In this document: piece after piece, positions 1 through 64,000 of the stretch | Layout: the number at the start of each line of letters is the position of its first letter | Numbering within the stretch: the stretch's first letter is position 1 | Source of the DNA: an uncultured Candidatus Poseidoniales archaeon | GTDB taxonomy: Archaea > Thermoplasmatota > Poseidoniia > Poseidoniales > Thalassarchaeaceae | NCBI GenBank assembly: GCA_964618995.1 | Contig: CAZUBQ010000002.1 | Location: forward strand, 25,352-89,351 | Length of the DNA stretch: 64,000 nt | Reading direction: 5' to 3' | Notes under the pieces: model-generated | What the model saw: only the letters and a program-made list of their open reading frames with translations | Databases searched by the model: none | Told to the model about the DNA's origin: nothing | Position numbers and translations under genes: made by a program

Positions 1-2
1 TC

Positions 3-227
3 GTGATCGCGTTCGTAACCCCGCGGACCCTCGACGAGGAATCGTTGCTCGATGCGCTTGACGCGTTCGCCACCATCATTCCCGGCAGGGGAGGGCGCAA
101 GCGACGCTTGCCAGTGATTCCTGTGGTGGTCTGTCCTGCCTGTTCTATGCGCAACCCGGTTGCCAGCGAAGAGCGCCCCTACCGAATGCCCTGTGGTGGC
201 TGTGGTGCGCGTCTGCGCATCGACTAA
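3..227 (+). CDS. C-terminal fragment of an upstream gene (partial); ends in a CPAC...CGGCG zinc-ribbon-like motif
   Basis: Open frame runs from the window edge to a TAA stop at 225-227. It carries a CxxC...CxxC pattern. No function can be assigned. Confidence 0.3.
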   Translation: MIAFVTPRTLDEESLLDALDAFATIIPGRGGRKRRLPVIPVVVCPACSMRNPVASEERPYRMPCGGCGARLRID

Positions 228-244
228 GGTTCGGCAGAAGGCGT

Positions 245-1126
245 TTGAACCACGGCGGGCTGCGGACCACGATGCACTCATTGCTCGAGACCGAGCCGTT
301 CCAGAGTCTGGCACCTGTGCTGAGAGCTGCGGCCGGTGCACTCAGGTCCAACTCACCGGTCACCTTGTGCGCTGAGACGACGACTGTCGGCGCGCTGGCT
401 CTGGCGCATCTGGAGGCATCCCTCTTGGATGCGGGAATCGCATACCGAAGACGTGTTCCACCTCGCGATGGACAGGCGTCATCAGTGATCATCAGCGAGG
501 AATCGCCTCAAACTGAACCGAAGCCGCTCGAATCCGAACCATTCAGGTTGATCCTCTCGCCACTCACCGTTCACGCGCTCTACGGTCATGATGGCAGTTC
601 TCATTCCGGCACGCTGTCACCGGTAGCACAGGCGGCAGCGCTGGCAGCGGAGATTGCACCGGATGGCAGGCGGGTGCGTATGCTGCGCCCCTGGTTGATC
701 GCTGGGAACTGGCACTCGGATGCACTCGACAACTCATATGACCCGGTCTACAGCAGGCTGCGCGACCATCTGCGAGATGAGGGAGCGTTTCGAGTCGTTC
801 CACTTCCGTCGGTGAGCGAACCGGATGACACCCTTCTACCCGACATCGATGACGAGATGCTGTCGGCCACCAAGGATTCGTGGAGTGTGCTCGACGAGCA
901 GCAGCGTGCAGAAGCCCTCTCGGAAATCGCCGCACCCGAGGTGTTCGGTGGCTCGCTCGGTACCGCACGCTTGGAGGAACTGGTCTGGCACAGGCTGGTG
1001 GTCTCGAATCGCCCTCGCGACATGCATTCGCAATTCGCCGCCCTGCAGACACGATTCTCTGACGACGCGCTTGAAGCAGCCAACACCTGCATCGACCAAC
1101 TTCTCTCCACGGGAGAGGTGGAGTGA
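245..1126 (+). CDS. hypothetical protein (probable ATG start at ~272, MHSLLETE...)
   Basis: 293-aa acidic ORF convergent with rps15. I recognise no diagnostic motif. The track start at 245 is a TTG. Confidence 0.4.
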   Translation: MNHGGLRTTMHSLLETEPFQSLAPVLRAAAGALRSNSPVTLCAETTTVGALALAHLEASLLDAGIAYRRRVPPRDGQASSVIISEESPQTEPKPLESEPFRLILSPLTVHALYGHDGSSHSGTLSPVAQAAALAAEIAPDGRRVRMLRPWLIAGNWHSDALDNSYDPVYSRLRDHLRDEGAFRVVPLPSVSEPDDTLLPDIDDEMLSATKDSWSVLDEQQRAEALSEIAAPEVFGGSLGTARLEELVWHRLVVSNRPRDMHSQFAALQTRFSDDALEAANTCIDQLLSTGEVE

Positions 1127-1134
1127 ATACCGAC

Positions 1135-1590
1135 TCAGTCGACTATGAGGCGAATCTGGTCACGCTTGTAGCGCCAGTCTGCCGGAAGCCGACCGGTGCC
1201 GATGTGGTAGCGGGCGTTTCGGCGAATCTTCGATTCGGTCAGTTCCAACTGCCGACGGTTGTGTAGATCCTTGCGGTTCTGCTCAAGGTGGTCTACGAGC
1301 CTCAAGGCCTTGCGCATCAGATTCATCATTTCGTCGGGGTATTTCGGAATCCTTTCATTGTCAACCAGCACTCCGGCCACCCTCTTGTTGAGTAGCAGAC
1401 GGACGTTGGGAACTGCATACTGGTCGCGCAGAATGGTGCCTATCATCGCCGTTGAATTGCCACTGTCATACAGTTCGCAGATGAGTTGTTCCACCTTCTC
1501 CTTGTCCTGCTCCGACCACTTCGGGACCTCGGTGAGCAGGGGCCTTGAGGAACCTGAGGAACCTTTGCCACTGCTGTGCATCCTTGCCAT
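1135..1590 (-). CDS. rps15: 30S ribosomal protein S15 (uS15; archaeal/eukaryotic S13e type)
   Basis: 151 aa, MARMHSSGKGSSGSSRP... A full-length match in pattern to archaeal S15P/S13e (N-terminal S13e extension plus C-terminal S15 helix bundle). Confidence 0.9.
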   Translation of the reverse strand: MARMHSSGKGSSGSSRPLLTEVPKWSEQDKEKVEQLICELYDSGNSTAMIGTILRDQYAVPNVRLLLNKRVAGVLVDNERIPKYPDEMMNLMRKALRLVDHLEQNRKDLHNRRQLELTESKIRRNARYHIGTGRLPADWRYKRDQIRLIVD

Positions 1591-1679
1591 GGTATCTCCT
1601 CAAGCGACCCGCCGACCTGCTCCCCCTTCATAACCGCTACGCTGCAAGGATGCATGCTCTCTTGTGTAACCTAGTCCAT

Positions 1680-3605
1680 TCACAGCCGGTGCTTGGCGCG
1701 GGCGAGTCTTCCAGGGGAACCAGAGTACTCCCACGCGGCGGCAAGCGAGCGGGCGGTGCCGAGTAGGCCTCCGTCACGCAGTACCAACACGTCATCACCG
1801 ACACGAATGTCTCCCTCGATGCTGTCGACCATCGGACCGAACACGTCACCTTTCCAATCAGGGCCGGGCTGCAGGTGGACGCGACTGAGTGTATTCGTGT
1901 CCGCCAGCAGAGGGAGACTCGCTTTGGCGAAGGCGAAGCGGCCGGCGCGCGGATGCCATTGTGCGAACTGCTCGTCAGCGACGAATATCTTCCATTCGGG
2001 AGGACGTCCGACCACCTTGGCGTCAGTAAGCCATTCGTCTGTGCCGTGGAACCAGCGCGACAGCGCGCGGAACTTGTCTAGCAGATGCTCGCGCTCACTC
2101 ATGCGCTCTCCTGAGTGATAGCGCTCTGCAGCGTCGTCGCTAGCCTGCTGCAATCTGGTGAGCGCAGCTTCTGACCCGGCTGTCTCTCCTAATCGGGTGT
2201 CGATTACCTCGACGCCGGCGTCGATGTCGACGCCAGAGTGGTTGATGACAAGTTCGTAGCCGATGCGGGATACTAGCGCACGTACGAGTCGGGTGATGTC
2301 CTCCAGTTCGGATGAGTTCCAGTCACCGGTGACCGGGATGTCGTAATGTGCGGCCGGCCAGAGATCCTCGAGCTCCCGGGGAACCAGACCGAGCGGAGCA
2401 GTTACCATCACCTCGTGCAGGTTTCTGTGTCTCAACGAACGGCGGAAACGCCAGTGAGAGTTGGACAACCGATACGGTTTGCGCTCACTGCATGGGAGCA
2501 GCACCAGCACCTTCGACTGCGTAGAAGGGGGGGTGTGAACATCCTCAATGCGCTGTATCCAGTCGGCGATGAGCGCGTCGTTGGTGCTGTTAGCAGAATT
2601 ACACCGCCAGCGTCTCCCGTCAGGAACCTTACGCGCCAGCGGGGGCGAAGGAAGGAGCGTGAGTGTCTGCTTATCCTCGGCTGTCAGTTGCTCGCGCTTC
2701 GCCGCTGATTCTCCCAACGAGGCTCGCATCAGGCGGTCATGGAACCTCAGATGCTCCACCAACCTCGAACTGTTCAGCGCTCGGCGCTCCACCAGTTCCC
2801 GCAGCGTCCCATCCCTGATCGCCTGGCGCACGTTGGCCAGTTCATCCACCCAAGCCGCGAACTGCCTGTCCATATCGGTGGACTCCTCGAGGCTGGCATC
2901 GGCTCTCCGAGGACCTGAGGAGGTGAGCAGTGCGCCGGCTGAGGCGGCCTGTCTGCTCCGTCCGAAATCGTGCAGATCGACTCCGAACCATGTCAACAGA
3001 GCGAGATTGTCAGGGCCTGACAGCCCAGGGCACCAGATGAGCGACACCGGGTGACTGGTGCGCAACACGGCTAGTGCACGCACAAGCCGGCCGGGGTGCT
3101 GTGCCAGTTGCAGCGCATCTGTAAGCACCAGAACACCGGGAATCGTCTGCGGATCGGCGAGCACCTCGTCGTGTAGCATACGTTGCCAGGAGACCGGCAT
3201 GACCTCACCCACTCCTGCGTGGGCGAGTCCGGAATCGGCGGTGGCGAGCGATGGCGGTAGTGTGTGACCGAGTGTGACACGCCATTCAGGAGCGGGGTCC
3301 TCGAACGGATGGGCTAGCGGAGCGCGGGCGCGCAGAACGAGTTCGGCAGGCAGGGAACTGGAATCGTGAGCGGAGACAAACGGCGCCAAGGCCACCGTCA
3401 GCGAATCACCTAGGTCGCTGATGTCGGCTTCAGAGGCGATCATACAGGGTGACTGCGCCGCTGACGACTTGCGATCACCCAACGCGATGATGCGTGCGTG
3501 GCGCATACGGTCCGTGACCGTGCGACCTAGATGCTGTTCTGACACGATGCGGCGACCTGTGCGCCATAATTGAACGATTCTATAACCGGCGAGCGGCGCG
3601 CGCAA
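1680..3605 (-). CDS. arcS: archaeosine synthase (ArcS / tRNA-guanine transglycosylase-like protein with C-terminal PUA domain); probable start at ~3506 (MRHARII)
   Basis: Contains LPCSERKPYRLSNSHW, which matches the strictly conserved ArcS motif PC-x3-KPY-x2-S-x2-H. A C-terminal PUA-like region is present (…GDIRVGDDVLVL…). The size is consistent with ArcS. The track's N-terminal ~33 aa would collide with the divergent neighbour. Confidence 0.75.
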   Translation of the reverse strand: MRAPLAGYRIVQLWRTGRRIVSEQHLGRTVTDRMRHARIIALGDRKSSAAQSPCMIASEADISDLGDSLTVALAPFVSAHDSSSLPAELVLRARAPLAHPFEDPAPEWRVTLGHTLPPSLATADSGLAHAGVGEVMPVSWQRMLHDEVLADPQTIPGVLVLTDALQLAQHPGRLVRALAVLRTSHPVSLIWCPGLSGPDNLALLTWFGVDLHDFGRSRQAASAGALLTSSGPRRADASLEESTDMDRQFAAWVDELANVRQAIRDGTLRELVERRALNSSRLVEHLRFHDRLMRASLGESAAKREQLTAEDKQTLTLLPSPPLARKVPDGRRWRCNSANSTNDALIADWIQRIEDVHTPPSTQSKVLVLLPCSERKPYRLSNSHWRFRRSLRHRNLHEVMVTAPLGLVPRELEDLWPAAHYDIPVTGDWNSSELEDITRLVRALVSRIGYELVINHSGVDIDAGVEVIDTRLGETAGSEAALTRLQQASDDAAERYHSGERMSEREHLLDKFRALSRWFHGTDEWLTDAKVVGRPPEWKIFVADEQFAQWHPRAGRFAFAKASLPLLADTNTLSRVHLQPGPDWKGDVFGPMVDSIEGDIRVGDDVLVLRDGGLLGTARSLAAAWEYSGSPGRLARAKHRL

Positions 3606-5876
3606 TGCATGCGCAGCACATCCGGGGCTTGTACGCTTCTGTGCTTGCTGCTGTTATCATCAGTGATGTTCGCGGTCCCTCCACAACCCCCCACCGAACC
3701 AGATAGGGAACTCACCTCACCAATGAATGCACAGACCGTCCTGTTGATTGACGCTCAGCAGGAGGTGAACTGGTCGATTGAGGTGCGCAGTGGCCCGTTT
3801 TTCGTGGCGGTCGATTGCTCGGCTGGAAGTGGCTGCCCTCAGACCACTCTGACAATCACAGAGGCGGGAGGGAATACCCATCAAGCGACCGAACGGTTCC
3901 GTATCGAGTTGTCCGGCAATCTCAGTGCAGGCACCCACACGCTGAGCATCAGCCGTGATTCATCCTCCGGTGACCTGTCGCTCACGCTGACCACCATCTG
4001 GCTCGACCCCATGGGAGGTGAATTCCTCGACGCGCCTTCTGTCCTGCCCGATCCGGGTAGCGATGCGAGCGCCTGGCCCGTGCTGTCCGCTGTGGGATGC
4101 GGGAACTACACAGCATGCGGGGTCACAGACAGGGGAGACATTGGTAGCGCATCGAGCTGGTGGAACGGAAGCCTGGCAGATGTCGATGATATTGACAGCC
4201 TGCTGCTTAACGGAAGCGAGGGCGACGTGTTCGAGTTCGAACTGGTGGCACATTCGACCGAGGTGACCATCGAGATCTGGAATCGAACCGATGACGACCT
4301 GCAGATGCTCTCGAGCATAACCCATGGCCTCGCACAACTCCCTGAATCGGATTCACGCCAGGTTCTCAGCCAACCTGTAGAAGGTGAACTGTGGCTGTTG
4401 CTAATCACCGCGGGAGGTGAAGGTGGAATGTACTCGCTGAACGTAGCGAGACATGTAGCGGGCCTAGAATCAGAATCCGGCGACCTTCCCGGAATTCCAT
4501 TCCTTTCACCAGAGCACACAACGGGGGTGGCAACATCAGGCCATCTGGGCTACGAAGACTACGCTGGTGACATGCTCAGATTCCCAGCCGGATCCCGCTC
4601 GCACATCCGCATCGAATGGACGAGCAGCGCGCCATGTGACCTCAGTCTGCATGTGCACAATCTCACATGGGATCTGTTCACCACGTATCCGTCGTCTGTC
4701 GGCTCCGGTATCGATATCGTTCTCCCCGAAGGAACGGATGGATTCTCAATCGGATTCGACAACCAGTCGTCTGCACTGATCTGGACGCTGTCGGCGACCG
4801 ATCTCGGACCACATGATGCAGGATATCTTGGTGATGCCACCGACCACCGCCCTACCGGAGAGGCTGCGGGAGCGGCGATGCAGGAACACACAGGATCCAG
4901 CGGAACAATCTCTGGCAGCCTGGATATCGTCGACCAGCGCGATGTCTATCTCATCGAACGGGAACTCGGATTCCCCGACCGCAGCTGGTTCTCAACCACG
5001 CTGGAATCAGAACCCGGCTGCTGCCGGGTGAGCATCGAGCAACTGAACACATCGGCGTACATCGGTTGGACGACAGTGGATAGCAACACGAGCGACTTGG
5101 TAGGCATGAGCACCAGTGTCGGCCTCGAATTGGATCACGGACGGCATCTTCTGGTGGTGGAACCGGTCGGCCCGCTAAATGAGCAGGTGGAGTACACCTT
5201 GTTGTGGGGCTGGGCGACACCGGAAGTAGAGGAGAACGATACAGATGGCGAATGGCAGGACCTGTCGGGAGACTTTCGGAATTTCTACATCCTCGTGGGA
5301 GTAATGTTTCTCTCCCCGTGGCTATTGATATTCTACTGGAGGTGGCAGGACCGCGGAACCCTCCGGTTGGAGGTACACGAGCGCAAACGATTGGCGCGCC
5401 TGCGCGAACGGCTGGTGGCGGCTGATGTGGACGATACCGAGGACCCGCACGCGCTTGAAGACGCACTGAACTCGCTGGCGGACACAGACTGGGAGGCGCT
5501 CATCTTGGAGTGGGGGGAGCCAGTGGTACGACATCTGACGGAGGGCATAGATCTCGCATGCTGGCGGCTTGAGAGCAACGATGACTCGGCACGGCTGGCA
5601 GTCGGAATCAGCACCGGTTCGGATTCATGGACCCTCGCCGCGCTGCGCTTCCAGGCGATCGAGGGGGCAGAATGGAAGGTAGGCACGGTCGTTCCCGAGG
5701 CAATGGCAGAGGGGGACGAACTGTTCCTCGGTGAATTATCGGCGAACAGCGACCGCTTCCTGAGAGTTGACCTCGAAGGCAGCGCGGAGGGTCTCGACAT
5801 CCATCTGTCCGGATTGGTTGGCGGTGAACCGATTGCCGCCATCCCGACACGCGCGGTGATGCTAGAGGAGGAGTGA
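3570..5876 (+). CDS. single-pass membrane protein with a large acidic ectodomain and a ~230-aa cytoplasmic domain (receptor-like); probable ATG start at 3609
   Basis: Signal-peptide-like MRSTSGACTLLCLLLLSSVMFAV, then a ~540-aa Asp/Glu/Ser/Thr-rich region. One TM helix (FYILVGVMFLSPWLLIFYW) is followed by a charged RxR stop-transfer and a C-terminal soluble domain. The track start at 3570 is a TTG. Confidence 0.5.
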   Translation: MNDSITGERRAQCMRSTSGACTLLCLLLLSSVMFAVPPQPPTEPDRELTSPMNAQTVLLIDAQQEVNWSIEVRSGPFFVAVDCSAGSGCPQTTLTITEAGGNTHQATERFRIELSGNLSAGTHTLSISRDSSSGDLSLTLTTIWLDPMGGEFLDAPSVLPDPGSDASAWPVLSAVGCGNYTACGVTDRGDIGSASSWWNGSLADVDDIDSLLLNGSEGDVFEFELVAHSTEVTIEIWNRTDDDLQMLSSITHGLAQLPESDSRQVLSQPVEGELWLLLITAGGEGGMYSLNVARHVAGLESESGDLPGIPFLSPEHTTGVATSGHLGYEDYAGDMLRFPAGSRSHIRIEWTSSAPCDLSLHVHNLTWDLFTTYPSSVGSGIDIVLPEGTDGFSIGFDNQSSALIWTLSATDLGPHDAGYLGDATDHRPTGEAAGAAMQEHTGSSGTISGSLDIVDQRDVYLIERELGFPDRSWFSTTLESEPGCCRVSIEQLNTSAYIGWTTVDSNTSDLVGMSTSVGLELDHGRHLLVVEPVGPLNEQVEYTLLWGWATPEVEENDTDGEWQDLSGDFRNFYILVGVMFLSPWLLIFYWRWQDRGTLRLEVHERKRLARLRERLVAADVDDTEDPHALEDALNSLADTDWEALILEWGEPVVRHLTEGIDLACWRLESNDDSARLAVGISTGSDSWTLAALRFQAIEGAEWKVGTVVPEAMAEGDELFLGELSANSDRFLRVDLEGSAEGLDIHLSGLVGGEPIAAIPTRAVMLEEE

Positions 5877-5882
5877 GCAACT

Positions 5883-7076
5883 TCACCGGTTGCGGCGCCT
5901 TTCCTGTGCTTCACGTCGAACTTCTTCCTCGACGTCATCCTTCGGGATGCTCAATTCATCTCGCAGCGCCTCGACCTGCTCCTTGATTTTCTTCGACGGC
6001 TTCTGGGGGACGTGCATCTTCAGCAGCACGGTGATGTCGCCCTGACCCCTTCCCCTACGGTGAGGCAATCCACGGCGACTGATGAGCAGCGTGTCCCCGG
6101 GTCGCGAACCGGCAGGGACTACGATGCGCAGTGGTTCGCCATCGATGTGCGGCAACTCGACTGTGGTGCCGAGCAGCAGTTCTGGATATCCGAGCGGGAG
6201 GGCCATCAGCAGATCGGCGCCGTCACGCTCGAACCATTCGTGGTCGTCGATAGAGAGTTGGATGTATAGATCACCGGCCCGACCTCGGCCACCTTGTGAA
6301 GGTTCACCCTTCCCCGACATTCGCAGGCGCGTCCCATCGAGTACACCTGGGGGGACGTTGAACCTGAGTGTTCGCGTTCTGGTCTGGCATCCATCGCCGC
6401 GGCAGGCCGAGCAGGGTTTGTCGATGATTCTCCCTTCCCCCCTGCAATGTGAGCAGTCCGAGACCATCTGCTGCAGGAACGGGCCAACCTTTCGGCTCTG
6501 CGCAATTCTCCCCTCGCCGCCACACGGCTCGCAGGAACTGATTGCATCAGAGCTGGCAGCTCCGTTGCCACCACAATCCTCACACGCTTCGAGAAGCTCG
6601 ACCTCGGCCTCTCGTTCGCCGCCGCTCTGCACCATCTCGAAAGGTATCCGGTGATGCATCAGAACGTCATGGCCGCGGCTCGTCCGCACTCCTCTTTGTG
6701 ATGCGCCGGAGAAGAAGTTGGAGAAGAACGACTCGAAACCGCCGTTGAACAGGTCCTCCATGGAGATGTTCACCCCTTGGAAGCCACCGGATCCGAACGG
6801 ACTTCCCCCGGGATGCTCGTGACCGAACATGTCGTAGTTACGTCGCTGCTCTGCGTTCGACAGAACCGCGTACGCCTCCTGAATTTCCTTGAAGCGCGTC
6901 TCGGCATCAGGATCATCGGGGTTCTTGTCCGGGTGATTCTTGCGCGCCAGAATACGGAAAGCGTCCTTGATGTCCTTGTCCGAACCGTCGCGGCTGACCC
7001 CGAGGACTTCGTAGTAGTCTCGCTTGGTCATCGGTGGTTCACCGACCCGCGCTGCTCGGCCGACCGTTTTCAACAC
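5883..7076 (-). CDS. dnaJ: molecular chaperone DnaJ (Hsp40); probable true start at 7031 (MTKRDYYEVLGV)
   Basis: J-domain with HPDKNP, a Gly/Phe-rich linker, four CxxCxGxG zinc-finger repeats, and a C-terminal substrate-binding domain. Confidence 0.9.
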   Translation of the reverse strand: MLKTVGRAARVGEPPMTKRDYYEVLGVSRDGSDKDIKDAFRILARKNHPDKNPDDPDAETRFKEIQEAYAVLSNAEQRRNYDMFGHEHPGGSPFGSGGFQGVNISMEDLFNGGFESFFSNFFSGASQRGVRTSRGHDVLMHHRIPFEMVQSGGEREAEVELLEACEDCGGNGAASSDAISSCEPCGGEGRIAQSRKVGPFLQQMVSDCSHCRGEGRIIDKPCSACRGDGCQTRTRTLRFNVPPGVLDGTRLRMSGKGEPSQGGRGRAGDLYIQLSIDDHEWFERDGADLLMALPLGYPELLLGTTVELPHIDGEPLRIVVPAGSRPGDTLLISRRGLPHRRGRGQGDITVLLKMHVPQKPSKKIKEQVEALRDELSIPKDDVEEEVRREAQERRRNR

Positions 7077-7116
7077 AGCGACAGCGAAATGCTCAGGATG
7101 TCCCAGTAGCGCTGCC

Positions 7117-8034
7117 TCAAGTCAGTAGAGCACTGCAGCTGGAGCAGTAGTCCCTGCTGATTGAGTTTCGCGCACCGCAGTCGAGGCAGAACTTCGTCTC
7201 CTTGCCGACGTCCCCTCCACCACCTGTTGAGGCTGCGAGCGATGCCAGGTCCTTGTCACCCTCAACCGTGACTCCCGCAGGCTCCTTGCCACCACCATAG
7301 ATCTGTTCGTACTCCTGTGGAGATGCTGCCTTCGGTTCGGGTTTCGGTTTTGGCTTCGGCTTGGCGACCACCGGTGCTGGCGCCGCCGTCTCCTTCACCT
7401 TCTGCTTCCTCGCTGAGTCCTCATCTTTCAGGGCCTGCTGGAGACTGGCATCGACATTGGATGGACTGGCCGCCTGCTTGCGCTCGTGCGCCAGGTCAGA
7501 TGCGGCCATCGCAGCCATAGGATCTTCCTGACCTTCCCCTGACATGCGGCTGGTGGAACGACGCACATGATCCTGTTCCGAGAGCATGCGAACCTCGAGT
7601 TCTTCCTCCTTCTCTGGACTATCGGACATGGACCTGCCTGCCAGTTCGTCGGTGCGCTTGCCTCGGTCCCTGCCAGCATCATCGTCTGAGGCGAGATATC
7701 CCTCAGCGTCCCGCTCAAGTTGAGCCATAGCCGAATCAGCCTTGGTCCAAAGGCCACGGTCCTCGGCGGTGTACGCCTTGCGCAGACCCTTGATGCTCTT
7801 GGCGCGGAAGAACTCGTGGTCGAGCACCTTTCGCGAACGACGGAAGAGCAGGAATCCTAGAGCCAACGCGATGAGGTACATCACTACCTTCTCCCAAGTC
7901 AGGTCGACGTAATGGCTCGCTGCCGGAATAATCGAATGCAGTATGGCGACGATGATTGCCGGAGTGATGAGCAGCGCCCACGCGGTCAACTCGTTCTTGT
8001 CCTCAGCCATGCGAACCAAACGCTTCGACGCCAC
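7117..8034 (-). CDS. membrane protein with two N-terminal TM helices, an acidic/Lys-Pro-repeat linker and a C-terminal zinc ribbon
   Basis: N-terminal hydrophobic helices. A KPKPKPKPEPK repeat. C-terminal FCLDCGARN...CSSCS (CxxC...CxxC). Confidence 0.5.
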   Translation of the reverse strand: MASKRLVRMAEDKNELTAWALLITPAIIVAILHSIIPAASHYVDLTWEKVVMYLIALALGFLLFRRSRKVLDHEFFRAKSIKGLRKAYTAEDRGLWTKADSAMAQLERDAEGYLASDDDAGRDRGKRTDELAGRSMSDSPEKEEELEVRMLSEQDHVRRSTSRMSGEGQEDPMAAMAASDLAHERKQAASPSNVDASLQQALKDEDSARKQKVKETAAPAPVVAKPKPKPKPEPKAASPQEYEQIYGGGKEPAGVTVEGDKDLASLAASTGGGGDVGKETKFCLDCGARNSISRDYCSSCSALLT

Positions 8035-8089
8035 AGTTCCCGTTCAATGTTTGGTGCCAGCGAATGGCAGTACCAAGGCGTCAAACCGG

Positions 8090-9232
8090 TCAACTGACGC
8101 GGTCCTTGGGGGCACGCCCCTTACGGATGAGCCCGTCGAGAAGCCCGATGGAAAATGTTGTGTGAAGCAGCAACAGCATCAATGGCATCCCGAGCAGCAG
8201 AGTCGGTTGCTGCCGCGTAACCGATTCGAACAGGCCGTGGAGAGTGAGCACCACGGCATAGGTGAGTGGAGGGATCAACCAGATGGGAACACCGGTGAGC
8301 CCGAGACCAGTGAACTTCAGACCAGTGCAACAAAGGAACACGGTTGTGAGCAACCCAATCCATGGAAGGAACTCCAACATCGAGGCACGACTTGGAGCGG
8401 AACGAAGATGCTTCATCCGCCAGAATCCGTAGCGATGACCGAATTTCAGCCACCCACCCAGAGTCCTCCGCTTCGCCATGCGACAAGATGAGACATCAGA
8501 GCGCCACAACTCCCAGCCTGACTGCTCGAGCCGATGATTCAACTCTGAATCCTGCGTGGTGATGAACCGCTCATCCCAGCCGCCCACCTCATCGAGCGCC
8601 CCTCGTCGGTAGAGGGTGAACGGAGGGACACGCGTCCGCTCGCGACCGCGGAACTGGGCGAACTGCCCCCTGCCGCTGGCCATCGGATTCTGCAAGGTCG
8701 CCTCCACCCAGCGGCCGACCAAACCCAGATCCTCGTCTGATTCGCGCACGAGAGTGCCGATTCCCGCCAATCGCCGCCCTTCCTTCGTCAACTCTGACTC
8801 CAAGTCCAACAGATCCGCCACCCGTCGACTCAGGTGGTTCGCGGGCACCCATACATGTCCAATCATCTCCAGCACGAGTTCCACTTCGTCGGGCAAGCTT
8901 ACGAGGCTCTGGTTGCGCGCGTGAGGGACATATCTGTCGGGATTATCCAGCAATTCGACTCGCGGACCTCCCGCAGTTACACTCTCCTGTGCCAATCGCT
9001 TCACGATATCACGCGTACCATCGCTGCTACCTCCATCAATGACCTGAATGAGATGTCTGTCGGCCGGCCAATCCTGTGCGATGAACGATGTCAGGCAGCG
9101 TTCGAGGTGATCGACCTCCTGCCACACCGGGATGACAGTCGCAACCAGAGGATGTTCAGCCATGCGCTTCGCCGATGCTGCTGGCGGACCGGTTGTGAAG
9201 ATTGTCACTGAGCAGTAGGCAGGATTCATCAT
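8090..9232 (-). CDS. family 2 glycosyltransferase (GT-A fold) with a C-terminal multi-TM region
   Basis: N-terminal VIPVWQE...CL.S...Q, then the VIDGGSSDGT (DxD-type) signature of GT2 enzymes. The C-terminal third is hydrophobic, like dolichyl-phosphate sugar synthases and AglD/AglJ-type enzymes. Confidence 0.7.
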   Translation of the reverse strand: MMNPAYCSVTIFTTGPPAASAKRMAEHPLVATVIPVWQEVDHLERCLTSFIAQDWPADRHLIQVIDGGSSDGTRDIVKRLAQESVTAGGPRVELLDNPDRYVPHARNQSLVSLPDEVELVLEMIGHVWVPANHLSRRVADLLDLESELTKEGRRLAGIGTLVRESDEDLGLVGRWVEATLQNPMASGRGQFAQFRGRERTRVPPFTLYRRGALDEVGGWDERFITTQDSELNHRLEQSGWELWRSDVSSCRMAKRRTLGGWLKFGHRYGFWRMKHLRSAPSRASMLEFLPWIGLLTTVFLCCTGLKFTGLGLTGVPIWLIPPLTYAVVLTLHGLFESVTRQQPTLLLGMPLMLLLLHTTFSIGLLDGLIRKGRAPKDRVS

Positions 9233-9266
9233 CCGACGGGGTCTCGCATGTCACCGAGGTCGAACG

Positions 9267-9758
9267 ATGGTCACGGCGAGCGTGGAGGCGGGACTGGCGC
9301 CCACTGACGACGCCGTATTGGTGCGCAACGCCCTGTTGGAACTGTTTCCCAGCTCCGAACTGCCCGATGTAGAACCTAGGCCGGTCTTCCCGACTTCAGA
9401 GACGACAGGTGTGCTGTACGCACGCAACGTGGAATTGACCCGGCTGCAGGAGCGGTTGCAGGAACAACGAATCTGTGACACGGCTCTCGATACGATGGCG
9501 TTCGCACTCGATGAGGACGGCCAGAGCACCTGCTTTTCGATCTCACGCCAGGCGGCGCTGGCAGGCAAGGTTGCATTCGTCCTCCCTGGAGAGAGGGTGC
9601 TCGGTGGCACGTTTGAGGTGAGCATCAGTGGGGAAGGTCTGGCTGAGTGGATCGAAGAGTTCACCTGGCATCCCGGGCGCGGCTCCGTGCCTCGGAACGT
9701 TGCGGATGAAGTGGCGATGCGCAGCGATGGTAGTTCGCGTGACTGGTTCGATGACTGA
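9267..9758 (+). CDS. UPF0201 / COG1931 family protein (predicted RNA-binding, archaea-specific)
   Basis: MVTASVEAGLAPTDDAVLVRNALLELFP..., ...RLQEQRICDTA..., and the F...SRQAALAGKV.F.L block fit my recollection of the UPF0201 consensus. Confidence 0.55.
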   Translation: MVTASVEAGLAPTDDAVLVRNALLELFPSSELPDVEPRPVFPTSETTGVLYARNVELTRLQERLQEQRICDTALDTMAFALDEDGQSTCFSISRQAALAGKVAFVLPGERVLGGTFEVSISGEGLAEWIEEFTWHPGRGSVPRNVADEVAMRSDGSSRDWFDD

Positions 9759-9763
9759 GGCAC

Positions 9764-10828
9764 TCAGACCGGCCGCCGGAGGTTGGACAAACCATCTGAC
9801 TGCAGCATACGGATGAAGTCAATGTCCGGCTCCAGCCACTCAACGCTGGTCAGCTCTTCATTCTCCAGCCAGCGTGTCTGGTCGTGGACGGTCAGGCGCA
9901 ATTCATCCAACGAGCCCACAGGCTCGCACAACCAGAAGGAGAGTTCGACGACCATCGACGGGTAGCCATGCTCCAACCGTTCAAGACAGCGTATAGGCCG
10001 AACCTCAACCCCCAGCTCCTCGTTGATCTCACGCGCCACCGCACCAGCCTCTGTTTCACCTGGCTCGACCTTTCCACCAGGGAACTCCCAGTTTCCTGGC
10101 ATCGCCTCATCAGGAGCCCGGCGGGCGGCCAGAACGCGGTCGTCGTCTGCGAGGATGATGCCCGCAACGACCCTCACCCGAGGTCTCTGAGTAAGCAGCG
10201 CTCCAACCCGTCGCACCAATTCCACCTGCCGCTCAAAGGGCACCTGTTCGGCGGGAGGCACGTGGACGAAGATGGCGGGCAGGGGTCTTCCAAGACGGTC
10301 ACGACAATCTAAGCGGTCGATCATGCGCAGGGTGCGGTAGCAGGTCTCGTTGCACACGAACCTGCCCGCATCGTCGGACCTGCGCACGTCCGAATCTGAA
10401 CTGAATTCAGACAGGAGCATCTTCAGGGGAGCGGTGGTCAACTGCAACGGGAGGCCATCTTCGTCGATGAACGACTCTGATGGCTGACGCCCGCTATTGT
10501 CTGGAATGCGGAAATTGGCTTCGTTGACGGCTCCCGACTCAAGACATAGTCGTCGACGTCGCTCGGCGAAGCCGAGATGTAGAATCGCGTCCCATCCTGG
10601 TTCGTCAACAAGCAGGTCGGCGACCTCGCGGCTACCCGCCTCATCGACGCTCAGTACACGGCATTCCCATTCCACCGCGACCGTACGCGATTCCGCACCC
10701 TGTTGCGCAGGGGAATCTCCGAGGTCGACCGTCTCTGTCGCTCCATCCAGATGCTGTGCGATCTCCCCCGAGATGTTGTGCTCATTGCCTTCGAACGGCT
10801 CGAATCCGGTCACCAACACCCTGCGCAT
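9764..10828 (-). CDS. pcp: pyrrolidone-carboxylate peptidase (Pcp, peptidase C15) fused in-frame to a NUDIX hydrolase domain
   Basis: MRRVLVTGFEPFEGN...AGRFVCNETCY is the Pcp signature, including the catalytic Cys in GxFVCN. It is followed directly by GNWEFPGGKVEPGETEAGAVAREINEELGVEV, a NUDIX box (Gx5Ex7REUxEExGU). There is no stop between the domains. An ATG was checked at 10826-10828. Confidence 0.75.
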   Translation of the reverse strand: MRRVLVTGFEPFEGNEHNISGEIAQHLDGATETVDLGDSPAQQGAESRTVAVEWECRVLSVDEAGSREVADLLVDEPGWDAILHLGFAERRRRLCLESGAVNEANFRIPDNSGRQPSESFIDEDGLPLQLTTAPLKMLLSEFSSDSDVRRSDDAGRFVCNETCYRTLRMIDRLDCRDRLGRPLPAIFVHVPPAEQVPFERQVELVRRVGALLTQRPRVRVVAGIILADDDRVLAARRAPDEAMPGNWEFPGGKVEPGETEAGAVAREINEELGVEVRPIRCLERLEHGYPSMVVELSFWLCEPVGSLDELRLTVHDQTRWLENEELTSVEWLEPDIDFIRMLQSDGLSNLRRPV

Positions 10829-10916
10829 CCGCGTCACCACCAGCAATCCAGCGCGCGGGCGTGTAGGCAGGACATAGATTATCGCTGGCAAGGAAGGAGA
10901 ACCAAGTGGAGTTGGG

Positions 10917-11480
10917 GTGATGGACGACTGGGACCACCTGACTGACGAAGACTTGGACCGGTTCGCCCTAGCCGGAACAAGAGATGCGATGCAGGATGAG
11001 GAGAGCGGCGTCAGGGAGTACTCGAGCTTGATGCTCGCTGACGGGCTGTTGTACGCTGTAGGAGTGATTGCTGTCATGAATTCGGTGCTCGAAGCAGACA
11101 TGTTCCTGTTCTTCTGCGGATCGGGGCTGTGGCTCTGTTCACAATCCATCAACCGTTTTCGGCGATTACTACCCTTGTGGTTGCGTGCAGCCTTGAACAT
11201 GGAGATTGACCCTCCCGATTGGGAGATTCTGACATCCAAGCAGAAGAAGCGCCGTATCGTGACCGTGTTCGTTGCCGCTGCACTGTCCGGCCTCACCGCC
11301 TGGCGCTTCACGGTCGGGTTCGATGAGATCGCCACTCGCAGCGGAGTACCGTTCCACCTCGTCATCTTCACACTGGCTGGGATGTTGGCCCTGCTCGGAC
11401 TGCACTGGATCCGTTTGCTGATGGCTGACGAGGGCATCTACGAACCCCATTCCATGGAGCACGAAGAGCCGTGGGGCTGA
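10917..11480 (+). CDS. hypothetical polytopic membrane protein
   Basis: Acidic N-terminus, then four or more hydrophobic helices. Divergent from pcp. Confidence 0.5.
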   Translation: MMDDWDHLTDEDLDRFALAGTRDAMQDEESGVREYSSLMLADGLLYAVGVIAVMNSVLEADMFLFFCGSGLWLCSQSINRFRRLLPLWLRAALNMEIDPPDWEILTSKQKKRRIVTVFVAAALSGLTAWRFTVGFDEIATRSGVPFHLVIFTLAGMLALLGLHWIRLLMADEGIYEPHSMEHEEPWG

Positions 11481-11504
11481 AGGCGAATGGGTGTGCACGG
11501 GTGA

Positions 11505-11867
11505 ATGAAGATGGCGTCCGACGGCATACATGATGGATTCCAGCGGCGGGTGGCTGAGAGGCTGGCTGATTCACCCCGATGGCAGACTCCTTTCCGGGTA
11601 CTGCTGGTCATCTGGAGTGAATTCACCGGTGGCCTCGGTGCTTGGGGGGCACTACGTCCGCTGGTCGCCACCGCGTTGGCGTTCGTCCCGTTCTTGTTCC
11701 TCGGACAGCACTTCAACCGCCAGCATCGCAAAGGATTCGACTGGGCGATGCTGCAGATTCCATTGCTCCTAGCGCTGCTCTGGCCCCTTCTCTGGTTCTG
11801 GTCCATCTTCGACGCCTACCAGACTGCGATGCTATCCGTAGCAGACGACTATTCGGTCGCCGCTTGA
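11505..11867 (+). CDS. small hypothetical membrane protein
   Basis: 120 aa with two hydrophobic segments. Immediately follows the previous gene on the same strand. Confidence 0.4.
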   Translation: MKMASDGIHDGFQRRVAERLADSPRWQTPFRVLLVIWSEFTGGLGAWGALRPLVATALAFVPFLFLGQHFNRQHRKGFDWAMLQIPLLLALLWPLLWFWSIFDAYQTAMLSVADDYSVAA

Positions 11868-11869
11868 CA

Positions 11870-12361
11870 TCAGAAGTCGTCGGGGTATTCCACCGGAGAG
11901 AACAAGGAACCGGGACCGCTTGCCCCAGAGAGTTGACTACGCACCAGATGTTCCCACTCGCGCATGAACAACAACGCGTCCGTCAATGGCAATTCACATT
12001 CGTTGATCACGTTGCGGATGATCGTGTCGAAGATGTCGATGCGATCCCCATCGACCATGTCAAGCACCTTGTCGAGCGCGAATTCGGTATCTTGCCCAAC
12101 ATCAGCAGCAGAATCCCCAGCCTCCAGCGGCCAAGGTTGGCTGAGTCGTTCTGGCAGCTCCTCTCCCTGCTCAGCAGCGTGTGCGGAGAGGTGCGTGCTG
12201 ATCTGCTTGGTGTATTTCGAAAGCACCAGGCTGACCTCGACGACGGGCATCGAATATTGCTGAGTGAAGTTCACCATTCGTTCCTGCAGGAACAGCAGTT
12301 TGCTGGAGGTGGGAGCGTCAACGGAAGGGGGTGATTCCGGCTCAGGATGTTCATTATCCAA
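11870..12361 (-). CDS. hypothetical acidic cytoplasmic protein
   Basis: 163-aa Asp/Glu-rich ORF. It is the last gene downstream of the giant surface-protein gene on the same strand. Confidence 0.4.
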   Translation of the reverse strand: MDNEHPEPESPPSVDAPTSSKLLFLQERMVNFTQQYSMPVVEVSLVLSKYTKQISTHLSAHAAEQGEELPERLSQPWPLEAGDSAADVGQDTEFALDKVLDMVDGDRIDIFDTIIRNVINECELPLTDALLFMREWEHLVRSQLSGASGPGSLFSPVEYPDDF

Positions 12362-12397
12362 TCAGACCCTCCCTGTCGCTACGGTTCAGAGAGCGGT

Positions 12398-15300
12398 TCA
12401 CTCGTCACCCTTGCCAGTGAACCAACGGGCAGCGCGTTCTAGTTCATCGGCGTTGAGGTAGTTGTTACCTTCAGAGTCAAACGCCACCGCGTATGTCAGG
12501 AATGCTTCGCGGTCGGCGATTCCGTGCTCGGTCATCGCCCGTTCGAGTACCGCTTCAGAGAAGTTCATCTTCGCCAACGCCGCCTTCCCTTCCTGCTGCT
12601 GCACCTTCCAGGCCTCCACCTGCTCATGCGTCCACCCCTTCGCCAGCAGTTGAATGTCAGTCCAGCCCTCCGAACCAGATTGTGTGGCCACATCACCCGA
12701 ATCCTGAGAAATCCCACCTCCCGGTGGAGGGGGTGGAGTCGCTCCGACGGGTATCGAGTTCGGATCGAACCCTTCAGGTGGTGCCGGGGCTTTCTCTGGC
12801 GGAGGGGCGTCGGGATCGAACCCTTCTGGTGGAGGCGGAGGAGCGCTCATGTCAGCGATGACGTCAACCGTCTGATCGTGAGTGGAACCTTCGGGTTCCA
12901 ACCGCCCGAGATTGCGATTCATCACGATGAGCACGACGATGACGATGAGTGCAACCATCAAGGAGATGTAGAGCACAATCGGGCCAATGTTATCGGTGAA
13001 CTGCTGGCTCATCGCGGCCGCGTCGCGTGCTACTGGGGGCTGGAGAATGAGCGGGTCGATAGAGATCCTATCGAGCACCACATGTCCGTCACGGACAACC
13101 AGACGGTAGCGTTCGACGGTCTCCTCCTCAACCTCATCAGTTTCGATGACAATCTCCCCGATGAAGCCTGCTTGTGGCCGCAGTGTCACCTCTGTCGATG
13201 CGTCCTCGACATCGACCCATACGCCGTTGCCTATCTTCCTCTGGAGAGCGAAGGTGAGGTTGCCCTCCTCGTCATTTGAATTGGTTCCGATGATCGTCAA
13301 CGTGACCGGGTCACCCGATTCAGGAGTAGCGTCCGACCAACTGATGTCCGTCTCAAACAGGTCTACGTCCGGGCCGACGCGAACGAGGCGCCAGGTTTCG
13401 AGCGGAGTTGCCTCAGTGTTGTTCTCTGACACATACGGATTTCCGGCAGCATCTGCACCTGTCACCCAGACATCCACCAAGTATCCCGGAAGAAGTTCAG
13501 TCACCCCACCGTCGGTGATGTCGATGGTGTCGGTCCAGTGTCCGTATCCGTACTGCTGCAACAAAGTGCGCAACTCGTAACTGCCACGTGCTACTTCCGA
13601 CTCGCCAGCACGCACGATGTAGTGCAGCACTGCCGGTCGGTTGGAATCGAAACCTGAGGCGTCGCTGGTGTTCAGGAACACCACAATCTCTCCAGCGTCA
13701 GTCAGAGGGATGTCTCCGGAGGGAAGAATGGAGTTGATTACTGGCAGAACGCCATCCACCTCGAGCAGGATGCGCGGCGGCTCAGGTGTCTGGTCAGTCG
13801 CCAGTCCAGGAAGGTTCTCCAGCCATGCGAACATGTCGAGGTGACCGCTACGCACGTTCGGGACGAGGATGTCGACGGTGAACTCCCCACCCTCGCGCGG
13901 CACTGCTCTCCATTCGAGTTCTAGGTTTCCGACGACGATGTCGAAAGCGCCTTCAGGCGCAGGTGCGTGGTCCTCGCTGAACAGGATGCGTCCGTTGACG
14001 CGGACGACCTGTCCGGCAGCGATAGTCCGTTGCTCTCCCTCCTCATTGTACAGGTTCTGGCCGGTGGCCAGATCGATGGCTGTGAAGTGACCCGGGTCGA
14101 GGTCGAAGCGGAGGTCATTGTCGAGGCTCCATTCGTCATTGCCCAACCCACCTCGTTCAGAGAAACATGGCTCCAGTGTTTCCGCGTAACAGGGCCAGTC
14201 GGATACTTCAATCACGGGAATGTAAGTGGACAAACCATCGGTATCCATCTCTTCCGGGAATTGCCATGTCAACTGGAAGCGGATGTTCAGGTCAATGATT
14301 GACTCATTGCCATCGACCAGAGTGTAATCGCTGTAGAGATTGGACACCGCTAATCCAAGACCCCCCGATTCAAGATACATGTCGAGAGTACCGTCCTCAA
14401 GTTTGGTGAAGTTGGCCCAGATTGAGCTCTCTGACTCGCTCAACTCGCCATTGAGAGAAATCTGGACATTGGAGATATCGTTCCAACCGTTACGATCGAC
14501 CACCCTCAGCCGCGCGATGTACTGCGTACCGGGATGCAGTGGTGCCTCGTCGTCGTGTCCAACGATCGTCGAGTTCTCCGATTCCAAGTATGGTTCAAAC
14601 TCCTCACGGATGTGATAGGTGACCAGGTCAGCTTCCCAATCAGGTTCCTCCTCGTTGAAGCCTACACCGCAGGGGTCAGCCTCTTCTGAACACACGGGAC
14701 CTCCACCCATCGCCAGCGCGTTACCCTGAGCATCCGCCCCCTCGATGTAGAGAGATACCTTCTCTCCATGGTGGTTCACGTTGTCCTGGATGAGCCCCTC
14801 GAAGATGTTCAAGCCGCCGGGTTGCACCTCGGGCGTGTTCAACGTCAGGTAACTGTACTCATTCCAATCGGGTATGCCATCGTAATCGAGGTCATGTTGC
14901 CCTTCGACCCAATAGCGCAGGTCGAGTTGTGTTGGCGGATCGACAGAGTCCTGCACGACGATGCGAATCGGCTGGCTGGGTGTGCCCTTGTGCACCTCAT
15001 CGCCATCAGAGGGCGTCGCGCCGATTACGAGCGGACTGTTGCCGTCGAGCACCAGTCGTACCGTGTTCCAACCCGGATTGACGAACTCTGAGTTGTTGAC
15101 GAGGCTGACCGCCTTGATGCGAAAGAGCATACCGCCCGGTGACGACTCGACCGGGCTGACAATCGTGATTGAGTACTGCCCGTGGGACGGATTCGGTTCG
15201 ATGTGGAACTGCTTCTCCGGCTCCATCGGTTCCCCATCCATTGTCAGGTTCTGGCCGGTCAGTTCCAGGCTGAACTGTCCTGCCTGTGGAGAGTAAGCCG

Positions 15301-17875
15301 TTCCATCGAAGGATATCGAACCGTGGAACGTCACCTCGAGTCCGCCACGTACCCAGTCACTTCCGGAGAGTACGCGACCGGTCTCGTCCTCGACGCCCAT
15401 ATCCATCAGTTGGATGTCGTTCTCCACTCGCATTCCAAGACTCTCAGTCTCCCAGCGGGTCACCTGCCTACCGATGTCATCGTCGACAGTGAGCAGAACC
15501 TCGATGCCGCTCTCGTCGTCCCAAGTCCAGTTCGAACGCAACGGGAGCAGCAAGGACAGGACTCCATCAGACGATTCCTGCGAGGTGCAGTTTGCAGCAT
15601 CGAAGGAGATCAGGTCGGCGTTGTCCGACACCAGCGAGCAGGCATTGCCGTTGGACCACCTGATGATGGGATTCTCCACGCCGGTCGCCTGTAACTCGAC
15701 GTCGACCTGGTTGATGCGGTCCGCCTCGTCACCCTCAGCGACCCTAGCCACCAACACACGGCTCACTCCGTCGGGGACGAGCATGCCCCCTTCGAGCGAG
15801 GCGTCGAGCGCCATCGTGGACATCTTGTAGGTTACATCCAGATTGGATACGCGTATGCGACCGGGAGAGCCTGCCATGAAGGTCAGAGTGACGTTGCTGA
15901 CTCCGACTCCGTTATCCAGAATGTTGTCGTTGAAAGCATCGACAAGGTTCTGCCCACTGAGGGTTACCGGTTGGTTGAGCAGGTCCGTGCCGACGTATTC
16001 GTAACTCCCATCATCCCCAATGTCGATTCTGACTGAACTCGGGTAGCCCTCCTCGTAGTCCAGAGTGAACGAAGATAGAGAGGGCGTAACGCTGGAGTCA
16101 GTTGACCCGAAGGTCACCCGGTAGGCCAATTGGTTCCCCTGTGAGGTGAACGTCACCATCTGATTGTTCGTCACCGTCTGCCAGTTGCTGCCGTTGTCAT
16201 TGCTCACCTCCACACCCACTGTCGTCCCCGGTGGAGTGGATTCCACCCAGGACACCTGCATCTGCCCTACCTGTGTGCTCGTCGTGACCGTGGGCGAGGT
16301 CCAACTCCCCGCTGTGTTGTAATCAGTGGAGTAGTTGAGCGACATCCACCACGATACCGAGGTCGACCCTACCATCTGCAGCTTCCAGCGCAACTGCTGG
16401 CCGGGATGAGGGAAGTGCACCGTCTGGTTGTTCACCACCTGAACCCAGTGAGTTCCGTTGTCCGCGCTCACCCAGTAATCGACTCGGTCACCCGCGGCCG
16501 TCGCCGACCAGACCGTCTCGATGTTCGCCACCAGCACGTCGCTGTTCGTGTCGATGGGCTCACTGATCCAGTTCGAAGTCCCCGGTTGGGGAGATATCGG
16601 ATAACTCCAGCCAGTGCCGAATTCCCGGTAGTAGCGATTGGTGTAGTGGTAGTGATCATGCGTCAGAAGTCGCTGGCCATCGTGGTAAATCCCGTAACCG
16701 TTGGCGGGAATGGATGCCTCTCCGGTCTGCTTTGCGAGGGTGGTAGAGGTACCGCTGACAGCGAACACCTCGATTCTGTCCTGATAGTACTGGAAGCGGC
16801 TGCGCATGAAGAACAGGTTGTCCTCGACTGCCAACCCGTGCTGTTGGTTGTAATTCGAGAAGTAAGCGTACTGCAGGCTTCCGTCTCGCTCAAACGTGCC
16901 GTCGTCGGAGAAGGAGTAGGGAAGAATGGTCCGCCTGGTGGGGTGGAGTACCCAGAAGATATCCCTGCTGCGGTCGAACGAGATGCCGGTGTAGGAGCCG
17001 AACTGCTGGCCGGAGAGATCGTAGGACTGGATGCACTCCCAGTTGTTCTCGTAGCGAATGTCAAGCACCCATAATCGGAGATACTGCGCTTGGTAGTTGT
17101 AGGCGTCAGAACCGATGATGGCGTAGAGCCGCTCATCGTCTCCGACAGTCCACCCTCGGAATCCATACTCCCCCCACTGCGACATTGTTGGGAAGGCGCA
17201 GTTACCTGACTCGATCATGACCGAGGAGTGTACCGACATGTTGTTCGGCCAGACCTTCTTCACCACCTGATTGATCTGCTTCGAGTCGAAAGTCGAGACG
17301 TAAAGCCAGTCGCGGTGCTTCATCACCGCGCCGGCATAACTGCCAATCGACGAGGTGAGCGTTCGCTGAGCTGAGAGGCGGGTCTCGGTCGAGTTCGAAG
17401 TGTGCGGCTGGCGGATGCTGAACGAACCGTTGTCATTCCAAGCACTGCCGGACGAGGCGTTGTCATCCATGCTATGCGGGACGAACTCCTTGACGGGGGA
17501 ATCCATCGCCAGCGTGAGTTCATCAGAGCGAGTCTCTACAGATGTGGCCTCACCAGATTCCCAGTCCGGTCGAGATTGATGTACGATCTGGTTCCAGCCG
17601 GTCGACGAGGCGCCGGCAATCGTCATCTCCACATCTGTGACCTCCGCCCCCCGCGGCATCGAGACTTGCACGTTGCGAGCTGGAGTCCCCATGTGGTAGA
17701 CAGCAATCGCCTCGGTGCTGCCATCCGAGAACGAGTACTGGTGGCGGGTTCCACCTCCGGCAGCACTCACGTCGTCAGCGATGAAGGATAGGGCGGGGAC
17801 TCCGATGGAGCAAAGGAACAGCAACAGCAGTGTTCCTGAGAGGAGTCGCTTGCTATGTTCCGGGTCCATGGACAA
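12398..17875 (-). CDS. giant cell-surface protein (1825 aa): Sec signal, ~1600-aa ectodomain, one C-terminal TM, Pro-rich linker and a ~90-aa cytoplasmic domain
   Basis: N-terminal signal LLLLFLCSIGVPALS. Thr/Ser/Asn/Trp-rich beta-type domains. TM IVLYISLMVALIVIVVLIVM. PPPPPEGFDP(x2) linker. Terminal domain with an EF-hand-like DSEGNNYLNADE loop. Confidence 0.8.
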   Translation of the reverse strand: MSMDPEHSKRLLSGTLLLLFLCSIGVPALSFIADDVSAAGGGTRHQYSFSDGSTEAIAVYHMGTPARNVQVSMPRGAEVTDVEMTIAGASSTGWNQIVHQSRPDWESGEATSVETRSDELTLAMDSPVKEFVPHSMDDNASSGSAWNDNGSFSIRQPHTSNSTETRLSAQRTLTSSIGSYAGAVMKHRDWLYVSTFDSKQINQVVKKVWPNNMSVHSSVMIESGNCAFPTMSQWGEYGFRGWTVGDDERLYAIIGSDAYNYQAQYLRLWVLDIRYENNWECIQSYDLSGQQFGSYTGISFDRSRDIFWVLHPTRRTILPYSFSDDGTFERDGSLQYAYFSNYNQQHGLAVEDNLFFMRSRFQYYQDRIEVFAVSGTSTTLAKQTGEASIPANGYGIYHDGQRLLTHDHYHYTNRYYREFGTGWSYPISPQPGTSNWISEPIDTNSDVLVANIETVWSATAAGDRVDYWVSADNGTHWVQVVNNQTVHFPHPGQQLRWKLQMVGSTSVSWWMSLNYSTDYNTAGSWTSPTVTTSTQVGQMQVSWVESTPPGTTVGVEVSNDNGSNWQTVTNNQMVTFTSQGNQLAYRVTFGSTDSSVTPSLSSFTLDYEEGYPSSVRIDIGDDGSYEYVGTDLLNQPVTLSGQNLVDAFNDNILDNGVGVSNVTLTFMAGSPGRIRVSNLDVTYKMSTMALDASLEGGMLVPDGVSRVLVARVAEGDEADRINQVDVELQATGVENPIIRWSNGNACSLVSDNADLISFDAANCTSQESSDGVLSLLLPLRSNWTWDDESGIEVLLTVDDDIGRQVTRWETESLGMRVENDIQLMDMGVEDETGRVLSGSDWVRGGLEVTFHGSISFDGTAYSPQAGQFSLELTGQNLTMDGEPMEPEKQFHIEPNPSHGQYSITIVSPVESSPGGMLFRIKAVSLVNNSEFVNPGWNTVRLVLDGNSPLVIGATPSDGDEVHKGTPSQPIRIVVQDSVDPPTQLDLRYWVEGQHDLDYDGIPDWNEYSYLTLNTPEVQPGGLNIFEGLIQDNVNHHGEKVSLYIEGADAQGNALAMGGGPVCSEEADPCGVGFNEEEPDWEADLVTYHIREEFEPYLESENSTIVGHDDEAPLHPGTQYIARLRVVDRNGWNDISNVQISLNGELSESESSIWANFTKLEDGTLDMYLESGGLGLAVSNLYSDYTLVDGNESIIDLNIRFQLTWQFPEEMDTDGLSTYIPVIEVSDWPCYAETLEPCFSERGGLGNDEWSLDNDLRFDLDPGHFTAIDLATGQNLYNEEGEQRTIAAGQVVRVNGRILFSEDHAPAPEGAFDIVVGNLELEWRAVPREGGEFTVDILVPNVRSGHLDMFAWLENLPGLATDQTPEPPRILLEVDGVLPVINSILPSGDIPLTDAGEIVVFLNTSDASGFDSNRPAVLHYIVRAGESEVARGSYELRTLLQQYGYGHWTDTIDITDGGVTELLPGYLVDVWVTGADAAGNPYVSENNTEATPLETWRLVRVGPDVDLFETDISWSDATPESGDPVTLTIIGTNSNDEEGNLTFALQRKIGNGVWVDVEDASTEVTLRPQAGFIGEIVIETDEVEEETVERYRLVVRDGHVVLDRISIDPLILQPPVARDAAAMSQQFTDNIGPIVLYISLMVALIVIVVLIVMNRNLGRLEPEGSTHDQTVDVIADMSAPPPPPEGFDPDAPPPEKAPAPPEGFDPNSIPVGATPPPPPGGGISQDSGDVATQSGSEGWTDIQLLAKGWTHEQVEAWKVQQQEGKAALAKMNFSEAVLERAMTEHGIADREAFLTYAVAFDSEGNNYLNADELERAARWFTGKGDE
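12690..12850 (-). repeat. coding Pro-rich direct repeat (PPEGFDP x2 within PPPPPEGFDPDAPPPEKAPAPPEGFDPNSIPVGATPPPPPGGG)
   Basis: Near-identical GGATCGAACCCTTC(A/T)GGTGG units at ~12754 and ~12805. This is the cytoplasmic linker of the 1825-aa giant. Confidence 0.6.
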
Positions 17876-18011
17876 GCCTGCCTAGCAATGCCACCATTTC
17901 GGCTGACTATCAATGCTCTGCACAATGGACACACGCCTACGGCGGGTGTCTTGTGACGATTTTCGTCTGTTTCCCAGAGAACACACAACACTGGAAAGTG
18001 AGGGTGCTCAC

Positions 18012-21000
18012 TCAGCCGATGTTCGTCTTACGGTCATCCCAGCGTAGTGGAGATGGGCCGTTCCCACGGACGTTGTCGAGCATGTCGTTCTCAATCTCGA
18101 ACCAATCATTCAGCCAGTCACCATCGGAATCCCAGTTCAATGGGTTCGTCCCATCGGCTATCTGGTCACCATCCATGTCGATGCGCCACCAGCCCCACAC
18201 GTTCTCGCCGATTCCGGTGTTGGGGAAGTGGTACTGGTCACCGAACACCCTGCCGTACTCGTCGGTCCAGTCCCCCTTCACAAGGTGGATGTCATTGCCG
18301 TTGTCGATGGTCATGTAGTCCGGGTCCATGTCGTTGATGACCAGAGCATAGAGCTCATCAGTGGAATTGGTGCGATACATGCGCATGTAGTTCACCAGGT
18401 AGGAACTCGGCTGTCCCAATCCAAGCAGCGTCTCACGTAATTCCCACCATTCGCTGACCACCACGTTGATCGGTGGGCTGGTCCCAGCAATCGGTATCGG
18501 TGTCGAGCGCACCAGCGTGGGCGAGACCAACGAGGCGTTGGTGATGCCGTAGAACTCCTGGAAGTTGTTGTAGGAGGTGTAGGTACAACCGGCATTAGTG
18601 CATTCCCAATCTCCATCTAGGTCCGGATCCTCCATCGCATCGGCAGGGTCGGTAGCGTTGAACGTGTACCAGGTCCAATTCATCAATGGCCGTTCGAGCA
18701 GACCCATGCCGTTGTCGTGCAGCGGGCGCAAGACAATGCTGCCCAGCACTGTGTACTGCTCCCAGACAGTCTCGATTTGGGCGTACGATGACCAGTTGTC
18801 ATTAGATTCGTTCCAGCCCATCTTGTACTCGTACCAGTCGGGCAGCATGTCCCAGTCGGTGTCGTTGTCGAGCGCGTTGGTGCCGTACTTGAACACCTCT
18901 CGACCGTCGAGCAGCGCCCAGTCCCTCTCATAGCTGAGCGTGATGTTGTCGTCGCTCGGATCGCTGATGTGCGTGTAGGTGATGGCGTCTTCGTCGGTGT
19001 CGTTCAGGTCTGGTCGAGTGCCGTTGTCGTACTCCATCCAGTTGGTGAAGAACAGCGGAGAGTTGCCCGCTGATATCTGGTCCTCTATTCCCCCAGAGGT
19101 GAACACATGACTGCTCCATTCCCCTTGAGTTGCCACCCTGTCTCCGGAGGTGCGGTCGAACCAGCCGTCAAGATCAGGGTCGTAGTCGATGTCCAAGGGG
19201 TTCACAGGATTGGTAGCCCAGCGCCAGTCGTCGACTGGGAACACGGTCTGGTATGTCCCGTAGCAGAACTCCCATCCGTCGGGGATGCCATCGGAGTCAG
19301 AGTCGGAGTGAGTCGGGTCGGATATTCCGATGAGACTGAGATTGAAGTTGTCTGAATAAGCGGAGTTGATACGATTCATACGGTTGGAACTGGTGACATC
19401 CTTGGCCGCGAACGTTTGCACCAGTTGCGCGCGAGCATCCCCCCAAGAGAGACCCTGCTCATCCATGTAGGCGTTGATGGCGTCCTCACCGTAGTCGACG
19501 ATGCCGAATCCCGGCGGGAAGGAGTAGCGCATCGACTCCTTTCCGTAGACCCGGGCTTCATACTCGCGGAGGTTCGAGTAACGCTCGTCAGGCGCTATCT
19601 GTCCATCCTGGTTGCAGTCATACGAGTCGTCGTCACTATCGGCGAATACATCGGTGATGGTCAGCGGATTCATCGACCAACGGTTTCCGTCGAGGTCCCA
19701 TTCTGTGAACCAATACTCGTAGCCGTCGATCATGCCATCATCGTCGGTGTCATTGTTGGTCGGGTCGGTGATGCCGATCAATGTAGAGAAAAACGGTTGG
19801 GCTATGCCAGTTACTTCCCAATTCCAGTGTTGCTGTAATGCGATGAACGCTCTTCCAGATCTCCCTTCGAGCATGTCCTCGATGCGTTCGGAGAAATTCG
19901 CTGACTCGAGCACGAGCGCCTCTTCCCACATCTTGGGCGCGTCCGGTGGTGCAAGGCCACCGTTGAGGGGGTTCTCGTACGTCAGGTTCAGCTCCTGCAG
20001 GTCTGTGAGTGCGTCTTGGTCACCGTCCGCGCCTCCATCCCCAGCAACCAGAGGGTTGAGGGTCCAGTTGAGGAAAGACAGGTTCCACTCGGTGAACAGC
20101 AGTTCGATGCCATCGAGCAGGCCGTCACCGTCACTGTCTCCATTGTTCGGGTCGCAGGTCGGCCCGGACAGATTGTACTGGTCTGAGGACATGAACGCAC
20201 CGAAAGAGGGCGCGCCCACACCCTGAGCCCATGGCTGGAGTATGATCTGGTTGCCGCTCCTGAACGGGAACCATTGTGGCGAGGTCTGGTTGGCGTCGGT
20301 CTCAGACAAATTGGCTGAAATGGAGTTGTACTCCTCCCAGTTAGTCATGCCGTCGCCGTCCGGGTCGTTGAAGCGGTCGGACGAGTTCATCGGGTTGAGC
20401 ATCCACTGCGCATCGAAAGTGTCCCAGCGGGCGAACCATACCTCCCAGCCGTCAGGCATGCCATCAGTGTCGCTGTCGGCGGACAGTGGGTCCGATGCAC
20501 CCTCGTCAGTGAGGATGATTCCTGGAACATTGCTGATGGCATTGAAACCGGCACGCTCGCCGAACGGCAGCGTCGCACCGCTCGTCCAACTATCGTTCCA
20601 CAGAGAAGTGACGAAACCTGCGGGGAGCGGGGTGCCGTCATCGGTCATGTTCCCAAAGATCTGCTTGTCCTTGATGTGGTACTCCATCCAGTTGTTGAAC
20701 CACTCGTCCTCGGTCAACTCACCATCGTGATTAGCGTCGTAACCATCACCGTCGGGGTTGTTGAGGTAGTCACTGCCGTTGAGGGGGTTGATGCCTACGT
20801 TAGCCATGCTCCACACGCACGCGTAGCGAGCCTCCCATCCATCGGGAAGCGAGTCACCGTCCGAATCCGGATTGTTGGGGTCGATCTTCGTCCAGTTCTG
20901 TGCGGCCTCGGCACTCTCACCGTGGCTCGGCAGCCCGTTCGCCCGTGAATCGAGCAGAAGGAGTTCCCACTGGTATTCACAGTAGTTCGTCAGCCCATCG

Positions 21001-23759
21001 CTGTCCGCGTCCTCATCACGATCGGTCGGGTCCATCGGATCAAGGGTCCATTCGTTGCCGCCGTGGAAGGTGGTGCCAATCCAGCGCCGATTCTCAATCT
21101 CCCAACCATCTGGCATGCCGTCTCCGTCACTGTCCCACACGGTAGGGTCGGTCGCCCGGTCGGTGGCGCCCGAGGAGCCTGTGCCTTGCCAACCGAGCGC
21201 GTAGACCTGTTCGGCTATCTCGCCTTCGGAATCGTCACAGAGGTACTCACCAGTCTCGTAGTGACAGGTGAAATTCGTCTCGGAGAAGAACCAGCCCCAG
21301 TACTCCGCACCATCCAGCAGACCGTCACCGTCGGTGTCGGATAGACGTGGATCCGTCCCGTTGAAGCCTTCGGGAACTATCGCCAGATAGCGGAACTCAT
21401 CGAGATTGGTCCAGTTGTGGTCAGGGATATCATCCACGTAGGGATTGAGATTGATGCCATCGACGTCGAGGTCCTCGTCCCTGTCGAACGGATCGGTCGG
21501 GTCGAGACCATGCGCATTCTCCCAACCGTCAGGCATACCGTCGAGATCCGAATCGTTGTTGAACGGATTGATCAGCATGCGGTTGGAATAGCGTCCGGGG
21601 TCGAGGCCAGCGAACACAGTCTCATTGCCGTCCACGTTCATCACTGCTAGTTCAGTGACGAATCCGGGTATGCGGGTATGTCCGACGTCCACGCCGAGAG
21701 AACGTGCGTAGTCACCGTTGAGTACCCATGTGCCGAACGCGGAACCTATCAGCACCTCGTCGCCCAGAGGCAGAATGGCATGTACGTTGTTGGCACCCTC
21801 GGTGTTCCATTCATCGTTCTGCATCCGCTCGCGAGTGAAGGCGACCAGCGGGTCGGCGGCGTCCAGTAGTGAGAATTGGTGCACGCCGCCGGCGGTTCCC
21901 ACCCAGATGGTTTGGTGACTTGAGAGAGTTCCATCGGAAGCGCGTGGGCCGTCCACGACCAGTGTGCGGATGTTGGCTGAGTGCGACGCGTTGCTCGGGT
22001 CAGCGGCGCGCACGTAGAGTTCGGCCAAGGTCTCGTTGAAAATCCAGGTAATGGCGAAGTCGCCGCGCGCATCGGCGGTGTCTGCCACGAGCATCCCATT
22101 GTCAGTTCCGAGATACAGTTGCGGTGTCTGCCCATCCAAGGTCGCATGCGCCACTGCCTGTAGGGTGGCATTCTCCACCGCCAGCGCTTCGACCACCTTC
22201 TGCGCAGGAACCACCGCGCTCACCTGCCCGCTACCATCGACGCTGAACGTCCATGCGCTGCCAGCGGGTCCGCCGGCGAGCAGGTCGAGCGAGCCGCTTC
22301 CGGTGCTCAACCGGCTGAGCAGACTGACCTCTCCGAACTCAGCGGTGTTGACCGGCGCCGTAAGATCGAGCTTTCCGCTGTCGTCAAGGTTCCACACCGC
22401 TATGCTCTGGTTCAGTGCCAACACGAGGAATGATTCTCCTCCGCCATCTGTCCAATGGACCATGTCGTTGAGCTCCACCCCTGGTAGGAGTTTGTAGTGG
22501 TAGGTTGCTCCAGTGGCCGGCTCGAAAATGGTGACGCCACGCATTGAGGCCACGTAAATGAGGCCTAGTTCGGAATCGACATGCAACGCCCGAACATCAT
22601 GATGCAGGATGGCGGGAGATGTGCCTTGATCGTACATCTGGACTTCTGCGTCGACTTTACCCAACGGGGTGCTCTTCATGCCAGCGCGAACCCAGGTTCC
22701 TTGATCGATGAAGATGTAGTACTCCTCCAGATTGCTCAACGCCTCACCGAGGTAGATGGTAGCCCGCGAACCGTCTGGTAGCACCATACCGTCGCGATCG
22801 ATGTCCCAGCCGTCCTCGTCGCTGTCAAGCAGGCTGTCCGACTCGTTGCGCGGATCGAGCCCGAAGAAAACCTCCCAGCCATCGATGATACCGTCGCCGC
22901 GGTTTGACTTGGCCAACTCACGTGAGCCAGACCAGTAGAAGAAATCGGAGTCATTGCGCAATGGGTCGGTCCCCAGCCACCCGGGATATCCAGTGGGTCT
23001 TGTATCGAGGTCGGTGCAGGCGGGCATCAACTCGATGCAGCGCAGTCCGTGGAACTCGGTGGTCCAGTTCTCCCAGGCGCCGTAGTTGTACTCCTCTGCG
23101 TTGGTGTACCATTCGTGCACTTCTATGATACCATCACGGTCGACATCGAATCCGTCGCCACACCCCAGATCACCATCGATGCAGCGATCTGAGTCATTCT
23201 GACCATCGTACGAGTTCAACGGATCGAACGCGTTGCACTCCCAAGCGTCGCTCTCGTTGATGGAACCGGTCTCCATCATGCACATCCAAACCTCATAGCC
23301 GTCGGGGAGACCATCTCCGTCAGTGTCCGCCACACGCGGATCGAGGAACTCTCGTAGCCCCGATTCGCTCTCACCCGGGGGTTTGCCTGTCAGGCTTCTT
23401 CGGTTGGTGAAACAGTTGTCCAGGTCGTACGGCCAGCAATATTCTGCCAACGCGACCAAGCCATCGTTGTCGAAGTCAGACTGGTTGTCAGAACCATTCT
23501 CGAAATCGAGGCCATTGATGACGAGCGTTACATCGTCAAGAGTCAGATTAATCGCCTGGCTGAACGCCTCCTCGTGCAGGTCTGGGATGAGATCCTTATC
23601 GGTGTCCGTGATTGGTGGGCCTTCGCCCGTCGTGTCGTCTGGGTGGACCGATTCGACAGGTGAGTTGGGACGACTCTGCGACACGAAAACCATGCTGCCC
23701 AGAATGAGCAGAGTGACCAAGATGACAGTCTGCTTCCGGCGCACGAATAACACCCCCAA
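18012..23759 (-). CDS. giant secreted calcium-binding adhesin-like protein (1915 aa) with >10 thrombospondin-type-3-like D-x-D-x-DG-x-PDGWE repeats and a probable beta-propeller segment
   Basis: Signal anchor VILVTLLILGSMVFVS. Recurring DSDGDGMPDGWE, DTDGDGLPDGYE, DSDSDGIPDGWE and DTDDDGMIDGYE motifs. Trp-rich interrepeat modules. Confidence 0.8.
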   Translation of the reverse strand: MGVLFVRRKQTVILVTLLILGSMVFVSQSRPNSPVESVHPDDTTGEGPPITDTDKDLIPDLHEEAFSQAINLTLDDVTLVINGLDFENGSDNQSDFDNDGLVALAEYCWPYDLDNCFTNRRSLTGKPPGESESGLREFLDPRVADTDGDGLPDGYEVWMCMMETGSINESDAWECNAFDPLNSYDGQNDSDRCIDGDLGCGDGFDVDRDGIIEVHEWYTNAEEYNYGAWENWTTEFHGLRCIELMPACTDLDTRPTGYPGWLGTDPLRNDSDFFYWSGSRELAKSNRGDGIIDGWEVFFGLDPRNESDSLLDSDEDGWDIDRDGMVLPDGSRATIYLGEALSNLEEYYIFIDQGTWVRAGMKSTPLGKVDAEVQMYDQGTSPAILHHDVRALHVDSELGLIYVASMRGVTIFEPATGATYHYKLLPGVELNDMVHWTDGGGESFLVLALNQSIAVWNLDDSGKLDLTAPVNTAEFGEVSLLSRLSTGSGSLDLLAGGPAGSAWTFSVDGSGQVSAVVPAQKVVEALAVENATLQAVAHATLDGQTPQLYLGTDNGMLVADTADARGDFAITWIFNETLAELYVRAADPSNASHSANIRTLVVDGPRASDGTLSSHQTIWVGTAGGVHQFSLLDAADPLVAFTRERMQNDEWNTEGANNVHAILPLGDEVLIGSAFGTWVLNGDYARSLGVDVGHTRIPGFVTELAVMNVDGNETVFAGLDPGRYSNRMLINPFNNDSDLDGMPDGWENAHGLDPTDPFDRDEDLDVDGINLNPYVDDIPDHNWTNLDEFRYLAIVPEGFNGTDPRLSDTDGDGLLDGAEYWGWFFSETNFTCHYETGEYLCDDSEGEIAEQVYALGWQGTGSSGATDRATDPTVWDSDGDGMPDGWEIENRRWIGTTFHGGNEWTLDPMDPTDRDEDADSDGLTNYCEYQWELLLLDSRANGLPSHGESAEAAQNWTKIDPNNPDSDGDSLPDGWEARYACVWSMANVGINPLNGSDYLNNPDGDGYDANHDGELTEDEWFNNWMEYHIKDKQIFGNMTDDGTPLPAGFVTSLWNDSWTSGATLPFGERAGFNAISNVPGIILTDEGASDPLSADSDTDGMPDGWEVWFARWDTFDAQWMLNPMNSSDRFNDPDGDGMTNWEEYNSISANLSETDANQTSPQWFPFRSGNQIILQPWAQGVGAPSFGAFMSSDQYNLSGPTCDPNNGDSDGDGLLDGIELLFTEWNLSFLNWTLNPLVAGDGGADGDQDALTDLQELNLTYENPLNGGLAPPDAPKMWEEALVLESANFSERIEDMLEGRSGRAFIALQQHWNWEVTGIAQPFFSTLIGITDPTNNDTDDDGMIDGYEYWFTEWDLDGNRWSMNPLTITDVFADSDDDSYDCNQDGQIAPDERYSNLREYEARVYGKESMRYSFPPGFGIVDYGEDAINAYMDEQGLSWGDARAQLVQTFAAKDVTSSNRMNRINSAYSDNFNLSLIGISDPTHSDSDSDGIPDGWEFCYGTYQTVFPVDDWRWATNPVNPLDIDYDPDLDGWFDRTSGDRVATQGEWSSHVFTSGGIEDQISAGNSPLFFTNWMEYDNGTRPDLNDTDEDAITYTHISDPSDDNITLSYERDWALLDGREVFKYGTNALDNDTDWDMLPDWYEYKMGWNESNDNWSSYAQIETVWEQYTVLGSIVLRPLHDNGMGLLERPLMNWTWYTFNATDPADAMEDPDLDGDWECTNAGCTYTSYNNFQEFYGITNASLVSPTLVRSTPIPIAGTSPPINVVVSEWWELRETLLGLGQPSSYLVNYMRMYRTNSTDELYALVINDMDPDYMTIDNGNDIHLVKGDWTDEYGRVFGDQYHFPNTGIGENVWGWWRIDMDGDQIADGTNPLNWDSDGDWLNDWFEIENDMLDNVRGNGPSPLRWDDRKTNIG

Positions 23760-23978
23760 CTACGTTGGTGGTGTCTAACCACATTCTTTCCCTTATGATG
23801 CTGATGGAGCACAGTTCGGACACTGCGACTCGTCGCGGTGGAGCGAATACCACAGGTACTTCAGGTGAGAGTCCACAGGGTAACACGCGCTTCCCATGGA
23901 TTCGTTCGGAGGGTGGAGGGGTATCTGAAAACTGACGTCCTCTAATGTCAGCAAGAGGTGAATTGAAGGTGTGACTGT

Positions 23979-24806
23979 GTGCCCGAAGCGCTCGCGATGA
24001 CCCTACAACTGACCCATCTCGGAACAGGCAGCCGTGGCAACGCCACCTTGCTATGCTCTGAAGAGGCAAACATACTGCTGGACTGCGGATTCTCAGGCAA
24101 GGAGTTGGAACGTAGACTAGCCTTGCTCGAACTGAAGCCGGAAGACCTGGATGCGATCGCCGTGAGCCACCACCACAACGACCACTCCAAGGGGGCACTA
24201 ATCGCCAACCGTCGCTGGGGCATTCCTCTGCACATGAACTTCGATACCTGCGCCCGGCTTGGGCTTGACCCGGTCAACGACTGCACCCTGTTCGAAGCAT
24301 TGGGACGCGTCGAATTCGCCGACGACTTGTCGCTGCTGCCAGTACCTGTGGAACACGGAGATGCGGACAATGTCGGATTCATCGTCAGCCATCGTGGAGA
24401 GAGAGCTGCGGTGGTGACGGACCTCGGTTCATGGTCAACCGAATTGGTGCGTCACCTCGGCCAATGCACGCACATTTCGCTCGAGGCGAACTACGACCAC
24501 GGGCGCCTGTTGGGCGGCCCCTATCCTGACCGCTTGAAACAGCGTATCATGGGTCGCGGCGGACACCTGTCTAACGAGCAGGCGGCCGATCTGCTCTCTG
24601 AAGTCTGCGGCCCCGCCACGAGAAGTATCGTACTCTGTCATCTCTCAGAGCAGAACAACCAGCCACACCTCGCCGAGAGCGAGGTTCTGATGAACATAGA
24701 CAACCAGTTCGATGGGGATCTGTCCATCAGTCTGCAGTCAGGACCGGAATTCAGCCACTACCTGGGTCAGGTAGAGCCAGAACGACTCTCGAGTGCGCAT
24801 ATCTGA
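23979..24806 (+). CDS. MBL-fold metallo-hydrolase (metallo-beta-lactamase superfamily)
   Basis: AVSHHHNDHSKG (the HxHxDH zinc motif), plus downstream His and Asp ligands. ~270 aa. Confidence 0.75.
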   Translation: MPEALAMTLQLTHLGTGSRGNATLLCSEEANILLDCGFSGKELERRLALLELKPEDLDAIAVSHHHNDHSKGALIANRRWGIPLHMNFDTCARLGLDPVNDCTLFEALGRVEFADDLSLLPVPVEHGDADNVGFIVSHRGERAAVVTDLGSWSTELVRHLGQCTHISLEANYDHGRLLGGPYPDRLKQRIMGRGGHLSNEQAADLLSEVCGPATRSIVLCHLSEQNNQPHLAESEVLMNIDNQFDGDLSISLQSGPEFSHYLGQVEPERLSSAHI

Positions 24807-24858
24807 GCAGTAGGCTCAGGTGCTCTCCTCGGCGAAGTCATAAGAACGGCAGGAGAGA

Positions 24859-25902
24859 GTGGGGAACGTGCGCCAGCGGAGCGGCTCTCTCGCCCGTCGA
24901 GATGTTGGCGGTGTCAGCGAGATTCTCGGCGTGACGATGCTGCTGGCGATGGTCGTAACCGTGCTAGGAGCTGTGTTCGTGCTGCTCGCGCCATTGGTGA
25001 ACGACATCAACGACAATAGAGAGTGGGCAGCGGGCAGCGTGGCTGCCACTCAATTGAATGACAGAATCTTGGTCGTGGCTGATTCACCTGCAGGAACCGG
25101 CGTCGTGCATCACAGCGCGCAACTCGCCAATACAATCGACTGGCTTCCAAGGGCGGAAACTTGGACGATTGCTGCCGATCTGGCCGGAACTGACCGGGTG
25201 ACCGTACAACTGGACCCGGGCGAGGTAAATGTCACCAGTTTGAACCGCACCGCCAGCAACGTGACAGTTGTCACCGAGACTGCTACTTACCAATTCGACC
25301 TCGTGAACGGAACGGGAAACCTCAGCATCGGCAGCGCCATGCACGGGAAGGTCAGCGTGGAGGTGAAAGACATTCATGGGAGCACGATTCACCGCCTAGT
25401 GCGCATCTCCATCGACGGCATTCGCCTGAACAACCAGATGAGCGGGGGTGTATTCAGCGTGGATCTCGTGAATGGGGCGCGCATAGAGAAACTCCCCGGG
25501 CAGGGTATCGAAGTGCAGCAGTATCCGCGGCTGCGACATGATGTCCTCATCGACGGGACTCATCGCGTCAGTCTGGTACTGCTCAACATCGATGTCGGCG
25601 AAACCCTGACGCGGCACATGACCACTGTGAACCTCGGTTCGCTTGGAACCGAGGCGCTGTTCGAGGCTCAGTCGCGCAATCTCCTGCTGAAGTCTGAGTT
25701 CGTTACTGAAGCGACCATCGGCGCACGCTACACCCATCACTGGGCTGGAGACCACGATCTGTGGCTGGCCAGCGGACAGATAGACGACTACAATGGATTC
25801 GGCCCCCGCCAGCGCCTCTCTGGGCTCGATGGGCTGACACTGTTCCCTGCCGACGAGACGTTCACCCTTGAGGTCACGTTGCAGAAGGTGGTGGTGAGTT
25901 GA
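24859..25902 (+). CDS. protein with an archaeal type-IV-pilin/FlaF-FlaG-like N-terminal domain (class III signal-like)
   Basis: N-terminus RRDVGGVSEILGVTMLLAMVVTVLGAVFVLLA resembles the (K/R)G-VSEVIG-hydrophobic motif of archaeal pilin-like proteins. The rest is a beta-rich, Asn/Thr/Val-rich ectodomain. Confidence 0.55.
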   Translation: MGNVRQRSGSLARRDVGGVSEILGVTMLLAMVVTVLGAVFVLLAPLVNDINDNREWAAGSVAATQLNDRILVVADSPAGTGVVHHSAQLANTIDWLPRAETWTIAADLAGTDRVTVQLDPGEVNVTSLNRTASNVTVVTETATYQFDLVNGTGNLSIGSAMHGKVSVEVKDIHGSTIHRLVRISIDGIRLNNQMSGGVFSVDLVNGARIEKLPGQGIEVQQYPRLRHDVLIDGTHRVSLVLLNIDVGETLTRHMTTVNLGSLGTEALFEAQSRNLLLKSEFVTEATIGARYTHHWAGDHDLWLASGQIDDYNGFGPRQRLSGLDGLTLFPADETFTLEVTLQKVVVS

Positions 25903-28148
25903 TGCGTCGACGTATGGATGACGAAGCGGTCTCGGCAGCCATCGCGACCGTGCTGCTGTTCGCTGGTACGCTGGCCATCATTTCAGGAATGATGGTGACG
26001 ATCACTCCGATGGTCGACGAGATGCACGGCGCGGTCGAGCGCCAAGCGATGTCGAGCCAGATGACCGATCTGGCCTTGGAGACAGTGCGCCTGTCCGAGA
26101 CGGGGCTTCCGGGCGATTCCGCCACAGTCCAGTTGCGGCCACACACAGGGGAGTTGAACTGGGACCTGAAACACGGTGGGACCTGGTACTCAGCGAGCCA
26201 TGTCGAAGGCGGAACCCTTCGTCTGGATGGAGTACTGGATCTAGACGATCGAGCGCGCTTCCGCTATCCCACAAGCGAGGTTTCCTCAATCTGCTTCGAT
26301 GACCTGCGAGGAGGCCCGGGGGCCTTGTGGCAAGTGCGTCTGCCCGACATCGATGGGACGTGGGCAGCAACTCCCGTATCGACCTTGGAACTGCCTTTGG
26401 CGAGTACCAGTTTGAACATAGATAACGAGGGGGTCGAGACAGATGTCCGTCTCCCGTACGGGGTGTCATTGACTGGGAGTCTGTCCGCTGGAGGTGGTGA
26501 CACATGGTTACACGCCGATGGCCCCGTCAGAGTCCTTGCTTGGATGGGAGATGGAGGTGCTGCGCTCATCGCACCCGATCTGGCCGCACCGGCTGACGGC
26601 ACGGGACGTGGCTGGACGCTTCCCGTACCACCAGGTTCCGTCACTGCTCATCTTGTGACGGCACGACCTGCGAGCATCGAATGGACCATCGGCGAACAAT
26701 CCGGTAGTGGGGTAACTAGCGGGAGTACGGCTGCATGGAGTAACACCTGGCCTACAGGTTCAGGAGACGTACTCATGCTGCGCAGCAGCGCACCGGGACG
26801 ACTACTGCTGCAATGGGGGTCTGATGCCGCCGAATCCGGTTCGGCTGCTGGCTCGACCATGTGGCCGGATGATACAGGTTCTTTCGTCGGACGTAACTTC
26901 AGCCTACCAGCAGCGAGCGGCAGCCTGTTGCTGGAGAACTCTGCCACCCAGCCCGTCACAGCCAGCATCCACGGACTGTTTCACATGGTTCCCGCTCAGG
27001 GTCAGTTGCGTGTCGGCTGGACGAGCGGTAGCGGAGACATCACTGTGAGCGGCCCGGTGCAGTTGCACTGGCTCGCGGATGCGACCGGAGCACATGCCTG
27101 GCGTCCCGGAAGCCTCGACCTCGTGCGCGCTCTCGACACCGGTCAGACCAGCGGACTAGAGCATCGTATCGGAGTGCCAGTCAGCAACGGTGACATCGAC
27201 CTGTTGCTACAACCAGCCGCGCCTCAGACCCGAGTACGCCTGCTTACCAGCCTCTCTTCTGGGGAGGAATATGACGTACTGCTCAACCATACAGGCAGCA
27301 CACATACCGCCAGCCTTGCTGCCGGCGCATCGGGACTCGTGCGCATCGAAGTGAACAACAGCGACGCATTCCCTGACATGCCGATTCGCGTCTACGCCTC
27401 AAGTGGTACTGATGGATTAATCGAGGTACGCTCGGACGGCGAGGGTCGTTGCCTCCATCTGGGAGTCCGCGCGTCGGGTTGGATTGACGTAGATCTCCCT
27501 TGGAGCGATGTCAGTAAACTCGGAGACCGAGGGCTCAGGACAGCATGGGCTGATGGCACCCACATGCTGGGATTCGCTCTCAAGGTACGCGGCCCCCTAG
27601 GTGATTCCCCACACTCGGTTCTCGCTTCGGCATGGGGAGTTCATCTCCCACGGCTGAACTACGAGTTCAAAAGCAGCGTCAGCGGGATGGAGATCGGCTT
27701 CCGCGGTGGGTTCGTAGGTACCAACCATCCCGAATTTCACGCTGATGTAATCGTCCCGCCACCTTCGCGCGAAGGGCCGGGACCGCGTCTCGCAGTGACC
27801 ATGCAGATGACCATGCCAACGGCTGATTCAGCCCTTGGCAGCAGCGTGGTTGAACTTGAGTTCAACCTCGACAAGCGTGATCAGCTCACCTCCACCAAGG
27901 CATGGGAGATACGCAGAGGGTGGGACGGCCCCTATGGACCGGCAATCGCTGCAGACGCCTCTGAAGATCTCGCATTCTCGGATGATTGGCTCACCTTCCC
28001 TGGCCAACTCGACCTGCTCGACGACCATGTCGGTTGGGTGCAACTGGTTCCTTCAAGTTCCGAATCGATCTACCACGCTGGCGGGAAGCAGATCCTGTTC
28101 AACCTGCAACTAGCTCAGATTACATCGTCGATGGTGGTGGTCGTTTGA
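25899..28148 (+). CDS. large (749 aa) protein with a pilin-like N-terminal hydrophobic domain; candidate tip or minor-pilin-like adhesin
   Basis: N-terminus DDEAVSAAIATVLLFAGTLAIISGMMV. Its start overlaps the previous stop by 4 nt (operon-like coupling). Long Gly/Ser/Thr-rich beta region. Confidence 0.55.
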   Translation: MMRRRMDDEAVSAAIATVLLFAGTLAIISGMMVTITPMVDEMHGAVERQAMSSQMTDLALETVRLSETGLPGDSATVQLRPHTGELNWDLKHGGTWYSASHVEGGTLRLDGVLDLDDRARFRYPTSEVSSICFDDLRGGPGALWQVRLPDIDGTWAATPVSTLELPLASTSLNIDNEGVETDVRLPYGVSLTGSLSAGGGDTWLHADGPVRVLAWMGDGGAALIAPDLAAPADGTGRGWTLPVPPGSVTAHLVTARPASIEWTIGEQSGSGVTSGSTAAWSNTWPTGSGDVLMLRSSAPGRLLLQWGSDAAESGSAAGSTMWPDDTGSFVGRNFSLPAASGSLLLENSATQPVTASIHGLFHMVPAQGQLRVGWTSGSGDITVSGPVQLHWLADATGAHAWRPGSLDLVRALDTGQTSGLEHRIGVPVSNGDIDLLLQPAAPQTRVRLLTSLSSGEEYDVLLNHTGSTHTASLAAGASGLVRIEVNNSDAFPDMPIRVYASSGTDGLIEVRSDGEGRCLHLGVRASGWIDVDLPWSDVSKLGDRGLRTAWADGTHMLGFALKVRGPLGDSPHSVLASAWGVHLPRLNYEFKSSVSGMEIGFRGGFVGTNHPEFHADVIVPPPSREGPGPRLAVTMQMTMPTADSALGSSVVELEFNLDKRDQLTSTKAWEIRRGWDGPYGPAIAADASEDLAFSDDWLTFPGQLDLLDDHVGWVQLVPSSSESIYHAGGKQILFNLQLAQITSSMVVVV

Positions 28149-28633
28149 GAACAGATGATCTCGAGCAGGCGTCAATTCGCAGGGACGAGGCGGCGGCGGC
28201 GACTGAACTAGGATACGTGTTCACATTCCTTCTGGGACTGCTGTTCCTCTCGATGTTCAGCGTCTGGACCTGGGACCTCGAATCCTCGCGACAGAAGTCA
28301 TGGACGGCGGAGGCGATGGACCAGAACCTCGACGCAGTGGCTGCTGCAGTGGAACGGGCTGATTCGGCGAGTCACCTCGGGGATGACGTCACTTACGCGG
28401 AACCAGTGCCTCTGCTGCTCTCTCAGGCGACCCGGCTGGAACTCAGGATGCTCCTCGATGACGAGGGGCTGCTGCTGCAAGATGGGAGTCGAGAGTACAC
28501 TTCGCGCAGACCCATCAGCGCGGGGGCTGCGACCAATCACACTGGAGAGGTGTCCTTGAATGGAATCGATACCGTCTGGGTGGTGCTCCACGACGGAGAA
28601 GTGCGACTACAGGTTTCCCAACCGGGCATCTAG
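28145..28633 (+). CDS. small pilin-like N-terminal domain protein (start uncertain; the track's start at 27986 overlaps the previous gene by 160 nt)
   Basis: DEAAAATELGYVFTFLLGLLFLSMFSVW hydrophobic N-domain just after the previous stop. A TTG at ~28145 overlaps the TGA stop (TTGA coupling). Confidence 0.4.
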   Translation: MRTDDLEQASIRRDEAAAATELGYVFTFLLGLLFLSMFSVWTWDLESSRQKSWTAEAMDQNLDAVAAAVERADSASHLGDDVTYAEPVPLLLSQATRLELRMLLDDEGLLLQDGSREYTSRRPISAGAATNHTGEVSLNGIDTVWVVLHDGEVRLQVSQPGI

Positions 28634-28648
28634 GCTACAAGGAAGTCC

Positions 28649-31198
28649 TCACTCACCCATGAGCGCTCGGTGCACCTTCGCTTGCACATCGCGCATACGG
28701 TCCTGGGCGCCGAGTTCCTGGAAGACTGTGAGTGAACGCTGCAGGTATTCCATTCGATGTTCCCTATCCCGTGCGGCTTCTCCTAGACGGGCGAGCAACT
28801 CGCCGATGAGTACTCTGTAGTCGTTTGATTCTGCGAGAGCGAGAGCTTCTCGATACTGTTCAAGAGCCTCGTCCTGTCGACCTGCGTCGACGAGCACCTC
28901 CCCAAGCAGCAACTTGATCTCGACTGCGGAGTGCTGGTCAGCCTCCTCGCTCATCTGCTCGAGTGCCTCAGAGTAGTGGAGCAGTGCCAGTTCTGGATCA
29001 CCGCTGCGAGCGTAGAAGCGGCCGAGTACTGCCCTAGCGCGCGCATGGAGCGACTTGTCCCCTGTGGCAAGAGTCTCGTCGTGAGCCACCATCGCGTGCT
29101 CACGAGCGCGATCGAGTTCGTCCATCTCAAGCAACGATGCAGCCAACTTGATGCGCGCGGCGGCGAACGAAGGATCCTTCTCTGAACCCAACAGAACTTC
29201 GACGTTCTCGCATGTCTCCAGAGCACGCTTCAAATCCTTCTGACGCCTGTAGATGTAGCCCATGTTGTTGTACGTCCGCGCCGCTCCAAGTGCATCATCC
29301 AGTTCGATGAACTGCACCAGAGCGTCACGATGCATTTCGAGTGCTGTGTCTATGTCTCCACGCATCATGTTGATGTCCGCTTGGCTGGAGTAGATGCGCG
29401 CGGTCGCCAACTTGCCGTCATCGCTCTTGTCAAGCAACTCCAGCGCCTCGGAGTAGAGTGCGCCCGCTTCTTCCCATCTACCTTGGATTGAGAGGATGTC
29501 ACCGCGCAGTTCCAGTACCACAGCCCACGCTGAATCCTCAACATCGCTCTTTTCGACAACGTCGAGGATTCCCAGCAGTTCCATGTGACCTGATGCCACC
29601 AAGGCGCGACCAGTGGTTGCTATCTCGGCACCCAACTCCTCACTGTCTCCGGTGTAGCGCAGATGGTAGAGGAATTCGATATTCTGCGATGGTTCCCGTC
29701 GGTGGTTTCGGTACCATTCTACAGCCGCCGCGTGCAGGTCTCGACGTGTCTGATCGTCATGAGAACGTGATAGGAACTCGCGGACCAGATCGTGTACGTC
29801 GTAATTCTCAGTGTCCGCTTGCCGTGCCAGCCCCTTGTCAACCAGATCGTCAAGTAGGTCTGTCTCCAATTCCTGCATTGTCAATGCCTCCAACGGCATT
29901 GGTTCGCGGAACACGGCCAACGCCCCCAGAAGACGCTTCTCTCCACCGGAGAGCTTGCTGAAAATCTCCTGCTCGACATACGTCTCAAGAGTCTCGTGGA
30001 AAGTGGCGCCAATCGACCCACGGTTGATCAGTTCCAATACCAAGGGGTGACCGCGTGACAGACCGTAGATGTGCATGTAGGTGACCTCGTCCATGTCAGG
30101 AAGTGCGGTCAGCAATTCCCGTGAAGATTCTCGATCCAGCCCTTCCAAGTGAACGACCAGCGTCATGATGTTCCCCTCGGCGTCAGTCAGAGGCATCACT
30201 GGGCGGAACGAACGAGAGAACAGCACGATTCCGACATCATCCATCTCTTCCATCCTCTGCGAGAGGCCACGGATTACTGAGAACAGCACCTCGTCGCCCA
30301 ATTTGTGCAGGTCGTCGATGACAATCAGCGCCGAAGTGTTCGCGAGTCCTCCGACTATCAGGTTGACTGACATAGGGGCCGAGGGGACCGGCGTCGTGGA
30401 CAGATAGTCAGACAATCCGTCATCACCAATGGCTGACAGCCAATCCGAGGCCACCTCGAGGAACGAACGCGCGCCCTCCCAGTCCTGCACTCGGTGGTAG
30501 AGCAGGTTTCTCTTGTGGGTGAACCTCTCGACCAGTTTGGCGGCCAATGAGGTCTTGCCGATGCCCGCTATTCCGGGCACAAGAATAGTGGTGGAGCGAG
30601 CATCGAGGAGGTCAACCATGGTCTTCAACTCGGCATCACGCCCCACGAAATGACGCATCCTGGGAAGGTCGCCGAGCACGGTCACCAACTGCTTCTCTAC
30701 GTGCTTCGACAGATCCCTTTCAATCAAGTCGGGAGTCAAATTGCGCATATCCAGCACGCCGTTGTCATCTAGATAGCGTAGCACGTCGGTGGGCCTGATT
30801 GCGAACGGAGACTGCTCGACGGAGCCGGCGAGGGTAGTGGATTCAGTCGAGCCATCTTGGACGATTAGGCGTACAGGGTGTTCAGCCAGCCGCTCCCATG
30901 TCTCCTCAGCCAGTTTCATTCCGGATTCAGTGAGGAAGTAGGCCTTCCGTTTGCGGGTCACTCCAGATACGTGTGCCTGCCTCTCGATGAGCAGATTCTG
31001 GTCCTTCAGTCCAGCGATGGCGCGCGGGACGTTGCTGCGAGCGATGGCGACAGCGTTAGCGATGCCCATCTGTGACAGAGAGAACGGTACCTCGACCTTG
31101 TCGGAGTAATCGGCGTAGTCCCACAAGTGGAGCAGGATGCGCTCCTGCACCCCCGGCTTCACCTGCACCATTTCATTCACCTCGTCCGAGTTCATCAC
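28649..31198 (-). CDS. STAND-class signal-transduction NTPase: N-terminal winged-HTH DNA-binding domain, NB-ARC-like P-loop NTPase and C-terminal TPR array
   Basis: wHTH (…LSQMGIANAVAIARSNVPRAIAGLKDQNLL…). Walker A GIAGIGKT, Walker B LIVIDDLH, and a GHPLVLEL motif (the GxP/'GLPL' motif of NB-ARC). Multiple C-terminal TPR-like repeats (…AARTYNNMGYIYRRQKDLKRALE…). Confidence 0.75.
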   Translation of the reverse strand: MMNSDEVNEMVQVKPGVQERILLHLWDYADYSDKVEVPFSLSQMGIANAVAIARSNVPRAIAGLKDQNLLIERQAHVSGVTRKRKAYFLTESGMKLAEETWERLAEHPVRLIVQDGSTESTTLAGSVEQSPFAIRPTDVLRYLDDNGVLDMRNLTPDLIERDLSKHVEKQLVTVLGDLPRMRHFVGRDAELKTMVDLLDARSTTILVPGIAGIGKTSLAAKLVERFTHKRNLLYHRVQDWEGARSFLEVASDWLSAIGDDGLSDYLSTTPVPSAPMSVNLIVGGLANTSALIVIDDLHKLGDEVLFSVIRGLSQRMEEMDDVGIVLFSRSFRPVMPLTDAEGNIMTLVVHLEGLDRESSRELLTALPDMDEVTYMHIYGLSRGHPLVLELINRGSIGATFHETLETYVEQEIFSKLSGGEKRLLGALAVFREPMPLEALTMQELETDLLDDLVDKGLARQADTENYDVHDLVREFLSRSHDDQTRRDLHAAAVEWYRNHRREPSQNIEFLYHLRYTGDSEELGAEIATTGRALVASGHMELLGILDVVEKSDVEDSAWAVVLELRGDILSIQGRWEEAGALYSEALELLDKSDDGKLATARIYSSQADINMMRGDIDTALEMHRDALVQFIELDDALGAARTYNNMGYIYRRQKDLKRALETCENVEVLLGSEKDPSFAAARIKLAASLLEMDELDRAREHAMVAHDETLATGDKSLHARARAVLGRFYARSGDPELALLHYSEALEQMSEEADQHSAVEIKLLLGEVLVDAGRQDEALEQYREALALAESNDYRVLIGELLARLGEAARDREHRMEYLQRSLTVFQELGAQDRMRDVQAKVHRALMGE

Positions 31199-31229
31199 CG
31201 GTTAGCAATCAATGTGCGCACGGCACCGT

Positions 31230-34200
31230 TCACTGCTGGGGTGGGCCACCTGACTGGTCTGGAATCCATTGGTTACTTGCCGCATCCCACTGCCATCCAG
31301 GATAGGCCGGTTGCGCTGCTGGCTCTGCTGCTGGCTGTGCTGCAGCATGTGCCGCTGGTTGAGCAGCAGCCTGTTCCTGCGGCGCCTGCTTGCCCCACGC
31401 GTATACGTCCTCATCCTCTTGGGACTCCTCAGACATCAGTAGCGACTCGTCGTCCACCTCTTCGAACTCGACGAAGAAGAACACGAACACACCGCCGAGC
31501 AGAGCGACGATGACCACCAAGAGTAGCGCCCAGAGGATCCAACCGAATTTGCTCCCATCATCCGCGTCACCTACCTGGATGCTGTAGCTCGTTTCGGTCA
31601 TACGCTCATTGTCATAGTCGAACACCACGATGTTGCTGCCTCTCTCCAACTTGGATGCGGGCACGTCGATGGTCCAACTGCCATTTTCGGAGATTTGCGC
31701 ACTGCCTAGACGCATTGCGTTCAACCCAGAGCGCGCGACCACCTCAACGCCGGGTCTGCCGGTGCCAGCGAACGTGACTGTACCATCGACGTCGATGTTT
31801 CCGCTGCCAACTCGCTGGACACTGAAACTCACCGCGTTCACCACGAAATCGACTTCGAGCGAGTACGCCTTGCTGTTGTGTGGATCCTTGGCGAGGAACT
31901 TCATCCCCGAGCAGGACCATTCGGCCATGTCGGGTGAATAGAACGACATCGCAACCGGGTTGTAGGTCGCTTTGCCATTGACGTCTATCTGGATTTGCTC
32001 TGCACACTGGTCGTCATCGTACGTTTGCGGGTCATCCCACACCTCAATGCTCAGATCCTCGCCCTCAGGATCGTAGAACCAACCCGCGAGTTCGACACTG
32101 GCTCCATCACCACAGCGATCCGGAGCCTGACTGTTCTCTTCACAGAAGATGACGTGCGTGCGCTGCCAACTCTGCTCCTGAGTCACCGAGGAGCCGTCGA
32201 GCAAATCGACCGTCTCTCCCTCGGCGAGATATATTGGAGCGAGATTGTTGGCATCGGGTGGGTTATCGATGATAATCTCCCTCTGAACCCAATCACTGTA
32301 CAGTTGTCCGTCCTTGGAGCGCGCCTGCACGAGATAGTGGAAATCGTGCACCAGCCTGGAGGTGTCCCAAGTAGTCGACCATGCGCCGTTGGGAGCGATG
32401 GTGGTGATAACGGAATGAGGTCCAGGGGGGCGCTCATTCATGGCGTCCTGCGGATCAAGTATCCTGATCTCGACCTTGGAAACGTCACCATCCGTGTCGC
32501 GGGCGACGCCGGAGATGATCGTGTCCGGTCCGGCACGAACGACCTGCATGTCATAGGGTTCAATCAACGTGATGAGCGGGGGTGCATTCGTATTGTCGAT
32601 ATCGAGGGTGAGCTCAACCGGAGTACACTCACCAATCACCCCGCGGCAGAACGATGAGTCGGACGCCCAGATGCGGAACATCCAATCTGTACGCACTTTC
32701 GGCATCCCGGAGAAGTTCCAGTCCCACGACCAAATCGGCCCTCCTACCACTGGGACCGTTGTCGTGTTGAATACAGATGAACTGATTTCGAAGTGGATCT
32801 GATCGATGTCACTACCATAGACGCCGTTGTACGGGTCACTGGCTGTGCCGCTGAAGGTGACGATGCCCGAATCGAACAGCGAACCGTCCGTCGGCGTTAC
32901 CACGTGGATGACTGGGGCCACCGTGTTGAGTCTGATTGTTCGCGTCACGACTGGACTGTAGTCGACACCATCCCAGGCGCGGAACTCGAAGGTGTAGTCG
33001 TTCTCTGGTTCCAGTGACATGTCATACTCGAAGTGCCAGATGCGGAATGGCCTGTTATCACTGGTCACTTCACCGTTCGCGTTGCTGTCGTCCACCGCGT
33101 AACGGGTGTCATTCCACGAACTGGATGCGGGCGTCTTAATCTCGATGCGCTCGATAGCACCCTTCTGCTCCCAGCGCGCCTGCTCGTCGGAGTTGAATAT
33201 CCCTGTGCCGATGTTTCCATCCCAACCCGAGCCAGTGAAGTTCACCTGACGCTTGAAAGAATGTCCGTCGAGTTGGGTGACAGTGACTGTGGGAGCCATA
33301 TTGTCGAGGGAAATGACCTGGTCCAAGGTCCCTGTCAGGTTGAACCAGTGCTTCTCGTATCCCTTGCCGAACTTGTATGTGGTCACGTAGTACTTCGACA
33401 ACTCACGCGTCGCCGACCCCTGCTGGCAATCTGGGTCATCCGAGTCGTAAAGCAAATCTCCGTCGTTGTCGATTCCGTCGCTGCAAGAATTCTCACCCGG
33501 ATCCCCTGCGAAGTCGTTGGGGTTGTCACCATTGCCTCTGATGTCAAGATGGAAGTCCGAGGGGAGTGCCACCCACGGCGTGAAACCGAACGGATCGGTG
33601 TCCATATCGTACATGTCGTTGCCGTGCGCATCTTCCAGCAACACCGTCGCACCTCCGACGCGCACACCGTTGACGGTGGCACGGAAGCGCACCAGTTCTG
33701 CCCTCCTCAGTTGAACCGACCACGTGCCGGCAGCTTGGGCGATATGTGCTTTGGAGAGGTCGAAGTTCGTCAGGTTGGCGAAAGTCAACACCGTCGAGTT
33801 GTTCACCAGTTCGAGTGACAACGGGAAGTTGCGAGGCGGAATGATCTGAGTAGGGGCGAGGTCGAGTTTGTTGCCCCAACCGTTGTTCGGATCGGCGTCT
33901 GCACTAATCCAACGGAGTTCCATCGGATAAGTCGTGGACGAAGTCGGATTAGGAATCAACTCAGACTGAACCGTCACCGAACTCTCTGAGATGTTGTACA
34001 CCTGCGATACGTTGTTCCAAGTGTTACCCGAGAAAAAGGCGAGCGAACCGTATTGTGGACCGCTCGGCACATCGTGCTGAACGACTCGTGCGCCCACTCC
34101 TGCAGCAGTGAACGAGTTGTCCTGGACGTCGATGATAGCTCCAATCGCTCTGATGGCATCACCCTGAGCGTTGTTCACAGTGTTGCGATGGATGCTGACA

Positions 34201-35630
34201 CTGGAGCGGAACAGGTGGAACACAGGGCAGGTGAATTCACTGTCCCACACCTTCTCACTCTGACACGTGCCGCTCACGTTACTGAAGGTGTTGTCCGCGA
34301 ACCATCCCCGAGCAGGCTGTGGACCAGACACAGTCCAGCCCTGGTCCCCGAAGTGGTACTCGCCGAGAATGACCGGTTCGCGGTTGATGTCCTGGAATGT
34401 GTTGTTGTCAGCGATGATGTCAACATAGCCGACACCCCAGATTCCATTGTAGCCACCAATCGGGCCGATGATGTTGCGGCTGAACTTGACCTCTGCCAAT
34501 TCCGGGTAGTTTGACACGACCTGGATTCCAGACCCATCATCAGCACCCTCCATCACGTTGTCCTCGAAGGTCACCAGAGCGCCGTCATAGGCGGTGAGCG
34601 GTGAGTTGTCTGCGGTTGAAATGCTGTTATGGTTAGCAAACAGTTCGTAGTCGTAGCCAAGAATCGTTCGCCTTCCATTGACATCGATTCCTGTGCAATC
34701 AGTCTGGAGCGTGTTGCTTGATATCGTTCCCGCGGAATCAGTGTAGCGATAACCGTAGTCCGCGCTGGCAACCACACCGTGGTCGATGTTCAGGAACGAC
34801 TTCTGCGCCCAGACGACGTGGCGGCCGTTGTCCTGTGAACTACATCCAGAGGATGTGCCAGAGAACACGGGGCTGTCAAGAGTCACCGGGTTGTTTGGCG
34901 TGCCCGCGCCGTAAGCCTGGATGGCCTGTCCAAGCAGAGACTCGACGCGCTCCTCGCTGCCGACGGTGAACGTACCACCGACGAAATGTGGTGAGGCAAG
35001 ATCGAGGATGAGCACACTTGAGGTGTTGATATCCTCAAACAACAGCCCTGTCGATGTCGGGCTGGCACCATCGAAGACCAGCGCGCCGTAGCGCACCTCG
35101 CTGATGTCAGTGGCGAAGCGGGGGATTCCATACGCATTCTTGATCTCAAGGTGATTCAACTTGGTCTGCTGCACATCGATGGTATCCCTGATTAGGATGC
35201 CTTCGTAGCAAGAGGGGTCCGCGTTGTAGAGCGGCTGGCCGTTGGACGGGTTGTTCAGCCAGTAGCAGTTTCCGCGGGCCGACCAGTTGCTCGGATCGCT
35301 CCAAGTGAATGTGGCCTTGCTCGAGTTGCTCCCCATGCCATTTGCGCCACAGCCAGTGTCCGCCGCGCATAAGTTGCCCCTTACGTGTAGGAACGTACCG
35401 TTCGCCATGGTGACCGTAGTCCCGGGCTGGATGATCAGTTTCGCCCCGGGCGCCACCTCCACGTTACCGGTGACCGTGTGTGACCCCTGCCATATCTCGG
35501 TTCCAGATATGACTCCGCTCTGGGTTTCATTCGAAGCGACGGCGGTCGGCAGAGCCAACAACAGCGCGCTCAGCGAGGTGAGCACCATGAGGCTCACCAG
35601 CGTGAAACTCTTCATTCGATTGTCATTCAT
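31230..35630 (-). CDS. giant (about 1470 aa) surface protein with right-handed parallel beta-helix (PbH1) repeats, Ig-like/CARDB-like domains, one C-terminal TM and a Gln/Ala/Pro-rich cytoplasmic tail; probable start MNDNRMKSF, or MKSF at ~35615
   Basis: Signal peptide MKSFTLVSLMVLTSLSALLLALPTAVAS. Repeated N-x-x-x-G-x-A-I motifs typical of pectate-lyase-fold repeats. A DGIDNDGD calcium-type loop. TM ILWALLLVVIVALLGGVFVFFFV. Tail with AAAQPAAHAAAQPAAEPAAQPA and YPGWQWD...NQW. Confidence 0.8.
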   Translation of the reverse strand: MNDNRMKSFTLVSLMVLTSLSALLLALPTAVASNETQSGVISGTEIWQGSHTVTGNVEVAPGAKLIIQPGTTVTMANGTFLHVRGNLCAADTGCGANGMGSNSSKATFTWSDPSNWSARGNCYWLNNPSNGQPLYNADPSCYEGILIRDTIDVQQTKLNHLEIKNAYGIPRFATDISEVRYGALVFDGASPTSTGLLFEDINTSSVLILDLASPHFVGGTFTVGSEERVESLLGQAIQAYGAGTPNNPVTLDSPVFSGTSSGCSSQDNGRHVVWAQKSFLNIDHGVVASADYGYRYTDSAGTISSNTLQTDCTGIDVNGRRTILGYDYELFANHNSISTADNSPLTAYDGALVTFEDNVMEGADDGSGIQVVSNYPELAEVKFSRNIIGPIGGYNGIWGVGYVDIIADNNTFQDINREPVILGEYHFGDQGWTVSGPQPARGWFADNTFSNVSGTCQSEKVWDSEFTCPVFHLFRSSVSIHRNTVNNAQGDAIRAIGAIIDVQDNSFTAAGVGARVVQHDVPSGPQYGSLAFFSGNTWNNVSQVYNISESSVTVQSELIPNPTSSTTYPMELRWISADADPNNGWGNKLDLAPTQIIPPRNFPLSLELVNNSTVLTFANLTNFDLSKAHIAQAAGTWSVQLRRAELVRFRATVNGVRVGGATVLLEDAHGNDMYDMDTDPFGFTPWVALPSDFHLDIRGNGDNPNDFAGDPGENSCSDGIDNDGDLLYDSDDPDCQQGSATRELSKYYVTTYKFGKGYEKHWFNLTGTLDQVISLDNMAPTVTVTQLDGHSFKRQVNFTGSGWDGNIGTGIFNSDEQARWEQKGAIERIEIKTPASSSWNDTRYAVDDSNANGEVTSDNRPFRIWHFEYDMSLEPENDYTFEFRAWDGVDYSPVVTRTIRLNTVAPVIHVVTPTDGSLFDSGIVTFSGTASDPYNGVYGSDIDQIHFEISSSVFNTTTVPVVGGPIWSWDWNFSGMPKVRTDWMFRIWASDSSFCRGVIGECTPVELTLDIDNTNAPPLITLIEPYDMQVVRAGPDTIISGVARDTDGDVSKVEIRILDPQDAMNERPPGPHSVITTIAPNGAWSTTWDTSRLVHDFHYLVQARSKDGQLYSDWVQREIIIDNPPDANNLAPIYLAEGETVDLLDGSSVTQEQSWQRTHVIFCEENSQAPDRCGDGASVELAGWFYDPEGEDLSIEVWDDPQTYDDDQCAEQIQIDVNGKATYNPVAMSFYSPDMAEWSCSGMKFLAKDPHNSKAYSLEVDFVVNAVSFSVQRVGSGNIDVDGTVTFAGTGRPGVEVVARSGLNAMRLGSAQISENGSWTIDVPASKLERGSNIVVFDYDNERMTETSYSIQVGDADDGSKFGWILWALLLVVIVALLGGVFVFFFVEFEEVDDESLLMSEESQEDEDVYAWGKQAPQEQAAAQPAAHAAAQPAAEPAAQPAYPGWQWDAASNQWIPDQSGGPPQQ
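31290..31385 (-). repeat. coding low-complexity repeat (AAQPAA x4)
   Basis: CTGCTGGCTSTGCTG-type units on the plus strand. They encode the cytoplasmic tail of the beta-helix giant. Confidence 0.6.
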
Positions 35631-35699
35631 GTTCACATACTCCTGATGTGAGCGGCCGATGGAGGGACTGAATATAAGCAAGAAGGCTCGACGCAATAG

Positions 35700-35790
35700 T
35701 ATTTGTATCAATTATCACTGTTTGTATCAATATTTTCTCGCTAATTTTCCTTACACTGTATCAATTTCAATGAAATGTATCAATTATTAA
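35700..35790 (-). promoter_or_regulatory. AT-rich upstream regulatory island with four direct copies of TGTATCAAT (candidate transcription-factor binding sites) upstream of the beta-helix giant gene
   Basis: Copies at ~35704, 35723, 35757 and 35776, arranged as 19-bp-spaced pairs 53 bp apart. Local GC is ~28% versus ~62% for the window. A TATA-like CTTATAT lies ~45 bp upstream of the ATG. Confidence 0.5.
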
Positions 35791-35861
35791 TATCATACCT
35801 AGGATGAAATATCAGAATTGGTCTAATGACTGGTTGGATATTACCGGAATCAGGTGTGATG

Positions 35862-37163
35862 TCACGTGGAAGAGGCAAGTCTGACCTCGACCTCTTCAAG
35901 CCAGGAGGTAGCATTCAACACCCCGTACCCGTAGCGCAGGTGGTGATCATCCAGCATCAACGGACTGGGGTCACATGAGTCGGCCAGAGCCTGCTTCACC
36001 AGGTCAATCGGCGCGCGATCACCCTCAGCAGCAGGTTGCAGCGCACCATGGTCTCGATGCCGCTCGAGGATCAATGCCAGCGCCCCGGTCACGAACACGG
36101 TCGCATCGCTTGTACCATCGCTGCGTGACCAAGTCGCACCTAGCTCCGTGGAGACGAAGGTGGAGTGGATCATCACCCCTGGGGCAACGACCTCAGGCTT
36201 CTGGTCAGGGGTGGACCTAGAACTCCCATCCGCCAATGTTGTTGCTCCGGCGCTGCTCTCTGACCACAGTGTCCGGTTACGGTGCACTGCTCCGACAGCG
36301 ATCACGTCATCGATATTCGCCGGGACGCTGACGTCCGGGTAATCCTGACCCGCCCCACCATGGTTACCAGCTGCCGCGACCACGAACACTCCGTTGTCGA
36401 GCGCCACATCCACAGCTTGCTCCGTACGTGTCCCGAGTTCAGTCACGAAGTCGGGCTTCCCCCCCAGACTCAGGCTGATGATGTGTGCCTGTTTCTCCAG
36501 CCAACACCATTCGATCGCATCCGCCACTACATTCTCAGCCCCGGATGAACCGTCGGCACCGAGCGCGGCTGCCACGATCAATTCGATTCCGGGCGCCGCT
36601 CCCGTGAACGTACCCTGAGCAGCGAGAATGCCCGCCATCATCGTGCCGTGCGAATGGGTTGCATCATTGTCGTGTGGATCTCCTTCCGTGTCGTGGACGA
36701 AATCCCGGAAGGCAACCAGATTGACATCAGATAGGTCCGGGTGGCTCGTGTCGATTCCTGTATCCACCAAGCATACTCGTACTCCCGCTCCTGTGAGGCC
36801 GATGTCGTTGAGGTCGCGGATGCCTGTTTCCTCGTATGCCCACTCAGAGTTGGGGATCAGGTCCTCGATGTAACTGGTCAGTAGATTCTGCGTGACCAGC
36901 AGCACAGCCAGCAGGATGATGATTATCCACAACCCCCATGGAAGGATGAGTGGGGGGCGCACTGGTCTGGCTGCGTCCGCCTCCTTCCAGCCACCAGGGT
37001 CCCGGTCGGAGGGCAGTCCGTAATCCTCAGCGGGGTATCCGGGTGCCTCGGGGTCGATTGCCGACAGCATTCTCGGTTCTTCAGGCTCTGGCAGGAACTC
37101 GACATCTTCCAGACCGAGTACCATCTGCTCCTCTCCGTACACTCCGAGGAGAGTACGCTTCAT
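35862..37163 (-). CDS. subtilisin-like serine protease (peptidase S8, halolysin-like) with an N-terminal signal-anchor (type II membrane topology)
   Basis: Catalytic Asp in VCLVDTGIDTSHPDL, catalytic His in HSHGTMMAGILAA, and a Ser motif near DGTSDAT. N-terminal cytoplasmic ~70 aa followed by TM LILPWGLWIIIILLAVLLV. Confidence 0.8.
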   Translation of the reverse strand: MKRTLLGVYGEEQMVLGLEDVEFLPEPEEPRMLSAIDPEAPGYPAEDYGLPSDRDPGGWKEADAARPVRPPLILPWGLWIIIILLAVLLVTQNLLTSYIEDLIPNSEWAYEETGIRDLNDIGLTGAGVRVCLVDTGIDTSHPDLSDVNLVAFRDFVHDTEGDPHDNDATHSHGTMMAGILAAQGTFTGAAPGIELIVAAALGADGSSGAENVVADAIEWCWLEKQAHIISLSLGGKPDFVTELGTRTEQAVDVALDNGVFVVAAAGNHGGAGQDYPDVSVPANIDDVIAVGAVHRNRTLWSESSAGATTLADGSSRSTPDQKPEVVAPGVMIHSTFVSTELGATWSRSDGTSDATVFVTGALALILERHRDHGALQPAAEGDRAPIDLVKQALADSCDPSPLMLDDHHLRYGYGVLNATSWLEEVEVRLASST

Positions 37164-37220
37164 CCACTCTTCGCACCGGTGAGTGGTTCGATTGTCCGAA
37201 CTGAGACCTACTCGCGGTGG

Positions 37221-40200
37221 TCAGAAAGGCGCGGCTCCGGTCATACCGGACCTGACTCTCCTGTAGAGGAGGAATCCTATGAGGAACATGGCGATGATGA
37301 TCATCGGAACCCATGTGTTGACGGATTCAGGAGCGGGTGTGGCGACATGGATGGTCTCCATCTCATTGGTATCTGAAGATGCATCCAGATCATCCAGTTC
37401 CGAGACGATGATGGTGAAGTTGAACTTCTGGTTCCCGATACCAACCCCTTCCAAATCGAGGAACAGCATGTAGTCGACTGTCTTACCCGCTGGAATGGCC
37501 AGATTGTCAGATTCAGTGAAGAGTTCGGGGTATTCGGGCATGTCAAGCCGTATCTTCACTTCGCGTGCATCGACAAGACCGTCGTTTTTCACGCGCACGA
37601 CGAACTGGTTGCGTGAGCCTGTGATCGCATCTCCTCCGCTGAAGGTGTCGATGTCCTCAAATGACAACAGTGGCCGAGCCGCCTTGACCTCTATGGAGAT
37701 CGGCGGGTAACTGGTGTTGTCCTCACTGCTGATATTCAGATGCAGCTCAAAGGATTCATCGCCTGCGTCCGCGGGTGCGAACACGGTGAACGAGTAGGTG
37801 CGCGCCTCACCGCTGTTGTACGGGGACTCCTGCGGCCCGGTTGCGCTCCATCCCTCTGGCAGCCAAGTCGTGTCAATCTCAAACTGGATGGTGTCATGAC
37901 CGTTTCCTGCATTCTCAATCAAGAACTCCACTCGTTGCTCATCACCGGGATAGACCCCTGTTGTACCCTCAGGCTGCTCGAGCACGTTCACCTGGTAGGT
38001 CTGTGGAATGCGGACCGTCAACACATGCTCGCTGGAGGAGCCGTCAGTATGAGTCAGTCTGAGCGTGATTCTGTGACCATCATCCAATGAAGTGGAATTA
38101 CTGAGGTTCGCCGGTTGGACACGCATGGTGAGGTCGAGGGTGCCCGCGCTGTCCAAGCCAAGTTGAATCTTCTGCTCCTCCACCCATTGGATAGTACCAT
38201 TGGCATCGGTGCCATTGTGGAACTCGACCGACCAGTACTCGATGTCCTCGGCGGAGAAGACGGTCGTGACGTTATACTCGTCAAGTGCCTCATTGCCTGT
38301 GTAATCAATCTCGATTGTGAACTCGATCACCTCGAACACATTGCTCTCGTTCGATTCCACGACATCGACGTCGTTGTTCATCTCCTCGTGCTGAGTTGCC
38401 CCAGTGACCGAGGTGACATTGAACTGAACTCCGTGGTTAAGGTGGCGATTGAAGCGCAGGGTGTTGACCGGCGTCTCCTGTTCGGAGGCGATATCGATCG
38501 AAAGGCCGGCGCTGTAGGTCATGTTCAGCCCGTGTTCAAACGTCTGGAATTCACTCTCGAGGAACAATGTCCCCTCGGGTAGCAACAGGTCTACGTTGCC
38601 TTCGGAATCGACACCGACCACCCATTTGCGGTTGTCTCCCATATCAAAATCGATGGACGGTGTATCGAGCATCTCAGCACCCGGTACATTCGAGTCTCCG
38701 AGGTGATGGTTTTCGCCCTCGAAGTCAATCCATGAGGTGGCGATGTGCAGGATGCCGCCTGGCTCCAGCGTCAGGTTCACCTCCGCGCCTTCGTGCACGC
38801 TTGCATCCACGAGAATCACACCGACCACGCCGGCGGCTTCGTTTGTGGCAATCAACACCCATTCTCCGGGTTCGACATCCGCACTCCACGAGCCGTTCCA
38901 GTCACCCCCGTTATCGAGTAGTTTTTCGGGTGTGTGGGAATCTCTCTCGATTCCAGTGTGCGGTACGAGCTGAAGAACAACGCCTCCAGAGATATCGTCC
39001 CACACCTCCATCTGCACGTAATCTATCAGGCCCACCACAGTGACGTTTCCTGCCAGCAATTCCAAATCGGTCGAGTTCGAAGTCTCGGCGATGACGATTG
39101 TGGTGTTTACAGGGGCGAATCCGATACGGGTTGCTTCGATGGTGTAGTTGCCGAGAACGGGTACGAACAATTGCCATGTTCCGAGTTCGCTGCTGGTCAA
39201 GTTGACGTCCTCTGGCAGGCCGCCTCCGCTGACGCTGATGTTCGCACCTTCGACGCCTTCACCCTGATCGTATTCACCGTCGTCATCGAGATCCCAGAAC
39301 AGATTCCCGCCGAGGGTGACCCAATGCTCCAAGATTATCGAACTGTTGTCCGGTGTCTGTTCTCCGTCGCTGAGTTCAGCCAAGGTCTGTGATTCGAGTA
39401 GCCAACGCTCCTGAGAGAACGTAGCGTTCAGGGACAGCGACCACGTCCCTGGCCATATGTAGGCGTCGAGCACGCCATCCGAGTTGGTCGCGGGCAGCGT
39501 TATGTTACCCAGACCATCCTCGCTGTGGGCGATTAACTCGAACCCGGTCATATTCTCCCCGCTACCCTCCTCGAAGAAGGATATCAGCAGATGAGCAGAT
39601 TCCTTAGTACGCCAAGAGATTCCATCGAGGCTGGCGTTGCCGTCGATGACTAGCAGGCCACGGAACTCCTCATGTGTCACGCCGGTGTTGAATCGCTCAA
39701 CAGTGACTATCCACTCGCCTTCGGGAAGATAGTCGAGCAGGGTACCGTTCTCGTCTGTGAAGCGAATGAACTCGATTTCGCCGTCTACAGATTCAAAGTT
39801 CACCTGTCGCTCTGCCACCGCTCCGCTGGAGAAATTGGTCAGTTCAGCGTTCACCCGCCACATGGGCAAGAAGGGCATCTCAACTACCTCGCTCACGTTG
39901 TTCACGCCAAGTGCCAGCACGATGTTTTCTGCGGCCGCCAACTGGGTGTCGTAGGCGCTGCCGTTGGTGGCATTCTGCGGCTCTACGGCAATCGTGTAGA
40001 CACCAGGTTCCACGTTCACGGTGATGCGACCATCGGTGAACTCGGCGGAGGTGACGTTCAGGCCAATCCCCAGACCACCCGCTGAAATCGGTACGAAAGC
40101 CAGGTCGATGTCGATGAGCGTGCCGTTGCTGACGTTCGCATCACCCTCATGGTCGATGAAGGCGGTGATGTCGACGGTGATGTTGTCCGGTTGCGCCATC

Positions 40201-43200
40201 AGCACTAAGTTCAGAAGGTTCTCACTGTTGTTGAGCGAGACGTTGATGTCCATCGATTCGAGGTTGAACCAATCATCATCTATGCTCAGTGTCCAGAGAC
40301 CTTCCTGCAATTTGTTTCCGAAGCGGCCGTCCGAGTCCACCTCTAGGAACCAGTGTACATCACGGGCGTGGTCGTATGCGTGAATCTCCACCGGTCGGTA
40401 GAAGGGGAAGTTACTGGTGTACAACGTCAGGTTGCGATTGATGAACATAGTGCCAGAGAAAGGCAGACCATTCTCGAGGAAGAGCACGATTGGATCCATC
40501 CCCTCAAGCACCTCGAACTGGGTTCCGTTGGACAGTTGGCTGGCAATCGAACGAGCGGTCATGTTGACGACGGCATGTTCGGGAAGCAGCAACGAGAAGT
40601 TGCCCTCCATATCTGTCGTCACCGACGTCTCTATGCCACCCCATTGGAACTCAACCACTAGGTTGTGCGCCGGATCGAATGGGTCATCCTCCTTCTGGGT
40701 GTGCACGAGAATCGTGCCGTTCACCTCGACGCTGCGAACAAGCGTCCACTCCAAGCCGCTCATGTCCTCGATTACCTCGAACTCCTCCCAGAGCATCAGG
40801 CCATCTGCACCTGTGCTGTTGGCCACCCATCCACCCATGGGCAACTCGATGTGGTAGGAACTCGTGTTGTTGTCATAACGAGCTTGCAGGTACTCATCAT
40901 CGAGCAACAACTCGCTGTGGAACCACACTTCGGAGTCACTCACTGGCTCGACCGTTCCTCCGCCCAATTCGGTCCAGACCGTGAACTCGACATCATAGTG
41001 CACCGGAACCGGGTTGGCGCTACTGATGAGTGAGAACTCCTGCGCATCGATGATGGCTGAGATATGCGCGACTCCGTTGCACACACCGTATCCAGTACCG
41101 TTCCACGGAACGCACTCGTTGAATCCATCACCATCGTAGTCCATGCTCAACGAGTAGTTGCCGTCAGGGAGAGGACCGAAACCGAACGAGCCGTTCTCAT
41201 CTGCGGTAATGATGCATGGGGCGAAGAAAGTGACCTCGCATGGCTCGATGGCAGGGCTATCCGGCAGGCTGTTGTCGAGAATCTCCAGTGGAGCATCGCT
41301 GACCATCGAGCCATTCATCCACTTCAGTTCGCCACTGATGTGTGACCCTGGCATCAGCAGTTCGACATCAGCGATAGGTTCTGTTTCGACATCGAGGGAC
41401 GTCGACAGTCGAGTGCGCTTGCCATTGCCGAGTATGACCTCGACTCGATAGGTACCGGGCAGAGCATCGACGAGATGGAACGATCCCGGCTCCACCATTT
41501 CCCCAGTGAAGATACCGACTCCGCTGAACAATCCCGTGCCATTGAACACTCCGTACGTCTCAAGTTGATCGTCGCTGGTGTTGGTGATGAAAATTCCTGC
41601 ACCGACAAACGTCTCCCTGTACATCTCTGTAGTGAAGTCCAGAGTGCCATTGGCGGTGACCCTGCCACTGCCATCCAACTGATTGATGAACACGTACTTC
41701 GGCGGATTACTACCGAGAATCAAACATATCTCATCGTCCTCCGGAACAGTCTCGTTCACGCAGTTGGAGAGGTTGGATGGCGGGTTAACAAGCGTACCTT
41801 CGAATGTGCCCGCGCCCTTGAACTCGCCACTACCGGTGAAGGAGTGGTTGTGTAGTATCTGGCGAGTGAAATTGCCCGTGAAGTCAGAGACGAGCACAGT
41901 ACCCTCAGATTGCATCACGCCAATTCCGGTGAAGGTTACCTCACCTGTTCCGCGGAAGGTTCGCGGATGCTCTTCATCTGATTCAACCGTCCCATTGGTG
42001 GTCCAGATGTGCGGGAGTTCCCGCTGAGTCCAGATCTCTGTTAAGATGAGTTCGTGAGAAATGAGTGGCTCACCGTCGAATGAGGCGTGACCATCCCAGG
42101 CAACGGTGCCCGAGGCGCTAGATGCCGCGATGACAAGTGTCTGCTCGATAACCTGCTCACCGTTCGAGTCGGCTTGCTCTCCGGTGACATTGAACTCTAT
42201 CTCGCCAATCCACTTCCCTCCTGAGACATTCGCCAGCAGCGCGGTGACCGGATTGATGGTTCGTCCATCTTCCGGCTGGTCTCCAAGCACGTCTGTGAGC
42301 CAAGTTTGCCAGGTCTGGAAGTTGCTCTGTGCTTGAGTGATCTTATCGATTGACACCTGACGCGCCTCGGTCTCCTCTCCTGTGAACCCGGTGAACGCTG
42401 TGACGCGGATGTGGCCTGCAGGTACCCTGAACTCGAAGTGACCGTCATCGTCTGCATCGACGGTGCCGATTGGAATCCAGTATTCACGCGGATCGTCGTC
42501 GTTAGAACTCTCGCCACTGTAGGCATCGCGCTCGATGAGGAGGCGCGCATTGGGCACAGTGGAGATGTCTCCAAGTTGGACTTCACCCGACAAAGTCGCT
42601 CCAGAATAGTACTTCAGAATCTTGACCGCGGTGTTCGCATCATACCATGGCTTCGTTCCGTCGTCATTGTCCTCGTCATACCAGTTGGCGATCACGAAGT
42701 GGTTCATCATCGCCGCTGGAAGCGGGAAGGCGTACTGCAGTGAAGAATTCGACGTGCCGCGCATATCGAAGTGCTGCCCTGGCTGAGCAGGGTCTGTGTT
42801 GAGCACGTCATCGAGACCAAGCTGAGGAGAACCGTAGCCGATGTAGGTACGAGCGACCATCGTGTCGAAGAACTCCGCCTCATGATCCACCCTGATATCC
42901 ATGAGTTGTATAATCTCTAAATCGTTCTGCGACTGGCTGCGCACGACGTCATCCTTGTACTCCGCTTCGTACTGCTCGGACGACATTTCTACAGGATAAC
43001 CTGACGCGCCGCGCTGAGTGACGTACAACGTCTCGAAGTATGTGTCAGGATCGAGCCCTGAGAGTGTGGTCGGGGCGTAGAAGATACCCGTGGGGTTGCC
43101 TCCGCTGGAGGAGTAGGCGCCCGCAACGGGGTAGAGACGATTGTCTACTGCAAAGTAGCGGATCTCGTGGTTACGATCGATCGTGTCTCCGGGCTTGCCG

Positions 43201-46200
43201 CCAGAATCGTCGACGGTGTAGGTGATCTCATTGGACACCTCATGGTTGAGCGTGACCAACTCGTCGAGTGTGAGTGCGGTGGACAGGAAGGTACGCCCCA
43301 GCGCCAGCCGTGCATTCTGCCGGTGAAGCGAGGTCGTGGCGTCGGCGAAGTCATCGACGATGTCCTTGGTGTACCAGTAGTCACCGATGATGTAGTGCGT
43401 CACTTCCTCCGTTACCACGTCGTTGCGGTGCTTTGTTGAGTTGAGTGATCCCATTGCATCGGACAGAACATTGTGTTCTGTGCCATCCCACTCCCGACTG
43501 TCGTAGACCCGGTAGGATTTCGTGAGAACAGGCATGCCGATGTCGTTGAGGTGATATCCTTCTCCGAGGGAGATGCTGCCCGCTGTGTGAGTGATGGTGA
43601 ACGAGTGATCGACGACAACCGATTCGCCATCAACCCCCAAGGTCGTCAGCAGCACGAATTCGTCGTACTGGGTGTCTGACAGGGCGCGGTGCAGGGCGTT
43701 GTCGAATCCTGGTGTGAATCCTCCGTCACCGCTGTAGCGCAAATCGCCCTCGGCGAGCGTCAGTATCCAGAGTGCCAGCAAATCCTCCTCTGACTGAGCG
43801 AGCAGCATGTTCCCTGAATTCGGAATACCGCTCTGGAAGTTGTCCGCCACAGTCGGGTGTTTCCCCTGAGCGAGCGCCTGGAATCCATAATCCCACCAAG
43901 AGACGAACGCCGGGCGTTGCGCGAACGGCATTTCCTGATCCTGTTCTTCGAGCCACTGGTAGCCATCGTTCCAATAGCGTCCATTGAAGCCTGAACCGAA
44001 AGACCCCATGTACCAACAACTGGTCGACTTGCTGGAGCCGCGACAACCGCTTGACGGGTTGTACTGGGTGTCGTCGAACACAGAGAATCCGAAAATCGGG
44101 TCAGCGGTGCGCAGCAGCCGCGGCGTGATGTTGTAGATTGATGAATCGACATCCTTGGCTGCGGAGTTCCCCTGCGGGATGCCGGCATCCAGTCCGTAGG
44201 TGGCGTGCTGGCTGACGAGCAGCATGAACACAAGCAGGATGGCCCCCACAGCAGGGTGCTTCTTCAGCGCCTTGGTACCAGAAGTGAATCGTGCCTTCGG
44301 AGTGCCAACCCCGAACCTGCGCCATGATTTGGCAATCTGGTCGCCGCCACACATGCTCCACAAGAGAGTGATCGACCACGCCCCCATGACCGCCACCGGA
44401 GGAGTCGCATTGAACACGAACCGTCCGGCGCGCCATGCCATGAAACCGGCAACGAGCATCCACACCGCCAGCACCAGTTTCACCCGGTCCTGCTGGCGCA
44501 CACCCTGCCACAACGCCGCGAGTCCTGAACCGACGGCCAGCAGCGCAACGAGCGGCCCGAATGAACCGAACAACATCCCGCGGCTGGGAGCCTGTGCCTC
44601 AGCGATTGTCCCGAATATCTTGTTCTTGCTGAAGTAGTAGCCACCCGTGAACAGCACCTCCCATGCAGAGGTGTCCTGCAACACATCGACGATGAACCAG
44701 CCAGCCGCGCCGATGATGCCGAGTACGAGCACGATGGATTGCGGATTGATCTTGGATTCGTAGCTCGCGAGGAACATCCAGATGAACAGCAGACCGGCGG
44801 CGAGCGCACCGAAGTACCATTCGATGGAGAAGTTCACACCTCCTGCGATGATCAGCATACCTATGATTGCCGGTCCGGCGATGACCAACCACGGCAGATC
44901 ACGACTGGCGGATGCGATGTATCCCGTGACGAACGTGAATGCGAGGATGTAGAACATCGGCTGGAATCCGCTGGCGTCCCACACGAGTTTCAACTCCATG
45001 TGAGCGTAGAACGGGAGTGGCAGAAGGAAGGCACTGATCATCATAGCCAATGCAGCGACCGTGAGTGGCATGCTGTCACGACGCCGGAACATGTTCAGCA
45101 GTACCTGAGTGAAGAAGGCTGCATACAAGATGGCGAGACCATAGACGAATCCCTTCCACCCAAGTGCAACAGTGGCAAACGCGAAGCCTGCAAGGATAGC
45201 ATTGGAAACCGCAGTCGGGCGTTGCTCAATGGTCGCCTTCACACCCCTGAGGAAGTACGAGGGGCGCCACGAGGAGTTGGCTACGAGTTTGTCGCTGCCC
45301 GCCGCCTCGACCGCCTTCAACCAGAAGTAGAACCCGAGCGTCAGGAACAGGATGACGAACGCGTCGTGGTCCGCCATCGCGAACGTGCTCTTGGAGACGT
45401 GCCCCGGCATCAGGGCAATCAGCCAAGCGGCCACTGCCCCGGTGCCCTTGCTGAAGAATCGCCGACCGATTGCCGCCATCGGCAACACTGTGAGAGAGCC
45501 GTAGATGACAGGCAGAGCGGACACCGACCACCAGACCGATTCTTCTGCAGGTACTCCGAGAATCGGGGCGAGCAGCAATCCTCCGACAGCCATGCTCCAT
45601 GCGAACAGCGGTGGCCGCGGATTAATCGCTCCGAGCGGATAGGAGCGATCCATGTCGATCAGGAAGTGGCTGTGCTGGGCGAGAACGTACTCCACGGCGC
45701 GCATCATGTACCACGGATCAGAACCTCCGGTCAGATCCCACTCATGGGTCCCGCTGGCGTTCATCGCCGGTATGACGCTCCATACTGAGCGAATGATCAG
45801 CGCAACCAACATCGCGGTGAACACTGTGATTCCGTACCAGTGTGCGGACCACCAGAGACGAGCCGGGCCGGGTAAGCGCCGCGGTGATGTGTCTCCGAGC
45901 TTGCCCATGACGCCGAGAATGATGGCGACCGAATTCACCCAGAAGAAGATGAAGAACCAGACGAACAGGCCATTGCTTCCCCCGAAGTATGAATGCCAAT
46001 CAGATGATCCTGTCAGGATGAGGCCCTTCTCCTGCAATCCCGAGAGAGAGAACAGCAGCCAATTTGCGAGTAAGAGCGTTGCCCGGGTCTTCCAGCGCTC
46101 GGATACGAAGAACATCGCCAGCAGCGAGAGGATACCGGTGAACAGAGCCCACCAGATGCTCATGTGATCGCCAGCCAGCCGCGCACCTTCATCGGATGAG

Positions 46201-47036
46201 AAGAAGGAGGCGAGTACGGTGACGTGGGCGAGCATCCAGAGTGCGAACCCGGCGTAGAGCGGCCACGTCGAGCGGGAATCCAGACGTTCTGGGAGGTTGA
46301 CGAACCAGCCGCCGCGACCAGCGGGCAGCAGTCTGCCGCGCAGGGCGAACGTGGCGAGCGCACCGGCCAGCATGCTGACCATCCAGGTGTTGAAGAACAG
46401 GAAGCCGACCTCCTGTCGGTGACTGTCCAGATGTCCCCAGTAGGAGCTGTCAGCAACATCGAGAGCCGGCAACCAAGCGCCGCCCACCCACTGTGAACCG
46501 TCGAATGTCGGTGCAGCCACGGCTGCGAACGACAGCGCGGCGTAGAACCCCATCACGGTCCAGGTGAGGATGTTCGCTTCCTCGAAACGACCTGCTCTGT
46601 CAAACAGATGCACGCCGAGTGCGAGTACGACGAAAAGCAGACCGAGAAGCGTGTCGCCGATGACCAACTGCGGTATGGCTGCAGCCAACACAAGCGGCGC
46701 GAAAATGAACAGCGTGACATGCGAAGGCTTGACGCTGAGGCCGGAGAAGATGATGCGGGGGGTTACCCCTAGCAGGGCTCCGATCGTCAGTAGAACGAAC
46801 GGAAGCACCTGATTCATCACGGCTTCTTGGCTGTCATACGTCACGCCCAGCGGGTACATCGTCATCGTCAACAGCAGTAGCACGACCCCGGCTAACGGGG
46901 CCGCGAACAGACTGCGCACGGTGCTGACACCCGAGGACGTGCTGTCGTTGTCGTCCATCGTTTTCCCTCTTGATTGACAGTCGTCAGACTGTCGGCGTCG
47001 CCGCCACCTAGCAATGTGGTTTAACGGTTGCCACAC
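37221..47036 (-). CDS. aglB: giant (about 3245-3271 aa) STT3/AglB-type oligosaccharyltransferase fusion. It has an extra N-terminal polytopic membrane domain, an STT3 catalytic core, a ~2200-aa extracellular beta-rich C-terminal region and a C-terminal TM anchor. Probable ATG start at ~46958 (MDDNDSTSS).
   Basis: STT3 signatures appear in the right order. First GSDPWYMMRAVEYV (the DPW(Y/F)xxR motif). Then AMADHDAFVILFLTLGFYFWLKA (the DxD block, compare eukaryotic SYDNEGIAIF...FYLWIKA). Then FVSWWDYGFQ (WWDYG), followed by VADNFQ (the DNNTW/DK region). The remainder is Ig/CARDB/carboxypeptidase-regulatory-like beta domains. It ends in WVPMIIIAMFLIGFLLYRRVRS. Confidence 0.75.
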   Translation of the reverse strand: MWQPLNHIARWRRRRQSDDCQSRGKTMDDNDSTSSGVSTVRSLFAAPLAGVVLLLLTMTMYPLGVTYDSQEAVMNQVLPFVLLTIGALLGVTPRIIFSGLSVKPSHVTLFIFAPLVLAAAIPQLVIGDTLLGLLFVVLALGVHLFDRAGRFEEANILTWTVMGFYAALSFAAVAAPTFDGSQWVGGAWLPALDVADSSYWGHLDSHRQEVGFLFFNTWMVSMLAGALATFALRGRLLPAGRGGWFVNLPERLDSRSTWPLYAGFALWMLAHVTVLASFFSSDEGARLAGDHMSIWWALFTGILSLLAMFFVSERWKTRATLLLANWLLFSLSGLQEKGLILTGSSDWHSYFGGSNGLFVWFFIFFWVNSVAIILGVMGKLGDTSPRRLPGPARLWWSAHWYGITVFTAMLVALIIRSVWSVIPAMNASGTHEWDLTGGSDPWYMMRAVEYVLAQHSHFLIDMDRSYPLGAINPRPPLFAWSMAVGGLLLAPILGVPAEESVWWSVSALPVIYGSLTVLPMAAIGRRFFSKGTGAVAAWLIALMPGHVSKSTFAMADHDAFVILFLTLGFYFWLKAVEAAGSDKLVANSSWRPSYFLRGVKATIEQRPTAVSNAILAGFAFATVALGWKGFVYGLAILYAAFFTQVLLNMFRRRDSMPLTVAALAMMISAFLLPLPFYAHMELKLVWDASGFQPMFYILAFTFVTGYIASASRDLPWLVIAGPAIIGMLIIAGGVNFSIEWYFGALAAGLLFIWMFLASYESKINPQSIVLVLGIIGAAGWFIVDVLQDTSAWEVLFTGGYYFSKNKIFGTIAEAQAPSRGMLFGSFGPLVALLAVGSGLAALWQGVRQQDRVKLVLAVWMLVAGFMAWRAGRFVFNATPPVAVMGAWSITLLWSMCGGDQIAKSWRRFGVGTPKARFTSGTKALKKHPAVGAILLVFMLLVSQHATYGLDAGIPQGNSAAKDVDSSIYNITPRLLRTADPIFGFSVFDDTQYNPSSGCRGSSKSTSCWYMGSFGSGFNGRYWNDGYQWLEEQDQEMPFAQRPAFVSWWDYGFQALAQGKHPTVADNFQSGIPNSGNMLLAQSEEDLLALWILTLAEGDLRYSGDGGFTPGFDNALHRALSDTQYDEFVLLTTLGVDGESVVVDHSFTITHTAGSISLGEGYHLNDIGMPVLTKSYRVYDSREWDGTEHNVLSDAMGSLNSTKHRNDVVTEEVTHYIIGDYWYTKDIVDDFADATTSLHRQNARLALGRTFLSTALTLDELVTLNHEVSNEITYTVDDSGGKPGDTIDRNHEIRYFAVDNRLYPVAGAYSSSGGNPTGIFYAPTTLSGLDPDTYFETLYVTQRGASGYPVEMSSEQYEAEYKDDVVRSQSQNDLEIIQLMDIRVDHEAEFFDTMVARTYIGYGSPQLGLDDVLNTDPAQPGQHFDMRGTSNSSLQYAFPLPAAMMNHFVIANWYDEDNDDGTKPWYDANTAVKILKYYSGATLSGEVQLGDISTVPNARLLIERDAYSGESSNDDDPREYWIPIGTVDADDDGHFEFRVPAGHIRVTAFTGFTGEETEARQVSIDKITQAQSNFQTWQTWLTDVLGDQPEDGRTINPVTALLANVSGGKWIGEIEFNVTGEQADSNGEQVIEQTLVIAASSASGTVAWDGHASFDGEPLISHELILTEIWTQRELPHIWTTNGTVESDEEHPRTFRGTGEVTFTGIGVMQSEGTVLVSDFTGNFTRQILHNHSFTGSGEFKGAGTFEGTLVNPPSNLSNCVNETVPEDDEICLILGSNPPKYVFINQLDGSGRVTANGTLDFTTEMYRETFVGAGIFITNTSDDQLETYGVFNGTGLFSGVGIFTGEMVEPGSFHLVDALPGTYRVEVILGNGKRTRLSTSLDVETEPIADVELLMPGSHISGELKWMNGSMVSDAPLEILDNSLPDSPAIEPCEVTFFAPCIITADENGSFGFGPLPDGNYSLSMDYDGDGFNECVPWNGTGYGVCNGVAHISAIIDAQEFSLISSANPVPVHYDVEFTVWTELGGGTVEPVSDSEVWFHSELLLDDEYLQARYDNNTSSYHIELPMGGWVANSTGADGLMLWEEFEVIEDMSGLEWTLVRSVEVNGTILVHTQKEDDPFDPAHNLVVEFQWGGIETSVTTDMEGNFSLLLPEHAVVNMTARSIASQLSNGTQFEVLEGMDPIVLFLENGLPFSGTMFINRNLTLYTSNFPFYRPVEIHAYDHARDVHWFLEVDSDGRFGNKLQEGLWTLSIDDDWFNLESMDINVSLNNSENLLNLVLMAQPDNITVDITAFIDHEGDANVSNGTLIDIDLAFVPISAGGLGIGLNVTSAEFTDGRITVNVEPGVYTIAVEPQNATNGSAYDTQLAAAENIVLALGVNNVSEVVEMPFLPMWRVNAELTNFSSGAVAERQVNFESVDGEIEFIRFTDENGTLLDYLPEGEWIVTVERFNTGVTHEEFRGLLVIDGNASLDGISWRTKESAHLLISFFEEGSGENMTGFELIAHSEDGLGNITLPATNSDGVLDAYIWPGTWSLSLNATFSQERWLLESQTLAELSDGEQTPDNSSIILEHWVTLGGNLFWDLDDDGEYDQGEGVEGANISVSGGGLPEDVNLTSSELGTWQLFVPVLGNYTIEATRIGFAPVNTTIVIAETSNSTDLELLAGNVTVVGLIDYVQMEVWDDISGGVVLQLVPHTGIERDSHTPEKLLDNGGDWNGSWSADVEPGEWVLIATNEAAGVVGVILVDASVHEGAEVNLTLEPGGILHIATSWIDFEGENHHLGDSNVPGAEMLDTPSIDFDMGDNRKWVVGVDSEGNVDLLLPEGTLFLESEFQTFEHGLNMTYSAGLSIDIASEQETPVNTLRFNRHLNHGVQFNVTSVTGATQHEEMNNDVDVVESNESNVFEVIEFTIEIDYTGNEALDEYNVTTVFSAEDIEYWSVEFHNGTDANGTIQWVEEQKIQLGLDSAGTLDLTMRVQPANLSNSTSLDDGHRITLRLTHTDGSSSEHVLTVRIPQTYQVNVLEQPEGTTGVYPGDEQRVEFLIENAGNGHDTIQFEIDTTWLPEGWSATGPQESPYNSGEARTYSFTVFAPADAGDESFELHLNISSEDNTSYPPISIEVKAARPLLSFEDIDTFSGGDAITGSRNQFVVRVKNDGLVDAREVKIRLDMPEYPELFTESDNLAIPAGKTVDYMLFLDLEGVGIGNQKFNFTIIVSELDDLDASSDTNEMETIHVATPAPESVNTWVPMIIIAMFLIGFLLYRRVRSGMTGAAPF

Positions 47037-47130
47037 GCGGGCGCGAGGTGCATCGCCTCAGTGCCACGATTACACCTAGGATTCCCGAGCTTTGGCAATA
47101 ATGCTCTCCCGGTAGTATGTCATACTCAGA

Positions 47131-48399
47131 TTACAGCGCACGGTGTCCGATATCCCTGCGGTAATGCGAGCCCTCTAACTCGATGCCTGCGAGCAGGTCG
47201 TAGGCGGCATCGCGCGCCCCTTCGAGGCTGGAGGCGATTCCTGTGCTGGCGAGTACTCTTCCCCCTGACGCCACCAGCCGTCCCTGATTATCGTGGCCCG
47301 TACCTGCATGATGCACCAACGCGCTGCTTCCGGCGTCGACCAACACTTCAGAGGCAAGTGAGATTGGGAGTCCTGTTCGCGGAGGACCGGGGTACCCTTG
47401 GGCGGCGAGCACCACTGTCAGCGCGTGAGAATCAGAGAACTCGGGAGTCATATCAGCCACCCTTCCTTCCGCGACCGAGAGTAACAACTGGTAAAGATCG
47501 CTGGAGATGAGCGGAATCGTCACCTGCGTCTCCGGGTCGCCGAAGCGGACGTTGTACTCCACCACGTACGGGTCATCATCGTCATCGATCATCAGTCCGA
47601 CGTAGAGGCATCCGCGATACGGGGTCTCCTGTGTTGAGAGCCATGCATGCATGGGCTCCACAATCCGCTCGAACACCTTGTCGCGCACTGCATCCGTCAC
47701 CACTGGAGCGGGAGCGTAGGCACCCATCCCCCCGGTGTTCGGCCCGCTGTCGCCTTCACCCACTCGCTTGTGGTCCTGGCTGGATGGCAGGGCGACCCAA
47801 CCAGATTCATCGAGCATCACGAGCATACTCGCCTCCTCGCCCGTGAGGAACTCTTCGAGCAGCACGAACGAGTCCGCGGCTATGGCTGATGAAATCGCCT
47901 CGCGGGCGACGTCACGCTCATCAGTCACAGTCACCCCTTTCCCGCCGGCGAGAACATCCCGCTTCACAACCCACGGAGATTGGAAACTGTCCAGAGCGTC
48001 TTCTATCTGGCCGGCATCGTCGATGACCACCACGCCCCCTGTGGGTACTCCATTCAGCTGCATCACCTGTTTGGCGTGCAACTTGCTCCCCTCGAGTTCT
48101 GCACCGGCGGAGTGGGGACCGAAGCAAGGGATGTCCTTCGTTCTCAACAGATCGGCAAGGCCGGCGACCAGAGGGCCTTCGGGGCCGACCACGACAAGGT
48201 CGCAGTCGAGTTCCACGGCCAACTCTACCAGCCCCTCGACATCGCTGTCCAGAAGCGCATGGTTGCTCGCCATGGAGGCGGTGCCAGCGTTGCCCGGAGC
48301 GACGTGCACCTCAGCCACCGATGGTGATGCGGCTAGACCGATGGCGAGCGCATGCTCACGCCCCCCCCCTCCTACGACGAGGACCGTTGCGGCAGGCAT
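47131..48399 (-). CDS. purD: phosphoribosylamine--glycine ligase (GAR synthetase)
   Basis: MPAATVLVVGGGGREHALA... with ATP-grasp fold motifs. Full length, 422 aa. Confidence 0.9.
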   Translation of the reverse strand: MPAATVLVVGGGGREHALAIGLAASPSVAEVHVAPGNAGTASMASNHALLDSDVEGLVELAVELDCDLVVVGPEGPLVAGLADLLRTKDIPCFGPHSAGAELEGSKLHAKQVMQLNGVPTGGVVVIDDAGQIEDALDSFQSPWVVKRDVLAGGKGVTVTDERDVAREAISSAIAADSFVLLEEFLTGEEASMLVMLDESGWVALPSSQDHKRVGEGDSGPNTGGMGAYAPAPVVTDAVRDKVFERIVEPMHAWLSTQETPYRGCLYVGLMIDDDDDPYVVEYNVRFGDPETQVTIPLISSDLYQLLLSVAEGRVADMTPEFSDSHALTVVLAAQGYPGPPRTGLPISLASEVLVDAGSSALVHHAGTGHDNQGRLVASGGRVLASTGIASSLEGARDAAYDLLAGIELEGSHYRRDIGHRAL

Positions 48400-48442
48400 T
48401 ATGCGGTATCGGAACCCAAGAGGTCATAGGGTTTCCCAAGCA

Positions 48443-49144
48443 TCAATATGGAACTGACTTGAGTCCCAACCTGTATCCTAGGATATTGAATGCGCGATGG
48501 ATCAGAGGGGTCGCTATCAGCAATATCCCCATGCCCATCAGCAATTCTGAACTGCTGACTATTGATGGAGCGAGACATACCTGTCCGAACAGAAAGGCGA
48601 AGATTGCAAACGGCAATGTGTCCAGCAACGGGGCCTGGCTCGAAACATCGCCTTCGCGCTTCAACCCGCGCCGCCGCTTGGCGAACGACCCGACCGAGTC
48701 GCCGACCATGCACCCGAACCCTAGAACACATCCAAGAATGAATGCAGCTCCGAGATCGCCGCCGATCCAGAACCACGCCTCCTCCACAGATACACTGGAA
48801 GTTCCGTAAGTCGCCAACGGATCAAGGAACGGGGCTGAGCTGATTTGGTTGCCAACGGCGATACTGTGGGTAAGCATTCCCAGAAGACCACCCCCCACTG
48901 TTCCCCCGATGAATCCGTTCCACGTCTTGCCGTCCCCCAGTATCCGGTTTCCATCGGACAGCACCTTCCCACCATCCATCGGAATAACCCGCATCCCTGT
49001 AAATTCAGGAATCCACTTCCCGCCGAACATCGCCGCAGTGTTCGACAGATATCCCGGCAGGTAAAGCCACAGAACCAGCAGGGGGGCGAGGACGAAATTG
49101 TCCCATGGAAGAACGGAGGACGACATCAACCGGGGCACCCCCAC
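48443..49144 (-). CDS. carS: CDP-archaeol synthase (CDP-2,3-bis-O-geranylgeranyl-sn-glycerol synthase)
   Basis: LAPLLVLWLYLPGYLSNTAAMFGGKW matches the CarS N-terminus (…LWLLLPAYVANASAVLFGG…). The DGGK...DGKTWNGFIGGTVGG motifs also fit. Alternative ATG start at 49126. Confidence 0.7.
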   Translation of the reverse strand: MGVPRLMSSSVLPWDNFVLAPLLVLWLYLPGYLSNTAAMFGGKWIPEFTGMRVIPMDGGKVLSDGNRILGDGKTWNGFIGGTVGGGLLGMLTHSIAVGNQISSAPFLDPLATYGTSSVSVEEAWFWIGGDLGAAFILGCVLGFGCMVGDSVGSFAKRRRGLKREGDVSSQAPLLDTLPFAIFAFLFGQVCLAPSIVSSSELLMGMGILLIATPLIHRAFNILGYRLGLKSVPY

Positions 49145-49211
49145 GAGGCGATTGAACCTTCGTACAGCGTGCGGCGGCGAATTGATGGTGCGAGTCTATA
49201 TCGGAGGGGCA

Positions 49212-50933
49212 ATGAACCCGAAGACCAGCCCCCTGATCATCTGCCTGCTGATGCTCTCAATGCTCTGTTTACCCGCCCCTCCAGCGGAGGCGACCGGACC
49301 GCCCGGCGGAAGCGATGCGATCAACATCACCGAAGACACGACATGGGACGAAGCCGGCAGCATCGACCAGCAACTGACCATCTCCGCCGGCGCGACACTC
49401 ACCATCTCCAGCGACATCCAGGTCGGACCAGCCACGAACATCGTGGTCTCAGGTACGCTCGACCTCGACGGCGGCTCACTCGTAGCTACCGACCCACCCT
49501 CCGACCTGCAGTGGTGGAACGCGGGAGAAGCCTCCACCCTATGGCTGCCGACGGATGAGGTCAGCGGCAGCGGCGCGATCATCATCATCAGCGCTGCGGG
49601 TTACAACCTGTCTGGTTTCACGGTGGCATGGGGGGACGGAGCCTCCGAGCAGATGGACGGAGAGCAGCACGAGATTACCCTCAACTCGTTCCCGAACGAC
49701 GGAGACTGGCTCACATTCGAGATGGAGATCGGCAGTTGGGGTGAACTGGTGCTGGACAGGATCGAGATCAGGACCGCTTCCACCATCCCGTTCGAAGCGG
49801 CGGATCTCGACGGGTCGGGTTGGGTGCTGCGTGGTGATTTCGGATTCTCTCTCGGCGTCGCCGACGGGGGGTCCCTAAGCGCCACCGATGCGGAGATCAT
49901 GGGGGCTGATGTCCTGATCAGTGGCACCGCAGTGGGACAGAATAGTTGGTTCAAGCGCTCGGGACCAGTGAATGTGATGGGTGCACAGTCCTCTCTGACT
50001 TGGAACGGAGGGGGTTTCGACAGCACACTCGATGACCATGACGTGCGCGCGGACGGTGTGGCCGCGCTCTCCTTCACAGGCGTGACCGACAGTGGAGGAT
50101 TCGTCGACCTGTGGGAGAGACAGATTCCAGCACAGGTTCTCCATTTCCCTGGAAGTGGGGCTCAATTCACTTTGAATGGGGTCGGACCGAATGCACGTAC
50201 CATCCCCGGCATCAGCACGGCGGAGGGCATATCCAACGTACCCGGAGATGATGGCCCGACCACTCGTGTCGTGGAGATAGGTCAGTCCGACGGCACGGTC
50301 TGGACCGAGAGCGCCACGATTGACAGCATCTCCTGGTTCACCGCATGGGGGACGTACACGAGTGATGGGATTCCACTGACTCACTCATCCGACGTGGTAG
50401 TCGATTTCCCGCTGCCATCGGTATCCATCTCGCAGGTGGAGATCGAGGATGCAGCACCCACAATCGGAAGGAGGGCATCGGTCACAGTCACACTGGAGAA
50501 TACTGGTGAGGTCCCAGCCAACGTTCCCATCGAGTGCTATGATGGAGCCGAGCGAGCGGACATCTCCCCTACATACCCGAGCGCCACGGTCGGTGCTGAC
50601 TCGGAGGCGGATATCGACCTGAAATGGGGCCATACAGGAACTGGTAATTCCACCCTGACCTGCTCTCCGATGTTGCCCACGCAACTCACCCGCGACGGTG
50701 CCTTCGGTGGCGGCTCAGGTGATTCGACCGTGGTCGTTTGGGAGGTGCAGCAGGAAACGGGGATGGACCCGATTGTGATCGCACTGATCGTCGCACTCGT
50801 TGTAGGAGTACTGCTCGTTGCCGGGTTCGCCAGCATGCAGGCTCGCGAGAGCATGGTGAAGGCCGAGGAACCTGATGACATCGAACTCGTCGAACTCGAC
50901 GATGAGCTGGAAGAACTCGATGACGACGACTGA
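49212..50933 (+). CDS. surface protein: Sec signal, ~540-aa Gly/Ser/Thr/Asp-rich ectodomain, one C-terminal TM and a poly-acidic tail (track start 49098; ATG candidates at 49185 and 49212)
   Basis: Signal MNPKTSPLIICLLMLSMLCLPAPPAEA. TM IVIALIVALVVGVLLVAGFA. Tail EPDDIELVELDDELEELDDDD. Confidence 0.55.
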   Translation: MNPKTSPLIICLLMLSMLCLPAPPAEATGPPGGSDAINITEDTTWDEAGSIDQQLTISAGATLTISSDIQVGPATNIVVSGTLDLDGGSLVATDPPSDLQWWNAGEASTLWLPTDEVSGSGAIIIISAAGYNLSGFTVAWGDGASEQMDGEQHEITLNSFPNDGDWLTFEMEIGSWGELVLDRIEIRTASTIPFEAADLDGSGWVLRGDFGFSLGVADGGSLSATDAEIMGADVLISGTAVGQNSWFKRSGPVNVMGAQSSLTWNGGGFDSTLDDHDVRADGVAALSFTGVTDSGGFVDLWERQIPAQVLHFPGSGAQFTLNGVGPNARTIPGISTAEGISNVPGDDGPTTRVVEIGQSDGTVWTESATIDSISWFTAWGTYTSDGIPLTHSSDVVVDFPLPSVSISQVEIEDAAPTIGRRASVTVTLENTGEVPANVPIECYDGAERADISPTYPSATVGADSEADIDLKWGHTGTGNSTLTCSPMLPTQLTRDGAFGGGSGDSTVVVWEVQQETGMDPIVIALIVALVVGVLLVAGFASMQARESMVKAEEPDDIELVELDDELEELDDDD

Positions 50934-52097
50934 TTAGCAAGCCTCAGTCGGCTTGTAGGGCTCACCTGTTTGAGGGCCTTCGCCATCGGGGTCCGATGTG
51001 TCACGCTCCTCGTTGTAGTCCCATGAAAACTGGTACCCTTGACTGGCTGTGCCACTGAACACTTCTCCGAATGGAGTATCATGGGTTACCGTGATCTCGA
51101 TGGTGTAGCACCCATCACCATCGTAGAAGTCGGCTCGTGGGATGTAGTTCTGCATCACACCGAAGCCATCCAACTTCTCGCCATCACCGTCGAGATCGAG
51201 CCATGCGCTCTCGACCAGACCACCACCCCCAGTCCAAGTGGCGGTTGAGCCATCAACTGTGACGGTTGGGAAAACGAAGACTTCTGAACCTTCGAAGTCG
51301 ATCGTCGCTTCGATGGTGTAGTCCGAGTTGACGTGGAGCATCATGCCGGTTGTGTTGCTGGTCACCGGGTCCTCCACGCCCGCGCCTACGCGCAGCGACG
51401 CGCCGAGGTGATCGAGGCCGTTCTTCGGGCACTCACCTGTTTCCTCATCACAGGTGGTTGCTTCCGTCAGAGTGGAAAGTTCTCCGTCGACCGCGGTGAT
51501 GGTGCGATCCATGATTTCCGGAGATATCGGGTAAGCGCTGGCAACCGAGCCGCCCTGCGTCACCTCGATTGTATAGTCGATATCGGTCAGATCGCTGGCG
51601 GCCGCACGGGAATTGCCTTGGTAGAAATCGCTGAACGGAATCTCGTACCATGACAGTTTGTTCTTCGGCGTGAACGAACCGTTGTACGCCACGACCTCTC
51701 CATATGTGATTCTCACCTCTAGTGGGTCGTCAGGCGTACCCCCAAGCATCGGTGTGCCGATGAACATCTGCACTCGCAGCACATCGTCCGACTCATCGAC
51801 CTCGACGGCGGACACTGAGATCGAGTACTCCCCCAAACTGAACCCCATAGCCATCTGGGCGGCGATGAACACAATCAGCAGAACAACGAGGCCTGCAGCG
51901 ATGCCTTTCTTGGCATTCGATGAGAGAAAGGACGATTCTTGACCAGTACTCCTTGACGAATCCGCGCGAGCCAGCAGTCCACCCGAATCGACGACTTGTG
52001 TCGCTTCCTCGACATCAGCGTCATCGTTTACGTCGGGAGCGACTACATCCTCGTCATCTTGGATGTCCTTTGCCTTCTCGAGCAATCCCCCAGACAC
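50934..52097 (-). CDS. type II membrane protein: acidic N-terminal cytoplasmic region, a signal-anchor and a ~280-aa ectodomain
   Basis: DDEDVVAPDVNDDADVEE N-terminal region. TM GLVVLLIVFIAAQMAMGF. Beta-rich Thr/Gly ectodomain. Confidence 0.5.
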   Translation of the reverse strand: MSGGLLEKAKDIQDDEDVVAPDVNDDADVEEATQVVDSGGLLARADSSRSTGQESSFLSSNAKKGIAAGLVVLLIVFIAAQMAMGFSLGEYSISVSAVEVDESDDVLRVQMFIGTPMLGGTPDDPLEVRITYGEVVAYNGSFTPKNKLSWYEIPFSDFYQGNSRAAASDLTDIDYTIEVTQGGSVASAYPISPEIMDRTITAVDGELSTLTEATTCDEETGECPKNGLDHLGASLRVGAGVEDPVTSNTTGMMLHVNSDYTIEATIDFEGSEVFVFPTVTVDGSTATWTGGGGLVESAWLDLDGDGEKLDGFGVMQNYIPRADFYDGDGCYTIEITVTHDTPFGEVFSGTASQGYQFSWDYNEERDTSDPDGEGPQTGEPYKPTEAC

Positions 52098-52203
52098 AGT
52101 CCCACCTCAGTCAATATGTAATGCCACTCAACAGGTTATCAACCCGTTGGCGAACAGCATTAGCCTCGCACAGCAGTTCTCGATGGGCGCGAGAGAAGAC
52201 TCG

Positions 52204-53151
52204 TCACAGTAACGGTTCGGGCGGTTCCGCCCCAATGAACTCAGTATAATCCTCTTCCACACGGCGACGATGGAGGACAGCAGCACCCAAGGCGAGCATC
52301 GTCATCCCTGGAATGACCTCGAATCCAGGAAGGTAGACACCGCGCACGTAGAGCGTCACCATCTGCGTCTGGTAGTTGGCCACACCTTCTGTGCGTACCG
52401 AGAACTCACTGGTCGCCTTGAACTGCAACTGGTAGTAGTGGTCCGACCAGCCCTGCTTCTTCGGGGTGCGGATCATCACGCGCATCTTGTCCGGAGGGGC
52501 CTGAGGCTCAATCTCGGTGCTGATTGCAGGAAGTGTGATCTGGAAGTCGGCGTCCTCGAGGACGTCGCGGTTGGCAATCTCGATGTTGAAGCGGTCGTAG
52601 GCGTTACCGTCGTTGTAGACCTTGAACTCGAAGATGTAGTCGACCTTCGGCCTGAGTTGCTTGAATGGTTCCTCGGCCTCGACACGCAGTCGGCTGTACT
52701 GCATGATGGTCACGAGCGCGTTCACGGTGTTCGAAGTGCAGGACGGGCAGGCGACGCCGTTAGCGGTGTCCACGGTCGCTGAGACGGTCACGGTACGGCT
52801 TCCTTCCGCCATTCGGTCATCTCCGCGAACGACCACCTCGAACACGGCGTCGTCATATGCTCCGACGATCACCGAACCGGGTGCGGCGAACGAAAGTCCA
52901 CCTGCTGTGACTTGGATACGCACCTTCTCGGTGTACTGTGTCGGGTTGGTAGCGGTACAGAAGGTGGTGCCGACTCGCGTGGCTCCGGGGTAGACATCAA
53001 CAGGAATCGAGGCTGGCGAGCAAGCTACGTTGATCTCTGGGTTCGGGGAAATCCCCTGAGCCGAGACTGAGCCAGCAGCACCAGCCCACAAGCCCAGGAC
53101 ATACACAAGCATGAGGAGGGACATCCTCCGAACAGCACTTCGATTCATCAT
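52204..53151 (-). CDS. secreted Cys-containing surface protein with a C-terminal TM (paralog A of a tandem pair)
   Basis: Signal LLMLVYVLGLWAGAAGSVSAQG. Conserved C...P...V.V.PG...GTT.CT.TN...Y.E.V.I.V. C-terminal IPGMTMLALGAAVLHRRR plus a short tail. Confidence 0.55.
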   Translation of the reverse strand: MMNRSAVRRMSLLMLVYVLGLWAGAAGSVSAQGISPNPEINVACSPASIPVDVYPGATRVGTTFCTATNPTQYTEKVRIQVTAGGLSFAAPGSVIVGAYDDAVFEVVVRGDDRMAEGSRTVTVSATVDTANGVACPSCTSNTVNALVTIMQYSRLRVEAEEPFKQLRPKVDYIFEFKVYNDGNAYDRFNIEIANRDVLEDADFQITLPAISTEIEPQAPPDKMRVMIRTPKKQGWSDHYYQLQFKATSEFSVRTEGVANYQTQMVTLYVRGVYLPGFEVIPGMTMLALGAAVLHRRRVEEDYTEFIGAEPPEPLL

Positions 53152-53259
53152 CTGTCACCTATGGTGAACGGTCGCCGAAAGACTCCTATAAGGATTCGGG
53201 GACAATGCCCGGCTTCGACGTGCTACGCACGTGTTTCCGCCATATACGAGGGCGTCGGT

Positions 53260-54300
53260 CTAGAAATCGTCTAAGTCGAGGTCATCGAGATCCAGGTCAT
53301 CATATTCATCGTCATCGAAATCGAGATCGTCGTCGTCGAAATCGAAGTCATCGGCCGCCAGGGAGCGCCGGTTGGATACCAGTTTGACCACGACGACGAT
53401 TGCACCCACGACAGCCAACAGCAGGAGAATGCCAGCCACTGAGACAGCCCACGTTGGCACACCCGCCACCGAAAGAATGAGTTCCTGCTTGGCGACGGTC
53501 TCCAGCCGGAACACATCGTTGATCGTCCACGAGTTTCCTTCATCCACGCTGTGTTGGCTGGTTGCGGTGATCTCGACCTCGAAGATGCCGTCACCCACGT
53601 CATCCGTGGTCGTCACGGTCAGCGTTACATCGGCAGTGGCATCCGCCTCCAATTCAAACGATGAAGAACTGAAGGAGAACTGTACTCCGAACTGTTCCAA
53701 ACCACTCCTATTCACGATATCAAGGTTGATGGTGTCCTTGTCGTTACCCTCGTTCTGCACCTTGAACACTATCTCTCCAGACTGACCCGCGTCGAGCAGT
53801 AACTCCTGCGGATTTATGACCAGCCCCGGCCTTCCGAATTGCTGTATGGCCACAGTTACTCGGAAAGTCTCCTCGGTACAGGTCGGACATGCAATCCCAC
53901 CAGTGATCGTTTGGACGATGGCGTTGATGTCCGATTGGATGTTATTCGCGGGGTCCCCCAACTCAGCGCGATAGACCACCTGGAAGGTCGCGTCACCATT
54001 GGGTGGAACATCGACTTGCTCTGGAGCGGCATACACCAAATCGACCACATCGACTGTGATGTTCACCTCTTCTTGGTAGATGGAGTCGTTTGTCAGGGTA
54101 CACGTTGTGGTTCCCGTGGCAGGGCTGCCTGGAGCCACCTCGACGGATACCTCAACTGGAGTGCACTCTATTTCCACGCCAGGCGAGAGTTGTTGAGCCT
54201 GTGCAGCCGGGATGGTCCCCAAGAGCAAGAGCAGAGAAAGCAAGGTGAACACCCATGTGTGCTCACGCCGAGGAACTGTTGCAATGCTTGACTGCACCAC
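53260..54300 (-). CDS. secreted Cys-containing surface protein with a C-terminal TM and an extreme poly-Asp tail (paralog B)
   Basis: Same N-terminal module as paralog A (ECTPVEVSVEVAPGSPATGTTTCTLTNDSIYQEEVNITV). TM, then a DDFDFDDDDLDFDDDEYDDLDLDDLDLDDF tail. Confidence 0.55.
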   Translation of the reverse strand: MVQSSIATVPRREHTWVFTLLSLLLLLGTIPAAQAQQLSPGVEIECTPVEVSVEVAPGSPATGTTTCTLTNDSIYQEEVNITVDVVDLVYAAPEQVDVPPNGDATFQVVYRAELGDPANNIQSDINAIVQTITGGIACPTCTEETFRVTVAIQQFGRPGLVINPQELLLDAGQSGEIVFKVQNEGNDKDTINLDIVNRSGLEQFGVQFSFSSSSFELEADATADVTLTVTTTDDVGDGIFEVEITATSQHSVDEGNSWTINDVFRLETVAKQELILSVAGVPTWAVSVAGILLLLAVVGAIVVVVKLVSNRRSLAADDFDFDDDDLDFDDDEYDDLDLDDLDLDDF

Positions 54301-54393
54301 GTTTTCCTGCCCATCCGTGGTTTATCAGCGTATGTGGACGAGGTGCCTGTGCCCGCCCAATCTTCATGTGCGGGGGCCGAGAGCGGCAGGGGA

Positions 54394-54468
54394 GGGCCCG
54401 TAGCTTAGTCTGGTTAGAGCGCCCGGCTCATAACCGGGTGATCATCGGTTCAAATCCGGTCGGGCCCA
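54394..54468 (+). tRNA. tRNA-Met (anticodon CAU); elongator type (G1:C72). It could alternatively be the agmatidine-modified tRNA-Ile2.
   Basis: Hand-folded cloverleaf with a 7-bp acceptor stem GGGCCCG/CGGGCCC, D arm GCTT/GAGC, anticodon stem CCCGG/CCGGG with loop CTCATAA, T arm ATCGG-TTCAAAT-CCGGT, and discriminator A. Confidence 0.85.
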
Positions 54469-54470
54469 CA

Positions 54471-55775
54471 TCACTGCTCGATCAGTTGCGCCGCGAGTTG
54501 CTCCGCTTCGGCACGAATTGATTCGGGAACGAAGTACATCGTGCTGCTGAATTCTCCGGAGATGGACTTGATCATAGCCGATGATACGAGAATATCGCTG
54601 CCGTCTTCGAGTTGTATTCCGCCGACATACGGCAGGTATCCTTCCTTGCGCATCCGTGCGTGGATGAGGTCGTGCTGCGCATCGAATCCTGCTTCTGAAA
54701 CTAACACGGACAGCGGGTCGAGCAACTTCTCCGCCTGCTCAGGGGTGTGTTCGGGAAGTCGCACCCGCTTGTGGAATCCATCGCGGCTGGCCAGACGAGT
54801 TGCATATCCTGACAGAACTGGATCTGCGAGGTCAGCCCAAGCGAACACGTCTGAGATAACGAACGCATCCGTCAGTTGGGAATAGCGCAATGGCGTGAGT
54901 TCGCGGTTCGACAGCATGTCGCGCATTCTCAAGGACAGCGGAAGGCCCTCATGTTCGTGCAGGTGCCGCGCCCGCGCTAGGGAGCGCACGTAGTACGCTT
55001 GGGTCAGCAGATTCAGTTTGTGGAAGTAAACGAGTTGGTACATGTGCCAACGAGTGACGAGGTAGCCTTCGACCACACCTACCCTGTCCTGCCTCACGAC
55101 CAAACGCCCATCATCCGAGATGCGCAGTGAGCGCAGGATTCGGTCCAGGTCGATGCTGCCCACATCCGCTCCGGTCACGAACTGGTCGCGCTTCAGGTAG
55201 TCGAGTCGATCGACATCTAACTGGCTGGAGATGATCTCGGAGAGGAAGCGGGGCTCGACGCTGCCCCCCATGATGGCGATCAGGCGGTCCACTGAATCGC
55301 CCAGCAATTCCGTCAGAACTCCTGACAAGTCGCACTCATCGTCCTGCATCAACAGGCGACCCCATTCCTCGTGCCCGCGGAAAGTGGCGAAAACCTCGGG
55401 TGTCTCGAACATGTGCGAGAAGGGGGGGTGCCCGACATCGTGCAGCAGGGCCGCGATCGGGACCAGTCGTGCATCCTCGTCAGAGATTGCATCAGGGTAC
55501 AGTTCGCGCAGACGTCCAATCAGCCGAGTCGCCAGATGATGCGCACCCAACGAATGTGAGAACCGGGTGTGGGTAGCCGAAGGGAATGCGTAGTGACTGG
55601 TGGCGAGCTGTTGGATGTAGCGCAGCCGCTGAAAGGTGCGCGTGTCGATGATGCGGCGGACTTCTTCGCTAATCTCGATGTCACCGTGCAGCGCGTCGCG
55701 GATGATGCGCCCGTCACCCATCACAGTGTCTCCAGCGTGTGCCGGGACCGGCGCGCTCGCTTCAATCCACCGCAT
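54471..55775 (-). CDS. HD-domain phosphohydrolase (dGTPase/SAMHD1-like dNTP triphosphohydrolase family); probable start at 55721 (MGDGRII)
   Basis: …RFSHSLGAHHLA… and LLHDVGHPPFSHMFE are HD motifs. ~415 aa, typical for archaeal dNTPase-like HD proteins. Confidence 0.75.
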   Translation of the reverse strand: MRWIEASAPVPAHAGDTVMGDGRIIRDALHGDIEISEEVRRIIDTRTFQRLRYIQQLATSHYAFPSATHTRFSHSLGAHHLATRLIGRLRELYPDAISDEDARLVPIAALLHDVGHPPFSHMFETPEVFATFRGHEEWGRLLMQDDECDLSGVLTELLGDSVDRLIAIMGGSVEPRFLSEIISSQLDVDRLDYLKRDQFVTGADVGSIDLDRILRSLRISDDGRLVVRQDRVGVVEGYLVTRWHMYQLVYFHKLNLLTQAYYVRSLARARHLHEHEGLPLSLRMRDMLSNRELTPLRYSQLTDAFVISDVFAWADLADPVLSGYATRLASRDGFHKRVRLPEHTPEQAEKLLDPLSVLVSEAGFDAQHDLIHARMRKEGYLPYVGGIQLEDGSDILVSSAMIKSISGEFSSTMYFVPESIRAEAEQLAAQLIEQ

Positions 55776-55813
55776 TCGCCAGACGTGAGGTCTCTGCGGG
55801 AAGATTCAGTGCT

Positions 55814-56668
55814 CTAGTCGGCCTCAATCCCCGCTCGCTGTCGCAGCCACAGCCAGGTGGGGAGATTCACGGCAGCCACCGCCAGCAACCACCCCGCGAC
55901 ACACGCGCCCGCGAGGGTGAGCATGTTCGAGGACATCGGATAGAAGGCTGCGATCAACAGTGCGTACACCGAGACGGACATGGCGCCGAGCATCATCGGA
56001 CCGATTGCTCCAGTGGGAACTGCTTCACCTTGTGAAATCCATAGTGCCACCATGCTGGTGGTGAATATCGCCGGGAAGATGCTCATCAGTCCGCTCGCCA
56101 GCGTGTCCCCCGACCCGGCGAGATGGACAGCGATTCCGATTGCCAGAGAAGCAGCCAGCCCCCGCGCCACCAAGGTACCCGGCCCCACCGGATTATCTCC
56201 GGGAGGTGCAGGAACGTGCTTCCAGCAGGTGGCCACGCCGATGCTGACTCCCAGCGCCAGCGCCAGCCAACCGATGAGCAGTGAAGAGGTGCCTCGCCCG
56301 AGCAGGAAGTCCACGCCGAGCATCGCGAGCGCCGCGCAGGCCAACCAAACAGCGAGGGTGATGAAGGTGATGGCGACCAGTCGAGTGCCCAATCCCCAGC
56401 CGGGAAGCATGTCTGGAACGATGCGCCACAACCAGAGGAAGCCGGCATTCAGCAGCAACCCGACCGGAACGATGCCCATCGCACGTTGGAACTGCTCGAC
56501 ATCGCCGGCGGTGGCTACCCATATCCCCAATCCCGCAGGAACCAATGTCGAAGGCACGGTTCCCAGAACACCGCCATGAATCCCACCCCAACGCTCGATG
56601 GCAAGGGTGACCAGCACGGCCACAATTCCAGCGAACAACGCAGAGAGTAGCAGTGAGGTGCTCGGCAT
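55814..56668 (-). CDS. hypothetical polytopic membrane protein (8-10 TM; start MPSTSLL at 56668; the track extends to 56800)
   Basis: Continuous hydrophobic helices rich in Gly/Ala/Leu. The longer track start would overlap the neighbouring protease gene. Confidence 0.5.
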   Translation of the reverse strand: MPSTSLLLSALFAGIVAVLVTLAIERWGGIHGGVLGTVPSTLVPAGLGIWVATAGDVEQFQRAMGIVPVGLLLNAGFLWLWRIVPDMLPGWGLGTRLVAITFITLAVWLACAALAMLGVDFLLGRGTSSLLIGWLALALGVSIGVATCWKHVPAPPGDNPVGPGTLVARGLAASLAIGIAVHLAGSGDTLASGLMSIFPAIFTTSMVALWISQGEAVPTGAIGPMMLGAMSVSVYALLIAAFYPMSSNMLTLAGACVAGWLLAVAAVNLPTWLWLRQRAGIEAD

Positions 56669-56699
56669 GTTGACACCTCGCACGAACAGAAGACCTCGC

Positions 56700-58721
56700 C
56701 TAACCGCCGGGTTCCTTGTTGTCCGATGTCTGCTCGAGTTCCGCGTCATGCGGGGCGTCATCTCCACCCATCGGCCATAGGCCGGCCTCCTGCCAACCAC
56801 CGTGCTTCTGCCTCGCGTTGGCGACCATCAGCCCGGTGATCACCACTCCGATGAGCAACAGCAGCACCAGCGCTGCGAGGAAGAACACCAGACCGGAAAG
56901 CCCACCCGCGTCATCGGTGACAGAGATTGGTTGTTCACCCATCACATGGAGGTGAACCACAGCGTTGGTCGAGGAGTTGTCGTCCTTGATAGCGCGCAGC
57001 ATGATCGTCTGGTTTCCCGTCAGGTTGTTACCCGGCAGGTAGCGCAGCCGGTCGAGCAGCATCTCATGAGTCACTTCAACCGAGGTCTCTCCCGGTTCGT
57101 AATGCGGGTGGTCGGACCAGTAGTCGCGCATGTCCCATGTGCGCCACTGGATCTTCATCGGACCACCCAGAAGTGAGAAGACGACGCCTCCACCCGGGCC
57201 GATGTGCACCTTGTTGTCTCCTCCTATCTCGCTCACCAGTGATACGTTCATCGCCAGCGTCAGGCCGTAGACCTCGTTGGCCGCCTCCATCACCGCGGGA
57301 ACCGCCTCCACCTGCCCATGGCCGTAGACGTTGTTCTGCCGATTCTTGGGGATGAGATCCTCTACACAAGGCTCGTTGGCGGCCATATAGATGCACAAGC
57401 GATAGGTCGATGTCTCCTGCATGATGTTGCGCACATCGAACGGAGAAAGGTCGGGATTCGCCTGGTACATCAGCGCCGCCACTCCGGCGGCTCCAGGGGT
57501 CGCCATGCTCGTGCCGGACATCGCGGTGTAGCCGGTTCCGGTGTTGGCCTCGACCGACATCACGCTGCTGCCGACGAAGGCGATATTCGGCTTGATGCGC
57601 CCCTCCTCGGTCGGCCCTTGACTGGAATAGATTGCGATGGCGGTGTCCTTGTCGAGCGCCCCTACGGTGACGACATCCTCCGCACTCCCTGGTGTGCCAA
57701 TCTGGAATGAGACGGCGGAGTTGCCCGCGGCGATGAACAGCGAGATGCCGTTGCGCACCATCTCGTTGGCCATCCTGTTGACGCTGTCCTCCTCGGATGC
57801 GGTGAACTCTGACAGGCCCGGACCGCCGAGGCTCATGCTCGCCGCCCGGATGTTGAACTCATGCCGGTAGTCAACCGTCCACTGCATCCCACCCATGACC
57901 TGAGCAAAAGAACCCGACCCGCTCCCGCTGAGAACCTTCACCCCCACTAACTGCGCCTGTGGTGCCACCCCGATGTGCTCGTAGGTGGGTGCACCCGTGC
58001 CTGTGGTGATGCCCGCACAATGGCTCCCGTGTCCATGGTCGTCATATGGCTCGACATCGCTGCCGTTGACCTTGTCAGGGTTGTTGATGGCGTCGTAGAA
58101 GGCGATGACCTTCGGGTCGTATGTGCTGTTGTCATCATCCAGATCATCGATTCCCGAGTGATTGCCATCGATGCCGGTGTCGATGATAGCGACTACTGAG
58201 CCCGCGCCCGTGTAGCCGGTGTCCTCCCAGACTGTGGTGACGCCGTGCACCTCATTGACATCCTCCATGGCGATGGTGAGGATGCCATCCAGTTCCACCA
58301 TGACGACTCCCGGCAGGTTGGCCAAGGTACCCAGCCTGCTCACCTCGACGGGGCCGGCGAGAGCATCGATGAGCGGGAAGCGCCATTCAGTTTCGAAATT
58401 GACGTGGTCGGCGAGCATCTTCTCGTCTGCGGCGCTCGGTTGATGGTCGAAATCAACGATGACCCCGATACGCCCCTCGTCATCCACCCAGTCGTGCAAT
58501 TCGCTGGCAATCGCTATCGGAATCGCATCGGAGATGCCGTCACGGTCGCGATCCATGTTCGTAGTCTCCCACCACGGCTCCTCTTCGACGTCCGTGGGCA
58601 GTGGTGCCACTTCTGGCGTGACCGCCGCACCTAGGCTGGGCAGGAACAGGAGAGCGAACACCGCAAGGCTCGCCCACAGCATGCGGATGCGGCGCGATAC
58701 GTCACTACGACCGTCAATCAT
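56700..58721 (-). CDS. subtilisin-like serine protease (S8) with an N-terminal Sec signal, a C-terminal TM anchor and a short cytoplasmic tail
   Basis: AIIDTGIDGNHSGIDD (Asp), DDHGHGSHCAGITTG (His) and GTSMATPGAAGVAALM (Ser) are canonical S8 motifs. Signal MLWASLAVFALLFLPSLGAAV. TM GLVFFLAALVLLLLIGVVITGLMV. Confidence 0.8.
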   Translation of the reverse strand: MIDGRSDVSRRIRMLWASLAVFALLFLPSLGAAVTPEVAPLPTDVEEEPWWETTNMDRDRDGISDAIPIAIASELHDWVDDEGRIGVIVDFDHQPSAADEKMLADHVNFETEWRFPLIDALAGPVEVSRLGTLANLPGVVMVELDGILTIAMEDVNEVHGVTTVWEDTGYTGAGSVVAIIDTGIDGNHSGIDDLDDDNSTYDPKVIAFYDAINNPDKVNGSDVEPYDDHGHGSHCAGITTGTGAPTYEHIGVAPQAQLVGVKVLSGSGSGSFAQVMGGMQWTVDYRHEFNIRAASMSLGGPGLSEFTASEEDSVNRMANEMVRNGISLFIAAGNSAVSFQIGTPGSAEDVVTVGALDKDTAIAIYSSQGPTEEGRIKPNIAFVGSSVMSVEANTGTGYTAMSGTSMATPGAAGVAALMYQANPDLSPFDVRNIMQETSTYRLCIYMAANEPCVEDLIPKNRQNNVYGHGQVEAVPAVMEAANEVYGLTLAMNVSLVSEIGGDNKVHIGPGGGVVFSLLGGPMKIQWRTWDMRDYWSDHPHYEPGETSVEVTHEMLLDRLRYLPGNNLTGNQTIMLRAIKDDNSSTNAVVHLHVMGEQPISVTDDAGGLSGLVFFLAALVLLLLIGVVITGLMVANARQKHGGWQEAGLWPMGGDDAPHDAELEQTSDNKEPGG

Positions 58722-58798
58722 CTCGCTCGGTACATTGTGGCCGTAGACACGCCTTCAACCTGACCCTTCTCGGCGGCATACTGAAAATCCGGCCTCTG

Positions 58799-59869
58799 GT
58801 GTATGTCAGCATGCGCCCGCGGACGCGAACGGCTCCGTCGTCGATGGAAACCGGTTCAGCAGTGCTCGCGCTGCTGCTGGCCCTGCTGCTGTTCCCACTG
58901 CCCACGGCCAGCGCTGCCTCCTTCCGACTGGACGAGCCAATCTACCATAGCGGTGACGAGTTCGTCTATGAAGGGTACACAGTAGAACTGCTCAACCGTC
59001 TGCGAACCACCTGGGAGAGCGACGGCGACCTGCTGAGCGTAGAGGTAACGGCCTCGGAGGAGTTGACCGTGAGTCATCTCGGTAGCGAGGGCTGCAGCAT
59101 CCTAGGCTGGTCGGGTGACTGCGACCGAGCCCGGATCAGCCACTCTGTGAACGTCACCATCACTTGGGTGGAGAACACTACCGCGTTCACCAATGACACG
59201 CTGAACATGTCCATCGTGCATACTGCTGACCACTGGAAGGCGCGCGGTACCCATCGTTACGAGAAACTCGCTGCCGTGACCAACACCGAGACCTATTTCT
59301 CGGGCGGCGGTGAGGACAATGTCCTCGAACACGAACTTCGCAAGACAACCCAAACGGAGCGAGTGGGAGACTGGCCAGATGTCGTCGAGGTGCGAAGTTC
59401 GTGGGACGTGGAGATGTCCGAGACATCGAACGTGACTGAGCGCACACGGGAGAACAAAGGTCCGTGGTCGGAAAGTTGGCGGGACGAGATGAACACGCAG
59501 CAGGTGGCCTATCGAGCACTCAACCTGACGACGGTGCACTACGGAGTGGCCAACGAGAAGTCGCATGACACCATCATCATCCGCCGCGACCATCTGGGTG
59601 ACAACCTCACCTTCCACGACCACTTCAGGGAGGAGGGGTTCCTCGCTCGCACTGAGATGTACGATGGGGAGACCCTGCTGCTCTCCACTACATTGGTGGA
59701 GTACAGTTACTACGAAACAGAGCCGCATTCGCTGACCAGCAGCTCCAATTGGATGTTGCCGACGATTTTCGTCGGGCTTGTCGTTCTGGCGATTATCGCC
59801 GCCGGTGCTGCCTTAGCTGTCGTCAGTAGCGCACCGCGGGCTCGAAATCCTGAACAAGATGAGCCATGA
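58799..59869 (+). CDS. surface protein: signal peptide, ~300-aa ectodomain and one C-terminal TM
   Basis: Signal AVLALLLALLLFPLPTASA. TM PTIFVGLVVLAIIAAGAALAVV. Tail SSAPRARNPEQDEP. Confidence 0.5.
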   Translation: MYVSMRPRTRTAPSSMETGSAVLALLLALLLFPLPTASAASFRLDEPIYHSGDEFVYEGYTVELLNRLRTTWESDGDLLSVEVTASEELTVSHLGSEGCSILGWSGDCDRARISHSVNVTITWVENTTAFTNDTLNMSIVHTADHWKARGTHRYEKLAAVTNTETYFSGGGEDNVLEHELRKTTQTERVGDWPDVVEVRSSWDVEMSETSNVTERTRENKGPWSESWRDEMNTQQVAYRALNLTTVHYGVANEKSHDTIIIRRDHLGDNLTFHDHFREEGFLARTEMYDGETLLLSTTLVEYSYYETEPHSLTSSSNWMLPTIFVGLVVLAIIAAGAALAVVSSAPRARNPEQDEP

Positions 59870-61211
59870 CCTCGCTCGCCTCGGCGGCCAGCGAAAGTGC
59901 CCGAATCCTGAGCAAGCCGCCGATGGCACTCCCCTCGAGAGTCAGCGTGTCCACGCCGACGACCTGGCTGGACAGCATGATCGCCACGACACCGTGCGTC
60001 CCCCAATCGTACTCTGTCGGCGTGTCGTCCATGGAGTTGCCAATGGGCAGCATCAGGCGCGCCGTGCCGTTGGACACGGTCGACCAAGCAAGCGTCGTAC
60101 TTCCGTGATATACGATTCCAGACGCATTCGTCACCGGCTGCCCCGCCGAATCATTGACCCAGATGGTCAGGTTGACTTCAGCGTTCAATGGCGACCAGTC
60201 GGGTTGTACCGAGACCTCGATGACCTCGGCTGGTGAAGCAGGAGAGTATCCGCTCAGAACTAGTGTCGCGTTCACTCCGCCAAGTGCGATGTCGTCTGTC
60301 CAGCGATGCGTGTACTGGCGTACGGCAGGACACCACCAGCGCCATTCCTCAGGCTCTCCAGTTCCGTCGTGCATCCACACCTCAGTGCTGTTCTCACACC
60401 CGGGCCACGGGGAATCGACCTGCCTCGCCACGGAGAAGTCCCACTCCTCGTTGCTGTGCTCAGGCCCATCCGGAACCTCAATCAATCCACTCTCCCCGCC
60501 CGAGTAGTTGCTGGAGTGGTTAATCTCCTCGTACCAGGTGTCGTTGAGTGCTAGTGGGAAATCATAGAACTCCCTAGGCGGATCAAATACCGAATCCTCA
60601 GTGAAGTCGGTGATCTCGATATCAGGGCCTTCGATAATCACCTGCGGAGTGAAGGTGAATGCCAACCGCTTGGAGTAGCCGGTCATTGCCAAATCACCGA
60701 CGCGATACCATTCAGTCAGTTCGAACACCACATTGAGCGTGCCATCCACATCGCCGATGACCGGAGCGGGAAAGTCGCGCCCCTGGCCGACGAAGTTGCC
60801 ACTGGTGAAGGTCTGGTAGACCGGAGTCAGCACTCCGTCCACCTCCTGCTCCTGAATCGCCTGCACGGTCATCACGCCGGTACCGTACAGGAAGTCAAGT
60901 TCCGCACCCTCGAGTTCGGCGGTCTCCTCGACCATCTCGATCGCATCGAGTACGACATCGAAGGTCCACTGGTCTCCGACATTCCATACCGGTATATGCG
61001 CAGTCCAGTTCCACTGCACACTCTCGTTATCGGTCGTGTTATCCTGTGTAGCATTCCCCTCATCTTCGGTGCTGAAGGAGAACTCACTCATTGAGTGATT
61101 CACATGTGAACCGAGGGGGGAGGTGAACGAGGTGACCAATAGCAGGAGAAGCGCACAGGAAACTACCTGCCGTACACCACCCATGGCATGCCGAGGAGGA
61201 GGTTCGCACAT
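59823..61211 (-). CDS. secreted/extracellular protein (track extends to 61580; probable ATG at ~61184-61211 preceding the signal peptide VVSCALLLLLVTSFTSPLGS)
   Basis: The N-terminal 120 aa of the track ORF are Arg/Ser/Pro-rich and overlap a divergent gene, so they are probably not translated. The mature part is Trp/Asn/Thr-rich and beta-type. Confidence 0.5.
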   Translation of the reverse strand: MCEPPPRHAMGGVRQVVSCALLLLLVTSFTSPLGSHVNHSMSEFSFSTEDEGNATQDNTTDNESVQWNWTAHIPVWNVGDQWTFDVVLDAIEMVEETAELEGAELDFLYGTGVMTVQAIQEQEVDGVLTPVYQTFTSGNFVGQGRDFPAPVIGDVDGTLNVVFELTEWYRVGDLAMTGYSKRLAFTFTPQVIIEGPDIEITDFTEDSVFDPPREFYDFPLALNDTWYEEINHSSNYSGGESGLIEVPDGPEHSNEEWDFSVARQVDSPWPGCENSTEVWMHDGTGEPEEWRWWCPAVRQYTHRWTDDIALGGVNATLVLSGYSPASPAEVIEVSVQPDWSPLNAEVNLTIWVNDSAGQPVTNASGIVYHGSTTLAWSTVSNGTARLMLPIGNSMDDTPTEYDWGTHGVVAIMLSSQVVGVDTLTLEGSAIGGLLRIRALSLAAEASEVMAHLVQDFEPAVRY

Positions 61212-61282
61212 GAAGCGAGCGCCGTCTTGAAGCACAAATGGTCCTCCCTGACGTTTAAGCCACCATTCGTCATAGCGCAGCC

Positions 61283-62866
61283 ATGAGCAAACTGTGGGCG
61301 ATGTTCTTCCTGAGCATCCTGCTTGTGAGTGTGATGAACTTCTACGCAGAGGTTCGAGAACCCGACCGTGTGGACATAGCCGAAATCCACGAGCACATAC
61401 GTGAGTCGGTGAAAGTGCAGGGAGTGCTGACATCGTACGTACGCGATCCGTACTCCGATGGGTCAGACCGAATCGACCTACTGCTCGAGGATGAGTACAA
61501 CGTCGTGGAGATTCGCTGGACCGAGACCGGCATGCGCCAATCTGGCCGTGATGATGGACTTCCGGTGACCCTGCCGCCAATCGGAACAGTGGTCGAGGGA
61601 GTGGGGGAAGTCGTCGAATGGAACGGTAAGATATGGATTCAATCGCAGGGCGCGGGTGCCATCACCTACGATGCCAGTTGGGTGCCCGATGTTCACGTGC
61701 TCGACCTGACAGCACTTTCGCACAGTCCGAGTAATTACGCAGGCGACCTGATCACGCTCACTGGCTACGCCGGCGGAGTCATCGAAGCGAACATCACCCG
61801 TCAGACCTTCTCGCTGATGGATTCGCCCTCGTACAGCAACGCTGACCACATCGTGTCCGTATCGATGGAAGGGCGACTCACCCAGGCGCTCGAATCAGGC
61901 AGCAAGATCACAATTACCGGATGGCTGCGCTGGGACGAACGCTCGTTCCGCTGGCAATTGCAGACCCACGCCACGCAGATCGAAGTTCTGTGGGCGGCGG
62001 GAGCGAAGCGACTCTCATGGAGCTCGGACGCAGTCTATTGGTCGTACGATGTGGGTGCGTTGGTCACTCTGGAAGGGACGAGTTCCAATCAATCGGACGG
62101 TTGGTGGATTATGGGTCCGGGAGACGCGGGCGTGAATCGACTCTGCCTGCTGCCCTCACCTACTGACCAAGACGGTATCACACAGGACTGGACCGGCCGG
62201 CTGGTGTGGGAGGAACAGAAGGTGCAACTATGCCTCGACCACGGTTACGATGCTGAGTTCACCAACCCGACAGGAGAAATCGGCGAGGGTATGGTACCTC
62301 TGGGAGATGTGGTGCGCGACCCGAATGCGTATCGCAACCAGACGCTGAACTTCGAAGGTTGGAGCACCGACCCCATCTCTCCTGACTACAACAAGGGCTA
62401 CTTCGCCGACGGGCCTGACTACTTCACCCGCTCCACGCGCGTGCGCATGGTTCTCGAGGGTGCCCGGGCTGAATGGCTGGAAGCCGACACCATGGTGCGC
62501 ATCAACGCAACAGTCGTTTGGGATACTGCAGACGCACGTCTCATCCTACAGGTACACGCAATCACGGTCGTTGGGCCAACTCCCAACCCAATCACACTCT
62601 CCTGGACCGAGGGTTTCGATGACTGGCAATGGGACATCAACAAGCGGGTCAAAATCAGCGGTATCGCAACCAACGGTTCCAACGGAACGTTGTGGATTGC
62701 TCGCGAGGGGAGCGCCATCGGTGAACGACTCTGCCTGCTCGGTGACGGAACCGAACTTACTGCGCAGACCGCGGCAGGCTCGCAACCGCTTGACTGGGTA
62801 GGCCGGTTGACCACCGAAGAGAACGTGGCCGACCGAGAAGTGAAACTCTGTCTGGACCGTCGTTGA
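61283..62866 (+). CDS. secreted protein with a signal-anchor and four internal ~120-aa repeats (OB-fold/BOF-like?) carrying a recurring (R/K)LCL(L/D) motif
   Basis: N-terminal LWAMFFLSILLVSVMNFYA. Repeats end in ...NRLCLLPSP, ...VQLCLDHG, ...ERLCLLGDG and ...VKLCLDRR. Confidence 0.5.
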   Translation: MSKLWAMFFLSILLVSVMNFYAEVREPDRVDIAEIHEHIRESVKVQGVLTSYVRDPYSDGSDRIDLLLEDEYNVVEIRWTETGMRQSGRDDGLPVTLPPIGTVVEGVGEVVEWNGKIWIQSQGAGAITYDASWVPDVHVLDLTALSHSPSNYAGDLITLTGYAGGVIEANITRQTFSLMDSPSYSNADHIVSVSMEGRLTQALESGSKITITGWLRWDERSFRWQLQTHATQIEVLWAAGAKRLSWSSDAVYWSYDVGALVTLEGTSSNQSDGWWIMGPGDAGVNRLCLLPSPTDQDGITQDWTGRLVWEEQKVQLCLDHGYDAEFTNPTGEIGEGMVPLGDVVRDPNAYRNQTLNFEGWSTDPISPDYNKGYFADGPDYFTRSTRVRMVLEGARAEWLEADTMVRINATVVWDTADARLILQVHAITVVGPTPNPITLSWTEGFDDWQWDINKRVKISGIATNGSNGTLWIAREGSAIGERLCLLGDGTELTAQTAAGSQPLDWVGRLTTEENVADREVKLCLDRR

Positions 62867-62903
62867 GACCTGATGGCGTTTGGAGAACTTGTGAGGTGAA
62901 ACA

Positions 62904-63999
62904 ATGGAGGTGTGGCTGGCGGAATACCTCTGGTTGATGGGGGCGTTCTTCATCGGCGTCTTCCTCGGATGCATGACCGGCCTAATCCCCGGGTTCCACG
63001 TCAACAATGTAGCCCTCATTGCGCTCAGCATGTCGCCGCTGGCGGTGGGAATCGGAATCCCTCTGTCTGCGGTGGCAGCGATTATTGTGGCGATGGGCTG
63101 TGTGCACACCTTCCTCAACTACATTCCTAGCGCACTGGTTGGTGCCCCCGACGGTGACACCGCGCTCGCGCTGCTCCCGGGGCACCGCATGCTGCTCGCT
63201 GGTCACGCCACGCAGGGTGTCTGCTACTCGGCGCGCGGCTCGCAACTCGGAATGATACTCGCGGTATGTCTGCTGGGGTTCGCCCGCTTACTATTCGGCG
63301 TGGACCCCGGGCTCGGCCTGTACGCCGAGAGTCGGGAGCTCCTCCCGTGGCTGCTGCTGGGGATCTCGTCCTTCCTGATTCTCACGGAGACGACCAGACT
63401 GCCCTGGCCGATATGGATGCGCGCCATGAGCAAGTCGTGGAAATTCGAATTGGCGGGCCGGACAATCAATCTGAGTTTCGGTGAGGATTCAAGAGTCGCC
63501 GGCATACTGGCGGCCACTGGTTTCTTCCTTCTGTCCGGGTTCTACGGCTGGGCTGTATTCGAACTGCCAGGCCGCTCACCAGTTGGAATGCCGAACGCCA
63601 CCATGCTGATGCCTGGGCTTGCGGGCCTATTCGGTATCGCCAACCTGATTGACATCTACGTCACCACCTCCGAGATGCCTCCTCAGGAGGATGACTGGGA
63701 GATGCCCGCGATCAAACCACTGCTCATACCATGCTTCCTCTCATCGATCTGCGCTTCTGTGATGGCCATCCTTCCCGGGATGACCGCCGCTCAGGCGACT
63801 GTTGTAGTGATGAGCGCACGCAACTTCGTTGGTAAATGGAGGGATCCTGACTACATTCCCGCCGACTTCGAATACGGCCCTGGGCAGCAGGCGCACCCGG
63901 CGATGCTGGCGATGGCGGCTCGTCAAGAGGCTGAACAGGAGGCTGCAGGAGGCCCCCCGCCACTAGACCCATCTTCACCACCAGATGACTCCTTCTCCG
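62904..63999 (+). CDS. partial (3'-truncated by the window) polytopic membrane protein, TctA/DUF112-like
   Basis: ATG at 62904, open to the window end, absent from the track. Repeated Gly-x-x-Pro-G motifs on TM helices (GLIPGFHVNNVAL, LLPGHRML, LMPGLAGLFGIAN, ILPGMTAAQATVVVMSARN) as in DUF112/TctA permeases. Confidence 0.45.
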   Translation, partial: MEVWLAEYLWLMGAFFIGVFLGCMTGLIPGFHVNNVALIALSMSPLAVGIGIPLSAVAAIIVAMGCVHTFLNYIPSALVGAPDGDTALALLPGHRMLLAGHATQGVCYSARGSQLGMILAVCLLGFARLLFGVDPGLGLYAESRELLPWLLLGISSFLILTETTRLPWPIWMRAMSKSWKFELAGRTINLSFGEDSRVAGILAATGFFLLSGFYGWAVFELPGRSPVGMPNATMLMPGLAGLFGIANLIDIYVTTSEMPPQEDDWEMPAIKPLLIPCFLSSICASVMAILPGMTAAQATVVVMSARNFVGKWRDPDYIPADFEYGPGQQAHPAMLAMAARQEAEQEAAGGPPPLDPSSPPDDSFS

Positions 64000-64000
64000 C

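What the first reader, a model, noticed from the sequence alone, without database searches (positions are those of the whole stretch)
37221..47036. A 3.2-kaa AglB/STT3 oligosaccharyltransferase fused to a giant ectodomain
Canonical archaeal AglB is about 600-1050 aa. This single ORF carries the STT3 hallmarks in the correct order (DPWYxxR, then an ADHD DxD block with FYFWLKA, then WWDYG, then VADNFQ). An extra ~400-aa polytopic domain precedes the core. About 2200 aa of tandem beta-sandwich (Ig/CARDB/CPD-like) modules and a terminal TM helix follow it. I know of no described OST with this architecture. It implies either an OST tethered to a cell-surface scaffold (placing N-glycosylation on a huge S-layer-spanning stalk) or a catalytically altered STT3 used as a membrane anchor for an adhesin. 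A membrane-anchored S8 protease sits immediately downstream.
Basis: partly seen in the sequence, partly recalled or inferred. Interest (0 to 1): 0.85.

Follow-up and report, generated by a model that had tools for sequence, protein, structure and literature searches.

The report
Giant oligosaccharyltransferase of marine MGII archaea
This single 3,245-residue gene is the N-glycosylation enzyme (AglB/STT3) of a Marine Group II archaeon, fused to an extra 10-helix membrane domain and a long, sugar-site-rich stalk anchored in the membrane at both ends; the same layout occurs in hundreds of genomes of these abundant ocean archaea, yet I found no paper describing it.

Summary
Window 37221..47036 (-) is one uninterrupted ORF; the likely start is Met27 at 46958. 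STT3 is detected by Pfam. The DPWY, DHD and WWDYG motifs align to A. fulgidus AglB-L residues. A TIXE motif is present. Foldseek's best hits are AglB, STT3 and PglB.

It is not an assembly artefact and not a one-off:
- More than 110 protein clusters of 3,125-3,269 aa are collinear with it end to end.
- 451 species genomes encode a relative. The best 80 are all Poseidoniales and include long-read and single-cell assemblies.
- The order purD, giant aglB, S8 protease is conserved.

All four motifs are kept in 113/113 orthologues, and dN/dS is 0.06-0.13 along the whole gene. The "dead membrane anchor" reading is therefore disfavoured.

The regular AglB part ends near aa 1550. The true extras are:
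- a 10-TM N-domain seen only in MGII-type proteins;
- a ~100-aa insert;
- a ~1,690-aa acidic, sequon-enriched stalk of divergent beta-sandwiches;
- a C-terminal TM helix whose last residue is always Phe.

MGIII and other Thermoplasmatota have 2,000-2,775-aa versions without the N-domain, so the stalk fusion probably predates MGII.

Verdict: a new variant of a known enzyme family. The stalk's function is inferred, not shown.

The parts
37221..46958 (-). Probable CDS of the giant AglB (Met27 to stop, 3,245 aa). The mechanical ORF extends to the GTG at 47036.
   Evidence: The start is supported by the P0001 N-terminus and a GAGGG element 8 nt upstream.
45867..46958 (-). N-terminal polytopic domain (aa 27-390), 10 predicted TM helices, N-terminus inside. 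Found only in MGII-type proteins. No known family.
   Evidence: AF2 helices. K+R count is 10 in predicted cytoplasmic loops against 2 outside. No Pfam or NCBIfam hit. No relation to the STT3 TM core and no internal duplication by hhalign. Its HMM hits only MGII-type proteins among 315 collected.
44187..45866 (-). STT3/AglB GT-C transmembrane domain (aa 391-950).
   Evidence: Pfam PF02516. phmmer alignment to AfAglB-L 3waj. Foldseek top hits 7e9s, 3wak, STT3A/B and PglB.
45708..45719 (-). First acidic motif, DPWY (D440), in external loop 1.
   Evidence: Aligned to AfAglB-L GGNDPWYYYR. Present in 113/113 orthologues. Coordinates checked.
45363..45371 (-). Second DXD-type motif, D556-H-D558.
   Evidence: Aligned to AfAglB-L NDHH. 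Present in 113/113. Coordinates checked.
44598..44609 (-). TIXE motif, T810-I-A-E813 (external loop 5).
   Evidence: Pattern found in 113/113. Not residue-aligned to a solved structure.
42387..44186 (-). Regular AglB extracellular globular region (aa 951-1550). It holds the WWDYG core, a ~100-aa insert absent from the non-MGII relatives in alignment A4 (about aa 1120-1225), and the first CarboxypepD_reg-like sandwich, which matches the last domain of AfAglB-L.
   Evidence: Model 2 gives pLDDT 80-90 over the insert.
43884..43898 (-). WWDYG motif (aa 1047-1051), forming the +2 Ser/Thr pocket.
   Evidence: Aligned to AfAglB-L W550WDYG and to AfAglB-S1/S2. Present in 113/113.
43071..43163 (-). Candidate DK/MI-type motif (aa 1292-1322): IRYFAVDNRLYP, a variable insert, then GIFYAP. 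Read as D<>IxxxP.
   Evidence: D, R, P and I..AP are invariant across 10 diverse relatives, with a variable-length insert between them. The pattern resembles the variant E<>KXXX(M/I/P) of PMC3703281. The model is low-confidence here, so this is inference only.
37332..42386 (-). Extra ectodomain or stalk (aa 1551-3235). Acidic (pI ~4), sequon-enriched, made of divergent tandem beta-sandwich modules.
   Evidence: Pfam CarboxypepD_reg, plus a sub-threshold NPCBM_assoc match; sub-threshold NCBIfam choice_anch_T. Orthologues add sub-threshold NOMO1-like, SdrD_B and SpaA matches. Foldseek hits to pilin and adhesin stalks. hhalign self-repeats. No DNA tandem repeats. 55 sequons against 15.3+-3.4 expected in aa 1650-3235. 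dN/dS 0.10-0.13.
37224..37331 (-). C-terminal TM helix plus short basic tail ending in Phe (aa 3236-3271).
   Evidence: TM helix in 114/114. Terminal F in 114/114.
35862..37163 (-). Membrane-anchored S8 (subtilisin-type) peptidase, the conserved downstream neighbour. The gap is 57 nt, so co-transcription is possible.
   Evidence: Pfam Peptidase_S8 E=1.8e-42. TM at aa 72-90. D/H/S motifs visible in the sequence. Directly downstream on the same strand in 41/45 loci.

Best explanation
This is the aglB gene of a Marine Group II (Poseidoniales) archaeon, probably related to Thalassarchaeaceae. It encodes the catalytic oligosaccharyltransferase of N-glycosylation, in the giant form that is standard for this order.

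How the core should work is inferred from the family. The GT-C core (aa 391-1550) should act like other AglB/STT3 enzymes. D440, D556/D558 and E813 would hold the divalent metal and activate the acceptor Asn on the outer face of the membrane. WWDYG, together with an Ile-type variant of the DK/MI motif, would bind the +2 Ser/Thr. The glycan would come from a dolichol-phosphate-linked donor.

Three additions are fused to this core:
1. A 10-TM N-terminal domain of unknown role, found only in MGII-type proteins.
2. A stalk of ~1,690 aa made of divergent beta-sandwich modules.
3. A final TM helix that brings the chain back to the membrane, with a short basic tail in the cytoplasm.

The ectodomain would therefore be a loop anchored at both ends. 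I infer that the stalk is itself heavily N-glycosylated, possibly by its own catalytic domain as it emerges, and that it forms a fixed part of the cell envelope: a glycosylated canopy or spacer that keeps the OST attached to the surface layer.

Shown here: enzyme identity, intact motifs, conservation, collinearity, purifying selection, sequon enrichment, predicted topology.
Inferred: catalytic activity, glycosylation of the stalk, and its envelope role.
For: Identity:
- PF02516 above threshold; TIGR04154 E=1.7e-52.
- Residue-level alignment of D1, D2 and WWDYG to AfAglB-L.
- Foldseek top 17 hits are all AglB, STT3 or PglB.

Likely active:
- DPWY, DHD, TIXE and WWDYG in 113/113 orthologues.
- Core dN/dS of 0.055-0.069.
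- A Thalassarchaeaceae (genus O1) oligosaccharyltransferase gene was more highly transcribed in field samples where that genus was active (PMC9723583).

Real and conserved:
- More than 110 clusters of 3,125-3,269 aa, collinear at 33-57% identity.
- 451 species genomes encode a relative.
- Uninterrupted ORFs in long-read MAGs and a single-cell genome.
- purD upstream in 67/67 loci and S8 downstream in 41/45.

Stalk as a constrained glycoprotein:
- dN/dS 0.10-0.13 and only 3-8% gaps.
- 55 sequons against 15.3+-3.4 expected. Enrichment in all 114 proteins (window plus 113 orthologues): median z=7, minimum 4.2.
- Sequon Asn is better conserved than other Asn, 0.62 against 0.32.
- pI ~4; beta-sandwich stalk folds.

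Topology:
- 10 N-domain helices obeying the positive-inside rule.
- C-terminal TM plus basic tail in 114/114.

The fusion probably predates MGII. Thermoplasmatota proteins of 2,000-2,775 aa share the core, a distal stalk collinear at ~21% identity, and a C-terminal helix in 79/81.
Against: - No enzymatic, proteomic or glycoproteomic data exist for this protein.
- The DK/MI motif is not canonical, and the model is low-confidence at the catalytic loops.
- I could not check whole genomes for a second, ordinary aglB. Only the window and the flanks (up to 10 kb each side) of the related loci were searched, and each has one copy.
- The stalk matches no S-layer family, and its abundance at the cell surface is unknown.
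- NCBIfam TIGR04154 is hit below its trusted cutoff (179 against 450 bits).
- Self-glycosylation in cis is pure inference.
Confidence: 0.7

Rival explanations
1. Precursor (polyprotein) model. The gene is translated as one chain, then cut by the conserved neighbouring membrane-anchored S8 protease or another protease. This would release an ordinary-sized AglB and a separate surface glycoprotein anchored by its C-terminal helix.
For: The S8 peptidase lies directly downstream on the same strand in 41/45 loci. It has an N-terminal anchor, an outward-facing catalytic domain and visible D/H/S motifs. A helical linker (aa ~1555-1600) separates the regular AglB part from the stalk. Some Thermoplasmatota relatives carry PGF-like C-terminal sorting signals typical of processed surface proteins.
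Against: No cleavage site has been identified. The S8 gene is absent next to the one Thermoplasmata giant AglB locus I looked at. If the two halves worked independently, gene fission should be frequent. Instead the fusion is kept in every unfragmented locus.
Confidence: 0.15
2. Built-in accessory-subunit model. The stalk and terminal TM helix are not a coat. They would play the role of the non-catalytic, single-pass luminal beta-domain subunits of the eukaryotic OST: holding or presenting substrates, or coupling the OST to the secretion machinery. The C-terminal helix would dock onto the STT3 TM bundle.
For: A C-terminal single-pass helix follows beta-sandwich domains in 114/114 proteins. Weak NOMO1-like beta-sandwich hits appear in orthologues. 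Length and collinearity are strictly conserved, which is unlike variable adhesins. The comparison with ribophorin- and OST48-type subunits comes from my own knowledge and was not tested.
Against: A 1,690-aa stalk is far larger than any accessory subunit. Strong sequon enrichment points to a substrate or coat rather than a chaperone. The NOMO hits are below threshold. Docking of the helix could not be modelled because of the 1,200-aa limit.
Confidence: 0.1
3. Dead-enzyme anchor. The STT3 module has lost catalysis and only anchors an adhesin.
For: The DK/MI motif is non-canonical. TIGR04154 scores below its cutoff.
Against: D1, D2, TIXE and WWDYG are invariant in 113/113 orthologues spanning 33-57% identity. 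Core dN/dS is 0.055-0.069, lower than in the stalk. No second STT3 was seen in the window or in the flanks of the related loci.
Confidence: 0.03
4. Assembly or gene-calling artefact joining an aglB to a separate surface-protein gene.
For: Some contigs show the gene split, for example L001 as 848+168+2136 aa. Five of 44 loci have shorter ORFs.
Against: 39/44 complete loci give 3,162-3,322 codons. A 1.6-Mb single-contig long-read MAG, a 698-kb long-read contig and a single-cell genome all carry uninterrupted ORFs of 3,179-3,210 codons. More than 110 independent full-length clusters exist. The L001 region is fragmented into many short gene calls throughout, so I read its split as frameshift errors.
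Confidence: 0.01

Closest known systems
Archaeal AglB-L, e.g. Archaeoglobus fulgidus AglB-L (PDB 3WAJ, 3WAK, 7E9S)
   Same: GT-C transmembrane domain. First acidic motif, second DXD-type motif and WWDYG all align residue by residue. A TIXE motif is present. The C-terminal globular domain ends in a beta-sandwich that aligns with aa ~1471-1548.
   Different: AfAglB-L is 868 aa. This protein adds a 10-TM N-domain, a ~100-aa insert in the core unit, a ~1,690-aa stalk and a terminal TM helix. The second motif is DHD rather than DHH. The DK motif appears replaced by a D<>IxxxP variant, which is an inference.
Giant AglB homologues (2,000-2,775 aa) of MGIII and other uncultured Thermoplasmatota (e.g. 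P0147, P0275, P0313)
   Same: Core identity of 28-34%. Shared regular globular domain, a distal stalk collinear at ~21% identity, and a C-terminal hydrophobic helix with a basic tail.
   Different: They lack the N-domain and the ~100-aa insert, and are ~500-1,000 aa shorter. A few carry PGF-like sorting signals, which MGII proteins never do. No S8 neighbour was present in the one locus examined.
Eukaryotic STT3 within the multisubunit OST complex
   Same: Same catalytic fold and DXD/WWDYG chemistry, with a DxD-type second motif as in eukaryotes. Large extracytoplasmic beta-rich modules with single-pass anchors accompany the catalytic subunit.
   Different: In eukaryotes those modules are separate subunits, unrelated in sequence and much smaller. 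Here everything is one polypeptide. No homology to OST accessory subunits was detected.
Archaeal S-layer and surface glycoproteins with C-terminal anchors (e.g. the Haloferax volcanii S-layer glycoprotein)
   Same: Acidic, sequon-rich, built of beta-sandwiches, with a C-terminal membrane anchor.
   Different: No sequence-family match. No PGF-CTERM in MGII proteins. The module is covalently fused to the enzyme that would glycosylate it. Lattice formation is unknown.
Tandem CnaB/prealbumin-like stalks of Gram-positive pilins and adhesins (B. anthracis TIE, PitA, SdrD B-repeats)
   Same: Best structural matches for aa ~1600-2230, with sub-threshold SdrD_B, SpaA and above-threshold CarboxypepD_reg HMM hits in the window protein or its orthologues.
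   Different: Fold-level resemblance only (6-14% identity). Module number and order are fixed across orthologues rather than variable. There are no near-identical repeats.

Membership tests
STT3/AglB/PglB oligosaccharyltransferase (GT-C fold, Pfam PF02516) | Sequence match to the STT3 transmembrane-domain model above the curated threshold | tested here: met
   PF02516 scores 59.7 bits against a cutoff of 24.5, E=4.8e-16, over aa 439-777. Three orthologues also match.
STT3/AglB/PglB oligosaccharyltransferase (GT-C fold, Pfam PF02516) | First acidic (DXD-like) motif in external loop 1 | tested here: met
   GGSDPWYMMR (D440) aligns to AfAglB-L GGNDPWYYYR. Invariant in 113/113.
STT3/AglB/PglB oligosaccharyltransferase (GT-C fold, Pfam PF02516) | Second DXD/DXH motif | tested here: met
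   AMADHDAF (D556, D558) aligns to AfAglB-L GFNDHHIW. Invariant in 113/113.
STT3/AglB/PglB oligosaccharyltransferase (GT-C fold, Pfam PF02516) | TIXE/SVSE motif in external loop 5 | tested here: met
   T810-I-A-E813 lies between TM segments. The pattern occurs in 113/113. It was matched by pattern and position only, not aligned to a solved structure.
STT3/AglB/PglB oligosaccharyltransferase (GT-C fold, Pfam PF02516) | WWDYG motif in the extracytoplasmic core unit | tested here: met
   aa 1047-1051 align to AfAglB-L W550WDYG and to AfAglB-S1/S2. Present in 113/113.
STT3/AglB/PglB oligosaccharyltransferase (GT-C fold, Pfam PF02516) | DK or MI motif on the kinked helix (second half of the +2 Ser/Thr pocket) | tested here: inconclusive
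   The candidate is D1298...I1318-F-Y-A-P1322, with a variable insert between the two parts. It is invariant in 10 diverse relatives. It resembles the variant E<>KXXX(M/I/P) (PMC3703281) but has Ile in place of Lys. Model pLDDT is below 50 here.
STT3/AglB/PglB oligosaccharyltransferase (GT-C fold, Pfam PF02516) | GT-C fold similarity to solved OST structures | tested here: met
   Foldseek hits are 7e9s E=2.8e-9, 3wak, human STT3A/B, yeast STT3 and PglB, all at probability 1.00. TM-scores are modest (0.36-0.51 on the target) because the model is of medium quality (pLDDT 64, pTM 0.62).
STT3/AglB/PglB oligosaccharyltransferase (GT-C fold, Pfam PF02516) | Transfer of a lipid-linked glycan to Asn-X-Ser/Thr | not testable with these tools
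   Needs an enzyme assay or glycoproteomics.
NCBIfam TIGR04154 archaeo_STT3 (archaeosortase A system-associated OST subfamily) | Score at or above the curated subfamily cutoff | tested here: not met
   178.9 bits against a cutoff of 450. Tier-2 relatives score 232-275 bits. This is the best-matching model, but the protein is not a member by the curated rule.
Archaeosortase (PGF-CTERM-type) sorted surface proteins | PGF (or related) tripeptide, then a TM helix, then a basic tail at the C-terminus | tested here: not met
   The window protein and the 113 MGII orthologues have the helix and basic tail but no PGF (0/114). Seven of 81 Thermoplasmatota relatives have PGF, with only sub-threshold Loki- or Heimdall-CTERM hits.
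Archaeal S-layer glycoprotein | Match to a known S-layer protein family, high abundance, and lattice formation | tested here: inconclusive
   No S-layer family hit in Pfam or NCBIfam. The shared properties (acidic, sequon-rich, C-terminal anchor) are met. Abundance and lattice formation cannot be tested here.

The most novel reading that the evidence does not exclude
In Marine Group II archaea the oligosaccharyltransferase is also a principal envelope glycoprotein. This would be an enzyme-substrate fusion whose catalytic domain glycosylates its own ~1,690-aa tail as it is translocated, building a doubly anchored glycan-coated canopy. The MGII-only 10-TM N-domain would supply a coupled membrane function, for example delivery or flipping of the lipid-linked glycan, whose carrier in archaea is still unidentified.
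Probability: 0.15. Interest if true: 0.85.

Novelty: new variant of a known kind. Interest (0 to 1): 0.6.

Why it matters
Marine Group II archaea are among the most abundant archaea in the surface ocean and have no cultured representative, so their cell envelope is essentially unknown.

This OST is conserved and under purifying selection. It is three times the usual size and tied to a sequon-rich stalk anchored at both ends. That makes it a concrete candidate for a major envelope component. It could serve as a target for labelling or enrichment of these cells, and it may be a site of virus contact.

For glycobiology it is a natural single-chain enzyme-plus-scaffold OST. It raises three testable questions: does it glycosylate itself in cis, what does an OST gain from a permanent extracellular stalk, and does the fused 10-TM domain act in lipid-linked glycan handling?

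The N-domain-less 2,000-2,775-aa versions in MGIII and other Thermoplasmatota suggest that the stalk fusion is old and widespread rather than a curiosity.

Tried and rejected
1. A full-length homology search (3,271 aa) timed out. It was replaced by a search with aa 1-1150 and a search with a profile of the core.

2. "Short" homologues of 750-880 aa (P0005-P0009, P0006) looked like ordinary aglB paralogues. They end inside the TM domain. P0006 sits in a stretch of contig fragmented into many short gene calls, where the gene continues as 168- and 2,136-aa pieces. I rejected them as paralogues. Likewise, several of the 630-950-aa tier-2 representatives share clusters with 2,100-2,200-aa proteins.

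4. A second aglB. Only the window and the flanks (up to 10 kb each side) of the related loci could be searched, and each has one copy. Whole genomes are out of reach with these tools.

5. DK/MI motif. The profile search against PDB sequences did not align the kinked-helix region, and the AF2 model is unreliable there. The question is left inconclusive.

6. PGF-CTERM. Not present in MGII proteins. Only sub-threshold related hits appear in some tier-2 proteins.

7. Literature. Nine full-text searches found no description of a giant AglB. One paper reports an MGIIb oligosaccharyltransferase gene as more highly transcribed, without comment on its size. The held library omits most subscription journals.

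8. DNA tandem repeats as the source of the stalk: none found.

9. The third allowed homology search was not spent. N-domain or stalk queries would be swamped by the hundreds of MGII orthologues in the 120-row output.
Full report
OBSERVATION

Window 37221..47036 (-) is a single ORF of 3,271 codons starting from a GTG. The likely start is Met27 (ATG at 46958). A GAGGG element lies 8 nt upstream, and the 95%-identical database protein P0001 begins with the same MDDN.... The mature protein is therefore about 3,245 aa.

- DPWY at aa 440
- ADHD at 555
- FYFWLKA at 569
- WWDYG at 1047
- VADNF at 1063

Pfam finds STT3 (PF02516, 59.7 bits against a cutoff of 24.5) and one CarboxypepD_reg domain. It also gives weak AglB_core-like and NPCBM_assoc matches. 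The best NCBIfam model is TIGR04154 archaeo_STT3 (E=1.7e-52), but the score is below its curated cutoff.

The downstream gene (35862..37163, -) is an S8 peptidase with an N-terminal TM anchor. Upstream lie purD and a CDP-archaeol synthase gene, so the organism is an archaeon.

IS IT AN OST?

phmmer against PDB sequences aligns three motifs to A. fulgidus AglB-L: GGSDPWYMMR to GGNDPWYYYR, AMADHD to GFNDHH, and SWWDYG to SWWDYG.

An AlphaFold2 model of aa 27-1226 was built with 36 sequences (pLDDT 64, pTM 0.62). Its Foldseek hits are AfAglB (7e9s, 3wak), human STT3A/B, yeast STT3 and PglB, all at probability 1.00. TM-scores are modest because the model is only of medium quality.

All four catalytic motifs are present in 113 of 113 full-length orthologues.

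The third pocket element, the DK/MI motif, is not canonical. Across ten diverse relatives the invariant pattern is Y-x-x-x-D-x-R-x-x-P, a variable-length insert, then I-x-x-A-P (aa 1292-1322). This resembles the variant E<>KXXX(M/I/P) described for Archaeoglobus AglBs (PMC3703281), with Ile in place of Lys. The structure model is unreliable in this region, so I leave the point open.

IS IT REAL, AND HOW COMMON?

A profile search of the protein database returned more than 110 clusters of 3,125-3,269 aa from many marine metagenomes. Their names include:
- "asparagine N-glycosylation enzyme membrane subunit Stt3"
- "STT3 domain-containing protein"
- a UniRef entry from an uncultured marine group II/III euryarchaeote.

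All 113 full-length proteins are collinear with the window protein from end to end, at 33-57% identity.

A scan of one genome per species found 451 genomes encoding a relative. The best 80 all carry names pointing to Poseidoniales, apart from two bins evidently mislabelled as bacteria. Uninterrupted ORFs of 3,210, 3,179 and 3,189 codons occur in a 1.6-Mb single-contig long-read MAG, a 698-kb long-read contig and a single-cell genome. Thirty-nine of 44 complete loci give 3,162-3,322 codons stop to stop. The shorter ones look like frameshift fragments, as in L001.

Gene order is conserved: purD lies directly upstream in 67/67 loci and the S8 peptidase directly downstream in 41/45.

dN/dS against the 93%-identical L004 is 0.055-0.069 in the core and 0.10-0.13 along the whole stalk.

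The assembly-artefact and dead-enzyme readings are therefore very unlikely.

ANATOMY

1. aa 27-390: ten predicted TM helices with the N-terminus inside. K+R counts are 10 in predicted cytoplasmic loops and 2 outside. An even number of helices delivers STT3 TM1 in its normal orientation. The domain has no family match. It shows no relation to the STT3 TM core and no internal duplication. It occurs only in MGII-type proteins among the 315 collected.

2. aa 391-950: the STT3 TM domain.

3. aa 951 to about 1550: the regular AglB globular region. Its last beta-sandwich (VKILKYYSGA...HIRVTAF) aligns to the last domain of AfAglB-L. It contains a ~100-aa insert (about aa 1120-1225) that is absent from the non-MGII relatives in the alignment and is confidently modelled as a small beta domain.

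4. aa about 1551-3235: the true extension.
- It is acidic (pI ~4).
- It is all-beta where modelled (pLDDT 80-90).
- Its Foldseek hits are tandem CnaB/Ig-like stalks of pilins and adhesins.
- Pfam hits in this region of the window protein and its orthologues are all beta-sandwich families: CarboxypepD_reg above threshold; NOMO1-like, SdrD_B, SpaA, NPCBM_assoc and FixG_C below it.
- Profile self-comparison shows divergent internal repeats. There are no DNA-level tandem repeats, and few gaps among orthologues (3-8%). It is therefore a fixed structure, not a variable-number repeat adhesin.

5. aa 3236-3271: a TM helix and a short basic tail. The helix is present in 114/114 proteins, and the final residue is Phe in 114/114.

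SEQUONS

The stretch aa 1650-3235 has 55 N-X-S/T sequons against 15.3+-3.4 in shuffles. The N-domain, TM core and regular globular region have 1, 4 and 5. The enrichment holds in all 114 proteins, the window protein plus its 113 orthologues (median z 7.1, minimum 4.2). Sequon Asn residues are better conserved than other Asn (0.62 against 0.32 among close relatives). This is the signature of a selected N-glycoprotein.

WIDER FAMILY

An exhaustive phmmer search with the core shows a second tier at roughly 28-41% identity. It consists of many proteins of 2,000-2,775 aa whose STT3 core begins at about residue 5-170, so they lack the N-domain. Where named, they come from Thermoplasmata or Thermoplasmatota MAGs and from MGIII/Poseidoniia.

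These proteins share the core, the regular globular region, and a distal stalk collinear with the MGII stalk at ~21% identity. Seventy-nine of 81 end in a hydrophobic helix plus a basic tail. Seven have PGF just before the helix, with only sub-threshold Loki- or Heimdall-CTERM matches. Relatives of about 1,000-1,400 aa lack the terminal helix.

The stalk-plus-anchor fusion therefore probably predates MGII, which added the N-domain and the insert.

HOW IT MOST LIKELY WORKS

The core should catalyse glycan transfer as other AglBs do. The stalk leaves the membrane after the globular domain and returns through the terminal helix, forming a loop anchored at both ends.

Given its selected sequons, acidity, fixed architecture and purifying selection, I infer a glycosylated, structural envelope element that is permanently attached to the OST. 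It is possibly glycosylated in cis.

Two rivals remain open. One is processing by the conserved S8 neighbour into an enzyme plus a separate surface protein. The other is an accessory-subunit-like role in substrate handling. None of these can be separated without proteomics or biochemistry.

KNOWN OR NEW?

The sequences are public and generically annotated. Nine full-text searches found no paper describing a giant AglB. One metatranscriptome study lists an MGIIb oligosaccharyltransferase gene as more highly transcribed in samples where that genus was active, without remark on its size (PMC9723583). The library omits most subscription journals, so this absence is weak evidence.

I rate it a new variant of a known kind, with interest 0.6. 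The enzyme identity is ordinary. The architecture, its universality in a globally abundant uncultured order, and the unexplained N-domain are not.

LIMITS

- Whole genomes could not be checked for a second aglB. Only the window and the flanks of the related loci were searched, and each has one copy.
- aa 2230-3235 were not modelled.

Noticed in passing
window 37224-37226 (last codon); orthologues P0010-P0126: The last residue of the giant AglB is Phe in 114/114 proteins (KF 56, RF 50, PF 8), after a short basic cytoplasmic tail. A strictly conserved C-terminal aromatic residue suggests a recognition or docking signal. I know of no archaeal precedent.
   Followed up: partly
P0141, P0158, P0162, P0168, P0178, P0217, P0233 (C-termini): Seven of 81 Thermoplasmatota giant AglBs carry PGF directly before the terminal helix and basic tail, which looks like an archaeosortase-type sorting signal on an enzyme. 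NCBIfam gives only sub-threshold Loki- or Heimdall-CTERM hits.
   Followed up: partly
window 18012-23759 (-) and 12398-17875 (-): Two more giant ORFs (1,915 and 1,825 aa) have N-terminal signal-anchor-like helices, acidic pI and no Pfam hit. The 1,915-aa one is also sequon-enriched (41 against 16 expected).
   Followed up: no
window 31230-35711 (-): A 1,493-aa Big_7-containing surface protein with a TM helix near aa 1396-1414 and an Ala/Gln/Pro-rich tail. It follows the S8 gene here and in the related loci inspected (e.g. L001, L004-L006, L008-L010, L012), so aglB, S8 and this gene form a conserved surface-protein cluster.
   Followed up: partly
window 56700-58721 (-): A second, larger S8 subtilase gene (673 aa) lies about 10 kb upstream of the aglB locus.
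   Followed up: no
window 28649-31198 (-): An 849-aa protein with sub-threshold AAA_16/nSTAND3 NTPase matches and clear TPR repeats sits between the surface-protein genes.
   Followed up: no
L040 (JAOMAZ010000025.1) and L050 (CAXRJJ010000095.1): Contigs carrying the MGII giant aglB are filed under "Deltaproteobacteria bacterium" (a single-cell assembly) and "Yoonia sp." (a MAG). These are probably contaminated bins or mislabelled records.
   Followed up: no
L001 (ERZ10645735 contig_16102, 341 kb): The giant gene is called as 848+168+2,136 aa, and the surrounding region is broken into many short gene calls. This looks like frameshift errors in that assembly. Such fragments can pass for ordinary-length aglB genes in databases.
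   Followed up: partly
L083 1-7762: In a Thermoplasmata contig, the 2,449-aa AglB is preceded by an 8,356-aa protein and a 1,077-aa protein with faint Ig/PKD matches. In that one lineage the giant OST also sits in a giant surface-protein cluster.
   Followed up: no
window 9764-11437 (-): One 557-aa ORF combines a pyroglutamyl peptidase (Peptidase_C15) region with a NUDIX domain. It may be a real fusion or two adjacent genes read through by the mechanical ORF call.
   Followed up: no
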